Positions 1-64,000 of a DNA stretch of 64,000 nt are shown here, piece by piece. Each line of letters begins with the position of its first letter. The first letter of the stretch is position 1. The notes under the pieces are model-generated. The model saw nothing but the letters and a program-made list of their open reading frames with translations. It had not been told where the DNA came from and did no database searches. The DNA is from Lytechinus pictus. Lineage: Eukaryota. The translations under genes and the position numbers were made by a program. Location of the stretch: assembly GCF_037042905.1 (NCBI RefSeq), contig NC_087245.1, positions 30,010,001-30,074,000 of the forward strand, written 5' to 3'.

Positions 1-136
1 TTCTGTGCATTTTTTTATTCAGAACATGTGACAAAATGCAAATAACAATCTACTGTTCTAACAACTGTAATGATAGCAATGGTGCTTCTCATAAATGATT
101 TACTGTTACATATTATTGTACATATTTACAGTCATT

Positions 137-447
137 GGTCCGTATTCTGAAGTCGGGTTTAACTTAGACCATGGTCCAACTCTGTGCTAAAATTATGGGA
201 AGCCAAAAGTGTCAAGATTTTTATTAAGTTGTATGTTTCTTATATTTACTGTGCTCTTTCCTGATTCTTCAATGGTGAAGGCAATCATCCATTTATACTT
301 CCTAGACAATTATGAATGATTTGACAGCCAAACGAGCTGAAATATGATAGCTCTACTGTCAGTGATTTATGTAAGAATTGGCTATCCATACTTAAACCAC
401 AACTTTAAACCTGAGTTTAAGTTAAACCCAACTTCAGAATACGGGCC
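137..447. mobile_element. MITE with ~30-bp TIRs (Harbinger-like)
   Basis: GGTCCGTATTCTGAAGTCGGGTTTAACTTA ... TAAGTTAAACCCAACTTCAGAATACGGGCC; ATT on both sides (134-136, 448-450). Confidence 0.8.
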
Positions 448-876
448 ATTAAGTCCCTATTTTCATTTCATTAAATACCAATTCAATGTATTTGCTATGC
501 CAAGCAAATTATTCCACATTTTTAAAGCAGTGTTAACTGGTAAGTATCAAGTAGAAGTCTATTTGTTTTTTTTTGTTGTAATTTCATGCTGTAGATTTTG
601 TCTTTGTCATTTTTTTTTCTTTAATAGCAGTTGTTTTCTTGGTAAATACTTTTTTATAATACCAATAACAAGAGGCTGGTACCAGCCCCCCAAAAAACAA
701 AAACAAACAAACATTCAGTTTGTGTAGTTTGTGAAGTAGTGGCAACTTTATTTGACCACTAAGAATATTGCTTGTATAGTGATTGGCAACCAAAGGTCGG
801 ACGACAATATGAAGTCTCTGAGAAAACCAGATGATGAGCTTTTTTTTTTTTTATATAAATAATAAATAGTCATTTG

Positions 877-2040
877 TCATTGGGGGGGGGGAACTGCCCC
901 CATAAATACTACAAGTAAAATCAGATGAATAAAATTATATTAAACCATATCAAATTAATACAATAACTTGATAAGTGTACATTTATAGAAAATGATACAA
1001 AATAAAATCAATCATTTGTGGGGGGGGGGGGGGTGGTACTATTGCCCCCTCAAGTTCTACTACCATTAAAATCAAAAGAACAAAATAATATTAAATTAAA
1101 TCTAATTAATACCTTAACTTGATAAATGTACATCTACAGATATTAATACTAGATAAAATCAATCAATCAATGAATCAATCATAAGGGGGAGAAGGGGGTA
1201 CATCTGCCTCCTCAAGTACTACTACCAGTAAAATGAAATGAACAAAATGATATCAAATTAAATAAAATTAATACAACTTGATAAATGTACACCTGTAGAA
1301 ATTAATACAAAATAAATAAATAAATAAGTAAATCAATCAATTAATTAATTAATCAGTCAGTCAATCATAATGGGGGGGGGGGGCGGGCGAAGGGGGTACA
1401 ACTACTACAAGTACTACCAGTAAAACCATATTGATATAATATCAAGTTAAATAAAATTAATACAACTTTATATATGTACCCCTATAGAAATTAATACAAA
1501 ATGAAATCAATCAATCAACAAATCAATGAATGAATCACTTAATCAGTCAGTCAATCATGATGGGGGGGGGGGGGGGATGAAGGGAGTACATCTGCCCCCT
1601 CAAGTACCACTACCAGTAAAATCAAATGAACAAAATGATATCAAATTAAATAAAATTAATGCAACTTGATAAATGTACACCCATAGTAATTAATACAAAA
1701 TAAAATCAATCAATGAATCACTTAATCTGACAGTCAATCATAATGGAGGGGATGAAGGGGGGTAAAACTGCCCCTCAAGAAGTACAAGTAAAATCAGATT
1801 AACAAAATAATATCAAATTAAATAAGTCAATACAATAACGTGATAAATGTACACCTATAGAAATAAATACCAATCAACGAGTCGGTCAATCATAATGGGG
1901 GGGGGGGGGGGGTACTACTGCCACCTCAAGTACTACCTGTAAAATGAGATTAACAAAATAATACCAAATTGATTAAAATTAATATAATATGTACACCTAT
2001 AGAAATGAATACAAAATAAAATCAGTCAAGCAATCGTAAA
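877..2040. repeat. Tandem repeat of ~180-bp units with poly-G runs and (TCAA)n
   Basis: About six recurring blocks of poly-G...CTCAAGTACTAC...AAATGTACACCTATAGAAAT...ATCAATCAATC. Confidence 0.85.
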
Positions 2041-2131
2041 GCAAGCAGTGAATCATGTTTCATTCAAAATTGTTTGCTGAGGCATATATCAGAGGATGCT
2101 ACATATAGTTAAATGTTTGATCAAACCTTAA

Positions 2132-2684
2132 CCTTAAAAGGACTGGGTTATTTGAGATGTATTGATGAATGGGGGGGGGGGGCTTCATGGCCCCCTTCTG
2201 ATCTCGGCCGCCGTTCGCGCGATCGCGCTGAAGTTTGGCACGCACACTCTTTACCACAAAACTTACAAGCCAGTATAAACGGAATTCTGAAAATAATAAA
2301 ATAAAATTGCGAAAGCCAATTTTTCCTTATGTAATTCTTTGTTTTTCATTGTTTTTTCAATAGAATTAATACAGACCATTTAACAACTAAAATAAACCCT
2401 AAATTAATTCAGCAGACCAATTAGAACGAAAAATAATCACCCTTTTAGGAATTTAATCTCCCATAGACTTTGTACACAAAGTATAAAATTGAGTCAATTT
2501 CGGCACGACATTGTCTCGTACAAAGTCACGTGGCGTCGCGATGCCAAACCCGTTTATCTCGAAAGTTGCGCGAGACTCCAAAAAAAAGTCAGAAAATTTT
2601 GCGGCGCTATCTTTTTGCGTTTCGGAAATATTGCGCGAAGTATCGGGGGGGGGGGGGGGATCATGGCCCCCAGTCCTTTTAGTG
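2132..2684. mobile_element. TTAA-flanked piggyBac-type MITE
   Basis: TTAA|CCTTAAAAGGACTGGG ... CCCAGTCCTTTTAGTG|TTAA. Confidence 0.75.
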
Positions 2685-4207
2685 TTAAGTTGACAGCAAA
2701 CAATGATGCCATTGCAAACATGATTTTACTGTAGTAAATATATATTGCATTTTTCATTCATATCATTCAGCCAACATAATCTCATGTAGATACTTCCAGA
2801 TGAGAATAAAAAGTTCAGTTGTTAAAATAACTTATTGATGAACATCAATCAATCCCTTTCACAACATCAAACAAAATATATAAAGTGCAAATATGACTTT
2901 ACTTTTTAATTTTTGTAAAGTATATGTAGAACATTGGTGTTTCTACAGTCAGAAATCAAAAGTAAGACCATCGAAGTGATAATGTAGTAATATTGCACAT
3001 CCCATAATATAATATCCAACTGATACATATTTCAACAAATATTTTCCTCAACAAAAGGTGGATACTTTACAAAAATATGTCTACTAATTTACCAACCAAT
3101 TTTATAAGAATACACGAGTACACTTGAAGTTGTTTGTTCATACTGCGCGCAACCAGAGGACTCATCGCATCCTCTCCATGATATTTGATATACATGTATA
3201 GTATGAGGATTGTGCTTTTGGAACTATAGCCCAATTTTAAATGAATATAATGAAATCAAATTGAATCAAATCAATAATATAGGAATAGATGACTTAATAA
3301 ATTAATACAATGTGTATTTATATATATACATGTATATATAAAATTAATCAATCAATCAATAAATCAATAGCGGGTTTTTACTCGGCGTCATACATTTCGC
3401 GTTGCAGAATACGTCATCGGCACCAGCATGCTTGAACAACTCGCTTGAAATTGTTTTTTGCAAATTCCAATGTGGCCGGACGGATGACACTGTTCAAATA
3501 CACCCGTTTACTAAACATATTAAAATCTTTCAATAATAGGCATACTATGTAAACAAAGGTTATTTTTTTCTTGATAAACAGAAGCTTGCTACGTAGCAGT
3601 AATGTTTGTAAGTTCATCCTGACGGAATGTTTGTCATAAAGATCTTGAATAATAACAAAAATATTTGTGAAGGTTTGAAGAAAATCCATCAAATATTAAG
3701 AAAGTTATCAGAAATTAAATGTTTTGGATTTGTGACATCAAACATGAGCAGCGACCCCATTATGTTTTGTAATATATAATGCATTAATTTCAATTTTTCG
3801 TGATTTATGTATTTTTTCTTCATTGGCGGGTGTGGAATAATTTTCCTATTGATATACTGAAGGTACAATAAAAAACATTTTAAATTTTCTGAGAAAATGA
3901 CTTTTAATCGATTTTTTACAATACGATATGTACAAAAGCTGCTCGCATATGACGTCACATATCAAATAATTGAAATTCTAATAACGTTTTATTCTTCGAT
4001 GGACTTTCCTCAAACCTTTGCCAATACCTTTAGAACTATTTTTTCTGCTATTTTTACAATAAACATTTTTGTCAGAGTGAACTTCAATTTTAATGGCAAG
4101 CTAATGGAATTCCTCTGTATGTGCATGGTTTTTTGGAAATTTGAATGACTTTGTAGAAAGACCGAACCGGAGTGAGATTAATGGTCGTTGCTACCACAGA
4201 ACAGGCC

Positions 4208-4901
4208 TAGTCTGTAGGCGCAGACCCCGGGGGGGGGGGGGCACTTACATTGACGAGTGGATACCATGCGCGACCAAAAAAACACGTAAAAGGATGTCTT
4301 TTTCACGATAGAGCACGTTACGTATGTAACGTGATAAGGGTGTCAAAAACACAAAAATAATGAAAAAAGGGTATCTATTTCGCTAGGAAAATTACGTGTT
4401 TAGGGTCGAATTCGCGGGGATGATAAAACAAAATTAAAATGTTTTATAAAGGATGTCCTTTTTGCCCAAACACTTCGTGTTTAGAGTCCGATTTGCGGGA
4501 GGTGTAGAAGGTGGGGTCTTACTAAACCAAATAAAGTAAAGCCGACGACCGAAGGACCCGAAACAATAAAACATTCTTGTACTTGTTTAGGGGTTCATTT
4601 CAGGGAACATTTGCCAAGAGTATCGTTTTGTTTCCAATACTTGTTAAGGGGTGCATTTTCAGAATATGGAAATTACGTGTTTAGGGTGCTTTTCGAGACC
4701 TTCTGGTCGCGCATGGTATCCACTCGTGAATGGAGGTGGCCCCCCCCCCCCGGGGCGCAGACCCTGATTGGAACGTTGATCAACATGTGTGACTCCACGC
4801 AAAGACTAGCATATACAAAACTTGCTATTACATTACACAAGGCATGAGTAGGCTGCACATTCAGACCCTTAACTCGAGTGGAGGGTTTGCCTAGAAGACT
4901 A
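4208..4901. mobile_element. Small TAGTC...GACTA TIR element, host of a nested MITE
   Basis: TAGTCTGTAGGCGCAGACCC ... GGGTTTGCCTAGAAGACTA flanked by direct repeat ACAGGCC. Confidence 0.65.
4226..4754. mobile_element. MITE with poly-G/poly-C termini and 8-bp TSD
   Basis: CCCGGG(G)n...ACGAGTGGATACCATGCGCGACCA / TGGTCGCGCATGGTATCCACTCGT...(C)nGGG; TSD GCGCAGAC at 4218-4225 and 4755-4762. Confidence 0.85.
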
Positions 4902-7009
4902 ACAGGCCCGCGTCCTAGTTCTCAACGGGCATGATATTTGCACAAGCCCGTCGTACGTAGACTCATCGCGGGAACTCGCAAGCGCCCTGATACTATGATA
5001 GCTTCTCAAATTTGAGCACGAGCCACAGATCAAAACTAAGTAAACGAAAACATTAAAAATTCGTAAATATTTGTATCAAGAAAAATCACATTAACTCATG
5101 AAGCAGGCTAGAAATAAATTGAATAATACTTGTCAATGCTTTTAACCTCTACGAACTCTGCTGCTGCCTGCATGCAACTAAAGGCTTTAACTATATACTT
5201 CTATCAAATTCTAAATTAATATCAGCAAACACAAGCTTTCATGAACAACTGCAGGTGAAAACAATGGTGCAATTGTCATGATAACCATATTACTTTTTTA
5301 CCGTCAGTAAATATATTATGATTTATAACACTTCACTTTTAAATGATTATCTATAAGAATGTACAATGATACTTATAAAATGACTGTTCAACACATGGTC
5401 AACAAATTGAGATATCAGCAATAAAGATAGGCTTTTATAGAGTTAACGTTTTCAAAAAGTAACTTTAACCGACTGATTGATTGTGGACATGTAAAACTGC
5501 ACGTGTGGGCTTGTCTGTTTCCTTTCGATCTGAAAAAAGTGAAAAACATGTAGGTCTACATAATGAAAACATTGAATTCGGATAATCACTATCTATATCA
5601 TTGACATCTGAAAAAAGAATATAGGCTAAGCTCTCAATAAATCATATCATGATATATATGACCTCACGTACCTCCCCCCTCCAAAAAAAAATAAAAATCA
5701 AAACTTAAGATTTCTGCGTTTAATTGGTCATATGAATAATGAGCCATAAACCCCACTGATATTAAATTCCAATTGGTGTATTTCTTAGTATTTTTCGTGT
5801 AATATTTTTTCTACGTTTAATAGGATGAAACTTCAGAGGTTTGTGGATCACAACTGGCCCGTCTAACGCATTGCACATTCAACAGAATAAAAAGGGACAA
5901 CAAACACTTGATGATATACCATTATGTGATGCAAAGCTCTCTCTAAGCATATGAATATTTTTATATGTGGCTTGAAATGAAGCATACGAGGTGAAATAAG
6001 AAGCAAATCAACTCATTAATTTCATTTCATTCACAGTTGCTCTTAAAACCAAAAGATTTATTCATCAAAAGAACTATGTATTCATCACCGACATAATAAA
6101 GAAAGTATTTCAATAAGTAATAATATCCTTTCTATTCTACCATATATATACATTCGTAATTAATATCTAGTTGAAAACGACTTTTAATAGGTAAATAAAA
6201 CATGTCAAAGTTATAAAAATCCCCACCAATCTATTTCTTGCTATACAGAAACACCCTAATACATAAGTTTATTTCTATAGGTAAACACTGATTCTATAGA
6301 AAGTATTTTTCTTGAGATATGAGAAGAAACGGGAAAACAGATTCATTACATTTTCCCAAAATGAAAATAGTTGTTGAAAACATATGTACCTCGAGTGTTT
6401 CACTTGTTTCTATCATTTTTTTTTATTGGTGTGTATAACACAATGAAATTTACTGTAACTAGTTCTAGTCTCGTGGGGAGGGGGGGGGGGGGTATCATAA
6501 GGAGTGGCGGCAACAAAAGTTTTAATTGTGACACCCCCTCATGAAAAAGGATTCTACTAGCCTAATTGTCTGCAAGGGAGCTTGGTGGGAAAATGAAGGA
6601 AGTTTCTCTTTATTTAATTTTCTCATTTTTTTCTGTGGGCAGGGTCAAATTTCCCAGTCCGCCCCCTCCCCCATTGTCGCCTTTGCGAGACAGTTCTTTC
6701 TTTTAAGGTAAAAATCTTGATAATAGTACATGTTTTTGATATGCAGTTATTGTCCACTATTATACATCAGATGAAAAAAAAAGACATACTTTTAATAAAG
6801 GAGCGAACCCCTTTCAGTTCGTAGCACAATGAGGCAACAATTTGGAGGTGTGAGCTCTGAATGGAGACTTGCTTGAAATTTTTGAGGGAGCGAAGTCTGA
6901 CTAAAAAAGCCCTTGAGAAAACAATGCAGGCAAAGCAGCTAATTTTCTTAAAAATTGTTACGATACTGCAACAAATAACAAGTAAATTAAGGTTTAGATT
7001 TTCTTCTTT

Positions 7010-7876
7010 TTATTAAAGGAAATAATTAAGTATACACAAACAAATTAAAACAAAATATCTTACAACAATCTCTTGAAATCAGTTCTGGCGTTATTCCAAA
7101 TAGAATCCCACTTGGTTGGCGAAAATTCACAATGATGGCGATGATGAAACTGATGTTGAAGCACGATGAATAATGAGAGTCACTGTAACAAGTTGAAATG
7201 TCCGTGAAGACGATGTTGACGATGATTAACAGTCAATTTCAGCAATCCATGGGTTGAAAAGCGTATTGAACAGGTTGATGATGTTGATGATCTCGATGAG
7301 AACTGAGAATTCCTCTCTCAAAATAACTGCAAACAGTTCATTGATGACGAGCAAATAATTCCACAGAAGATAAATATTCCAGGTGGAAATAAACTCAGCT
7401 CTGACATAAAGTCTGGCGTGAAACTCTGAGTTCTGATCTGATGTGACGAAGTGATCTGATCTGATCAAGTGATCTCATATGATTTGATGATGTCCTTGGA
7501 GAAACCGCCAGTTATATATAAACATTTCAATTATTCTAGAACATTCACTATTCTAGAAGCTTCTATTATTGTCTATTATAGAAGGTTCTAGTATTGTCTT
7601 TAAAAACATTCATGAATGACCTCAGTGAAATGTCAACAGTGTCAACAAAATAGCTAAGCCTATTGTTATTTCCACTACCAATACAAGTCTATTGTAAAGT
7701 AATCTCTATTCAGTCTGTATTGTCTCTCTTGGGACATTCAAGGGATAACAAAGAGTATTCAAAGATTAGTCATGTGTAACACAGCTGTACTATAGAGCTT
7801 TCTGGAACATTCTTAAACATTCAAAAATATTCTTAAAGAGGAAATAACTAAATAAATGAATGTAATTACTCTTACA
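7010..7876 (-). mobile_element. LTR-like element with HSE array and TATA box (class uncertain)
   Basis: Minus strand starts TGTAAGAG; imperfect terminal direct repeat (7010-7063 vs ~7830-7876); TTCTAGAA motifs at 7534-7590; TATATAA at ~7513-7520; AATAAA at far end. Confidence 0.5.
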
Positions 7877-7879
7877 ATT

Positions 7880-8950
7880 CTTCTTATATATAACAAAATT
7901 GTCTAGTCTTGTTGTAAACTTGTTTTCAATATCCAACCACTTTTTTTAATTCGTTGACAGACTTCAAAAGTGCCATTTTGCTAAATTTATTATCAACTGT
8001 CGGAAATAAGTTGACACGATCAGACATAAACAGGAGTAGACGCAAGAAAACCCCAATTGCTGCCAATTTCTAATAATTTCTAACCCTAATCATTCCACAG
8101 ATGACATTCGAATCGTAGGAATAGAACTTACCAGAAAACACCAGGAATCAATCATTCTCAAACTAGAATCATACTGGATTATGAAACTTAAGACACTTGT
8201 ACCAAACGGCATCAATATAGAAGAATAAATATTTTCTAATTTACTTCAATCGTGTGTCACATTTTTTAGATCAGTGTCACTAATTTAATGATATCAATTT
8301 ATGATACTTGTTCTTAACTGTTAGGTGCTTTCTAGCCTAGGTAACCAAAACATGAAAAGTGAGACTTCAGTCATTATGCGAATTATCAACAATTTTACTT
8401 CTAATCTTTACTTAAATTTGATTTCAAAATATATATTGTTTCATAGATTTTTAATTACTTATTACCAAAACATTTGTTGGAAACAATGTTTTCTTCATCA
8501 TCCTCCAGCTTACGATATCTACTTCATGAATATTTATATTCATTGTGACATAAATTATATGGGCATTGCGCTTTGCGCTTTCACCACCCAGCAACCAATG
8601 CTTACATTTTTGCAATTTATGACACTGTCATTAAGAATGAGATAGGATATGGCAGGCATCCTATTTTACTGCCACAATAATCTGTAATTACAGTTATATT
8701 TTCTTCATTTATGCAATTATTCTTTTAATCGAATTAATCATTTGTTTTTTATTTGTTGATTAATTTCTTTATTTATTCATTCATCTGTCTAATGAGATTA
8801 TGGAATTCATTCAACTTTATAATTCATTGATGAGCATTACTTTGTGATTAAAAGGCAAACTTGGATGTTGAATCCCCCTGTATTTTTCAGGCCGCTTCTG
8901 ACGAAGTCTTAATAATGACGAAAGTTCCTGCGTCATCTCTTGAGTTGACC
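7880..8950 (+). mobile_element. Degenerate Penelope-like retroelement 3' end (GIY-YIG C-terminus, inverted RT fragment)
   Basis: Plus-strand peptides KTPIAANF / NHSTDDIRIVGIE / LESYWIMKLKTLVPNGIN* (8044-8228); minus-strand LLLFMSDRVNLFPTVDNK (~7985-8040) resembles a PLE RT motif; hammerhead-like core at 8898. Confidence 0.7.
8892..8933 (+). ncRNA. Decayed minimal type I hammerhead ribozyme
   Basis: CTGACGA-A-GTC-TTAATAAT-GAC-GAAA-GTTC core; stem I partly retained (CGC/GCG). Confidence 0.6.
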
Positions 8951-9201
8951 TCATCTCATATATCTATTTTAAAGACTATACCTGGGCCTCTTCAATGCAG
9001 AATACCCCATATCCCTCCCGCAAAATAAAATGAAACATAAATTGGAATTATAAATTCATTTAAAAAATACATTTAAAATTAAAAACGTGAAATAAGAAGT
9101 AAAAAGAAAAAAATAAATCGACATTTCTTGAACAGTTGATCTTCGTCAACGGCAGTCTTTTCATCCATTTGACGGTCAATGCCTATATCTTATCATCAAT
9201 G

Positions 9202-9410
9202 TTAGTCAATCGTCATATCCACTCTGGGGTCATCTACATCTTTGTTCCTCGTGAAGGACCTACTATCAGAACCAGTTCCAAGAGTGCTCTCTTTGACTCG
9301 TGATGATTTAGAGGTTGTCGAGGGTGGCTCGCTGACGTCACCGCACATGAGGACTTTACACAGACTCCAAACCCTCTTATTGACAGTGAAAGCAAGGAAG
9401 ATGTACGCAC
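9202..9410 (-). CDS. 7TM receptor last coding exon (end of TM7 and cytoplasmic tail)
   Basis: Acceptor ...TTCTCTTGAGCAG|; reads (G)AYIFLAFTVNKRVWSLCKVLMCGD...VDMTID*; phase 1 matches the preceding exon. Confidence 0.9.
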
Positions 9411-9756
9411 CTGCTCAAGAGAACAAAGAACAAATGAACACGTGTGGAAAACAAACAACAATAATAATTAAACACACTTAAAAGCAGTACACATGTCACG
9501 AGAATAAGAACAGTTTGGAATACTAACTTAGGGTTCGCCATGGTCCCAAATGGTTCATGAACTTTAATCAATTATTACACTGGTGAAGAAGTGTATAAAG
9601 AGCTCTCAGTTTGGAAAATGGATAATGCAGTTAAGGTTATGATAAAGCTGGCACACAATGACATCCCCTAACGTCCCAATCCGCTCATACGAACACACAC
9701 CACACATACTATCACACCCACCCTGACACACACACACAAAATACACTTCTTATACG

Positions 9757-11800
9757 CCTGTCCTAGACAGGTTGTATTACGGTATCACGCTCGGTGTCCG
9801 TCCGTCTATGCGTTTGTATGTCCGTCCGTTAACTTTTTCTTGTAAACGCGATAACTTCAGTTCAACTTAACCTAGGCTTATATGGTTTGGTGTGTATGAT
9901 ACTAGCATGGATCCCAGGAAGCCTATCCATTTTGAGGTCAAAATGTCAAAGTCAAGGTCAAAGTGACATGTTTTCATCTTACCCTTCTGCAGTCCTTGTA
10001 AACGCGATAACTTCATTTTGACTTGACCTAGGCTAATATAATGTGGTGTGTATTATACTAGCATGGATCCCAGGAAGCCTATTTATTTTTAGGTCAAAAA
10101 GTCACAGTGACACGATTTTATCTTACCCTTCTGCAGTCCTTGTAAACATGATAACTTCAGTTTAACTTAACCAGGCTCATATAATTTGGTGTCTATGCAC
10201 GGATCCATCACTGGCAGAGACCTGTCACTGGTAGAGTATCGTGGTAAAGAGCAAAGACCTGCTATCCAAGCGGCAGTCGGCAGTCTCTGTGAATGGTCTC
10301 ACACAAACAAAATGAACCTTAATCCCAAGAAATGTCAAACCATTGAGTTTTGTTTTACAAGGAATCTAACACCTCCCCCATTAGTCAGAGTTGGAAACGA
10401 ATTACTCCATCAGGCTGAATGTGTCAAACTCTTGGGTGTGCACATTCAAAGTAACCTGAAATGGAGTACACACATTTCTGAAATTCTCAAAAGTGCCAAC
10501 CGCAAGCTCTACATGCTACGTCTTCTGAAGAAGTTTGCCCTCACACCCTCTGATCTTCTCACCATTTATACTTGTTATGTGAGACCAGTCACAGAGTATG
10601 CGGCCCCCGTTTGGAATGCCGGGATCACCAAGGAGGAAGCAAGAAAACTTGAGTCGATACAAAAGCGAGCCCTACGAGTTGTATTAGGTGAAAGCTATAT
10701 ATCTTACGAGCAGGCACTTTTTGTTCTCAAACTGCCTTCGCTTGCTGATCATTGCAAGGCATTGTCTCTCTCATTCGCGAAGGACCTGGTGAAGCCAACA
10801 TCCCATTTTCGCCATCTCTTGCCAACCAGAGACTCGAATATCCGATCAACAAGGCATTCTAGACTATACACACAACTTAGATTCAGGACAAACAGATTAA
10901 GAGACAGTGTAATCCCATATCTTGTAAATCTATTGAATAATTTATAATCATTTACACACCTAACTGAATGTTTCCACTGACTGTTCCCAAATTTTTTCTA
11001 TTGTAACGTACATTATTTTGATATTCATATTTTGTTTATTTTGATTTATACATAGGTAAATACAAGTAATTATCTCCAAGAACTCACCTGTTTTATATCC
11101 TCTTTAATAAAACTACTCGTGTACTTCTTTTTTAATCCAAATATTCCTTTATGACAAAATATTATTTCATTATGACAAATCATACCTAGCTGGATAATTT
11201 CATACTTATTTCCTCCATAAACAGTACTTGAATGCCAAACAATGCTAAATGATGTTACCCAAGATGCCTTTTTCCGTAATTGTTGAACTGTTCTGAATTC
11301 CTTTCGTTGCACTGACTTAGAAACATGTATCCCAATATGATCTGTTTCTTCCTTAGTTTTTCATTTGTTGTATTATTATTACTATATGGATAATTTTTTT
11401 TTCCATATTTGTTAAATACCCAATCTCTTTAACTTTGTTCCTGTCTCTCTCCCTCTTATTTAATTTTGTCTTGCTTTCTAACAATGTTCTCACTACATGT
11501 ACTTCATTCTACCTCTGAGGCTTCCTTCTCATATGCTGGGTATTTCAATTACTTTCATATTTATGTATAATTATTTTGTAGAATAATTTCATTTTGATAT
11601 TTGCCTATTTTATTCTAAGTTGTATATTTTTTAAATGTCTGTATATGCCATCTGTAAACTGAATGTAATTCAGCCTTTGTTTGTTATTTTCAGTGAATAT
11701 TTGAAATAAATAAACCATTCAATCACAAATCCCAGGAATTCTATTGATTTTGAGGTCAGAAGGTCAAAGGTGAAGTCGCCACCTTCCACTTTTCTTGCTT
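9757..11800 (+). repeat. Interspersed repeat with GGTCAAAGGTCA-type internal units, split by a LINE insertion
   Basis: Units with ATCCCAGGAAGCCTAT...GAGGTCA at 9900-10190 resume at ~11725. Confidence 0.55.
10200..11722 (+). mobile_element. 5'-truncated LINE (CR1/L2-group) RT C-terminus and 3' UTR
   Basis: ORF 10186-10947 with W...NKMNLNPKKC, KLLGVHIQSNLKW, YVRPVTEYAAPVW, LESIQKRALR; AATAAA tail near 11705. Confidence 0.85.
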
Positions 11801-12024
11801 GACCAATAACATGCACTGTACCCTTTTGACACACTATACTCCACCTAATGGAGGATTGTAGGAGACAGTAGAAGAAGCAAAGAAGAAGTAGACGATGAAG
11901 AAGAGAATTTTAAGAAGAAGAATTAAAAACAAAAAGATGAAAAAGTAGTTTAAAGAAGAAGAAAGAGACAAGGAGGATGGAGAAGAAAAGTAAAAAGATC
12001 AAGCAGAAAAAACATTCACCTTAC

Positions 12025-12127
12025 CTTGGAGTCCGTTGAACACAATGAAGATATACCAAAGGGCGGTAATCCCAGATAAAGGAATAATGAATGCAGTGAT
12101 CCATGTAAACCCCATCAAAGTTGACAC
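12025..12127 (-). CDS. 7TM receptor exon encoding TM6-TM7
   Basis: TAG|GTGTCA...CCAAG|GTAAGG; VSTLMGFTWITAFIIPLSGITALWYIFIVFNGLQG, matching class B/adhesion GPCR LxGxTW and FNxLQG motifs. Confidence 0.93.
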
Positions 12128-12647
12128 CTAGGTATCAAATGGGTAATACAAATTCATACTCCATAGACAGACTTACATATTCCAGCTTAACTTATCCTCT
12201 GATCAGCTCAGAGTTGTATCAATGGAGACTATGTGATTACTTAATTGGAGTCTATGAAGTGATTAGTGTTTTACAAGTGACCCAAGCAGGAGAAAAAAAG
12301 TCTCTGGCTTTGGAACTAAATTTCAAAGAATGTTATTATTTTGCACGATGTGGGAAATTCTTCATTTCACTTTTTTTTTCATGGAAACATGTACACAGTC
12401 ATGTGGACATACATGTGGTATTAATTCAGTATGATATGTTAAACCGATTTTTCCTTCAATTACAGGGTTGACTTGAACAGCCAATTGAAAATAATCAGGT
12501 ATTTCTTTCCTTTGAAATTCCCTATTTATTTTCAAATATTCTTGGGCAGAAATGGAGACGCCTGTGAGTTTTTTACTGAGTTTTATTGTAAAATGTACAA
12601 AAGTGATCAGGGCCTGACTAAGATACCAAGATATATGTTATGCGTAC

Positions 12648-15139
12648 CTTGATATAGATCTTCAGTAGGTCAAATCTCTCCTGGACGCTTGGTCGCATGT
12701 TCTTCCTCCCGACCTTCTTAGCGTTTTGATGTCCCTTCCAGATACCAAGGGCGGTGTGAAAGAAGAGGATCACATTAATTGCCAGAAGTATTGCCATTGG
12801 GATACCGAATGCCATGAACCTCATGAAATCATCACCAACCCAACAAAGACCACCATATGAATAATCCAGTACTTCTGAATTGGTGATAGCGTCAATGCAG
12901 ATACAAGGGACGACCACGCAAAATGACACACCAGGGATGTATACTAGGTATCTGATGAGTGACTTGAAACTTGTCTGCGCAAAGTTGAAGCTCCGGTTGT
13001 AACCAAACGTGTGGTGTAAATCGAAAGCAAGGGCATTGGTAGTGGCGAATACAGCTAACCAGCAAAAATGAGTAGTTGCAGAGACAACCTTACAGAGGAT
13101 GGGAAAGGGGTAGGCATATGAACCAACAACTGTCAGAAGTTGAGCAAGGAACAGGAACACACAAAGGAACATCATGAGTTTGTTATTGGTCAATTTCCGA
13201 AGAGATGGAAACATGATGTGTGTGGAGAGGGTCACTACCAAGGAAAGGAGGGAGACAGTCACGCAAACAGTACTCAGAATGCTCTGAGAGTCGGAGTACT
13301 GGAGAAACTCCACGGAAGAGGTGATATTTATAACACCGCTATTATCTGATGAAAATGAACACACTTGAATGTTTCCAGTTTTACTTAACACAAATTCAGA
13401 TTCATTGAATTGCATACCGGACACCAAGTGGACCAGGATTGTTTTATTCTCAATATGAAGCTGACGGAATTCCGAAGCATTCATTGTGATAATGGGACAA
13501 GAAAGAGTCACTGATACTGGATCGGTAGCATTTTTTATGCGGTCAACACAAAACTGGACTACTTCTCTTATAGAAACCATCGCATTGACATGTGAACGTT
13601 GCAACTGCGCCATTCTTCTCACTTCAAAAGATTTGTATTTTTGTGCTGCATGATGTCCTCTGAATGTCAGATGAGTTTTTTTATTTAAAGTGATCAAGGA
13701 GACATCTTGGCCGTATTTCACATCCATCCATCCAAATTGACAAAGTATATCGTCATCACTGCAAAACAGCCGGAACTCCAATATCGACGCCCCACATAAA
13801 TGGCCTCTTGAGGAAGTATTAATTATTTCAACTAAGGTGGAATATGACATGTCGACTTGCACTTCAACAGTAATTTTTGGATTCACATCCTCTGTGATAC
13901 ACTGATTCACATCAGGGTAAACATGGACTAAAGAAATGTCATCCATGGACAACCCAAGGAATTCTGTGAGGCACTTCATCAAACCTTGGTGTTCTTGAAA
14001 TGACACACATTCTCTGGTTGAATTGTTAAAGCCACCAAATTCAATCCCAATACGATTTCCATTACACCCGACAGCCCAGGTACACTCACCGTCAAAAAGA
14101 GACAAGCCGTTTCTGCACGAAAGAGAACGACATATCCCCGATAGGATGTCAAAGACAGCTCCTTCTTCGCATTCCACGGTTTCCTGCTGGACAAAACTCT
14201 CATCAACTTTGAAATTGATACCGTCATTACCTTTAAAATCTACCAGGAGTGTAATTGGGAACCCTGTAGGCGGCCTCGTGTCCCCATCTATAAATTCGAA
14301 ACAAGAAGTGAACTCTGAATAGCGAAGATCTGGAAGATTACACTTGAGACAGTATTCATTGAAAAAATATGGCATTGTCTTGGGAAGTGTCAAAGGTGCC
14401 CGCAACCCTAAACCTACACAAGCATCAGCAATCCCATCATCTGCAAAATCTTCTGGACAACTTTTGACTTCGTTGAAGCATTCTCGATATGCAGGGGTTC
14501 TCGGGTATTTATGTTTATTATCGAATGTATAATTGCACACCCCTCTCCTGATTCTATCCAGCATTTCATTAGTATCTGAAGGTGGAACAGTGTCATCACT
14601 GCAGTTGAAAAGAACAGGCCAAGATGTGAGGTTGGCAGGTTGAAAACCATGACAGATGGCACAATAGACATTTCTGAAAGTCGCCCTCTTCTCAAGAGAC
14701 ACTGGCACAATTGTCAGTAGGTCATCAGTGAAAGAAGCAGTGTCTTCACACCTTGCCTGGATGTCCGAACTATTCCAATTCGATGGGCAACGGGAGACAA
14801 ACCAATAACTAGCAGTATTTGCCTCAAAGCATGAAAACATGCCAGGGCGAACCGAATCAGGCACTTCTATGGTTTCCATGTTAAGATGACCGAATCCAAA
14901 TCCAAAGCCGAACCCTTCCATGCCTTCAGCTTCAGTGTCTTTGTTTTGGCAAAATGATTGGTAGTCCCAGCAACAATCTTCAAAATGCTCGCATGAGTCG
15001 TCGCAGCTGCAGGTGGAGATCGTGGCGATAAAACCACAACCAAGATTCGAACATGAATGGTATCTGCTACAGATTCCGATCGTCATGTTTGTATTGTTGA
15101 CTTGAATGTATTCAATAGAACCTTGAAACCAATTTTCAA
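12648..15139 (-). CDS. 7TM receptor large exon: somatomedin-B domain, Cys-rich ectodomain, TM1-TM5
   Basis: Within the 851-aa ORF; acceptor TTTTTTTTCAG| and donor AAG|GTACGC; CSCDDSCEHFEDCCWDYQSFC (SMB), FRNVYCAIC and FFNEYCLKC repeats, TM3 HFCWLAVF, ECL2 CWV. Confidence 0.93.
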
Positions 15140-15659
15140 CTGAAAAAAAAAACAACAGGACAGATATGGTCATATTTTATTATGACATGTATGATATCAT
15201 CTGAATTTAACATTAAATATTGAGTTGCAGGTCAACATAGCATAATTTCCTAAAGTACATCTTTACCGGGTTCAACTGGTTATGTCAATCAATCAATCAA
15301 TTCATTACTCTTTTGAATGTGGACATAAAATTCAATCCAATAAATCTCGGTATATATTCTAGTCATGAAAAATACAGAATTTACAGTTTAAAATTCAATC
15401 TGTGCTGTAGTTCTAGTTGTACACTTCACCTTATAATAATAACAAATGCATTTGCTACTTAAAAACCTAAAGAGGATTTTTTTAAGTTAAAACAAAGTCA
15501 GAGTGGCAGACACGTCAGAGTTTGAAGAAAAAAATGTGAGATATAATAAGAGCCTTATGGAAATTTAAATAAATGAAAAAAAAAATTGTGTTCAGATTAA
15601 CCATTTTCCAGATTTCATATTGACCATGCTGACCATGCTGGTAGTGTCATTGCGATACA

Positions 15660-17005
15660 CACGCTAAGAAATAAAGGTTCAAAATTGAACCCCTAGAGGT
15701 TGATACAATTGCAGCACCCCAAGGGCTTAAAAATTGAACCCTTACTTTGGGTTAAAAAGTCGAACCCCTAATTGGGGTTCAAAAAAATGAAATTCATTTT
15801 CTCCACCCTTTGGGTTCAAAACTGCACAACTGGGGGGGGGGGGGGGTGCAATCTAAAAGTACTCAGGGTTCATTTCAACAACCCTAGGGTTCAAATTTGC
15901 ATCCGTAAAGGTTTATTTTTGCAACTTTCAGGGAGCATTTTCCACCATATTGACCAAAGAGTTCTTTTTTGGACAGCCACCCTAAATAACAAAAGATTGT
16001 CGAGACTTCACTTTCTTTTTCTCCATCGATTTTTTAAAAGTGTTTCTTACCTTAGTTAGGACTCGAAACCACTTCAATGTAACTGCAGGTAAGACTCTTC
16101 CCACTATGCCAGCCAGGAGTGCTGATCCTGGAAGAGGTTTTCTAGTGATTTTGAGGCAATACTTCGACTAGTCTAGGCTTTCAGGCCCTTACTGATTTAA
16201 TAAACCGATGTCTGTGGACAATTGCACACATTAGATCCTGCTCGAAATTTGACGGAATAAAGCCATATTTTGGTATGTATTTCCACCCTCCCATCATCTA
16301 TGTTCTATATTAGAACTAGATATATTACTTTGAACCATCTCCATATTTTTTATTTTCAATTTTGGGTGACTGTCGCAAAAGGAACTCTTCCCCCTTTCAT
16401 TGTAAATTTGTAAAATAAAAAAAATACCGAATTGCCACTTTGATGCCTTGCTTTCCTTAGCGTGATTGGTTGATCCACGCCTTCTAGCCGCTTTGACAGT
16501 AGTATGTGTACGGCATAGAGATGTATACTAATTATGTATATTAGTATATTACTATATTATATATTAGTATATTAGTATATTAGTATATTAGTATATTAGT
16601 ATATTAGTATATTAGTATATTAGTATATTAGTATATATCTCTATGGTGTACGGTTACTTTCTTTACAAAGAATTTTAAGTTATATGTTTCGTTTACACAG
16701 ATTTACGTAGAAAATAAATTAGTAATGATCATTTGATAATTTGGCTTTATTTTCTTTCATAAACCTTTGAATCAATTCACTTTCATAAACATGATAAAAG
16801 ATACTGGCTGTAACATGTGAATAATATGATAATCACTTATCTGTACAAGACTAGTGAAGGTTCAAAATTGAACCTTCATGCAAATTGAACCCCATCCCGT
16901 ACAAAGTGAACCTGTATGGTTGAAATATTAAACCCTCGTCGAGACGTCGAGACGGGTGAAAATGGCAAAATTGGACCTTAAACTACACCTTTATTTCTTA
17001 GTGTG
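15660..17005. mobile_element. Non-autonomous CACTA/EnSpm-like DNA transposon
   Basis: CACGCTAAGAAATAAAGGT ... ACCTTTATTTCTTAGTGTG, 2-bp CA duplication, subterminal GGTTCAAAATTGAACC repeats. Confidence 0.75.
16514..16645. mobile_element. Tiny CATAGAG...CTCTATG MITE filled with (TAGTATAT)n
   Basis: 8-bp TSD GTGTACGG at 16506-16513 and 16646-16653. Confidence 0.8.
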
Positions 17006-17253
17006 CAGAGTAGGGACTTTAATTGTTTAGTCTGATCATTTCTAGTGGTCCCATCTTCAATTGCTTACTACTGATCTCAATTTCCTTTTCTTAATCAATC
17101 TGACTATTTACTTTTTCAATTGACATTTCAAAATGATTCCTGCAGTCAATATATGCCTTCTACATATGCATTCCAACATGCAACAGCAATTACAAGTCAA
17201 TCTTCTTTAAAAGAATAATAATTTGACAATTAATTTGACGTTGGTAAACTCAC

Positions 17254-17364
17254 CCTCACTACAATTTACACCTTCGTATGCCAAATAGCAAACACATTTA
17301 TAGCCAGCATCATGATCAAAGCAATCGCTATTTTCACTGCATGGATTCGATGCACAATTGATCC
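17254..17364 (-). CDS. 7TM receptor EGF-like exon (membrane-proximal EGF)
   Basis: TTTACAG| ... G|GTGAGT; INCASNPCSENSDCFDHDAGYKCVCYLAYEGVNCSE; 111 bp, phase 1-1. Confidence 0.92.
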
Positions 17365-17411
17365 CTGTAAAGACATTAAAATGGATTCTTAGTCAACTAC
17401 ACTCGGGTTAA

Positions 17412-17805
17412 AGATAAATTCCAGTTTTGGTAACGATCTCAAAATGACTTTTTACAGAATCTAATATAATGACCACCCAAGTGTTTGTTTGTATGAATAA
17501 AAAATATGTGCCAAAGGATTCTGGAAGAAATTGTGTAATTGCTGAGAAATAAGCAAAATAAGCGCGGATTCGGTCACTTCCGTTGGGTCTTTATTCCAGC
17601 AATAATAATACACTGTCCCACGTGTGCCTATCTGTGTTGGTGATCTTCAGTGTGAACATTTTTCAGCGTAGATTTCAGGATTTCACAAAGTTCAGTTTAT
17701 GTAACTGTACCAGATCTAGATCCTCGATGATATACTGCCAATTAAGCCTTGTTTTACAGACTTTCTCATGAAATCAGTGTTTACTGCAACTACTGGAATT
17801 TCTCT
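17412..17805. mobile_element. TTAA-flanked Kolobok-like MITE
   Basis: TTAA|AGATAAATTCCAGT ... ACTGGAATTTCTCT|TTAA. Confidence 0.75.
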
Positions 17806-17959
17806 TTAAGACAATATGGATTGATATCAATCTGTCTCGTAACACTTTTAATAACAGCTCTAAATCTGAAGTGTATATGCCATGTTAAAGTGATCCTGGC
17901 AATATACAAACTTGTCCGAAAGCAACACATCAAGCAAAATACATAGTTTTGATAATGAT

Positions 17960-18363
17960 ATTAAGTAATAATACATAGAATTTATAAAGCGTCTTTTTTA
18001 TTTTTATTAAATGCTCAAGGAACTTAAAAACAACAAAACAAAAAGTAAGGATAAGTACAAGAAAAGGCACATGACAATAGAGGAAAATGTCTGTCTTGAA
18101 ACCTAGTACCTACTGAGTAACAAATGCAATTTTAAGTTGCTCTTAAAGGATATTGCAGAGGAATCTCTAAGAATCGCTTGGGATGATCGCAGGGTGCGTA
18201 CAGATTGATACTGGCATATTAGATACTTGTTGTTATCGGGTGCTGGTCCAAGGATAATATGAAAAACCAAAAGTAGAATTTTGAAAACTATGCGATCCTG
18301 TATAGGCAACCAATGGAGGTCTTTGCGAACAGCTTGATCTGTGGTAAGTGGATTCAATCTCAT
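17960..18363 (-). mobile_element. L2-like LINE 3' fragment
   Basis: LHWLPIQDRIVFKILLLVF ... FKSNLKLHL. Confidence 0.75.
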
Positions 18364-18756
18364 GTAATGCTTAATGATCTAAAAGTTTGTGTACCTTCTT
18401 TGAAACTCTTTGAATTCATTGTCTAGAAATCTGAATTTTATCAACAAACTTCACACCAAAAGAGCATCTAAACAAATTATATATCATTTATGGCTCAGTG
18501 TGATTAAGGTTTGATATAAAACATCAATAATTATCGATTTTGCATTTTTTTTTCTTGGACACACTGTATCATTATTATTATTTATTCATTTATTATTATT
18601 ATAATTTTTTTTTTTTTTTTTGGGGGGGGGGAGGGGGTAGCAATATATAACACTTTGCCAATTTATTGCCAAACAAAATAACTCGAAATGCAATCTCAAA
18701 ATTCTGCAGGCCCTGTTTTTCACACCGCATGGTACTTAGTTCCCAAGACCCCCCCC

Positions 18757-19275
18757 CCCGGGGGGGGGGGGGGGCTTGGAAACTAAATACGAGTGGATAC
18801 CATGCGTGACCAAAAAAAGAACACGTTAAAAGGATCTCTTTTTCAAGATAGAGCACGTTACGTACGTAACATAATAAGGGTGTCAAAAACACTAAAATAA
18901 TGAAAAAGGATTTATTTTCGCAAGGAAAACTACGTGTTTACGGTCCAATTTGCGAGGGTATAAAAAGACTAAAATATACTTCATGAAGGATGTACGTTTA
19001 GCCCAAACACTACGTGTTGATTCTGATTTGAGCGAGATGTGTGGGATGGTACTAAGTAAAGTAAAAGTAAAGCCGACGTTCGTGACATAATTCTCATACT
19101 TGTTTAGGGGGTCAATTCTGGAATATCCTGTCAAGGGTATCGTTTTGTTTCCAATACTTGTTAAGCGGAGGGTTTCACACGCCAATATTAAGGGGTGCAT
19201 TTTCAGAACATGGAAAATACTTGTTTAGGATGCTATTTGAAACCCCATGGTCACTCATGGTATCCACTCGTCACT
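18757..19275. mobile_element. Second, diverged copy of the poly-G MITE family at 4226-4754
   Basis: Shared GAGTGGATACCATGCG...GATAGAGCACGTTACGT...ATGGTATCCACTCG. Confidence 0.75.
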
Positions 19276-19679
19276 TTACCCCCACTTTACCCTTTTAATC
19301 AGTTCCTTAGAGCCCCATTTCAGAGTTTCGTGAAGCACACCCCCATCAAAAAATAATTTTAGTGCCGACCCCCCCCCCTGGAACAGTATGACCGAAAAAT
19401 GCATACATTCCAGTAGGTCAATTGCTTTGATTGTTGTTTTTATCGCTATTGATGCTAATTCATTTTTGTCTCGCCCACCAGAGGTGAAAGCGGGACTAAG
19501 GGATCCAAATGTCGTCCGTCTGTTACAAACATTATGACACAACACTTTGCAACAATTAGTCACTTTTCAACCAAACTTGGATTTTAGATGTACTTTGGGG
19601 ACTTGCATGCTATGGTGCAGTTGCAGGTCACTTGGCAAGGTCAAAGGTCATTTTGAGTTCAACGTTAACGCTTACGTGT

Positions 19680-22600
19680 TAGTCCGGGGGCTGGGGGAGT
19701 TTATTCAGCTGATCTGGTACAAAAGGTTTGATGGTCCCAACATGTTGGCATGATATCAGTGGTCAAGAAAATATGTTGCTGCCGGGTCACTGTATCCTGT
19801 ACGGAATGCCCAGAGGACCCCATTTTTGTCGGCCAACTTGGATTTTTCATGAAATCAATTATTTTAATTTTTTCGCACAAACAAATGAAAAATATTAAAT
19901 AAATACGCATTTCACAATGATTTAGATAGTCTAAATCGATTGCAATCGTTTTCTGGACAGTCCGGTCAATATTTTTTGATAAATTTAAGAATTTATGCAA
20001 AAATTTCCATGTTTTTAGGCAAAAATTTGCATGTGCATTCATATCTTTCTGTTTTGTCATTAATATCAACAATTAATGCAAAATATCAGCACTCTACATG
20101 AAAGAGGATATATTAATGAGAACATTGATATGCTTCATGACCGTATTAGTGTCTTAACTTGCTTAGATATAGGGAAAATGACCACCAAATGTATTCCCCG
20201 ATATTGCGATAAAATGACACCAAAAAGCAACCTCCGTCACTAGTCACACTAGACATACCGACTACAATGCGCTCGCTGGCTTGCCTTTCAAAAGAGTACA
20301 ATAGACTCGATTGGCCTTGCCTCGCCTTTGTTGGTGTGACTAGCACGCATAAATGCATGTAATTAGCGTCGCGTTAGAAAAGTGTATATTACATATATGG
20401 GTATGAGGGCAAAAGGTGTTTTTTAAATATGAAAGCAACTTTTATGTTAATAAAACCTCTTGGAAAAGTTAGAGGAGGCATTACTCTGCATGTCGCAAGC
20501 AATTACATTCAGGCACCTTAAAACATAGTCCCGCAAGTGCCTGTCGAAGGTACCCCACTCTTATCCGAAGCTTGACTATTAAAATATCTTACCTTTTGGA
20601 GCCGTCATTGTGGCAAAATGATGCTTCGGATAGGTAAAAAACAACATTTATCTTCTTGAAATCACTTAGAGATGGAAGAGTAGGCTTTTCTCTATCAGCT
20701 ACATTTAAAGAAGTGAGGGCACAGCAAAGCCTACCCTCTCAGGGGGCTGCCCCAAGTCATCAAGCCCCTTTTTCGTATTTTGCCCATTTCTTGGAAAATT
20801 TGACATTTTGGAACCACATTGATAAAAAAAGTCATTCTACTATGTAGTGAAGCAACTTTTATTGTTTTAAACCACTTGGAGACAAAAGAGTAGAAATTCT
20901 TCTGTCTACTACATATAAAGAATTGCTGGAACATTGAAGCCACCCCGTCAGTGGGTTGCCGAAGACACCATCCCCTCTTTCCGTATTTTGCAATTTTATG
21001 AAAAAAATCTGCAAATTTGGAGCCCCCAATGAGGCTAAAGAGTGTTTCTGCTAAAAGCAATCCATTTTCATTGTCTTAAAACCACATGGAGACAAAAGAG
21101 TTGCCTTTGCTCTATCAGTTACATATAAAGAAGTGCTGGTACAGCAAAGCTGGTACAGCAAAGCTTACCCCCGTCCGGGGCTCCTGAAGTTACCCACCCC
21201 TTTTCTCTTAGATTACCATTTTATTAGAAAATCTGTGAATTTTGAGCCCACATTGAGGCAAAAAGATGTTTCTCCTATATAGCAAACCACTTTTATTGTC
21301 TTAACACCACTTGGATAAAAAGTTATATTTTTTCTATCTGCTTCATATAACGAATTGCTGGCACATCGAAACCTACCCCCTCAGGGGGCGGCTGAAGTCG
21401 CCCAACCCCCATTTCGCACTTCTACAAAGCATAGATATTTTGCCAATTTCTAGGAAAATTCGCCGTTTTGGAGCCCCATTGAGGCAAACATGACAAACAA
21501 CGGTTCTGCTTTGTAGAAAAGTCACTTTTATTGCTTTGTAATTCCTGGGAGATGAAAAGGCAGGATTTTCTCTATCAGCTTCATTTGAAGACGCGCTCGC
21601 ACACCTAAGCCTTCCCCCATCAGGGGCTCCCGAAATCACCCACCCCTTTACCGTATTTTACTTTTTTATTAGAAAATCTGGAAACTTTGAGCCCCCACTG
21701 AGGCTAAATGGTGTTTCTGCTTAAAAAAACACAATTATTTTCATTGTCTTCAAACCACATGGAAATGAAAGAGTTGCCTCTCCTCTATCAGTTACATATA
21801 AAGAAGTGTTGGTACAGCAAAGGCTACCCCCGTCAAGGGCTCCTGAAGTTACCACCTCTTTTCCATATTTTACCTTTTTATTAGAAAATTTTCAAATTTG
21901 GAGCCAATATTGAGGCAAAAAGATGTTTCTCCTATATAGCGAACCGCTTTCATTGTCTTAAAACCACTTGGATACGAAAAAGTAGTATTTTCTCTATCTG
22001 CTACATACAACAAAGTGCTCGCACATTGAAGCCTACCCCCTCAGGCGGCTGTTGAAGTCCCCCGCCCCTTTCCATATTTTATCAATTTATGGGAAATCTG
22101 CCCATTTGAAGTCACTGAAGAGGGTAGGCATCGATGTGCCAGCACCTTTTTCTAAATTATGTAGCTGATATATATAATAAAGCCTTCATTTTCATTTCCA
22201 GGTGGTTAAAAAAATAAAAGTGACTTCAATACATCAGAAACGCCCTTTGCCTCAATGGTGACTCTAAATGACAAATTTTCTAATAATTAGACAAAATGGA
22301 TAAACAGGATGGGGTGACTTAATATTCGGCAGCCCCTGAAGAGGGTAGGCGTCGATGTGCCAGCCCTTTTTTTATTTAAAAAGCCTACTCTTTCATCCCC
22401 AAGCCCAGGGAAGTTAAAATAATAAGAGTGGTTTTACTTCATAGCAGAAATACCCTTTTTGCATCAATGGGGCTAAACACTGAGAATTTTCCAATAAAGA
22501 GGGAAAGTAGGCAAAAAGGTGGGGTGACTTCAACAGCCCCTGAATTGAGTAGCTTCGGTGCGCCAGCACGTTTTGTGCATGTAGCTGATAGAAGAAAGCC

Positions 22601-25075
22601 TATTCTTTCATCTTTAAGTTGCTTTAAAAAAATCAAATTGACTTCATTATATAGCAGGAATACTGTTTTGCCTGAACAAGGGGGTCAAAAACTGTGAATT
22701 ATTCAATAAACTGATAAAGTGGGAAAATAGGCAAAAGGGTGGGGGTATTCGGCAGCCTATGACGGGGGTGGGCTTCTGCGTGCGAGCACATCTTGAAATG
22801 AAGTTGATAGAGAAAATCCTACTTTTTTGTCTCCCATGAGTTACAAAACAATACAAGTGACTTTCTGCAAAGCAGAAACGCCGTTTGTCTCAATGAGGCT
22901 CCAAAATGGCGAATTTTCCTAGAAATGGGCGATATACAAAATAGGGGAATTTAGCCGTCCCCTGATGGGGAAAGGCTTCGATGTGCCAGCACTTCATTAT
23001 AATGTAGCAGATAGAGAAAATAACTACTTTTTGCATCCAAGGGGACAATGAAAGTGGTTTGCTATTAGGAGAAACATCTTTGTGCCTCAATGTGGGCTCC
23101 AAATTCGCAGATTTTCTGATAAAAAGGTAAAATACGGAAAAGGGTTGGGTAATTTCGGGAGCCCTTGACAGGGGTGGGCTTTGTTGTACCAGCACTTATT
23201 TATATGTAACTGATAGAATAAATGCTACTCTTTTGTCTCCAAGTGGATTAAGGCAATGAAATGGATTGATATGTAGCAGAAACACCTTTTGCCTCAATGG
23301 GGGCTCCAAATCGACAGATTTTCCTATAAATTGTTAAAATGCGAAATTGGGGGTTGGGTGAATTCAGCCACCCCCTGAGTGGTAGGCTCTGATGTGCCAG
23401 CAATTCGATACATATGAAGCAGATGGAAAAAATACTACTTTTTTTATCCAAGTGGTGTTAAAACGATGAAAGTGGTTTGCTATAATAGGAGAAACATCTT
23501 TTTGCCTCAATGTGGGCTCCAAATTCACAGATTTTCTAGTAAAAAGGTAATCTAAGAGAAAAGGGGTGGGTAATTTCAGGAGCCCCTGGCGGGGGTAAGC
23601 TTTGCTGTACCAGCACTTCTTTATATGTAACTGATAGAGGAAAGGCAACTCTTTTGTCTCCATGTGGTTTTAAGACAATGAAAGTGGATTGCTTTTTAGC
23701 AGAAACACCCTTTAGCCTCATTGGGGGCTCCAAATTTGCAGATTTTTCCATAAATTTGCAAAATACGGAAAAGGGGGATGGTGTCTTCGGCAACCCACTG
23801 ACGGGTGTGGCTTCAATTTTCTAGCAATTCTTTATATGTAGTAGACAGAAGAATTTCTACTCTTTTGTCTCCAAGTGGTTTAAAACGATAAAAGTTGCTT
23901 CACTACATAGTAGAATGACTTTTTTTTATCAATGTGGTTCCAAAATGTAGAATTTTCCAAGAAATGGGCAAAATACGAAAAAGGGTCTGGGTGACATGGG
24001 GCAGCCCCCTGAGAGGGTAGGCTTTGCTGTGCCCTCTCTTCTTTAAATGTAGCTGATAGAGAAAAGCCTACTCTTCCATCTCTAAGTGATTTCAAGAAGA
24101 TAAATGTTGTTTTTTACCTAAGTATCCGAAGCATCATTTTGCCACAATGACGGCTCCAAAAGGTAAGATATTTTAATAGTCAAGCTTCGGAAAAGGGTGG
24201 GGTACCTTCGACAGGCTCTTGCGGGACTATGTTTTAAGGTACCCAAATGTAATTGCTTGCTACATGCAAAGTAATGCCTCCTCTAACTTTTCCAAGAGGT
24301 TTCATTAACATAAAAGTTGCTTTAATATGTAAAAAAAATGCCTTTTGCCCTTATACACATATATGTAATATACACTTTTCTAACGCGACGCTAATTACAT
24401 GCATTTATGCGTGCTAGTCACACCAACAAAGGCGAGGCAAGACCGATCGAGTCTATTGTACTCTTTTGAAAGGCAAGCCAGCGAGTGCATTGTAGTTGGT
24501 ATCACTAGTGTGACTAGTGACGGAGGATGCTTTTTGGTGTCATTTTATCGCAATATCGGGGGATACATTTGGGGGTATTTTCTCTATATTTAAGCAAGTT
24601 AAGACATTAATACAGTCATGAAGCATATCAATGTTCTCATTAATATATCCTCCTTTGTGTAGAGTGTTGATATTTTGCATTAATTGTTGATATTAATGAC
24701 AAAACAGAAAGATATCAATGCACATGCAAATTTTTGCCTATAAACATTGAAATTTTGGCATAAATTCATATATTTATCAAAAAATATTAACCGGACTGTC
24801 CAGAAAACTATTGCAATCGAAATAGACTAATCTAAATCATTGTGAATTGCATATTTAATTAATATTTTTCATTTGTTTGTGCGAAAATATGAAAATAATT
24901 GATTTTCATGAAAAATCCAAGATGGCCGACAAAAATGTGGTCCTCTAGGCCTTCCGTATAGGATATGACCTGGCAGCAACATATTTTTTTGACCACTGGT
25001 ATCATGCCAACATGTTGCGACCATCAAACCTTTTGTACCCGATCAGCTGAATAAACTCCCCCAGCCCCCGGACTA
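19680..25075. mobile_element. 5.4-kb non-autonomous foldback DNA transposon, Academ-like
   Basis: TAGTCCGGGGGCTGGGGGAG ... CTCCCCCAGCCCCCGGACTA; TIRs >1.6 kb; TGT duplicated at 19677-19679 and 25076-25078; no transposase ORF. Confidence 0.88.
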
Positions 25076-25709
25076 TGTAAGACTCTGTTATGACACATAA
25101 CTCTGCAACCTACTTGAGTCACTTTTCACCCAAACTTGGGTTTTAGGTGTACTTTGGAGACGTGCATGTTATTGTGCAGTCGGAGGTCGAATGGTAACGT
25201 CAACGGTCATTTTGAGGTCAACGTTAAAGTTTACGTGCAAGACTCTCTTATGACACATAACTCTGCAACTGTAATTCACTTTTCCTCAAAACTTGGGTTG
25301 TAGAGGTACAGGAGACCTGCATGTTATTGTGCAGTCGGAGGTCACAAGGTAAGGTCTTGAGGTCAACATTACAGTTTACGTGCAAGACTCTCCTATGACA
25401 CATGTTATTCCACCCCAGTTAATATACAAGGAACTTTTGATACAATTTTGTTGCGTGCCGTCGCAAAATCACGATATTTCTGGTTATTTCCACAAGTGGG
25501 AGAGACAGAACATCGCTATGCCTTGTTTTTATGTTAATGTGATATCCATTGCTATTATCATCATTTAAAATTTACTTTTCTCTTGTTAGACAAGACCAAT
25601 ATGGGGAGAATTTGAGTTCAAGAAGCATTTTTTTGTAAAAGTTGGGAACCGATCTATTTCACCTAATTTGAATGTGCTGAATCTGATTAGACCGGTTCCC
25701 AAGCCAATC

Positions 25710-26610
25710 TTTCATTTATTTATTTCAAATATTTAAAAGAAGGGTAGCTCAATCAGCAACAAGCTGGTTTTCGTTGAGGCCCTTCGTGAACAAACACAAA
25801 TATAAAACATGGTAACATATTCAAGTATAAACAAAGAATAGAGCATAAATACTAATATTGAAAAAAAAATGAAATGAAATAAGCATAATTAACTATGGAA
25901 AATAACAGAACAAATAAAATATGATACTGTACAGATGTTACCTAAAACTAAACGAAAACATTATATACACATGAAAAGAGATAAAATATGTACAAAATGA
26001 GGAGAAAGAATAAAATAGATTCCACCATTAGTCCCTATTACATATTAAAGGTTTTTTCCCATTTAGCCATTTCCCGTTTGAACTGTTTAATGTTTTCTAT
26101 GAATCGGAGGTGTTCGGGTAGTTTATTCCAATGTAATGGGCCTGTGACAAAAAATGATTTCTGATAAAAGGTTGTACGAGCATATGGCACCCTGATTATC
26201 ATCTTATTTGTGCTTCTAGTTGTTCGGGAGGATATTTTCTCTATATAAATAAACTTATCACAAAGCACCTGGGGAGCAGCTTCGTGTAAACATTTATGAA
26301 CCATTAAGCGAGATGCTCTAAAAAAGACATTGCGTATTTTGGGCCAGGATAATATTTTGAAAATTTGTTCAGATGGAGTTTCCCAAGAGAAGTTAGATAC
26401 CATGTATGCTGCCCTCTTATGTAATCTCTCTAACTTACTGTGATTAATTTCAGATCTTTCCGACCAGACGGTACAGCAATACATTATATGGGGCATTACA
26501 AAAGCCCAATACAGCTTATTCAATTGTGCTTTATCAAAATACTGTTTACAGCGGCGAATAGTTCCTAGTTTTTGTTTTACAATTAAAGATATGCTGTCAA
26601 CGTGTTTTTA
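25710..26610 (-). mobile_element. 5'-truncated LINE (CR1/L2-group) inserted in the left TIR
   Basis: ORF 26038-26523 (PHIMYCCTVWS, LERLHKRAA, WNKLP); AATAAA-rich tail near 25710-25725. Confidence 0.85.
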
Positions 26611-27339
26611 AAAAACACTGATATGGATACTGCAAAATTCATGTTTTGATTTACCTAATAATTTGCATAAACAAAATGGCTGCCAAATTGGCCATTTATA
26701 ATCTTATTTCTACAATATTCTTTTATAATATTCCGTTTCACTGATATGGATACTGCAAAATCCTGCATACATATAACATGTACCATTCGGGAAAATTTGT
26801 TATTTCTGTTTGCGGCTAATTAATTATGCAAATTTATGCATATTTTGCAATATCATGCTATAATTTGATAATTACACCCAAAAACGTTTATTATTTTGGG
26901 TACAAATAGCATTTATATCATTATGATAATTGTTTGGCCCCTAAAAATAATATTTAAGTCAATTTTTATATGTATTTTATTGTTCTTTGATATCTTTTAT
27001 GTTCTTCTTGTATTTTCTGCCATTTGCTTTGTATATTTTTGATATGAGATCTTTAAACAACTAATATCAATGGCAGAAAAATATTAAGCTTCAATGATTG
27101 AATCATTTGATAAACTTCTTTTGCCACAACTGTTAATTGTACTCAGGAACTAATACACACACATGCTCCTACACCCACACCTGTATATAGAAAGTAATAT
27201 ACTTGCAAGGTATAGTAGACATGCCCAATATGACAGTTACCAAATTCAATAAACCCGTAAGAAAAGAAGAGTTTAGAAGTTGGAAAACCTGTAATTATGC
27301 TCAAATTAAATTTCTTGAAATAGGTATATTAAGATGTTT

Positions 27340-28570
27340 TAAATATCGTTTATAATTAGATAACAGATCTATGCAGTGTAGTTTATCAATCGGATATAAA
27401 TATCGGTACATTTTAACATCCTTGTAGCAAAATTATATATTTAATTTAGCTCCATCAGAACTGCAGTCATGGCAGTTAACCAAAGAACAATTTGTAATGA
27501 ATGCAAAGGGTCTGTATTACTGGATCACTTACTATTTTTTTGGTCATTACCGATTTATTTATTTATTTGGCAACGATACATTTTGCCCAAGTCAACCATC
27601 AAAGTGATAACTGAAAACCACAGCTTTAATCCAATCTTTGCCTTGGACATGTTGAAAGATTCTTTGACGAACGAAACTGAATACAGAAGAGGAAATGATA
27701 AAAACATGGGGCTAAACACAGATTAGCTCCATGGTAAAAACATGGGCCAAACAAGAAGGTTTCCAGCCCAGTAACTGCCCAATGCATAACACATTTTCAC
27801 ACTGCGTCCTACGGTTGAAAAGTGCTAGGGATGTCTGATGAAGGTAAAACAGCATGAAGACAGTTGCAGAAGTCCATTCTAGAGGTTATCCGGTTATGGA
27901 TGATATTTTCCGCACCACCTCATATAAGACGATGTCTGATCTCAGCAATTATGGGAGTTGGTAATATGCAGATTAGCAGACATGTCATGTGTGTTTCTTC
28001 ATGCTCATTGTTATATCAAAGACTATACCAAGATATCTAGCCTTGCATACTGGAGATATATAGCTTCCTCACCTATTAAGACTGGAGTTGTAGTCATAAT
28101 AATTACGCATACATTGTATATGGAGATGACAGTACAAGCTACTTTGATTTTTATCGCTAAGCTCTAGGAAGTTGACCTTCATCCAACATCGAATCCTTAA
28201 CAACAGCAGCTGCATGAACCTCTGTATCTTTAACTTTTGGATCAAATGTGAGGTATACAGCTGGATGTTATTAGCATAGAAGTGTATACCAAGACCACAT
28301 TATAGAGCCAAGAGGAGCGTTGTACAGTTTGAAGAACAAGGGGCCAAGGACATAGGAATTCCATAGCAAAGGGTAGTCACAGGAGACTGCATGCCAGTGA
28401 TGAATACAGCTTGTCCTCTGTTGGCAAGGTAAGAGGAAAGCCATTGGAGTGCAGAATCATCAATTCCAAAATAGACTGTCAGTCTCCCAAGAAGAATGAC
28501 ATGTTCAGTGGTATCAAAACCGGCTGACAAGTCAAACATAACGTAGGCAACTGCTTTCCTCATAGAAAGA
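27340..28570 (-). mobile_element. Degenerate LINE RT fragments
   Basis: ORF 28300-28563 FDLSAGFDT..H.ILL.RL...FGI...LQWLSSYL. Confidence 0.7.
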
Positions 28571-31185
28571 GATCTCCTGGCTCTGATGGTGATATCTCAG
28601 ACTCGCATGCAGCCTATCATAGCTGGGTAAGCTATGGATGCTGTTGGGTTTAATACCGATCAATAGAAGTGGATTAATACAGGAACACCAAACATGTCAG
28701 GAACCCACCATCCTCTGAAATATATCTTTGTTATCAATTATAAATCAATTAGAAATAATCTACCTTTTGAAGATATGAAAATGTGTGAATATTAGAAGTT
28801 CGATAAATGGCCTAGGGGACATTACACAATTCACTGCGATATTGAAAAGGTGCACTCCGAGCATTTTAACACCTGAAATCGGACATATCTCAAGAACACA
28901 AACAGGTGAGACTGCAGATTCTCTCTCAAGACAAAAGTTTAGGTTTTCTCTATGGATCTGTGACATGAGAATCGGACAATTATCAAGAACACAAAGACGG
29001 TTACTTCGATACGAACTGCCTCCCCAGAATACTTGTAATAAATCGCTTTGATTTCAACAGTTAGAGATGACTTTTATAATATGAGGTTGCCTTATCAATC
29101 AAGCCATCCAATGGAACACCAAGTCAATGATAACTGAACGCCCCGAAGGTAAAGGTCTATATCAAGCTGGGGAAAGCTGGATGCCTCTAAGTTGGATGAA
29201 GCGGCAATCCTTGATAGGACAGGTGCAGTACTGCATTGGAAAATATATATATTGGAGATGCACATGTAATCCGTTAATGAAGTCCAACAATCTAAATTTG
29301 TTATTAAAAGGACATGCAGTGACTTATTCGTTGTGGAACTTTAGAACATCACAGTCTGGCTTTTAAAACATGGAAAACGGTCTAATTGATAGGCAAAATG
29401 AGAATTAGACATGTTAGACGATTTATATGTGGGTTCAGTTCTGATTTTTTTTCTTCAAAATTGGGACAATTTGATAAGCATAATGGAGAAACACACAGGA
29501 TATCTCATTTTCAGCAGACTGTTTTCACTTCATTTTGCTAAAGAAAAACATAATGTATGAAAATATACATGTATGTGCGATTAGATTCTGTTGGTCAGGG
29601 AACATAACTAATCCAAAGAATATTAAATGCAACTGATTGACTATTAGGAGTTGAGAATTACAGTACTGTCATGATTCAAATTTAATAATTCATCATCTAT
29701 AATTGTAAATATGAATGAATTGATTGATATCATAGTTCAAGAAACCATTTTATAGTCAAAATTTAAGCAATTAATAGTGACATTCGCTTGATTACAGATA
29801 GGTTCATGAAATTCGTTTGATCACCACCAGTATGCTTTTAAAATGGGAAGGCCCTCCCTGCAGGAAATAATCTTTTTTTTTATGCAGATGTGGGTGTGGG
29901 AGTGGGTGCATCTGTTTATGCCCATGGATATGTACGAATAAAAAATGATAAAAAGTGATTACATAATTAAATCATTGAAGCTAATTATTTTCTGCAATTG
30001 AAAATCAATACTTTGACAGATCCCGCATTACAAAAAATGTACAAAACAAGGTACAAAACACAAAGAAATACATGCGCAAAAGAATTAAAAAAAAATGCAT
30101 TATTATTTACTGTGATATTATATTCTAAGGGCCGTACAATTATTTATAATGATGTAAATGCTATTTGTACCAAAATATAAACATTTGAGCTGAATTTATT
30201 AAATTATAGCATAATCATCCAAACTATGCATACATTTGCATAAATAATTTGCCGCAAACAAAAATACTAAATTTTCCCGAAAGGTACACGTATGTATGCA
30301 GGATTTTGCAGTATTTATGTCTGTGAAAGCGAAAAAATATTCTGAATTGTCAATTTGGCATCCATTTTTTTAATGCAAATTAGATGGTCAAAACATGAGA
30401 AATTAGCTTGAGAACCGATCTTATCAGATTCAGCATATTTGAATTGTGTGAAACAGTCCGGTTCCCAACTTTTACCCCAAAATGCTTCTTCAAGTTTATA
30501 TAAGCCTCTTTTTCCAGAATGGCTCTAGTCTATGTCCTGTATTAATGATTAAACAGTCAATTATTAAGTTGATATTCAATCGAAAATTTCTCACAATTCA
30601 TATACACAATCAAATAAAATCATGAATACAAAACGGAAGGTAAGATCCTATAATCACAATCGCTCGAGAGAATGATAAAATAGGTCAAGTGTTTCGCTGG
30701 TATTACGATCAGAAAATTCTATGGCGATCGACTAATGCGCGCTTGGATGAAAAAGTGTCCCAAAACGGTGTAAACTGAATTTGCGCACGAGATTCCAGAA
30801 AATCGACTGTTGTCACATTTTACATTTTTGTTTGAGACCTCTGCTCGCAAAATGGCGATTTTTAGATGTTTTTATCATAAAAATGGTGAGAACTAAATTG
30901 GCGCATGAAAGTTTTTCAAATCTTTTAAAAGAAGTCAAGCAGACAAAGGTAATAAAATTGCATCATATGGAGGACAAAATGCAAGAAAATTGGCTGGTGT
31001 CATATTTTACATTTTTATTTGAGACCTCTGCTCGCAATATGGCGATTTTTAGATGCTTGTCAAAAGTTCGGATCGTCTCGGAACGGAAGCAAAAGGTAAG
31101 AAAATTTGCAGATGTTTTGGGAATAATTTCACAAACGCATTCAATACTGAGCATTTTTTGGTCGTGTTATTTTTGGTAATATCAG

Positions 31186-32290
31186 TTTTTGTCTCACCTG
31201 CATAGCAGAGTGAGACTATAGGCGCCGCTTTTCCGACGGCGGCGGCGGCGTCAACACCAAATCTTAACCTGAGGTTAAGTTTGTGAAATTACAGCATAAC
31301 TTAGAAAGAATATGGACCTAGTTCATGAAACTTGGCCATAAGGTTAATTAAGTATTACTGAACATCCTGCTTGAGTTTCATGTCACATGACCAAGGTCAA
31401 AGGTCATTTAGAGTCAATGAATTTAGACCATGTTGGGGGAATCAACATCAAAATCTTAACCTAAGGTTAAGTTTTTGAAATGTCATCATAACTTAGAAAA
31501 TATATGGACCTAGTTCATGAAACTTATAAATAAGGTCAATCAAGTATCACTGAACATCCTGCATGAGTTTCACATCACATGACCAAGGTCATAGGTCATT
31601 TAGGGTCAATGAACTTTGGCCGAATTGGGGGTATCTGTTGAATTACCATCATAACTTTAAAAGTTTATGGATCTGATTCATGAAACTTGGACATAATAGT
31701 AATCAAGTATTACTGAACATCCTGTGCAAGTTTCAGGTCACATGATCAAGGTTAAAGGTCATTTAGGGTCAATGAACTTTGGTCAAATTGGGGTATTTGT
31801 TGAATTACTGCCATAACCTTGAAAGTGTGTTGGTCTAGTTCATAAAACCTGGACATAAGAGTAATCAAGTATCACTGAACATCCTGTGTGCATTTTAGGT
31901 CACATGACCAAGGTCAAAGGTCAATGAACTTTGGCCATAATTGGGGTATCTGTTGAATTACCATCATAACTTGGAAAGTTGGTGGATCTTACACTTGAAA
32001 CTTGGACATAAGAGTAATCAAGTATCACTTAACATCCTGTGCGAGTTTCAGGTCACATGATCAAGGTCAAAGGTCATGTAAGGTCAATGAACTTTGGCCA
32101 CGTTGGGGGTATTTGTTGAATTACCATCATATCTCTATAAGTGTATGGGTCTAGTTCATAAAACATGGAAATAAGAGTAACCAAGTATCACTGAACATCT
32201 TGTGCGAGTTATAGTAGTTTTCAAAATCAGCACTGCTGCTATATTGAATCGCGTGATGCACGTGAGACGGCCAGAGGCATTCCACTTGTT
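31186..32290 (+). repeat. Interspersed repeat with ~125-bp tandem units (GGTCAAAGGTCA family)
   Basis: About seven units of CATGAAACTTGG...CAAGTATCACTGAACATCCTG...GGTCAAAGGTCA; head TTTTTGTCTCACCTGC. Confidence 0.85.
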
Positions 32291-32399
32291 CAACATATTG
32301 ATTAGATATTCGACCATGCGTTAAATAAGGTAACGCGAAAATTATGGTCACACCTGCCATATCGAGGTTAAAATTTCCTTTTCGTCACAGAAGATTTAA

Positions 32400-33861
32400 G
32401 AATTATAAAACTTTTTCTGAAACAGTGAAATTTCGACTTTGCACTTTTAAAGGTGCAGAGTCTGCAGACCAGATGTAACACTAAGCGCACCTTTAGGGTG
32501 CAACTTTGTACCTTTTTGGAAAGGTGCAAGTTTGCACCTCTCTGATAGATGCAAATTAGGGAAAGAATCCCTTCCAAAAATAGCAATAGACTGTCGAGCC
32601 TTCCGATGTGTTTACTTAAGATTTTTCTATGAATTTTTAAGTTTTGCTTAACTTGCTTTGGACTCGAACTCACCTCGTTGTAGCTGTAGTCAAGACCTCT
32701 ACCTGCTATGCTAGCTAGAATAGCTGATACCAGAAAAGCCGAGAAGAGTTTTTTTTAGCGGTTATGTGCCGAAAGCTCGACTAGTCGAGACTTACAGACC
32801 CTTTACTTACTAAATAGACCGATGCCTTTATATACAATTACACGCAATCGATCCTTGTTGAAAATTTGACGGAATAAATCTGTTTATTTTCACTCTCCCG
32901 TCATATATTATGTATATTCTATATTACCTGTAGGGCTAGATATATATAGTTTTTAACCTTCTCTAACTTTTTATTTTCAATTTTAGTGGGGGGTACATAT
33001 GAAACTCCTCCCCAAATTAGCACCTATATTAGGTGAAGAATGTCACCCAATTTCAGGATGCCACTGTGCCTGGCCGTCTGCTTCGTCTGTTTGGCCGAAA
33101 TTTCAAGTGGTTACGGAATTCTTCTGCGATGCACATAATCACAGTCGGTGATTTCCTACTCTACCTTCAATTTCACAATGATTAATTGGCACAAACAGGA
33201 AAGAAATGGTGGATTGTGTGTATGAGGTACTGAAAACCTCAAAACACACACCTATAACTGCAATGTTTGGTTCTACGTATATAATGATTTACAACAATCT
33301 TACTGAAACAGTAACTAGAATGACCATCTTTGAATGACCCAATTTCCCAAATAAAACTGAGAAATATGCTTAAACATCTCATTCTACCAGTACTCATCCC
33401 AAAACAATCAGACAAGCGTAGCAAGTTCATAAATACGCAAATTATGCAATTATATTGGTAATTAACAGACCCCTCAACAGGTAAGATTTCTACGTAGTTT
33501 GTTCCCTGACCCTATAAACTCTATATAACATTATTTACAAGCAATTTTGCAAGTAAAACATAATTTCAATGTCATTACACGTTTAAAAAATGTACGCTTT
33601 TACACCACACACACACCCACAAACAAGAAAAAAAAATTCTTTCATTGCCGAGCAGGTTGAAATTTTTGAGAGCATTCTGATGAGGATGAAGTATGACAGG
33701 AACCTAGACTATACGGGAGGTTCAAACTTGCACCCCAAATACCCGCTGCGGGCCTGCGCAGGCGCGGTGGCGAGTGGAAGGGCAAGTATTCTCGAATATA
33801 CTCGCTCTGCACCTTTTTCCCACAAAGTTGCTCATTTCTTGCACCCCTATTTCTTATTGTG
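32400..33861. mobile_element. Relic related to the CACTA-like element at 15660-17005
   Basis: Ends TATTTCTTATTGTG; internal 32640-32990 resembles 16030-16370; left end not found. Confidence 0.5.
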
Positions 33862-33911
33862 AAAGTAAACTTTTTCAGCAATCTACTCTAAAATAAATTT
33901 TAATCATATAC

Positions 33912-34247
33912 CTTGTTCATACATGTCGCACTTGGCTGACATGATTAATGCACCTCTCTTAAATCCGGTAGTATACAGCTGGAACCAGAGGTTCGACCGG
34001 TTAAGGTATCCGTACTCGTTGAATTCGCCATTGGAATCGGTCAGAATTGTAGATTTTGCACCTGACCTGTCTGAGGTCCGGATGACAAGCGATATAGAAT
34101 ACTCGTCGATACTTTTTGTACCATGCAGGAAGTACTCGATCCCACAGTCATGCATAGACACATTCACTTTGCAAGTTACACTGTCTGAGAGTCTTAGCGC
34201 CTGTCTACCATTGGGCCAATCCAGGATCCATTCTTGTACACCGATAT
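33912..34247 (-). CDS. 7TM receptor exon: ~112-aa extracellular module (possibly divergent CUB-like)
   Basis: CAG|ATATCGG ... CAAG|GTATAT; 336 bp, phase 1-1, open frame DIGVQEW...HDCGIEYF...SNLWFQL...AKCDMYEQ. Confidence 0.8.
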
Positions 34248-35391
34248 CTGTGCCAATTACAAGCAATTCACAGAGAGAGAAAAAAATGCAATTCACAGAA
34301 TGGGAGAGAGAGAGAGAAAACGAGTGATGTATGATAAAGCCCATTATTATGTACGAACTCGTCAGCCAAATAGCTGTTCTAGGATCCGTATACAGGCGAA
34401 TGAGAGTGGAGTTGGTGATTTTTGTTATCAATTGTGGAAACCATCCCCTTAATCAATTGCTAAGTTTTATGTTACGCCAGGATGTTACGAGACCCTGACA
34501 TTTCAAGGTCATCTTTTATCTCGGGGGGGGGGGGGGGGGGGTGGGGGTGGGAGCACACTCTCATTTTAAGGTGGAATCCATGCTCATACGTAAACTTCAA
34601 AATGGACTTAAACGAAGACATGCTTTGACCTCAGAATAACCTCAGATTTAACATAAATACAAATAAACATATGACCATGTGTTTTCAAGTGGGCCCGCAT
34701 ATAGATGGTATCGTTACACTTGTGCGACAAGCAGAAATGATTAATGGTATAAAACTTGAAATATATGTGCTACATGTGCATATTTGGTATCATCTCAAAG
34801 GGAATCTTTATACAAATTACTTAAAAAAAGATACCTGAGATTACTTAGTTTACCAGTAGTTGGCAATTATGTAATTGCAATCGGCCATTTTCTGCATGGT
34901 AGTAGACGAGGGGAGCATACATTTTGATTTCATTAAGACACTAAATATTCAACATCACAGTACCTAATATTGTAATAGTATTTTGGGGTTCATCGAATTA
35001 TTCTTAAATTAAATGTGAGTCAGATTTGAACTTTGGAGTTTGAAGAATACCTAATTAAGCTAATGTATAATTAATTTATGTAAATGTGAAATTAATACGG
35101 TTTGAAATGTATTGTGGCTTTCAGACAAGAACACAAAAGAGAAAGAAAAATATAGCTGTGGCTTGACTTACACATTCAATTAAATTTAGAAGCTGCAAAC
35201 ATTTTCAAAGGAGAAGCACATACTATTGAGACTAATTACAGACCTTAGAGAGAAATCAATCTGTTAAGTAAGACCTCATGGTTTCAAGTTTGACAGTGTA
35301 GACTCTGACATTAATGACTTTGATGTTTCCGAATCTTCAGATTATTCTGGTAAAATAACTGATAGCCAGTAAACCATACAATTTTTGCTTA

Positions 35392-35926
35392 CATTCGTAA
35401 TTCCGAAGCTTCGTTATTCCAAAGGTTCATTATTTCGAAGGTTTGTATTTCCGAAGGTTCGTGATTCCGAAGGTTCGTTAGTCCGAAAACGAAATGAGGT
35501 TCGTAATTCCAAAGGTTTGTTAGTCTGAAAACGAAATAAGGTTCGTAATTCCGAAAGTTCGTTGGTCTGAAAAAAAAGTGATTAACGAACCTTATTTCGT
35601 TTTCGGACTAACGAACCTTCGGAACAACAAACCTTATTTCGTTTTCGGATTAACGAACCTTCGGAACAACGAACCTTATTTTAGATTAACGAACCTTCAG
35701 AGCAACGAACCTTTGGAACATCGAACCTTATTTTGTTTTCGGATTATCGAACCTTCGGAATGACGAACCTTTGGAATAACGCCACAAATGTTCGGATTAA
35801 CGAACCCTTTTACGTTTTCGGATTAACGAACATCGAGGTATAGGCAATTTACGTGTTTCGGAATTAAGAACCTTCGGAATAAAGAACTCTCGGAATTACG
35901 ACCCTTTGGAATTACGAAGTGGAACC
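35392..35926. repeat. Palindromic element made of TTCCGAAGGTTCG subrepeats
   Basis: Orientation of the subrepeats flips near 35575. Confidence 0.8.
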
Positions 35927-35962
35927 AGACTTTTGATTGCTGAAGACCTATTTGTAGCAGTA

Positions 35963-36128
35963 ATACCTTTGTCACATTTGCTCTACGGCGTCCGTATGGC
36001 GAGTCGAAAACAGCCGTTTTATTAATTTTGATTCAAACCGCCTATATGTAGTTGGACAAAAAAAATGTTAAAACGGCTGTTTTCGACTCGCCGTATGGCC
36101 GCCGTAGAACAAATGTGACCATGGTATA
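35963..36128. mobile_element. Short hairpin MITE
   Basis: GTCACATTTGCTCTACGGCG ... CGCCGTAGAACAAATGTGAC. Confidence 0.7.
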
Positions 36129-36157
36129 AAGCTCTCATCTTATGGCATTTACTCTTT

Positions 36158-36540
36158 TTTTGTCTCGCCCACCAGAGGTGAAGGCGAGACATAGGGATCC
36201 AAATTTTGTCTGTGCGTCCGTCCGTCACAAATCTTATGACACATAACTCCGCAACCGTAAGTCACATTTCAACCAAACTTGGATGTAGATGGACGTGGGG
36301 GACCTGCATGTTATACTGCAGTCGGAGGTCACATGGTAAGGTCAAAGGTTATTTTCAGGTCGACGTTAAAGTTTACGTGCAAGACTCTCTTATGACACCT
36401 AACTCTGCAACTGTAAGTCACTTTTCAACCAAACTTGGATGGTAGATGTACTTGCATTTTATGCTGCAGTCGGAGGTCACATAAAAGGTCAAAGGTCATT
36501 TTCAGGTCAACGTTGAAGTTTACATGCAAGACTCTCTTAC
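36158..36540 (+). repeat. Uninterrupted copy of the repeat that hosts the 19680-25075 element
   Basis: TTTTTGTCTCGCCCACCAGAGGTGAA head as at 19465; units contain GTTTACGTGCAAGACTCT. Confidence 0.8.
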
Positions 36541-37850
36541 GATGACCCAGTACTAAGAGATTTGACTAGCGTGTCCTGCAGAATGTCGAGCAAGAGGGTA
36601 TCTTTTACACATACTAGCACTAACACTAACTGTTTATAATTTATATTTCTTATGTTTACTGTTTTGCTTCCTTTTGCGTTTATAATGAAAAAAACCCATC
36701 AAAATACCTCAGTTATCATTCCCAGACAATTTGGGTGTCATGTGAGTCAATAAATTGGATATGCACTCATAGGTATTTGTGCCTCAATTTGCTCTCCATA
36801 GTTAAACCACAAATTTAAACCTGAGTTCAGAACATGGGCCCTAAGTTTAAAATAAAGCTACAGGTATGAGAAGTTTTCATTGTGCATTCATATTTTTCCT
36901 ATATTAAACTTCCTGACTCTCAGTTGTCAATCTTTGGTCCACCGGTATTTGAGCCAAGAGGTGATCATATCCCATGATATATTTTTTTAAATTCATAATA
37001 ACCACTACAAATATATCATGATGTACTTGTAAGTGTTTGCAATTACATTCATGCAACTTGAGGCAACACTATATAAAAGTTTGGGGGTAAATCAGGCATT
37101 GTCACATATTTATTCGAATATTGTGATGTGAAATTTCGTCTTAAAGATGATTGCACAAAATTATTGAAGTAAGAGTTATCCCTAACAAGTTCATTGGAAA
37201 GGTCTCACTTTAAGAAATTGAAATATGCATGTTATTTTCTTATTAGGTGTTACATTTTTCTGAATCTAAGATTTATTAGGAAGTATATTTTTCACAGCTT
37301 TTCACATATTTTGACCTTTAAGCTCTTATGTCATTACCCTTTGCTTTTTGGGGCCTTTTCTGACTTCCTTTTTTGCAATGTCTCAGTCAATTTCCTTTCA
37401 GAACATTTTATGGGTATACGATGTCAAACATATGAAAAATATTATATTGAATAAAGCAGTGCGATTTGGGGGAAATTTGTGTTGTAACAGAAATGGGCCC
37501 AACTCAAATTGCATGGCCAAATTTGGTAGCTAAATGTGTCCTTCGAAGACGGGAACGTAGCCCTGGAATATTTCTCCCAAGTGATTACATGGATACAGTT
37601 TACCTTGATGGATAAGTGGGAATCACAGTTTCTCCTCTTCAGAGAAGGACGTACTGATTACACACCCACACACTCTCACAAGTATATATAATATATGGGG
37701 TATATATAATATTTGTTACAGAGTAGGATTCTGGATATACATATCCATTCATTTGCACTCACAGATCAATGCTTTACGAAGCTGTCTCAAACTGAAAATG
37801 CATAGCTTTATTTTGCATCGTTTACATCTTTCCTCACAAATGCTCCTTAC

Positions 37851-37955
37851 CTTGGACGCAGTTTAAACCCCCATAGCCTGGTTCACATTGACAAGAATAC
37901 TCATTAGTGATGTCAGAACATACACCATACGAACACGTACCGTGATGACAGTTCC
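37851..37955 (-). CDS. 7TM receptor EGF-like exon
   Basis: TTTTTCATTTAG| ... CAAG|GTAAGG; NCHHGTCSYGVCSDITNEYSCQCEPGYGGLNCVQ; 105 bp, phase 1-1. Confidence 0.92.
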
Positions 37956-38669
37956 CTAAATGAAAAATTGTAGTTACGAGGTTACATCAATCCGACAACA
38001 ACAAGTACGATTCGAATGCCGGCATGTTAAGTAAGGCAAACAGTATATATATATATTATAACATAATATACATTAGATTCAGTGGACTGAATCCATTGTT
38101 CTCCGGTTCCAGCAAGCCAGCCAACAGCGGACCAAAAATGCGAATGTGTATATAGTGTAGGCCCATTGCCATGTTTCTATGGTATGCGTATATGCATTTT
38201 ATTGCAGTTCATAGTTCATTTACATCTTCCTTTCACAAAAACATTCATTCATAGTAGTTAAAAGAATAATAAAATGAATAGCAAGATAAAAAATAGATTG
38301 TTAGCGCAAAACACACATCAAGGTTGTTACATAAATCATATTTACATTAGAGAGATTCCGGAGACAAAAGTTACACAAAATTTCACATTTTGAAAGAAAG
38401 AGGAGACCTTTAAAAAGCTAGGCTTGTCAAGACAAGGTCCCCAATTAGGATACAATAAGTGTATAGATATTTTACATACATTGAATAAGACTATACATCT
38501 AAATCTACATATGGAAAGGAAATACAGAGAGAAATTTGTAAAAGAATTAAGGAAAGAGTGAGTATATATATGAATTTAAATACAGAATGAAAAAGACATT
38601 AATGAAAAGGAAAGATAAGAGAGGGATTATGAAATGAGAAAGTGTTTATATACAAGGGAGAAAGTCTAT

Positions 38670-39581
38670 AGGCAGTGCTGCACCATCCCGAGTTTGCTCA
38701 ATCTCGAGATTTTAGCCCGATCGGCCCACTTCGCGATTAATCTCGAGATTCAAGAAACCCCGTCTCCACCATCGCAAGAAGAGCGATTCCTGCTCGAGCG
38801 AGGCAACAAGCCCGATATTCCGAGCATGCGCACTTTCGGATCTTGGAGTTTCAACGGCCCGTGCTTTTGAATAACTTCCCGCGATATGCAAGCAATGTAC
38901 TCCTTTCACTAGCACTTTTGCCGAATTCGACCGGTGTTATGCAACAATCCTCTCAGCTCATCGAGTGAAGAAGTGATGTATTCTTCGTTAAATATGATGG
39001 CGGAGTATAGGAGGCAACGACAGAGAGAGAGAGAGGGAGAAAAGGAGGAAAGAAATGCTATTTGCTCACATTTGCGAAGGAATAAGACGACACTGCTGTC
39101 AGTGTTGTTATTGACTATGACCATCGTCGATAATGAGCGCCTCCACCTTCGGTCTGGTCTCTCCCAAAATCCATGTACTGGTCGGACACCATCGTTGCTG
39201 ATTAGGCAATTGATGAACGCTATTCGCGATAATATATATTCGCATGTATAAAGTTGACTTTCGCACATGTTTATGTTTTGACCAATAAAGGCGGAAGTGG
39301 AACGCGAATTGCATTATGGACTGACTTCATGAATAAATTACCCGGAGTCCAATCTCGAGTGCGTCTGCACCTACGAATTAGCGGGATAATTCGTAAAATA
39401 GCGCGTTATTTTGCAAATAAACCCGAGTTGACTAGGGATTGCAATTTCGAGATTAATCCTACGAACTAGCGCGATAATTGCGTCTCCACTGCAAACTATC
39501 TCGAGATTTTACAGATCGGGATAATTTGCCGGATCAGAAATAGCGCGCTAATTTGAAAACTCGGGATGGTGCAGACGGCCC
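38670..39581. mobile_element. MITE with CTGCACCATCCCGAGTTT TIRs (Harbinger-like)
   Basis: GGCAGTGCTGCACCATCCCGAGTTT ... AAACTCGGGATGGTGCAGACGGCC. Confidence 0.7.
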
Positions 39582-39739
39582 TATTGAGACAGCAAAGAGA
39601 GAGAGAGTTTTATAGGGGGAGTGTATAAAGGAGTTTTTAAGATAAACACCGAAAGATGAGAGGAAAAAGAGGTGAAAAAAAAAATACACACGCAAAGGAT
39701 TATAATAAATAATCTATTTTACTAAATATTTTAAAGAGT

Positions 39740-40550
39740 TACAGCATAATCTTTCAGCAAATGTAATTTCAGCTTACGTTTAAAGACTGACACACTGACA
39801 GAATGAGTTACTTCGATGGGAAGTGTGTTCCAAAACTTGGGACCAGTAACGGATTATGTATTCAGAGCAAACGTAGTTCTTACCCGTGGTATACGAAGAG
39901 CAGCTGCTTGTCTTGTGTTATGATTATGAATTTGACAGTTTTTAATGAATAGTTGGGCCAATGCATTTGGGAGAGTACCATTTTCCAAATCATTCATTAT
40001 TGAACCTTACTGCAAAAGATAGATATCCTCTATCTTCAATAACTTATTACTGTGAAACAAAACCTTAGTATGAGTACTATAACTAGCATGAAAAACAATT
40101 CGAATTGCCACTTTCTGTGCGATAAGTTTATTTTTTAATTGTGTTCTTTGTGACCAACCCAATGCCAACACTCCGTAATTAAGATAAGGTAAAGCTAGAG
40201 TAGAATATAGAATAAGCAAAGTTTCTTTTGATACAAAAGAATGCAATTTATAGATTACTCCAGTATTTTTTTTTATATGACTTCACATACACGGTTGCAA
40301 TGGGACACCCAGGTCAACTTCTCATCAATTTGTAATCCAAGGAACTTAGTGGATCTTACTCTCATAATGTCAACATTGTCAAATAATAAGCCTTGTGGTA
40401 AAACTGACAGAGAATTACTAAAGATTCAAAGACAACTTGTTTGCATAGATCCACTGAAATACATTTTCTAGTTCGGTGTTAACCGTTGCTGCCAAGGTAT
40501 TGGGAACTTTATGAGAAAAAAATTAAACTCGAATCATCAGCAAAAAAACT
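39740..40550 (-). mobile_element. Degenerate CR1/L2-group LINE 3' region
   Basis: ORF 40007-40246 LYSTLALPYLNYG..., neighbouring WNTLP and FKRKLK motifs. Confidence 0.75.
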
Positions 40551-40670
40551 AAAGAAATGAATGACAAAACATCATTTCTCCGAGCACAGTTGGCAAGGTT
40601 ACATTGGGTAGCAGAAAAGAAGGCATATTGTACTTGTTGGTGAGCGTTTATGACTTAATCTTTATTTTAA

Positions 40671-41262
40671 AGGGGAATCCAACCCAAAGAAAAACTTGTT
40701 TTTATAAGGAGAAGAAAAATCAGACAAGTTGATAGGTGAAAGTTTGAACAATATTGGACAAATAACAAGAAAGTAATTTTTATAAGTTGTAAATATTGGT
40801 AATCACTATACCCATGGAGACTTCAAATTGGCCGTTTATGTGATGTCATAGTGATGTAAGGCAAGGACTACTCTTCCATGTACTCCAATACATATTATGG
40901 CTAAAATGTCATTTTCCCCAAAAGTTTTATTTCAAATTATATTTTTCTTTCATGAGGACATTAAACAATATATTACCTGGGTTATATTTAGATTTCTACC
41001 CCAGGGGAATGAAGGAGAAAACAACAAATCCCTGATAATAAAGTACATGGCCTATGGGAAAGTTGTCCTTGTCCCTTGTCATAATTTACTTACCCAGTTG
41101 CCAATTTTAAATCTACATAGTACCGGTATTAGTGATCTTAATTTTAAAGCAGCTATAACTTTCTTATTGCTTGTCCGATTTCTTTCAAACTTTCACCATT
41201 CTGTTTAATTAATTTTTTCTCCTTCCCAACACAACATTCTTTGGCCAAGGCTGGATTCCCCT
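40671..41262. mobile_element. TTAA-flanked Kolobok-like MITE
   Basis: TTAA|AGGGGAATCCA ... TGGATTCCCCT|TTAA. Confidence 0.8.
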
Positions 41263-41481
41263 TTAAGCACTGTGTGGAAAGAAGGAAATTTGAAGGAGAG
41301 AAAAAAAGAAGTCAGATATGTAGAATGAAGACGATACTCAGAAGAATGGGAGCAATAGAGGGCGACGATCGGGAGAAATTTGTGAATGCGTGTGGCTCAA
41401 AGTGAGTGTGTTTTGATAGTATAGCCAATACATTAAACATTGACACATGACTTTTTGAGGCACTTTGGTAGGGACAGAGAG

Positions 41482-41795
41482 TTCTCGCAATCACTACGTT
41501 GCCGCGCTCTACACTGCGCACCAATTCATTTGAAAATGCAAGTGAATCATAATGCACAATGGACAGCTGAGAGGATTTTGTCGAAAGTTGGTGGATCCGG
41601 ACAGCAGCGTTGTCCCATGACTCTGGACAACGCCACATTGTAATTGTTCGTTCAGTCCAAATCTTAAGATGATCTGCTGTCCCGGTCCACCAACTTCCGA
41701 CAAAAGCCTCTCAGCGCTCTCCATTGTGATTCGACTTGCATTTTCAAAAGAATTGGTGCGCAGTGTAGAGAGCGGCCGCATCGTGATTGCGAAAA
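41482..41795. repeat. Foldback hairpin (~125-bp arms), probable MITE
   Basis: CTCTACACTGCGCACCAATT...GGACAGCAG mirrored by CTGCTGTCC...AATTGGTGCGCAGTGTAGAG. Confidence 0.8.
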
Positions 41796-41822
41796 GTATG
41801 TATCGAATACCATTCTACTTAC

Positions 41823-41996
41823 CATTCACACATGACTCGTATACCTTTATAACAACCGATTCCATGTCTCTTTTGATATCCGATTGCAGCCACAGTGATG
41901 ATTTTGGAAAATGGATATACTGGCCTATAATTGCTCTCACGAGTTGCTCCGATTCAGCTATGTATGATCGATAAATCATTGGAGCTTCCAGGTTGT
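41823..41996 (-). CDS. 7TM receptor exon: second half of N-terminal module copy
   Basis: Long pyrimidine tract + CCAG|, donor ATG|GTAAGT; DNLEAPMIY...HFPKSSLWLQ...ESCVN; 174 bp, phase 1-1. Confidence 0.8.
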
Positions 41997-42297
41997 CTGG
42001 AGCGGAAGGAGGTGAGACGAAAGAGAAGTAAATACGAAGTATGCCTCTGTAGCTGAGTATGTAGATAAAAGGGGGAAGAATAACCCTTGCACATAAAAAA
42101 TGAAAAAAAATACTCTCCATGGAAAAACTATTTAAAAAAACTATTAAATATTTAAAGAGTAGGCTACCTTCTGCCGCATAATCTTTCTATTTGCACGTAA
42201 TTGTGAAATAACGCTTGGATAATCAAAAGGTATTTTGCGGAGATATGAACTCTGATTATTGCCAAAGTATAGGTATGATTGCAATAATTCAATCCTG

Positions 42298-42570
42298 GGC
42301 CCCGTCTTACAAATAGTTGCGATTGATCTGATCGACCTCAACTATGGAAAGCCAGCAACGCCCACGTCTAAAATGTATGTTTGCTCAAAACGTTTACTAG
42401 ATATGATTGATGTGTGTTCATACATTCATCGTTCTCTTGAACATTTGGTGCCTTTGCATTTGTTTACAAAAGACATTTTGCAAATTTCCTGTAGAAAAAA
42501 TTATGACAGTGGTGATTCCCATAGAATAACGAATGATTGGTTCAATCATAACTCTTTGTAAGACGGGGCC
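42298..42570. mobile_element. MITE (Harbinger-like), 3-bp TSD
   Basis: CTG|GGCCCCGTCTTACAAA ... TTTGTAAGACGGGGCC|CTG. Confidence 0.78.
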
Positions 42571-45527
42571 CTGAAATCCACGAGGTTATTTTGCCTGCAG
42601 GAATTGCAGTAAAATTAACTGCAAAAATGCCTTAGAAATTAAAACAAAAAATTCATTTCAACTGAAAAAGTTTTACGATAAATCATGTATAATTATGATG
42701 TCATGGGATCACGTAGTGCTTCACCAAGGTTCATCGTCTGACGAGTATTCACATCTGACAGTTTCTCTTGGTTGTGATTGGCAAAGAAGCACACGTAATC
42801 GACTGTTTTCATGTTTCGTATCGGATAATGACAAATTTCATGTATTGGTTCCTAGAATTCATTCATTGTATCTAAACCTAAAGGGGGTTTCACACTAGGA
42901 TACGTAGAGACTACGCAACACTACATCATGCACCATTCGTTTTGCCTACGCAAGTCTACGCAAAATGGGTGCGCGGGAGGAACGCCAAAAAATAAAGATG
43001 TTTAATTTTTTGCACACTGTTGGCGTAGAGCCAGGTCAACGTAAGCCTACGCACCACTAATAGTCCAGTCAATATAGGGTTTGACCCACCACTAATTGCA
43101 ACACTGGATATTCCACTGCAAAGGAAGGTCTCCTAAACAACATACTAACAGTCCCCAAAAATCCAAGCAGTGAAAATTCATGAAATTTGCATATTATGCA
43201 AATTAGCCATAAAAAGTTAGAAAAATATGGAAAATAGTCCAAAGATTAGAAATTAAGAGTCCAAAAAGATTTAATTTGAGCGAAAATTCATGATAAATAT
43301 CTGTATTCAATGCTTTTAATCAAAAGTGCCAATAAATCTACTTCATTTACATAATGTGCAAATAAGCATCCTTGTATGGAAAAATGTCAAGATTTTGTGA
43401 TTTTCTCACATTGACTGCTTGAAAACATTTAATTAATTTTGAAATTTACATGCTGCTATCACTAAGGACGTTGAAAACATTTATATTCAGCTTAGTGTCT
43501 AGTGTAATTTGCATATTATGCAAATAAGTATCTGGTATGTTATAAATATTCAAGAAAATACACTGGTGATACATCCGTCAAAAGTTGCAAGTAGATTATC
43601 TATTGAAATTGGAACATGGCAATGCCTACAACAGGAAGGTTTCCTAAACACCATATTAAAAGTCCTAAAATATACAACCATAGGACAATCACAAAATTTG
43701 CATTTTATGCAAATTAGCCATGATAAGTTGCAAATAAGGAAAATAATCCAAATGTTGGAAATCAAGTGCAGAAAACAATATAAATGGAACGGAAGCTAAT
43801 GATAAGTTTTACAAATTCATTTATTTTTTTGATTAAAAAAAAAATCATAATTAAATCTACCTCATTTACATATATAAGCATCCTTATATGGGGTAAAAAC
43901 CCAGAAAATTTGATTTTTCTCACACTAACAGTTATGAAAACATTTCAGTCTAGATCAATATGATGTGATCACTAAGAATGCCTAATACATTAATAATCAG
44001 CTTAATATTTTAAGTGTAATTTACATATTATGCAAATAAGCATCCGACATATTATAGATATTCAAGGAAACACATACGTGATACATTACTCTAAAATTCC
44101 GTGTAGATTACGTGTAACCATGATGACCTTCCGTACACTTCTTGCTTGGTTGATATTGACTTTTTAATGAGCAGTAACCCCACTCATAATGTGCAATGAT
44201 GAGTCAGTTCTACATGAATCCCACTGCTTGAATGCTTCATTATTTCGATCAAGGCCTTGCTCTCTTCTTGACTTTGTAGAGCTTTTTGCGTTTCTTGCTA
44301 GGGGCTAGTATAGTCCATGCTACTTGCTAGCAAGCTTCTGGATTGTCTAGTGATCAGAACAAGATGTCACACCCAGTGCAAATAACAGCCCGTTAGCTTC
44401 GAATATTTGATTCTTGTAGCATACCACTTGTCTTGGTGGTGAATATGAGTCGGTCTACTTGCTTGGACTTGGATCACGAGATCTCTGGGCATGATTAATG
44501 AGAGAACCAATGAGCATTTGCCCATACGAGCGACATGAAGTCATGATAAAGGCTTAAAGTCTATAAGACATCTTTCTCAAATACAGCAATCGTGATTAGA
44601 CGTTCTTGCTGAATCCAGCTTCTGCTTCAGGATGAAGCATCCATTTTCTGTTCTTTCCTCTTTGATAAATCTTCTAAGGTTGGCAACCATCTCCAAATGT
44701 TGTAGCTATAGTTTCTAAGCAAATCGTATGCAAATAATAATATCAATTTCCTGATATTTCTGGTAAACAGAAATTCCTCAGTGACACAATGAACAAACAA
44801 GTAAACTTTAATAGATGGCGGACTAAGCCATATTTTAGCCATTCAACAAGAGTACACAAGATAATGGAATACCCTTAACATTACCATCAAATACCATTCA
44901 ACATTGATCAGACAGTGTGTACCCATTCCAGGATTTATTTGCCACAATGTGTTACTCATGGGTATACTGTGAGTGTATACAGAGGAATAAAACTTTCACT
45001 AATTATGGTATATCATATCATACAACTCTCCGTACTGAAATCCGACAAGTCGAGCAGAGGAGATTGAATGCCAATTAAGAGGACTTTGACCAGAAACAAA
45101 CCGTTACCCATGTCTTCTTTCGACACATGTTGCCTCAATGAGACAATGGACATTTAAGTTGTATCGGAAGGAGAACAAAGTTTTATAGGATGGCTAGGAA
45201 GGTTTGCGCATGTTGGAGCTCCAAAAACATAAGTATAAGGTAAAGCTCAGAATATTGCTACAATGCATTAAAGAGGATCATAAGATGGGTTTGTAGACAA
45301 GCCTATAATACACAATTTGTTGACCAGATTGGTAATGACCCAGGCTGTAGCAATTAGCATGTTGGGAGCCCTTAATATCAGGCGCTATGACTACATTGGA
45401 ATAGTGGAAAGGGAAGACAAAATATTTTTAGTCTTAGTATTCACCACTGATCATGATGATGATGACGCTCTTCAAGTCCTGGAACCCTGTCCTGACCCAG
45501 ACATGGCCAGATAACATGGCCAGATAA

Positions 45528-46597
45528 GTGGTGAAGCTTAACAACCAAATAATTCCCAGAGTTGAAAATACTAGGTTTCTTGGCGTTATCATTGATAGTA
45601 ATTTAACATGGATACATCACATAAATGAAATTGAGAACAAAGTTGCAAAAAATATTGGAATAATATATCGCCTAAGTTTTTACTTGCCTAAAACTGTATT
45701 ACGTACATTGTATTGCTCTTTAATCCTGCCATATTTTTATTACTGTAATTTAGTCTGGGCTAACACATATCAAACCCATCTTAAAAAATTATGTTCCCTT
45801 CAAAATAAAATTGTACGTATTTTTTCTCCAGACGTCAATATACCACCAGCAAATACCACAAATTTGTTTCATTCCCTAAAATTGTTGAAATTAAAAGACA
45901 TCAACAAACTTCAACAATGTCATTTTCTCTACAGATGTTTAAATTCTCAAATTCCACAAAAATTTCGTGATTCATTTACACATGTTTCCAACATACATCA
46001 TTTTGATACCCGCTCAAATAATCAAATATTCATTCCCAAACATAGAAAAATAATCTTCCAACACAACATTCGTTATACTGGCCCCAAAATATGGAACGAA
46101 ATTCCGGATTACATAAAAAAATATTTGTCGACAACCAGCTTTAAGTATAAAATGGAAAAAATTGCTTCTGTCGTTTATATATAAATATTTCCCATCTTAC
46201 GTCTCCTTTTGACTTCAAACATGATAACATGAACCATGGACAAATTGTTGTTGCGGCATTTATACTTTGCCCCCACTGATATTTTGTTGAGCATTCTATT
46301 TTATTTAGTAATTCATGCCCGCCTCCCCGCTCACGTCTCCCTCTCTTGTTCCCTTTCCTTTTCTTTTCTCTGTCCTTTCCTTTGTATTGTTTATTGTATT
46401 GTATTTTTGTCTACAGGCGTATCCCGCCACAAGCCTAAGCTTTTAGGGTATACGCCTTCTTCCTTAAACACAATATGTACATATTTATATATATATATAT
46501 TTTCTTTTTATAAAAAATTGATTTATGTATGAATTTATGTTTGTGAAAAATGTAACGAAATGGAAGAAAATAAATGTTTTATTTGAATTGAATTGAA
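45528..46597 (+). mobile_element. 5'-truncated CR1/L2-group LINE
   Basis: ORF 45528-46184 (FLGVIIDSNLTW, LYCSLILPYFYYCNLVWA, WNEIP); (TTGAA)n tail at 46583-46597. Confidence 0.88.
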
Positions 46598-46599
46598 CA

Positions 46600-46920
46600 T
46601 ATTTTTTAGTCAAGTGGGTGTAACCAAACTACTGAAGAAATTGTTAAAGAAAACAACCTGCATGAAGCTACTAGGCCAGATGGAATCTCTGCTACACTTC
46701 TTAATGAGACTACTCATCAGATCTCACCTGCCATAAGTTTGCTTTTCTTGGCCTCCCTTTTTTACAGTGAAATTTCAAGAAAGTCTGTCATTCCCATTTA
46801 TATAAGAAAGGGTTTTCAGCTCTAACAAACTACTCGCAAATTTCAAATACTGTGCTTTGTTCTTGCCAATCCCATCAACTTGTCAGACTAACAACATGGC
46901 TTTAGGACGCGAAGAACACA
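46600..46920 (+). mobile_element. Older degenerate LINE RT N-terminal fragment
   Basis: GVTKLLK, EATRPDGISATLLNETTHQISPAISLLFLASL, QHGFR. Confidence 0.65.
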
Positions 46921-47998
46921 TTTCCAGTATTTTCCATTAAATACAAATTATATTAGGATAAATATGCATGCTAAGTGATAGCAGCATGTTGATTTGAAAA
47001 TTTCTTGACATTTTCCATATATTTATACTAATTTGCATAATATGCAAATGAGGCAGATTTGCTAGCTTAAAAAAAAAACAGTGTACTTATTTATTCATCA
47101 TGAAATTTTATTCAAATTACTTGCTTTTGACATTTAGTTTATAATCTTTTGATCATTTTCCTTATTTTCTATTTTTTAATGGCTAATTTGCATAATATGC
47201 AAATTAATTTTCAGGCATTGGGATGAATTCTCATGCTTAGTGATAGTAGCGTACAAATGTCAACATAAATAAAGTGTTTTTAAGCAGTCTACATGAGAAC
47301 AATCACAATATCTTTAGATTTTTTTCCATATAAGGATGCTTATTTGCATAATATGCAAATGAGGTAGATTTGTTGGTGCTTTGAATAAAAATACTGAATA
47401 AAGTTATTTATCATTAATTTTCGCTCAAATTAAATGTTTTTTTTACACTTAATTTGTACGCTTTGGGCTATTTTACCTTGTTTTCTAACTTTTTATGGCT
47501 AATTTGCATAATATGCAAATTTCATAAATTTCCACTGCTTGGATTTTTTGGGACTTTTAGTATGTTATTAAGGGGACCTTCCTGGAAAGCATTGCAGTGG
47601 AATATCAAGTGCTGCAATTAGTGGTGTTTTACCCCCTATTCTGGCTAGATTGACTGGAGTATTTACGTTTACGATACGAATACGAGGCTTAATCTCAAAA
47701 CATCTATTGGGGGCGTAGCTTACGTGACCTTTCAATCGCTTCCGTAGATAATACAATTGTCATGCACTCATCGCATAGTCTGTATTTGCGATGAAGTGCT
47801 TTGATTGTCAAGTCACCAAGGACACATACTGCCTTCGCTCAGGAATTTGAATTCAAATCATAGTTTTCGAGCGAGCGTGAAAGGTCCGATAATTTTAAAG
47901 ACGAATTGCAATCATCACTACAATGATGATATAAGATTCACGTGTGAAAAGGCCTTTACAGAGACAAGCAAAGACATCTCGAATGACAATATCATCAC

Positions 47999-48172
47999 CT
48001 TTAATGGTTAACCTGGCTAAATATGGGTAACTTCGGAACTCAATTCCGATACCGCATCCAGAAGTGACCTCGACTCGGTACGCTCGAAGAGAAGATTGGG
48101 TAAGATCAACAGTGTTGCCCGGAATGCTTGCAGGGAAGGACGCATTTACCTCTATATGTCGTACAAAATGTT
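47999..48172 (-). CDS. 7TM receptor exon: first half of N-terminal module copy
   Basis: TTTTATTTTCTTCCTAG| ... AAAG|GTGATG; HFVRHIEVNASF...VEVTSGCGIGIEFRSY...LTIK; 174 bp, phase 1-1. Confidence 0.75.
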
Positions 48173-48559
48173 CTAGGAAGAAAATAAAATGAAAATCGGC
48201 AAATTAAAGTTCTACTTCCGGTAAAAATTAGAGCGCGGCGATAAAACGTTAGCTAGGATACGCGCATTCCAAAATGGTTGCAAACACCCTAAAATTGATG
48301 TTAATGACACATACATGCTTTTCAACACTTTTCAAATTGTGATAACTTAAAGATGAAGAGCCAAAAGACATTGATATCTTCTGTGATGATAGTCTGTAAT
48401 TAGTATTAAAAGGATATATCTTCAGAAATATTTTCTATTGTTGGTAATGACCTTGAAAACACACCTAAAATTCAATAAAAACAGTAAATTGGCTAATTTT
48501 CCAGAATCATGGCATTCAAATGGTGTTTACATTTACTTTCAAATGGGTGTCATTTCAAT

Positions 48560-49900
48560 ACAAAGGGTGAGCTTAAGCTAAAACTTGAAAGACATGTTCA
48601 ACTTTTGTTCTACTTTAAGCAACATAAAATATTTGAACTCCTAACCATATCATTTGACCTTGAAATTATTCCAAATATAGCTATTTGTTGCTTCATAAGT
48701 AGCATATTCGAATCGCGCGTGTACATTGTACTTTGCAACACATTTCAAAATTGATTTTCTCATAGAGAGAATACCTGATCAGGCTGATATTTGCAGTATT
48801 AGTAGCCTGTAATGAGTTCTTGGAGGATCTAAAGATTAAGTACCTAGCTAATCTCTCATGACAATGACCTTGAAAATACAGCTGAAAATCATGAAAATCA
48901 ATAAATCATACAGTTTTCATTAGTAATCAAGTGTTTTTATCCACTTTTAATTGTGTGTTATTCCATCTTAGATAGTGAGTTCATGCTGATAATTGCATAT
49001 CATGTTCCACTTTTGGTCTACTTTAAAGGACAAGTCCACCCCACCAAAAAGTTAATTTGAATAAAAGGAGAAAAATTCAACAAGCAAAACACTGAAAATT
49101 TCATTAAAATCGGATGTAAAATAAGAAAGTTATGACATTTTAAACTTTTGCTTAATTTCACAAAAACAGTTATATACACATCCTGGACGGTATGCAAATT
49201 GGCAGACTGATGACGTCATCCACTCACTATTTCTTTTGTATTTTATTATATGAAATATGAAAAATTCTAATTTTCTCCCCATTGTCATGTGAAACAAAAT
49301 TTTATTACATCCTGAACATGTGGAATTACCATTATTTAAAAGTTTATGGTTAAGTCAAGTTGGTCCTTATTGTCAAATCTGTAAAAATTGAAATATTGTA
49401 TAATTCAAACAATAAAAAACAAAAGAAATAGTGAGTGATGGACATCATCGACTCTCTCATTTGCATATCACTGAGTTGTGCGTTTAACTGTTTTGTGAAA
49501 AATAAGCGAAACTTAAAAACGTCATAACTTTCTTATTTTACATCCGATTTTTATGAAATTTGCAGCGTTATGTTTGTTTTATTTTTCTCTATCGATTCAA
49601 ATCAACAATTTTCTGGGGTGGACTTGGCCTTTAAGCTACATAAAATATTTGAACTCCTAACCATATCATTTGACCTTGAAATTATTCCAAATATAGCTAT
49701 TTGTTGCTTTATAAGTAGCATATTCAAATCGTGCGTATACATTGTATTTTGCAACACAATTCAAAATAGATTTTCTCATAGAGAGAATACATGGTCAGGC
49801 TGATATTTGCAGTATTAGTAGTCTGTAATGAGTACTTGGAAAATCTACAGTTTTAGGTAACTGTTCTATTATGACAATGACCTTGATAACACAGCTGATG
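48560..49900. repeat. Tandem duplication (~420-bp unit)
   Basis: 48610-48880 repeated at 49631-49890 (near-identical ORF-track peptides HKIFELLTISFDLEIIPNIAICC). Confidence 0.8.
49027..49630. mobile_element. TTAA-flanked Kolobok-like MITE
   Basis: TTAA|AGGACAAGTCCACCCCA ... TGGGGTGGACTTGGCCT|TTAA; long internal inverted arms. Confidence 0.88.
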
Positions 49901-50362
49901 ATTAATGAAAATTGTATGATTTATTGATGTGGAATATGAGGAATGATACAACAAGCATACCCTGAAAATATGAGACGGAAATGAATAAAAACAAGGAAGT
50001 TATGGCTATTTTCCGATTTTCCTACTTTGCATTGAATTTAGGGCAAGAAGACGGATTTTGAAGGGAAAGTCGTAGTTTTTGTATGAAAGAGCAACTCTTT
50101 AACAATCTACTGCAATTTGTTAGAAGTCTTATAGCATGCAGGATACGGGAGTTAGGACGGGATTTGGAATGGTATGCAAATGGACTTGAAATTTACAAAA
50201 TGGCGCCTGGATGGTCATGTATGAGTGATTTTGGAAAATGGAAGACGAGGTGCACAACTAGGGTGTGGAAGAAGCAGACAGAAGACAGAAGAAGAAGAAG
50301 ACGATGGAATAGGAATATGCAACAACAGAGCATTGTCGCCTATAGGTGTCAATGCAAATATA

Positions 50363-53300
50363 CACAACAAAAAAAGTAAGTCCCCCTTGAACAAACATCA
50401 ATAATTTCCGAACCAATGCGAGTTTTTGATATATTTTTACATGAGCGTGTAGGTAATTTTATAAGCTACCATCTGAGCAAATGTTATGGACGTATTTTAC
50501 ATCATGCTTCAGTGAGCACCGTCAGAAGGCAAAAATGTCACTTTTTAAAAGTCACGAGCCAAATGTCATGACTTTGATTCCATTTTATTGAAACTGATTC
50601 CACATTCTCATCATGAAAAATAGTCAGAGGGCTTGGAATAGGTACTTTCTAAAAGACGATACAACTTTTGGCTAAATTTCACGGTTGAATAAACACAAGT
50701 CCAAATTTGCTATAACTGGATTTTTTACACATTTTTATCAATAAAAATGATAAATAAAAATGAATATTTTTGGGAAGAGTATCTTCAACAATATTCATCG
50801 TTTTATGGTTCAATGAACTTTTATTGAAAACAAAAAATACGATTTTCAAATATCATAGGAAAGTATTGTTTCATGTTGGTAACTGAAACTGATCTTTTAT
50901 CAACTTTTTCGTTATGTTCATGACCAGTTAACATGCTTCAATGATTCAAAGGCATTTAATTAAACATTCACGCTTGAATGAACATGTGGAATGTGATTAG
51001 CTCTTTTTTACGTTATTGGAAAAAGTGCAGTTTGTAACTATGGATATCTGTCACAAACATCCTTGCATGGTTCATTTGATTTGTTTTTTATGAAAATCCC
51101 GATGTTTAATGCATCAGTGAGCACACAATATTAAAAAAGTATGCAAATGGGAAGAAAGTTCAAGGCCTTGGCCCCACTCTGTGCCGTATCGTTACCCCTT
51201 ATTCAATATGGTGGAACTTTTTTTCAAGGCTGTCTTTAGCGATGTCATTTGGCAGTAATGTTTATCAACCTATGGGGAAAATTGGTATTTTCAATGTCAC
51301 AGACTCATTTTAAAGGGTAATAAGGTGAATATTGGGGGCAAATTCGGTTTCAAACAAAAAAAGTAAGTCACCCTTAAATCAAATTGCTGTAACTTTTGAA
51401 CGGAGTAATTTTGAGATATCATATTTCCTAGGTGTTTTTTACGCTCATTAAGCAACTCCTGGAGGAAAATGAGATCGATCGGTTGAGTCATGCATGAGTA
51501 ATTAAAGATTGAATTAAAAATGACCATTTTTGAAAGTCACAAGAGTCGTTTTTCAGATTGTTCAAATACAAAGTTGGGCAAAAGTTGTTTTTTGGTGAAG
51601 TTTATAGTGTTATGCTGTTTTACTATCCATCATTTAGCCACTCCATACACAATTTTGATATTGTATGTTCATGGTTGAGTGAGCACAATATCGCAGGGGC
51701 CGTGGAAGCGGGATGGGGTCCACTTTTTTCCAAAAGCATGTACAAAAATTTAAAAATGACCATACGATTGTGATTTTTTGCATGGTCAGCCCCCCCCCAC
51801 TGTTGGCTCAGCCCCTCCCCCATACTTTGAAAACCGTTCCGCGGCCCCTGTATTGTGACGTGTCATCATAGGGCTTTTGGTAGTATCCTCTACAACTTGT
51901 TAGGTCATGTTAAAATTTGAAAATGTTGGTGCCCCCCCCCCCGATTATAGGCCACTCTCCCAACTTTAAATTCTGGATCCACCACTGATTTGTCCATGAA
52001 TTAAACTGATCATGAGAAATTGTTAGGAAAAGAATACATGTGAAAGTAGGTATAAAGAGTATATTCCTAAGTTTTCGAATGTGCTCACTCAACCATGAAA
52101 ATGTTAAAAGTTCGGAAAGTGTGTAATGATAGAAATGATGGATGATAAAAACAACAGCAATCAAAGTCACATTTGAAACCGAATTTGCCCCCAATATTCA
52201 CCTTATTACCCTTGAAAATGAGTCTGTGACATTGAAAATACCAATTGTCCCACTTTGATGCGTGCTCACTCATCCGTAAATAAACAAATCGATTTCATTT
52301 TTGCACAGAACTCTGCCCATAGGTTGATAAAAATTACTGCCAAATGACATGGCTAAAGACAGTCTTGAAATTTTTTTCCACCATATTGAATAAGGGGTTA
52401 CTTATTCTTAAACATGTGCACACATAATGTACACAAGTCTATGAGACAGGAACTCAAAATTTTAACAAATATGAAATAAGGGGTTTGTTTCATGGACGGA
52501 TTTGGTTACTTCTGCCAACAATTATTTCATGAAACTTCGCACATGGCTTCAGAGTAACACTATCCAAAAGGCGCGCACATCAAAATAACAATTCGATACG
52601 GCACAGAGTAGGGCCAAGGCCTTGAACTTTCTTCTCATTTGCATAATTTTCGATTATTGTGTGCTCACTGATGCATTAAACATCGGGATTTTCATAAAAA
52701 TCAAATCAAATGAACCATGCAAGGAGGTTTGTGACAGATATCCCTAGTTACAAATTGCATTTTTTCCAATAACGTACAAAAGAGCTAATCACATTCCACA
52801 TGTTCATTCAAGCGTACATGTTCAGTTAAACGCATTTGAATCATTGAAGCATGTTAATTGATCATGAACATAACAAAAAAGTTGATCAAACATCAGTTTC
52901 AGTTACCAAAATAAAACAATACTTGCCTATGATATTTGAAAATCTTATTTTTTTTTCAATGAATGTTCATTGAACCGTGAAATGATGAATATTGTTGAAG
53001 ATACTCTTCCCCAAAATAACTGTCATCATATTCTATCATTTTTATTGATGGAAATGTGTAAAAAATCCAATTACAGCAAATTTGGACTTGTGTTTATTCA
53101 ACCGTGAAATTTAGCCCAAAAATTGTATCGTCTTTTAGAAAGTATCTTTTACAAGGTTTCTGACTATTTTTCATGATGAGAATGTGGAATCAGTTCCAAT
53201 AAAATGGAATCAAATTCATGATTTTTGGCTTGTGACTTTTGAAAAGTGACATTTTTGCCTTCTGACGGTGCTCACTGAAGCATTAAGTAAAATACGTCCA

Positions 53301-53425
53301 TAACATTTACTCAGAGGGTAGCTTATAACATTACCTACACGCTCATGTAAAAATATATCAAAAACTCGCATTGGTTCGGAAATTATTGATGTTTGTTCAA
53401 GGGGGGACTTACTTTTTTTGTTGTG
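50363..53425. mobile_element. 3-kb non-autonomous Tc1/mariner-like foldback element
   Basis: TA|CACAACAAAAAAAGTAAGTCCCCC ... GGGGGACTTACTTTTTTTGTTGTG|TA; ~830-bp TIRs plus further internal inverted segments. Confidence 0.88.
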
Positions 53426-54049
53426 TATATATATATATCATACAGTACATATACAGTGCTCCCCCCCCCCACAAAACTGTAAACTTTTGGAATGGCTGCA
53501 AAATAAAAAATACATCACTTTGGGTAGACTTATAGATATGGAAAGCCGATAAAGTCAACTTTTCGACTAAATACCACTTAAATTAGGGGTATGAAAATGA
53601 GGCTGGGCAGGTATTAGCCTTCCTATTTCTCTTTTTTTTTTTTTGGGGGGGGGGGAACGTGCAAAGTTAAGGGTTATGTGATGAATTGTTGATCAATTAT
53701 GATCAGTTTGTTGTTTGAGAAAATTTCATGAGTTATTAAATTGAAATGTAATGCATGAGTGATCATGAATTGCAATTTTTAGTGCAGCATTTTGACTTTA
53801 TCATGTGGATCTCAGCAATGTGTTCATGAGAGTCTGGAGAATAGGGGGTAAGATAGGACTTAAGTAGGTGAAGTACGTTGATACGATAAAGGTCAACAGA
53901 ACATTTAGCCACCCTTCCCCCATCTCTACCCTTCCTCCACTTCCCTCCCCCTGAGGCTAGGCTGGGCAGGAATTGGCCTTCCAGTTTATTGAGAGGTTAA
54001 TCCTTTCTTCTACTTGATCCACATTTTATAAACTATGTAAAGCTTTGAA

Positions 54050-55185
54050 GGTTATGACAGCAATGTAATGATTACCTCCAAAATGGCCAAAGTTCAATGA
54101 CCTTAAATGACCTTTGACTTTGTTCACGTGACCTGAAACTCGCATGAGTTCAGCGATACTTGATTACTCTTAGGTCCATGTTTTATGAACTAGATCCATA
54201 CACATTCAGAGTTATGATGGTCATTCAACAAATACCCCCAACTTGGCCAAAGTCCATTGACCTTGGTCATGTGACCTGAAACTCACACAGGATGTTCAGT
54301 GATACTTGATTACTCTTATTTCCACGTTTTATGAACAAGACCAATACACTTACAGAGTTATGATGGTAATTCAACAAATACCCCCAACATGGCCAAAGTA
54401 TATTGACCTTAAATTACCTTTGACCTTAGTCATGTGACCTAAAACTTGCACAGGATGTTTAGTGATACTTGACTACTCTTGTGTCCAAGTTTCATGAACA
54501 AGATCCATACACTTTTAAAGTTATGATGGTAATTTAACAGATACCCCTAACATGGCCAAAGTTCATTGACGTTTGACCTTGGTCATGTGACCTCAAATTT
54601 GCTCAAGATGTGCAATGATACTTGATTACTCTTACATCCAAGTTTCATGAATGGCAAAGTTGGGATTCGAACTCACAGCCTTGCGACTATGAGTCCAATG
54701 CTCTAACCACTGGACCACACGACCCACAGCTATTCAACAGATACCCCCAACTTGGCCAAAGTTAATTGATCATAAATGACCTTTGACCTTGGTCATGTGA
54801 CTTGAAACTCGGGCAGGATGTTTTAGTAATACTTGATTAACCTTATGTCCAAGTTTCATGAACTAGGTCCATATATGTTTCAGGTTATGATGACATATCA
54901 AAAACTTAACCTTGGTTAAGATTTTGATGTTGATTCCCCAAACATGGTCAAAGTTAATTGATCATAAATGACCTTTGACCTTGGTCATGTGACCTGAAAC
55001 TCAAGCAGATTGCTCAGTAATCCCTAATTAACCTTATGGCCAAGTTTTGTGAACTAGGTCCATATACTTTCTAAGTTATGCTGTCATTTCGAAAAATTAA
55101 GCTTCGGTTAAGGTTTGGTGTTGACGTAGCTGCCGTCGGAGAAGCGGCACCTATTGTCTCACTCTGCTTTGCAGGTGAGACAAAA
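54050..55185 (-). repeat. Inverted copy of the 31186-32290 repeat family
   Basis: TGACCTTTGACC units; ends GCAGGTGAGACAAAAA. Confidence 0.85.
54653..54724 (-). mobile_element. tRNA-derived SINE head / tRNA pseudogene
   Basis: Minus strand GGTCGTGTGGTCCAGTGGTTAGAGC...GAGTTCGAATCCC (A and B boxes); acceptor stem does not pair. Confidence 0.65.
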
Positions 55186-55759
55186 ATGAATGTTTGTTTG
55201 ATAACATTGCACATTGATTGAGTTGATTTATTTAGAAATTATTGATTAATGATTGATAGGTAAAGGTTGATGCCCCAATTGTCAGAATTTATCATTAAAT
55301 CAACATTCTGCTCTGGACTTCATGCATACATGTAATAACAATCAGTCTCTCAACAGGAGTGGAGAACAGGAGGAAGGGGGGGGGGGGTAAATTAAATGTT
55401 CTGTTAACACTTATTCCATCAAACTACTTCTCCCACTTAAGTTCTATCTCACCCCCTATTCTCTTGATTCCCATGAACACATTGCTGAGATCCACATCAT
55501 AAAGTTGAAATGCTGCCCAAAAAGTGCAAAAATATGTCTCTTCCAGGAATCAAACCTAGACCCCCAGCTTAGAATGCTGGTGTCTTAACCACTAGACCAC
55601 ACAGATGGGGTTAGTGGTTAGGGCGAACCTGATCTGATTGTCTAGTGGTTAAGAAACCTGCATTCTTAGCTGGGGGGGGGGCCGGGTTCGATTCGGCCTC
55701 ACCAATTTTTCAAAGTGAAGGTAGCTCTAGGGAACCTTGATGTAAGTTACGCCTACCAT

Positions 55760-55871
<112 letters not shown>

Positions 55872-56045
55872 TGCTTCGGTATATAAAGAATAAACGATGA
55901 TTGGTTTTCAAAATGCCGTCGGAAAAAAATCATATATATTAAAAGGAGCGTTGGGCTAAAAGATGGAAGGTAAAGTCACACTTCGTCAGTACCAATATGA
56001 CCAAAAGCCCCCCGAATATATGTATATATATATATTAAATTTTAC

Positions 56046-56162
56046 CATCTCGACACTCGAGTCCTTGAAAGCCAACTTGACACTTGCATGCATAGCCACC
56101 TCCATCTATATCATTACACAAGCCATGATTACATGAATTGTTGGTACAGTGTGCAGTCTTTC
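56046..56162 (-). CDS. 7TM receptor EGF-like exon (most 5' exon found)
   Basis: TACAG| ... GATG|GTAAA; KTAHCTNNSCNHGLCNDIDGGGYACKCQVGFQGLECRD; 117 bp, phase 1-1. Confidence 0.88.
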
Positions 56163-56397
56163 CTGTATTTCAGACATCAACAAAATAAAGAAATTTGTTA
56201 TACAATTTTATTCCTTCATTTAAAATTGCAGTGCATTGAAGCTCTTCTATTACTGCAAACCAGCCAAAAAACTAATAATAGAAAACGAAGTACCTTGCAA
56301 ATATGCAAAGTATTTTATTAGTATCGAAGAATGAAAGTGGTTGTATTGTGGTTCGTGACAAAAAAAAGATGAAAGCCTCGTTTAACTACAATCGACT

Positions 56398-56645
56398 GAA
56401 TGAGTTAGTAAGTCAAGGCAACGAGTTAGTGTGTCGAGGGAACGAGTTGGTAAGTCGAGGGGATGAGTTGATAAGTCGAGGGGACGAGTTGATAAGTCGA
56501 GGGAATGAGTTAGTTAGTCTAAGAACGAGTTAGTAAGCCGAGTGAATCATCACCCTCATCATCATCATCATCACCCCAATCACCATCATCATCATCCCCA
56601 TCATCATCACCTCCATCAAAATCACCCCCATCATCACCCACATCA
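56398..56645. repeat. 21-bp minisatellite followed by (CAT)n-like tract
   Basis: GAGTTGATAAGTCGAGGGGAC-like units; CATCAT/CAC run. Confidence 0.85.
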
Positions 56646-56821
56646 GCTCAGGCATCAGCGCATACCATATCAAAGCATGTTGCTATGCTGCACGTGTTAG
56701 ACACAGCCGGTGCGGATCGGAGACAGAGGGGGGGGGGGGGGATAATTTTGTGTGGGAACGAAATAATATTGCTTGGGAACGAAATAATATTGAGTGGGAA
56801 CGAAATAATATTGCGTGACTG

Positions 56822-59800
56822 TGTAATGAAAGCTGCTTTGAAGATAATTTTGTATATTTGATTTTTCTGAAAAGCCATCAAATGATTTAATGTGTTAAAA
56901 CTGAAGAATTTCATTGGGTCTGAGGGTCAGACTACTTAAGTGAGCACACACACATTTTTCTATGTATTTACACTGTGCATGTATAGTATGTGCTATGTAT
57001 GCCTTGTCTGAGGTCTTTTATTAATAGCACCATCTCTTGGTCAACTGAGGTAATGTGATATTCGAATCAGTTCTGGAGATTATGTTTGAGAATTTGAATC
57101 AATGTAAATCTAAAGCATCCTACATGGGATTGCCCTATATAAGAAGATTTCTGGAGGCAAAGAGGTCAGTAGAAACAGGAGTGGGTAGACGATTCAAGGA
57201 AGGTAAATTCTCCAAAGGAAAAGGATTTTACCACAAAGAGAAGGATTGATGAACCAACCGTTGATCCTGAAGCAGTATCACACAAGAATGCGCATACATC
57301 AAGCCTTCATAAAGAAGAAGTTGCCCTTGCTAGTAGTTTGACGGAACTTCTTTGCTTGAACAGACTTCCAATACCTGAGCCTGGAGTTTTACTTCCTGCT
57401 GAAGTATCTTAAATGTGCACCATTGGTGTTAGTGAAATGATACTCCTTGCTAGGAGATGACGCTTCATATGTGGAAGCCATGAAGGTGCTACAAGAGAGG
57501 TATGGAAATCCCTTTGTTATTTCCAATGCCTTCCGGGACAAACTCGATGACTGGCCTAAAATCAGCCCCAATGACTATTTAGGCTTTCGGAGATTTGGAG
57601 ATTTTCTTCACCAGTGTTGTACAGCAGCCAGATACGTCCATCACTTAAATCATTTGGATGATGAAAGGGAGAACAAAAAATTGATGAGCAAACTGCCTGA
57701 TTGGCTTATCACAAGATGGGGCAGGAATGTAGTCAAATGGCGGCAAGACGGAGGATCCTTTCCTCCCTTTTCTATCTTCACAGAATTCATCAGCGATGAA
57801 GCAGATATCGCTTGTGATCCGATCACTTCTAATCAGACATCATCCTTGAAAGAAAGGAGACAGCAGTCTTCTAATGTGAGAACATTATCAATCAGTGTGC
57901 AGGGGCAGCAAGCAAATGGAGGGAGAGGAAAATGGAAACCCCTTTGCACCTACTGTAAGGGAGAACATCATCTTGCTACTTGTAAATCCTTCATGTCACA
58001 GACATTAGATCACCAAACCAAGTTTGTTTTCGATCATGGTCTGTGCTTTGGATGTTTAAAGTCCGGTCATCTATCTAAGAATTGTAAGAAGAGGTCATCA
58101 TGTTCAACATGCAAAAGACGTCACCCCACTGTTCTGCATGATGAAAACTGGACAGAAAGACAACAATCTAAGAAAGTTGAAATAAAGAATGAAGCTGAGG
58201 AAACTCAAACCACAAGATCTTATGCTTCAACCACGAAGGACAATCACAGATCTCTAAAGACATCTACTATAGTTCCTGTGTGGCTATCGCATGAATCGGT
58301 ACCTGGGGAGAGGTTAGTGTACGCTATGCTGGACACTCAGTCAGACACTAGCTTCATTTTAAATAAGACTAAGGAAGCAATGGGCATTGAAGGAATAGCA
58401 GTCAACTTGCTTCTTTCGACCATGACGCAGGCCAATGAGAGAATTTCGAGTGAAAAGATCAGTGGACTTAAGGTTCGAGCATTTAATGGAAGAGGAGAAA
58501 TTTGTTTGCCCCCAAATTACACTCGGAATATTATGCTGGCGAATCGAGAACACATACCAACGCCAGACATTGCTAAGACGCGCTCTCATCTTAACGACAT
58601 AGCCAAACATTTGATTCCCCTTCAAGATTGTGAGATTGGACTTCTCATTGGCTATGATTGTGCAAGGGCCCTCACTCCGCGAGCTGTGTTAAGCTCCCCT
58701 GATGATGGTGGACCATTTGGATTACATTTGGAGTGTTGTCGGTACAATAGAACCCAACTATCATGACAGTGCGCATGATCATATTGGAATCAGTTATCGC
58801 GTTATGGTGCACGTTATTCCAGAAGAATTGCAAGTAGATGGCCATCCAACCACAGTTACCTTCAGCCATCAATCAAGGATTAAGGAGGAGATCACTCCTT
58901 CTCAAGTCATACATCTTTTAGAAGCAGACTTTGCACCATCAGAGAAAAGACAAAGGCCATATTCGAGGAATAACTTGAGATTTCTAGAGATAATGGAGCG
59001 TCAAGTTCATGTGTCTGAAAGTGGTCATTATGAGATGCCCATGCCATTTCGTGATGAAAACCCTACTCTTCCAAATAATAGGGTCCTTGCCGAGAAAAGA
59101 CTCAATCATCTCAAGACAAAGTTTAAGAAGGATCCTGCGTATCATGAACAATACACAAAACAAATGAATACCCTCTTCAATAGCAACTTTGCAGAGGTCG
59201 CATCAGAATCAGGAGAAGAGGGTAAAGTATGGTACATTCCCAATCATGGAGTGAAACAGCCCAACAAGTTGAGAGTTGTTTTTTACTGCAGCTCGCAGTT
59301 TAGAGGAACTTCATTGAATGCTCACTTGTTAACAGGACCGGACATGACTAATACCCTCACCGGTGTTCTTTGTCGATTCAGGAAAGAAGTCACAGCCTTC
59401 ATGTGTGACGTGAAGGAAATGTTCCACCAATTCCAGGTAAAAAAAGAGCATAGAAACTATCTCCGGTTTCTATGGTGGTTAAATGGAGATGTTAGTCGCC
59501 GACTTAGTGACTGCCAGATGAACGTTCATCTGTTCGGAGCCGCTTCATCGCCTGGCTGTTCGAACTTTGCATTGAAGCAGATTGCAAAAGACTATGCAGA
59601 TGGGTTTGGACATGATGCATCAGATTTCATACAGAACGACTTCTACATAGACGATGGGTTGAAATCTGTATCAACTGAAGATGAAGCCATTGATCTCATC
59701 ATGAGGACGAGAAATATATGTGAACGTGGACGTCTTCACCTGCATAAGATCGTATCCAACTCCAGAAAGGTAATGCAATCTGTTCCAGTTGATGACAGAG

Positions 59801-62800
59801 GAAAGGACCTCAAGGATTTGTATCTTTCGCAAGACACCTTGCCTGTGGAAAAGGCTCGCGGAGTCCAATGGTGCATTGAATCAGATAAATCTCAATTCAG
59901 GATCAACTTTCAGGATAAACCACTGACTCGAAGAGGAATCCTGTCTACAGTCATGTCAGTGTATGATCCTCTAGGACTATCAGCACCCATAATACTTCCT
60001 GCAAAGCTGATTCTCCAAGATTTATGTCGAACTTCTGCTGAATGGGGCGACCCCTTATCAGATGCACTCAAAGCTAAGTGGGAATACTGGAAGACCGACA
60101 TTCTCCAACTTCAGTACATCTCCATCGATAGATGCTACAAACCAAAAGACTTTGGAGAAATCAGAGATGTGCAACTTCATCACTTCAGTGATGCCAGTAA
60201 CGCTGGTTATGGGTAGTGTACCTACCTGAGACTTTACAAATCAAGAAGACAAGGTGCACTGTACCCTGGTGATGGGAAAATCTAGGGTCACTCCTATCAA
60301 GACGGTAACCGTGCCCCGACTAGAGTTAACGGCAGCCGTGTTATCTGTGAAAATTAGTTCCTTTCTGCAAAATGAACTTGATTTTGTAAATGCCAAGCAT
60401 TTCTTCTGGACTGATAGCAGAGTAGTTTTAGCCTACATTAAGAATGAAGCAAGACGATATCATGTTTTTGTAGCCAATAGAGTGAGTCAGATCAGAGACG
60501 AGTCACTGCCTTCACAGTGGCATCATATTGACACCAAAAATAACCCTGCTGATACAGCTTCAAGAGGACTCACTGTCAATCAGATAGAGCAATCGAGATG
60601 GTTAACTGGCCCCAAATTCCTATGGGAGAAGGAACTTCCAGCTGTTGAAAGTAAGGATGATGGCGAAATGCTTCCTAATGACCCCGAAGTGAAGCTAACT
60701 CAAGCTCATGCTGCTTTCAAGAAGAATGACTTTGAGCTGGAACGACTAGACTGCTTTTCCAGTTGGCATCAAACCAGAAGGGCTGTAGCAAATTGTCTCA
60801 GACTAAAGTCCTACTTACGAAGACACTGTGAACAGAAGCATCAGAGAGCTAACCAGAAGAGCGATGCTAAGAAAACAGTTATTGAGCCTATGTCTGCTGA
60901 ATTACTTCTCCAAGCAGAGAAGGAGATAATAAGGCAGAAACAAAGAAAGGCATTCCATGATGAAATTCAAAGACAGGAAGTTATGAAAAATGCCACTCGG
61001 ACATCTTCTCGTGAGAGGAGACGTCATTGTAAGACTACCAGCCGTCTACATCAACTTGATCCATTTCTAGATGGTGAGAACATCCTGAGAGTAGGAGGTC
61101 GCTTGAGAAGGTCTGAAACTTCGTTCACAAACAAACATCCCGCCATCCTACCTCAAAGTCATGTTACGGACCTGATTGTAGCTCATTGTCACGAAGAAGT
61201 TCTCACGAAGAATCAGGGAAGAGGCATGACTACTAACTGTATCAGAGCCCATGGTTATTGGATTTTGGGTTGCAGTAATCTTGTATCCAAGCTCATCTCT
61301 CGATGTGTTACCTGTCAGAAACTACGACGACCAAAACAGGTACAAAAAATGGCGGATCTACCAAAGGATCGTCTAGCCTCTGAACCGCCATTTTCTTACT
61401 GCGGTATGGATTGCTTTGGACCATGGTTAATCAGAGAAGGTGGAAAGGAGGTAAAGAGATACGGCCTTCTTTTTACTTGTATGTCGTCACGTGCAATCCA
61501 CATAGAAGTACTGAACTCATTGTCCACTGAAGCTTTTGTTAATGCCCTTCGACGTTTTATCACTGTTTGTGGTCCTGTTCGTCAACTGAGGTCGGACAGA
61601 GGAACAAATTTTGTTGGTGCCGAGAATGAACTCGTGAAAGCTTGGAAGGAGATGAATCATGAGAAAGTTAAACAGCATTTGCTCAGAGAAGGATGCGATT
61701 ACTTTGACTTCACCTTCAACTTCCCCTACTCAAGCCACATGGGAGGAGCTTGGGAGAGGCAAATACGTACTGTTCGTAGAGTCTTGGAAGCATTGCTGTG
61801 TCAAAATAGTCAGCAACTGGATGACGACTCACTGCGAACATTGCTATGTGAGGCAGCAGCTATTGTGAATAGTCGTCCACTGTCTGAAGAATTCCTGAAC
61901 GATCCATCTCACCTAGAGCCCATAACTCAAAATCTATTGTTGACTCAAAAATCAAGGGTAATACTTCCGCCGCCTGGTGTTTTTCCTCAGGAGGACTTGT
62001 ACGCAAAGAAACGTTGGAGAAGAGTTCAACATCTAGCAAATGAGTTTTGGTCCCTTTGGAGTCAACTTCAATCAAGAAATAAATGGACTGTTCCACAGCG
62101 CGACATGAGGGTTGGCAATATCGTGTTAATTAAAGATGAGAATGTTCCTAGAAATATGTGGTCTCTGGGAAGAATTGTTGAAACATATGCTTCTGGTGAC
62201 ACTCATATTCGTGAACAAAAGTGAAAATTGCAGTAGGTAATTTGAAACTGAACAATCAAGGAAAGCCTGTTTCTCCACTGTGTCATCTTGATCGCCCAAT
62301 TCATAAACTGGTTCTATTGATCGCGCAAGAAGACCATGTATAAATTCCCAGCCAAAGAGCCTATAGACATTGAATTAGGATTTTATCTTTCATTTGAATA
62401 TATTATTAATTGATATTTGTATAAAGTGAACTCAGAAAATACAGTCAAAACGTGAATCAGAGGAAATTTTCATTTTTTGTGAAACCGAAAGACATTCATA
62501 TTTGTGAACATATTTGTTTTAGACTCTAGAGTCTAATGCTCTGATTGGACAATGATGCATTTCGAATCTACAGAGAAGACTATGAACTTTTATGGTTGAC
62601 TAAGGATGAATATTTGACATAAATTTGAATTTCTCTATAAAGAGTAACTTATTATTCATGTTAAGGTCTGAAATTCATACTAAGAGTTACATGTATCATA
62701 TTTAATACATGTATTTGATTCGGAATTCAGACTTCATGTTCATGTTCAGTGATTATATGATCTTGTACTTTAAATTCATAATGATCTACATTTATACAAG

Positions 62801-63686
62801 TACAACACAACAAAATTGTGAATTGCTTTTAATCAGGTCTGAATTTTGAGACTAGTTATACTGTGGTGTGGCTTATATTACAAAGTGCTTCCTTTTCAAT
62901 TACTGATATGTCATGTTAGATTTCATTCCACTTGTAATGTGCATCTAATGAAGGTTCATGTAATACATGTATATAGGGTTTTCAAATGATTGACAAAGGT
63001 TTTGTCTAAAGGATCGAATTTTTTTTGTGTGTGCAAAATTGTAGGCAAGTGAGTTTTATGAATCATATCACCTTTCTGATATCATGGACCTTTTACGAAT
63101 TAATGATGATATAATGATTTAGTGATGTCAACATATCACCTTTTGGACTCTTACAGTTGCCCAAAGGAACTCCTCGGATCGCCTAATGTTCTATTGATAT
63201 GTAAGAAGTATAGTGTAAGTAGAAAAATAGAATGTATTGTATCATATCTTTCAACAAGCAGTATTTAATTGATGTGATAAACGGTGTAGTCATAGCACTT
63301 TTCAATTACAAAAAAAAAGGAGAAAAAAAGATGAAATTATAGTATCAGTGCACAATATTTAACATTTGTTTCTGCTGTAAGATATCTCAAGTCGTTCTTT
63401 GCAAGTGTAGCAATAATGAAATGTACATTTACTTTACTGAAGCTAATGAAGTACAGCTTTCAGCTTTCTGACTGAGCATGTTGGTAAATTAGAAATGATA
63501 ATTTAAAGGAGCCATGTAATGAAAGCTGCTCTGAAGATAATTTTGTATATTTAATTTTTCTGAAAAGCCATCAAATGATTTAATGTGTTAAAACTGAAGA
63601 ATTTCATTGGGTCTGAGGGTCAGACTACTTGAGTTTTCTATGTATTTACACTGTGCATTTATAGTATGTGCTATGTATGCCTTGTC
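56822..63686 (+). mobile_element. BEL/Pao LTR retrotransposon, decayed
   Basis: Direct repeats starting TGTAATGAAAGCTGC at 56822 and 63515 (match to 57008/63686); gag-PR-RT-RH-IN order. Confidence 0.93.
57300..62343 (+). pseudogene. BEL/Pao gag-pol, broken by frameshifts and a stop
   Basis: Three zinc knuckles, LDTQSD protease, YIDD RT, FSDAS..GYG Pao RNase H, DCFGP/SDRGTNF/GGAWER integrase, split over ORFs 57447-58766, 58702-60216, 60254-62224. Confidence 0.92.
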
Positions 63687-64000
63687 GGACGTTCCACAGT
63701 TAAAGTGAAATCCATGTCATTTTCACCAAACTTTGCGCATAGATACTTTAGAACCTTAATATTCGAAATATGCAAAAATCAACATAGGTCCATGTGCTTG
63801 ATTTTTTGCTATAGAGCTTCAAAGTTCACCCAAATTGATGTTCTTAAGAATTGCGCATTCAAAAGAATTTGGCATTTTTAGACCGCCCAAGATAACTACA
63901 ATGAGTTTAAACCTCTATTACTCAGTCAAAATACACGAAAAAGTCATCAAATTTCGCAAGAGAGTTAATAATTGTAATTTTAAGTTTAACAGCACTGTTA

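What the first reader, a model, noticed from the sequence alone, without database searches (positions are those of the whole stretch)
33912..48172. Repeated ~115-aa extracellular module of unknown family between the EGFs
Seen: exon 33912-34247 and the joined exons 47999-48172 + 41823-41996 have similar length and collinear motifs: VSMHDCGIEYF vs VTSGCGIGIEF, YLNRSNLWFQ vs HFPKSSLWLQ, and a Cys near the C-terminus (AKC vs ESC). Inference: two copies of one beta-rich domain, perhaps a very divergent CUB with one disulfide. One copy has an internal phase-1 intron and the other does not, implying intron gain or loss after duplication.
Basis: partly seen in the sequence, partly recalled or inferred. 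Interest (0 to 1): 0.7.

Follow-up and report, generated by a model that had tools for sequence, protein, structure and literature searches.

The report
Eroded CUB-like modules in urchin receptor
Two modules encoded by spliced sea-urchin exons sit between EGF domains and match no catalogued sequence family; one is predicted to fold like a CUB-type sandwich, and both are likely worn-down CUB binding domains on the outer arm of what is likely a hormone-type cell-surface receptor, so this is likely a variant of a familiar design rather than a new domain.

Summary
The exons are real. All are phase 1-1, and contigs of one run (X1) join 41996-47999 and 34247-37851 at GT-AG ends. The window is Lytechinus pictus. 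The modules alternate with three EGFs upstream of a somatomedin-B/7tm_2 receptor; a L. variegatus gene model joins them to it.

The A-B likeness is weak: z 1.6-2.5, p 0.01-0.08. Neither module has a Pfam hit, and B has no relative outside Lytechinus. B has three cysteines, not two.

B's model (pLDDT 56) is a jelly-roll. It matches collagenase-binding and SIDT domains (Z 10) and many CUB domains (best Z 8.7). A was not folded. CUB sequence support is faint. One true CUB carries a similar extra cysteine pair. Between the two species B changes mainly in the loops that bind ligand in CUBs (6/26 vs 18/24 identical).

Verdict: likely degenerate CUB-type modules with a relocated disulfide. Intron gain or loss is not shown. 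This scan noted the same architecture on other DNA of this genome (e1-9803749, e1-9911119).

The parts
56046..56162 (-). EGF exon 1 (phase 1-1); the most 5' exon found in the window; no signal peptide or start exon found
   Evidence: Pfam EGF E 3.9e-6; its joint to A was not tested by RNA
47999..48172 (-). Module A, first half (inferred strands 2-6); cysteine A39 at 48056-48054
   Evidence: splice sites; X1 contig covers it exactly, is joined to 41996 and runs 587 letters further 5'; absent from RefSeq model P0015
41823..41996 (-). Module A, second half (inferred strands 7-10); cysteine A113 at 41832-41830
   Evidence: joint to 47999; in RefSeq model P0015; tail 20 of 23 identical in L. variegatus P0010
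37851..37955 (-). EGF exon 2 (six cysteines)
   Evidence: Pfam hEGF/EGF below cut-off; joint to 34247; 31 of 34 identical to P0010
33912..34247 (-). Module B, single exon, predicted CUB-like jelly-roll; cysteines 25 (34173-34171), 34 (34146-34144) and 106 (33930-33928)
   Evidence: RNA contig; model and fold search; 70 of 110 identical to P0010
17254..17364 (-). EGF exon 3
   Evidence: Pfam EGF E 5.8e-5; follows B in P0010, 34 of 36 identical; joint to B not seen directly in RNA
12648..15139 (-). Large exon: somatomedin B, about 550 aa of cysteine-rich ectodomain, transmembrane helices 1-5 of a 7tm_2 receptor
   Evidence: Pfam SMB E 1.1e-5, 7tm_2 E 1.3e-9; 100% to L. pictus LOC129276704
12025..12127 (-). 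Receptor exon, helices 6-7
   Evidence: matches P0005
9202..9410 (-). Last coding exon with stop
   Evidence: sequence read; matches the C-terminus of P0001/P0005

Best explanation
The two modules, encoded by spliced exons between EGF domains, are likely heavily eroded CUB-type domains on the outer arm of what is likely a secretin-class (probably Methuselah-like) sea-urchin receptor; one is predicted to fold as a CUB-like sandwich, a new cysteine pair would replace the usual disulfides, and their fast-changing loops would bind an outside partner. Step by step. (1) Shown: the exons are in frame and two joints are spliced. (2) Shown by a gene model in another species, not by RNA here: the run A-EGF-B-EGF continues into the somatomedin-B/7TM receptor. 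(3) Predicted at low confidence: B is a jelly-roll of CUB topology. (4) Inferred: A has the same fold. (5) Inferred: the cysteine before strand 5 bonds to the one after strand 10, stapling the end of the sandwich where the chain enters and leaves; C25 of B is a buried or orphaned relic. (6) Inferred: the conserved EGFs act as spacers, and the odd-numbered loops at the far end form a calcium-independent binding face. (7) Untested: binding there tunes G-protein signalling, without GPS self-cleavage.
For: Splicing. Receptor link: L. variegatus P0010 reads A-tail, EGF, B, EGF, SMB, 7tm_2 in one model. The X1 contig over B leaves the genome one letter past the donor, and that letter fits exon 17364. 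The RefSeq start of P0005 lies in the acceptor's pyrimidine tract. Fold: 8 strands; 17 of the 50 rows shown are CUB-protein chains (7 named so in the title, 10 judged from residue range, recalled); best is TMPRSS6, Z 8.7, rmsd 3.1, 106 aligned, model 1-111. True ADAMTS13 CUBs score z 8.7-13 against other CUBs at 9-18% identity (PMC8051872 passages). Sequence: L. variegatus B against a 25-CUB profile, whole-length alignment, z 3.3, 0 of 150 shuffles. B and its relative score higher on 25 CUBs than on 32 decoy windows (p 0.003 each; reversed controls p 0.5-0.8). Cysteine pair: it flanks predicted strands 35-42 and 98-105 symmetrically (34+106 = 35+105). 1 of 25 true CUBs (L036, Pfam CUB E 3e-23) has, besides its four usual cysteines, one in loop 4 and one after strand 10, nine codons before a stop. 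Loops: odd loops 6 of 26 identical vs even loops 18 of 24, Fisher p 5e-4; EGFs 31/34 and 34/36; 7TM 204/213. Odd loops form the ligand site in ligand-bound tandem CUB structures (PMC8051872).
Against: No Pfam CUB hit at E up to 10 for B, A1 or A2. No PDB sequence hit. A local search with the 25-CUB profile scores A, B and L. variegatus B inside the shuffles (408, 631 and 210 of 1000 reach them). Whole-length z is only 1.7 for A and 0.9 for B. hhalign is not significant in any of 6 comparisons. A vs CUBs p 0.08, and the 25 CUBs are not independent of each other. The B model has pLDDT 56 and pTM 0.43, and the other four models scored 35-45. Foldseek gives no E below 0.001. The best fold matches are not CUBs: collagenase-binding domain Z 10.1-10.2, SIDT2 Z 9.6-10.1. 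The second model (pLDDT 39) swapped A's tail into B's sandwich and is unreliable. The cysteine registers in L036 differ by 1-3 residues from A and B. The loop result rests on one pair of sequences that are probably paralogs (tree) and on boundaries from a weak model; relaxed constraint explains it equally well. RefSeq splits the L. pictus gene into two models.
Confidence: 0.58

Rival explanations
1. Same jelly-roll, other ancestry: the modules derive from a cysteine-poor animal jelly-roll such as the SID-1/SIDT beta-rich domain, or from a PPC/collagen-binding-type domain, and are a separate unnamed family that only shares CUB topology.
For: The top fold rows are collagenase CBD (Z 10.1-10.2, rmsd 2.2-2.3) and SIDT2/SID-1 (Z 9.2-10.1, 100-102 aligned, model 1-111), 1 to 1.5 Z above the best CUB. 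The canonical CUB cysteines and the SPNYP-type motif are absent.
Against: Identity to those rows is only 6-8%, and there is no sequence hit. A short loop 3 and a lack of disulfides would by themselves favour these compact domains (inference). Alternation with phase-1 EGF exons is the usual CUB context (tolloid, C1s/MASP; PMC9848320 and PMC8051872 passages). A faint CUB signal exists.
Confidence: 0.2
2. A and B are not homologous: two different beta-rich cassettes of similar size were shuffled between EGFs, and the shared motifs are chance.
For: Pairwise p 0.03-0.08, joint p 0.013, hhalign not significant. A was never folded whole, and the Atlas recognition score for A's first half is low (1536).
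Against: Same length, same position in an EGF-module-EGF series, cysteine spacing 74 vs 72, and three motifs in the same order. All 4 pairwise scorings lie on the high side of the shuffles.
Confidence: 0.12
3. The fold is CUB-like, but the modules are inert spacers that lengthen the stalk; their loops drift because nothing constrains them.
For: No calcium motif is evident. B diverges faster (64%) than the EGFs (91-94%) and the ectodomain (82%). No dN/dS could be computed.
Against: Divergence is confined to one end of the predicted sandwich, while equally exposed even loops are as conserved as the strands (18/24 vs 44/60). However, contacts with the neighbouring EGFs could explain that conservation.
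Confidence: 0.3
4. The EGF/module exons form a separate secreted protein (as RefSeq LOC135155258 implies) and are not part of the receptor.
For: RefSeq L. pictus models P0015 and P0005 are separate. 7 of the 8 receptor proteins retrieved lack these modules.
Against: P0010 joins them. P0015 ends by reading two codons into the intron, whereas the X1 contig leaves the genome at that donor. The echinoid receptor models begin at or near the large exon with no evident signal peptide. Eight exons splice in one open frame of 1203 codons.
Confidence: 0.1

Closest known systems
CUB domain (Pfam PF00431); nearest in kind are the non-calcium-binding, disulfide-reduced CUBs such as ADAMTS13 CUB2 (PMC8051872)
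   Same: About 110 aa, jelly-roll predicted for B, alternation with EGF, greatest variation in odd loops; ADAMTS13 CUB2 also lacks one disulfide and the calcium site
   Different: No Pfam hit; both canonical disulfides absent; very short loop 3 without the SPNYP-type motif; a loop-4/C-terminal cysteine pair instead; an unpaired cysteine in B
Clostridial collagenase collagen-binding/PPC domain (1nqd, 5sv5) and SID-1/SIDT first beta-rich domain (8k10, 7y69)
   Same: Best fold matches to B, Z about 9-10, nearly whole length
   Different: 6-8% identity, no sequence signal, unrelated protein context
Non-arthropod Methuselah/Methuselah-like GPCRs with somatomedin B (de Mendoza et al. 2016, PMC4768249)
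   Same: 7tm_2 domain, SMB in the ectodomain, no Methuselah_N hit, lineage expansion (the paper lists one in S. purpuratus; 4 L. variegatus and 3 L. pictus loci were retrieved here)
   Different: The sections read mention no EGF/CUB-like stalk; placement in the clade was not tested here
Adhesion GPCRs with CUB domains (ADGRG6/GPR126; ADGRB3/BAI3 extended or atypical CUB; PMC13197933 passages)
   Same: Class-B-type 7TM with a long modular ectodomain in which a CUB-type domain binds ligand or tunes signalling
   Different: No GPS motif before helix 1 in 5 of 5 proteins checked; CUB-like modules are repeated between EGFs
Tolloid/BMP1 and C1r/C1s/MASP CUB-EGF arrays
   Same: CUB and EGF modules interleaved
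   Different: Those are secreted proteases with canonical calcium-binding CUBs

Membership tests
CUB domain (PF00431) | Match to the Pfam CUB profile | tested here: not met
   No CUB row for B, A1, A2 at E up to 10 or for P0010, P0015 at E up to 1; 5 of 5 control CUBs hit. Spliced A was not scanned against Pfam; against a 25-CUB profile it scored within shuffles.
CUB domain (PF00431) | About 110-residue antiparallel jelly-roll of 8-10 strands (module B) | tested here: met
   Low-confidence model, 8 strands of 3 or more residues; Z 7.1-8.7 to 17 CUB-protein rows over model 1/2-106/111
CUB domain (PF00431) | Same fold (module A) | not testable with these tools
   No retrieved protein holds A whole; only its second half was in the unreliable model
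CUB domain (PF00431) | Two conserved disulfides (N-terminal pair; loop 5-loop 7 pair) | tested here: not met
   Cysteines at A39, A113 and B25, B34, B106 only; B25 aligns with canonical cysteine 2, but its partner is absent. Known CUBs can lack one pair (PMC8051872).
CUB domain, calcium-binding subclass | Acidic ligands in loops 5 and 9 | tested here: inconclusive
   B has Thr-Thr or Tyr-Thr where CUBs have Ser-Asp, depending on register; A keeps a Ser-Asp; L. variegatus B keeps a Tyr-Asp before strand 6. Registers are uncertain.
SID-1/SIDT beta-rich domain or PPC/collagen-binding domain | Fold | tested here: met
   Z 8.9-10.2, low-confidence model
SID-1/SIDT beta-rich domain or PPC/collagen-binding domain | Sequence profile match | tested here: not met
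   No Pfam or PDB sequence hit at E up to 10
Methuselah/Methuselah-like GPCRs (host protein) | 7TM domain falls in the Mth/Mthl clade | not tested
Methuselah/Methuselah-like GPCRs (host protein) | 7tm_2-type transmembrane domain | tested here: met
   PF00002 E 1.3e-9, above cut-off
Adhesion GPCRs (host protein) | GPS motif before helix 1 | tested here: not met
   Motif pattern absent in 5 of 5 proteins and no Pfam GPS hit
Adhesion GPCRs (host protein) | GAIN fold in the membrane-proximal ectodomain | not tested
   Ectodomain not folded

The most novel reading that the evidence does not exclude
An echinoid family of tandemly expanded GPCRs carries a long EGF-spaced arm of re-stapled CUB-derived domains whose ligand face is hypervariable under positive selection: a diversifying recognition receptor (non-self, microbe or gamete) wired directly to G-protein signalling, and a new CUB subclass that has traded both ancestral disulfides for a loop-4/C-terminal bond.
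Probability: 0.2. Interest if true: 0.65.

Novelty: new variant of a known kind. Interest (0 to 1): 0.33.

Why it matters
Public models break this receptor into pieces and miss its outer arm, so the family looks like a plain SMB-7TM protein. If the reading holds, it adds a CUB subclass invisible to Pfam, with a relocated disulfide. It also points to a small, testable surface (loops 3, 5, 7 and 9) as the ligand-facing part of an orphan, expanded urchin GPCR family. It is not a new fold, and eroded CUB domains next to EGFs are a familiar design.

Tried and rejected
No whole genome is held for this window, so paralogs and upstream exons could not be read. tblastn found no third copy of A or B in the window.

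Homolog searches. B, longer proteins: only the species' own P0015 among 60 candidates. First half of A: 0 of 29 candidates. B profile against 1.84 billion representatives: 4 hits, the species' own P0015 plus 3 rejected as summed partial matches in unrelated repeat proteins (InlB-B, HEAT, PKD). PDB sequence searches: nothing credible. ESM Atlas: for B, unnamed clusters and single sialidase and laminin-G rows at 0.90-0.93 with low shared-feature counts, a lead only; nothing for the first half of A.

RNA. No holder was on record as RNA. Raw-read runs X5-X7 (about 6% read) gave next to no depth over B, and X2-X4 contigs did not cover it; this says nothing about absence. The A2-EGF2, EGF1-A1 and B-EGF3 joints were not among the rows shown or lay outside the stretch.

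The second model (P0015, pLDDT 39) and its fold search were rejected as unreliable. The first hhalign run timed out and was repeated.

Intron position. Of 99 distinct CUB stretches, 28 read through, 67 were interrupted or unrecognised and 4 were too short. 11 of the 67 had a best predicted phase-0 donor inside strand 6, and 3 had a phase-1 donor at its end, one of them (L006) at A's site by my hand alignment. Donors were predicted by consensus only, so this is inconclusive.

The weak WSC match at 30202-30369 (E 0.042) was rejected as an exon: a near copy lies on the other strand at 26671-26820.

Literature. Searches returned 0 papers. The listings of 33, 60, 67, 68, 75 and 76 showed no title or abstract start on this receptor or module. 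Subscription papers and supplements were not seen; the supplement of PMC4768249 may list the S. purpuratus relative.
Full report
OBSERVATION. Spliced by coordinate, 48172-47999 plus 41996-41823 gives module A (115 aa); 34247-33912 gives module B (111 aa). Contigs of run X1, whose RNA label is a guess by the tool, skip 41997-47998 and 34248-37850 exactly, with canonical intron ends, and match the exons without a mismatch. Such joints are what spliced RNA gives. This is 1 of 4 contig runs laid; three raw-read runs gave almost no depth. The quoted motifs are present. The similarity itself is marginal: p 0.036-0.079 in four pairwise scorings, p 0.013 when A is scored against B and its L. variegatus relative together, and not significant by hhalign.

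CONTEXT. The window is Lytechinus pictus: the large exon 15139-12648 is 100% identical to LOC129276704. It encodes somatomedin B, a long cysteine-rich ectodomain and a 7tm_2 domain. Upstream lie EGF (56162), A, EGF (37955), B and EGF (17364). Eight exons splice into one open frame of 1203 codons. RefSeq splits this into P0015 (second half of A, EGF, B, then a stop in the intron) and P0005, whose first residues come from the acceptor's pyrimidine tract. The L. variegatus model P0010 runs from the tail of A through EGF, B and EGF into the SMB-7TM receptor. The X1 contig over B leaves the genome one letter after the donor, as splicing to exon 17364 would, but only 13 letters lie beyond and they were not shown, so the link to the receptor rests mainly on P0010. 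The contig over the first half of A runs 587 letters further 5', more than the 117-nt EGF exon explains, so the gene likely starts outside the window. The receptor is expanded: 3 L. pictus and 4 L. variegatus loci, plus one each in S. purpuratus and Acanthaster. No GPS motif precedes helix 1 in 5 of 5 proteins checked. De Mendoza et al. (PMC4768249; abstract, Results and Discussion and figure legend read) report SMB domains on Methuselah-like receptors of sea anemone, lancelet and acorn worm, and an expansion in S. purpuratus. That is the closest described group, but I did not test placement in it. I took this paper as a lead from note e1-9803749.

WHAT THE MODULES ARE. Sequence searches find no family: Pfam, PDB sequences, the 5.8-billion set and 1.84 billion representatives (three non-self hits were unrelated repeat proteins). 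The AlphaFold model of B, from two sequences, is weak (pLDDT 56, pTM 0.43) but has eight strands. Foldseek gave no match below E 0.001. The wide structural search put the collagenase collagen-binding domain (Z 10.1) and SIDT2 (Z 9.6) first. 17 of the 50 rows shown are CUB-protein chains (7 by title, 10 by residue range from my knowledge), the best at Z 8.7 over the whole model; one search gave the same order at the top. GOLD and nucleoplasmin rows align only from about residue 10-17, whereas the CUB, collagenase and SIDT rows include the first strand. So B likely has CUB-type topology, but the fold search does not single out CUB. A second model of P0015 failed (pLDDT 39). A could not be folded whole.

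TESTING CUB ANCESTRY. I collected real CUB domains from metagenome contigs with a motif scan (118 loci; 36 full-length, 25 after removing near-duplicates; 5 of 5 checked are Pfam CUB). A local HMM search gives no signal for A, B or L. variegatus B. A whole-length alignment to the profile gives z 1.7, 0.9 and 3.3 (8, 23 and 0 of 150 shuffles). Pairwise, B and its relative score higher on CUBs than on 32 decoy windows (p 0.003 each), A less clearly (p 0.08), and reversed sequences not at all. The support is faint but points one way. The profile alignment places the first shared cysteine just before strand 5 and the second at the end of strand 10 in both modules, and C25 of B at canonical cysteine 2. 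In the B model the two cysteines flank strands 35-42 and 98-105 symmetrically. That strands 5 and 10 are neighbours in CUB is my recollection; I could not read model coordinates, so the disulfide is inferred. One of the 25 true CUBs (L036) has such an extra pair, in loop 4 and after strand 10, nine codons before a stop. This is a precedent for the geometry, with registers 1-3 residues off.

HOW IT LIKELY WORKS. Against P0010, the EGFs are 31/34 and 34/36 identical, the 7TM part 204/213, the rest of the ectodomain 453/551, and B only 70/110. Within B, loops 3, 5, 7 and 9 keep 6 of 26 residues, the even loops 18 of 24, and strands plus tail 44 of 60 (Fisher p 5e-4). In CUB structures the odd loops are the variable end, and in ligand-bound tandem CUB structures the calcium-binding loops there form the ligand site; ADAMTS13 CUBs lack that calcium site and one lacks a disulfide (PMC8051872 passages). 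I therefore read the modules as eroded CUB-type sandwiches, stapled at the end where the chain enters and leaves, spaced by conserved EGFs, and presenting a changeable face to an unknown partner on a GPCR stalk. CUB domains on adhesion GPCRs bind ligands or tune signalling (PMC13197933 passages). Caveats: one sequence pair, probably paralogs (tree); loop boundaries from a weak model, with loop 7 merged with the unresolved strand 8; relaxed constraint is not excluded.

INTRON CLAIM. A is split at the end of inferred strand 6 and B is not. But A and B are about as far apart as either is from ordinary CUBs, and ordinary CUB exons are interrupted at many predicted sites, often in strand 6. Gain or loss after a direct duplication is possible but not shown.

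NOVELTY AND VERDICT. This is not a member of PF00431 by profile or cysteine pattern, and it likely works like a CUB. Nine literature searches showed no description in their listings; passages were also read in PMC7042368 (Methuselah-like receptors are the largest secretin subgroup in two sea cucumbers) and PMC9848320. No supplements were read. Earlier notes of this scan describe the same EGF/CUB-like alternation elsewhere in this genome; they are unchecked and not independent support. My CUB reading was recorded before I saw them. New variant of a known kind; interest 0.33.

Noticed in passing
window 9202-56162, minus strand: RefSeq splits one probable receptor gene into LOC135155258 and LOC129276704, omits exons 48172-47999, 56162-56046 and 17364-17254 from the models retrieved, and starts isoform X1 in an acceptor's pyrimidine tract.
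   Followed up: partly
window 12648-15139: About 550 aa of cysteine-rich ectodomain between SMB and helix 1, with precomputed family PF28443 (absent from the Pfam copy scanned here), no GPS motif and a short (Gly-Phe) repeat after SMB; not folded.
   Followed up: no
window about 57000-63900 (ORF 58693-60213, + strand): Decayed BEL/Pao-type retrotransposon (Peptidase_A17, E 2.8e-23), with similar sequence near 63700-63520 and 57000-56830 that may be its terminal repeats (seen by eye).
   Followed up: partly
window 10171-10944 (+), 26041-26607 (-), 28072-28596 (-), 18106-18378 (-): Intronic ORFs that look like the tails of LINE reverse transcriptases (by recall); Pfam gave only a weak ALKBH8_N match for the first and nothing for three others (28072-28299 was not scanned).
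   Followed up: partly
window 31185-32290: Intronic repeat with very high, strongly one-stranded read depth (mean about 1200-2300 over 30828-32155) in all three raw RNA runs; reads come from other copies of the family.
   Followed up: no
window 26671-26820 (+) and 30202-30369 (-): Two inverted near-copies of a short repeat; one gives a spurious weak WSC match.
   Followed up: partly
L036:243-590:-: A canonical CUB domain with two extra cysteines, in loop 4 and after strand 10, near the end of its reading frame; relatives L045 and L090 have tyrosine at the loop-4 site.
   Followed up: partly
P0002 C-terminus: This L. pictus paralog model loses helices 6-7 and runs into unrelated, transposase-like sequence (by recall); probably a mis-joined model or a broken copy.
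   Followed up: no
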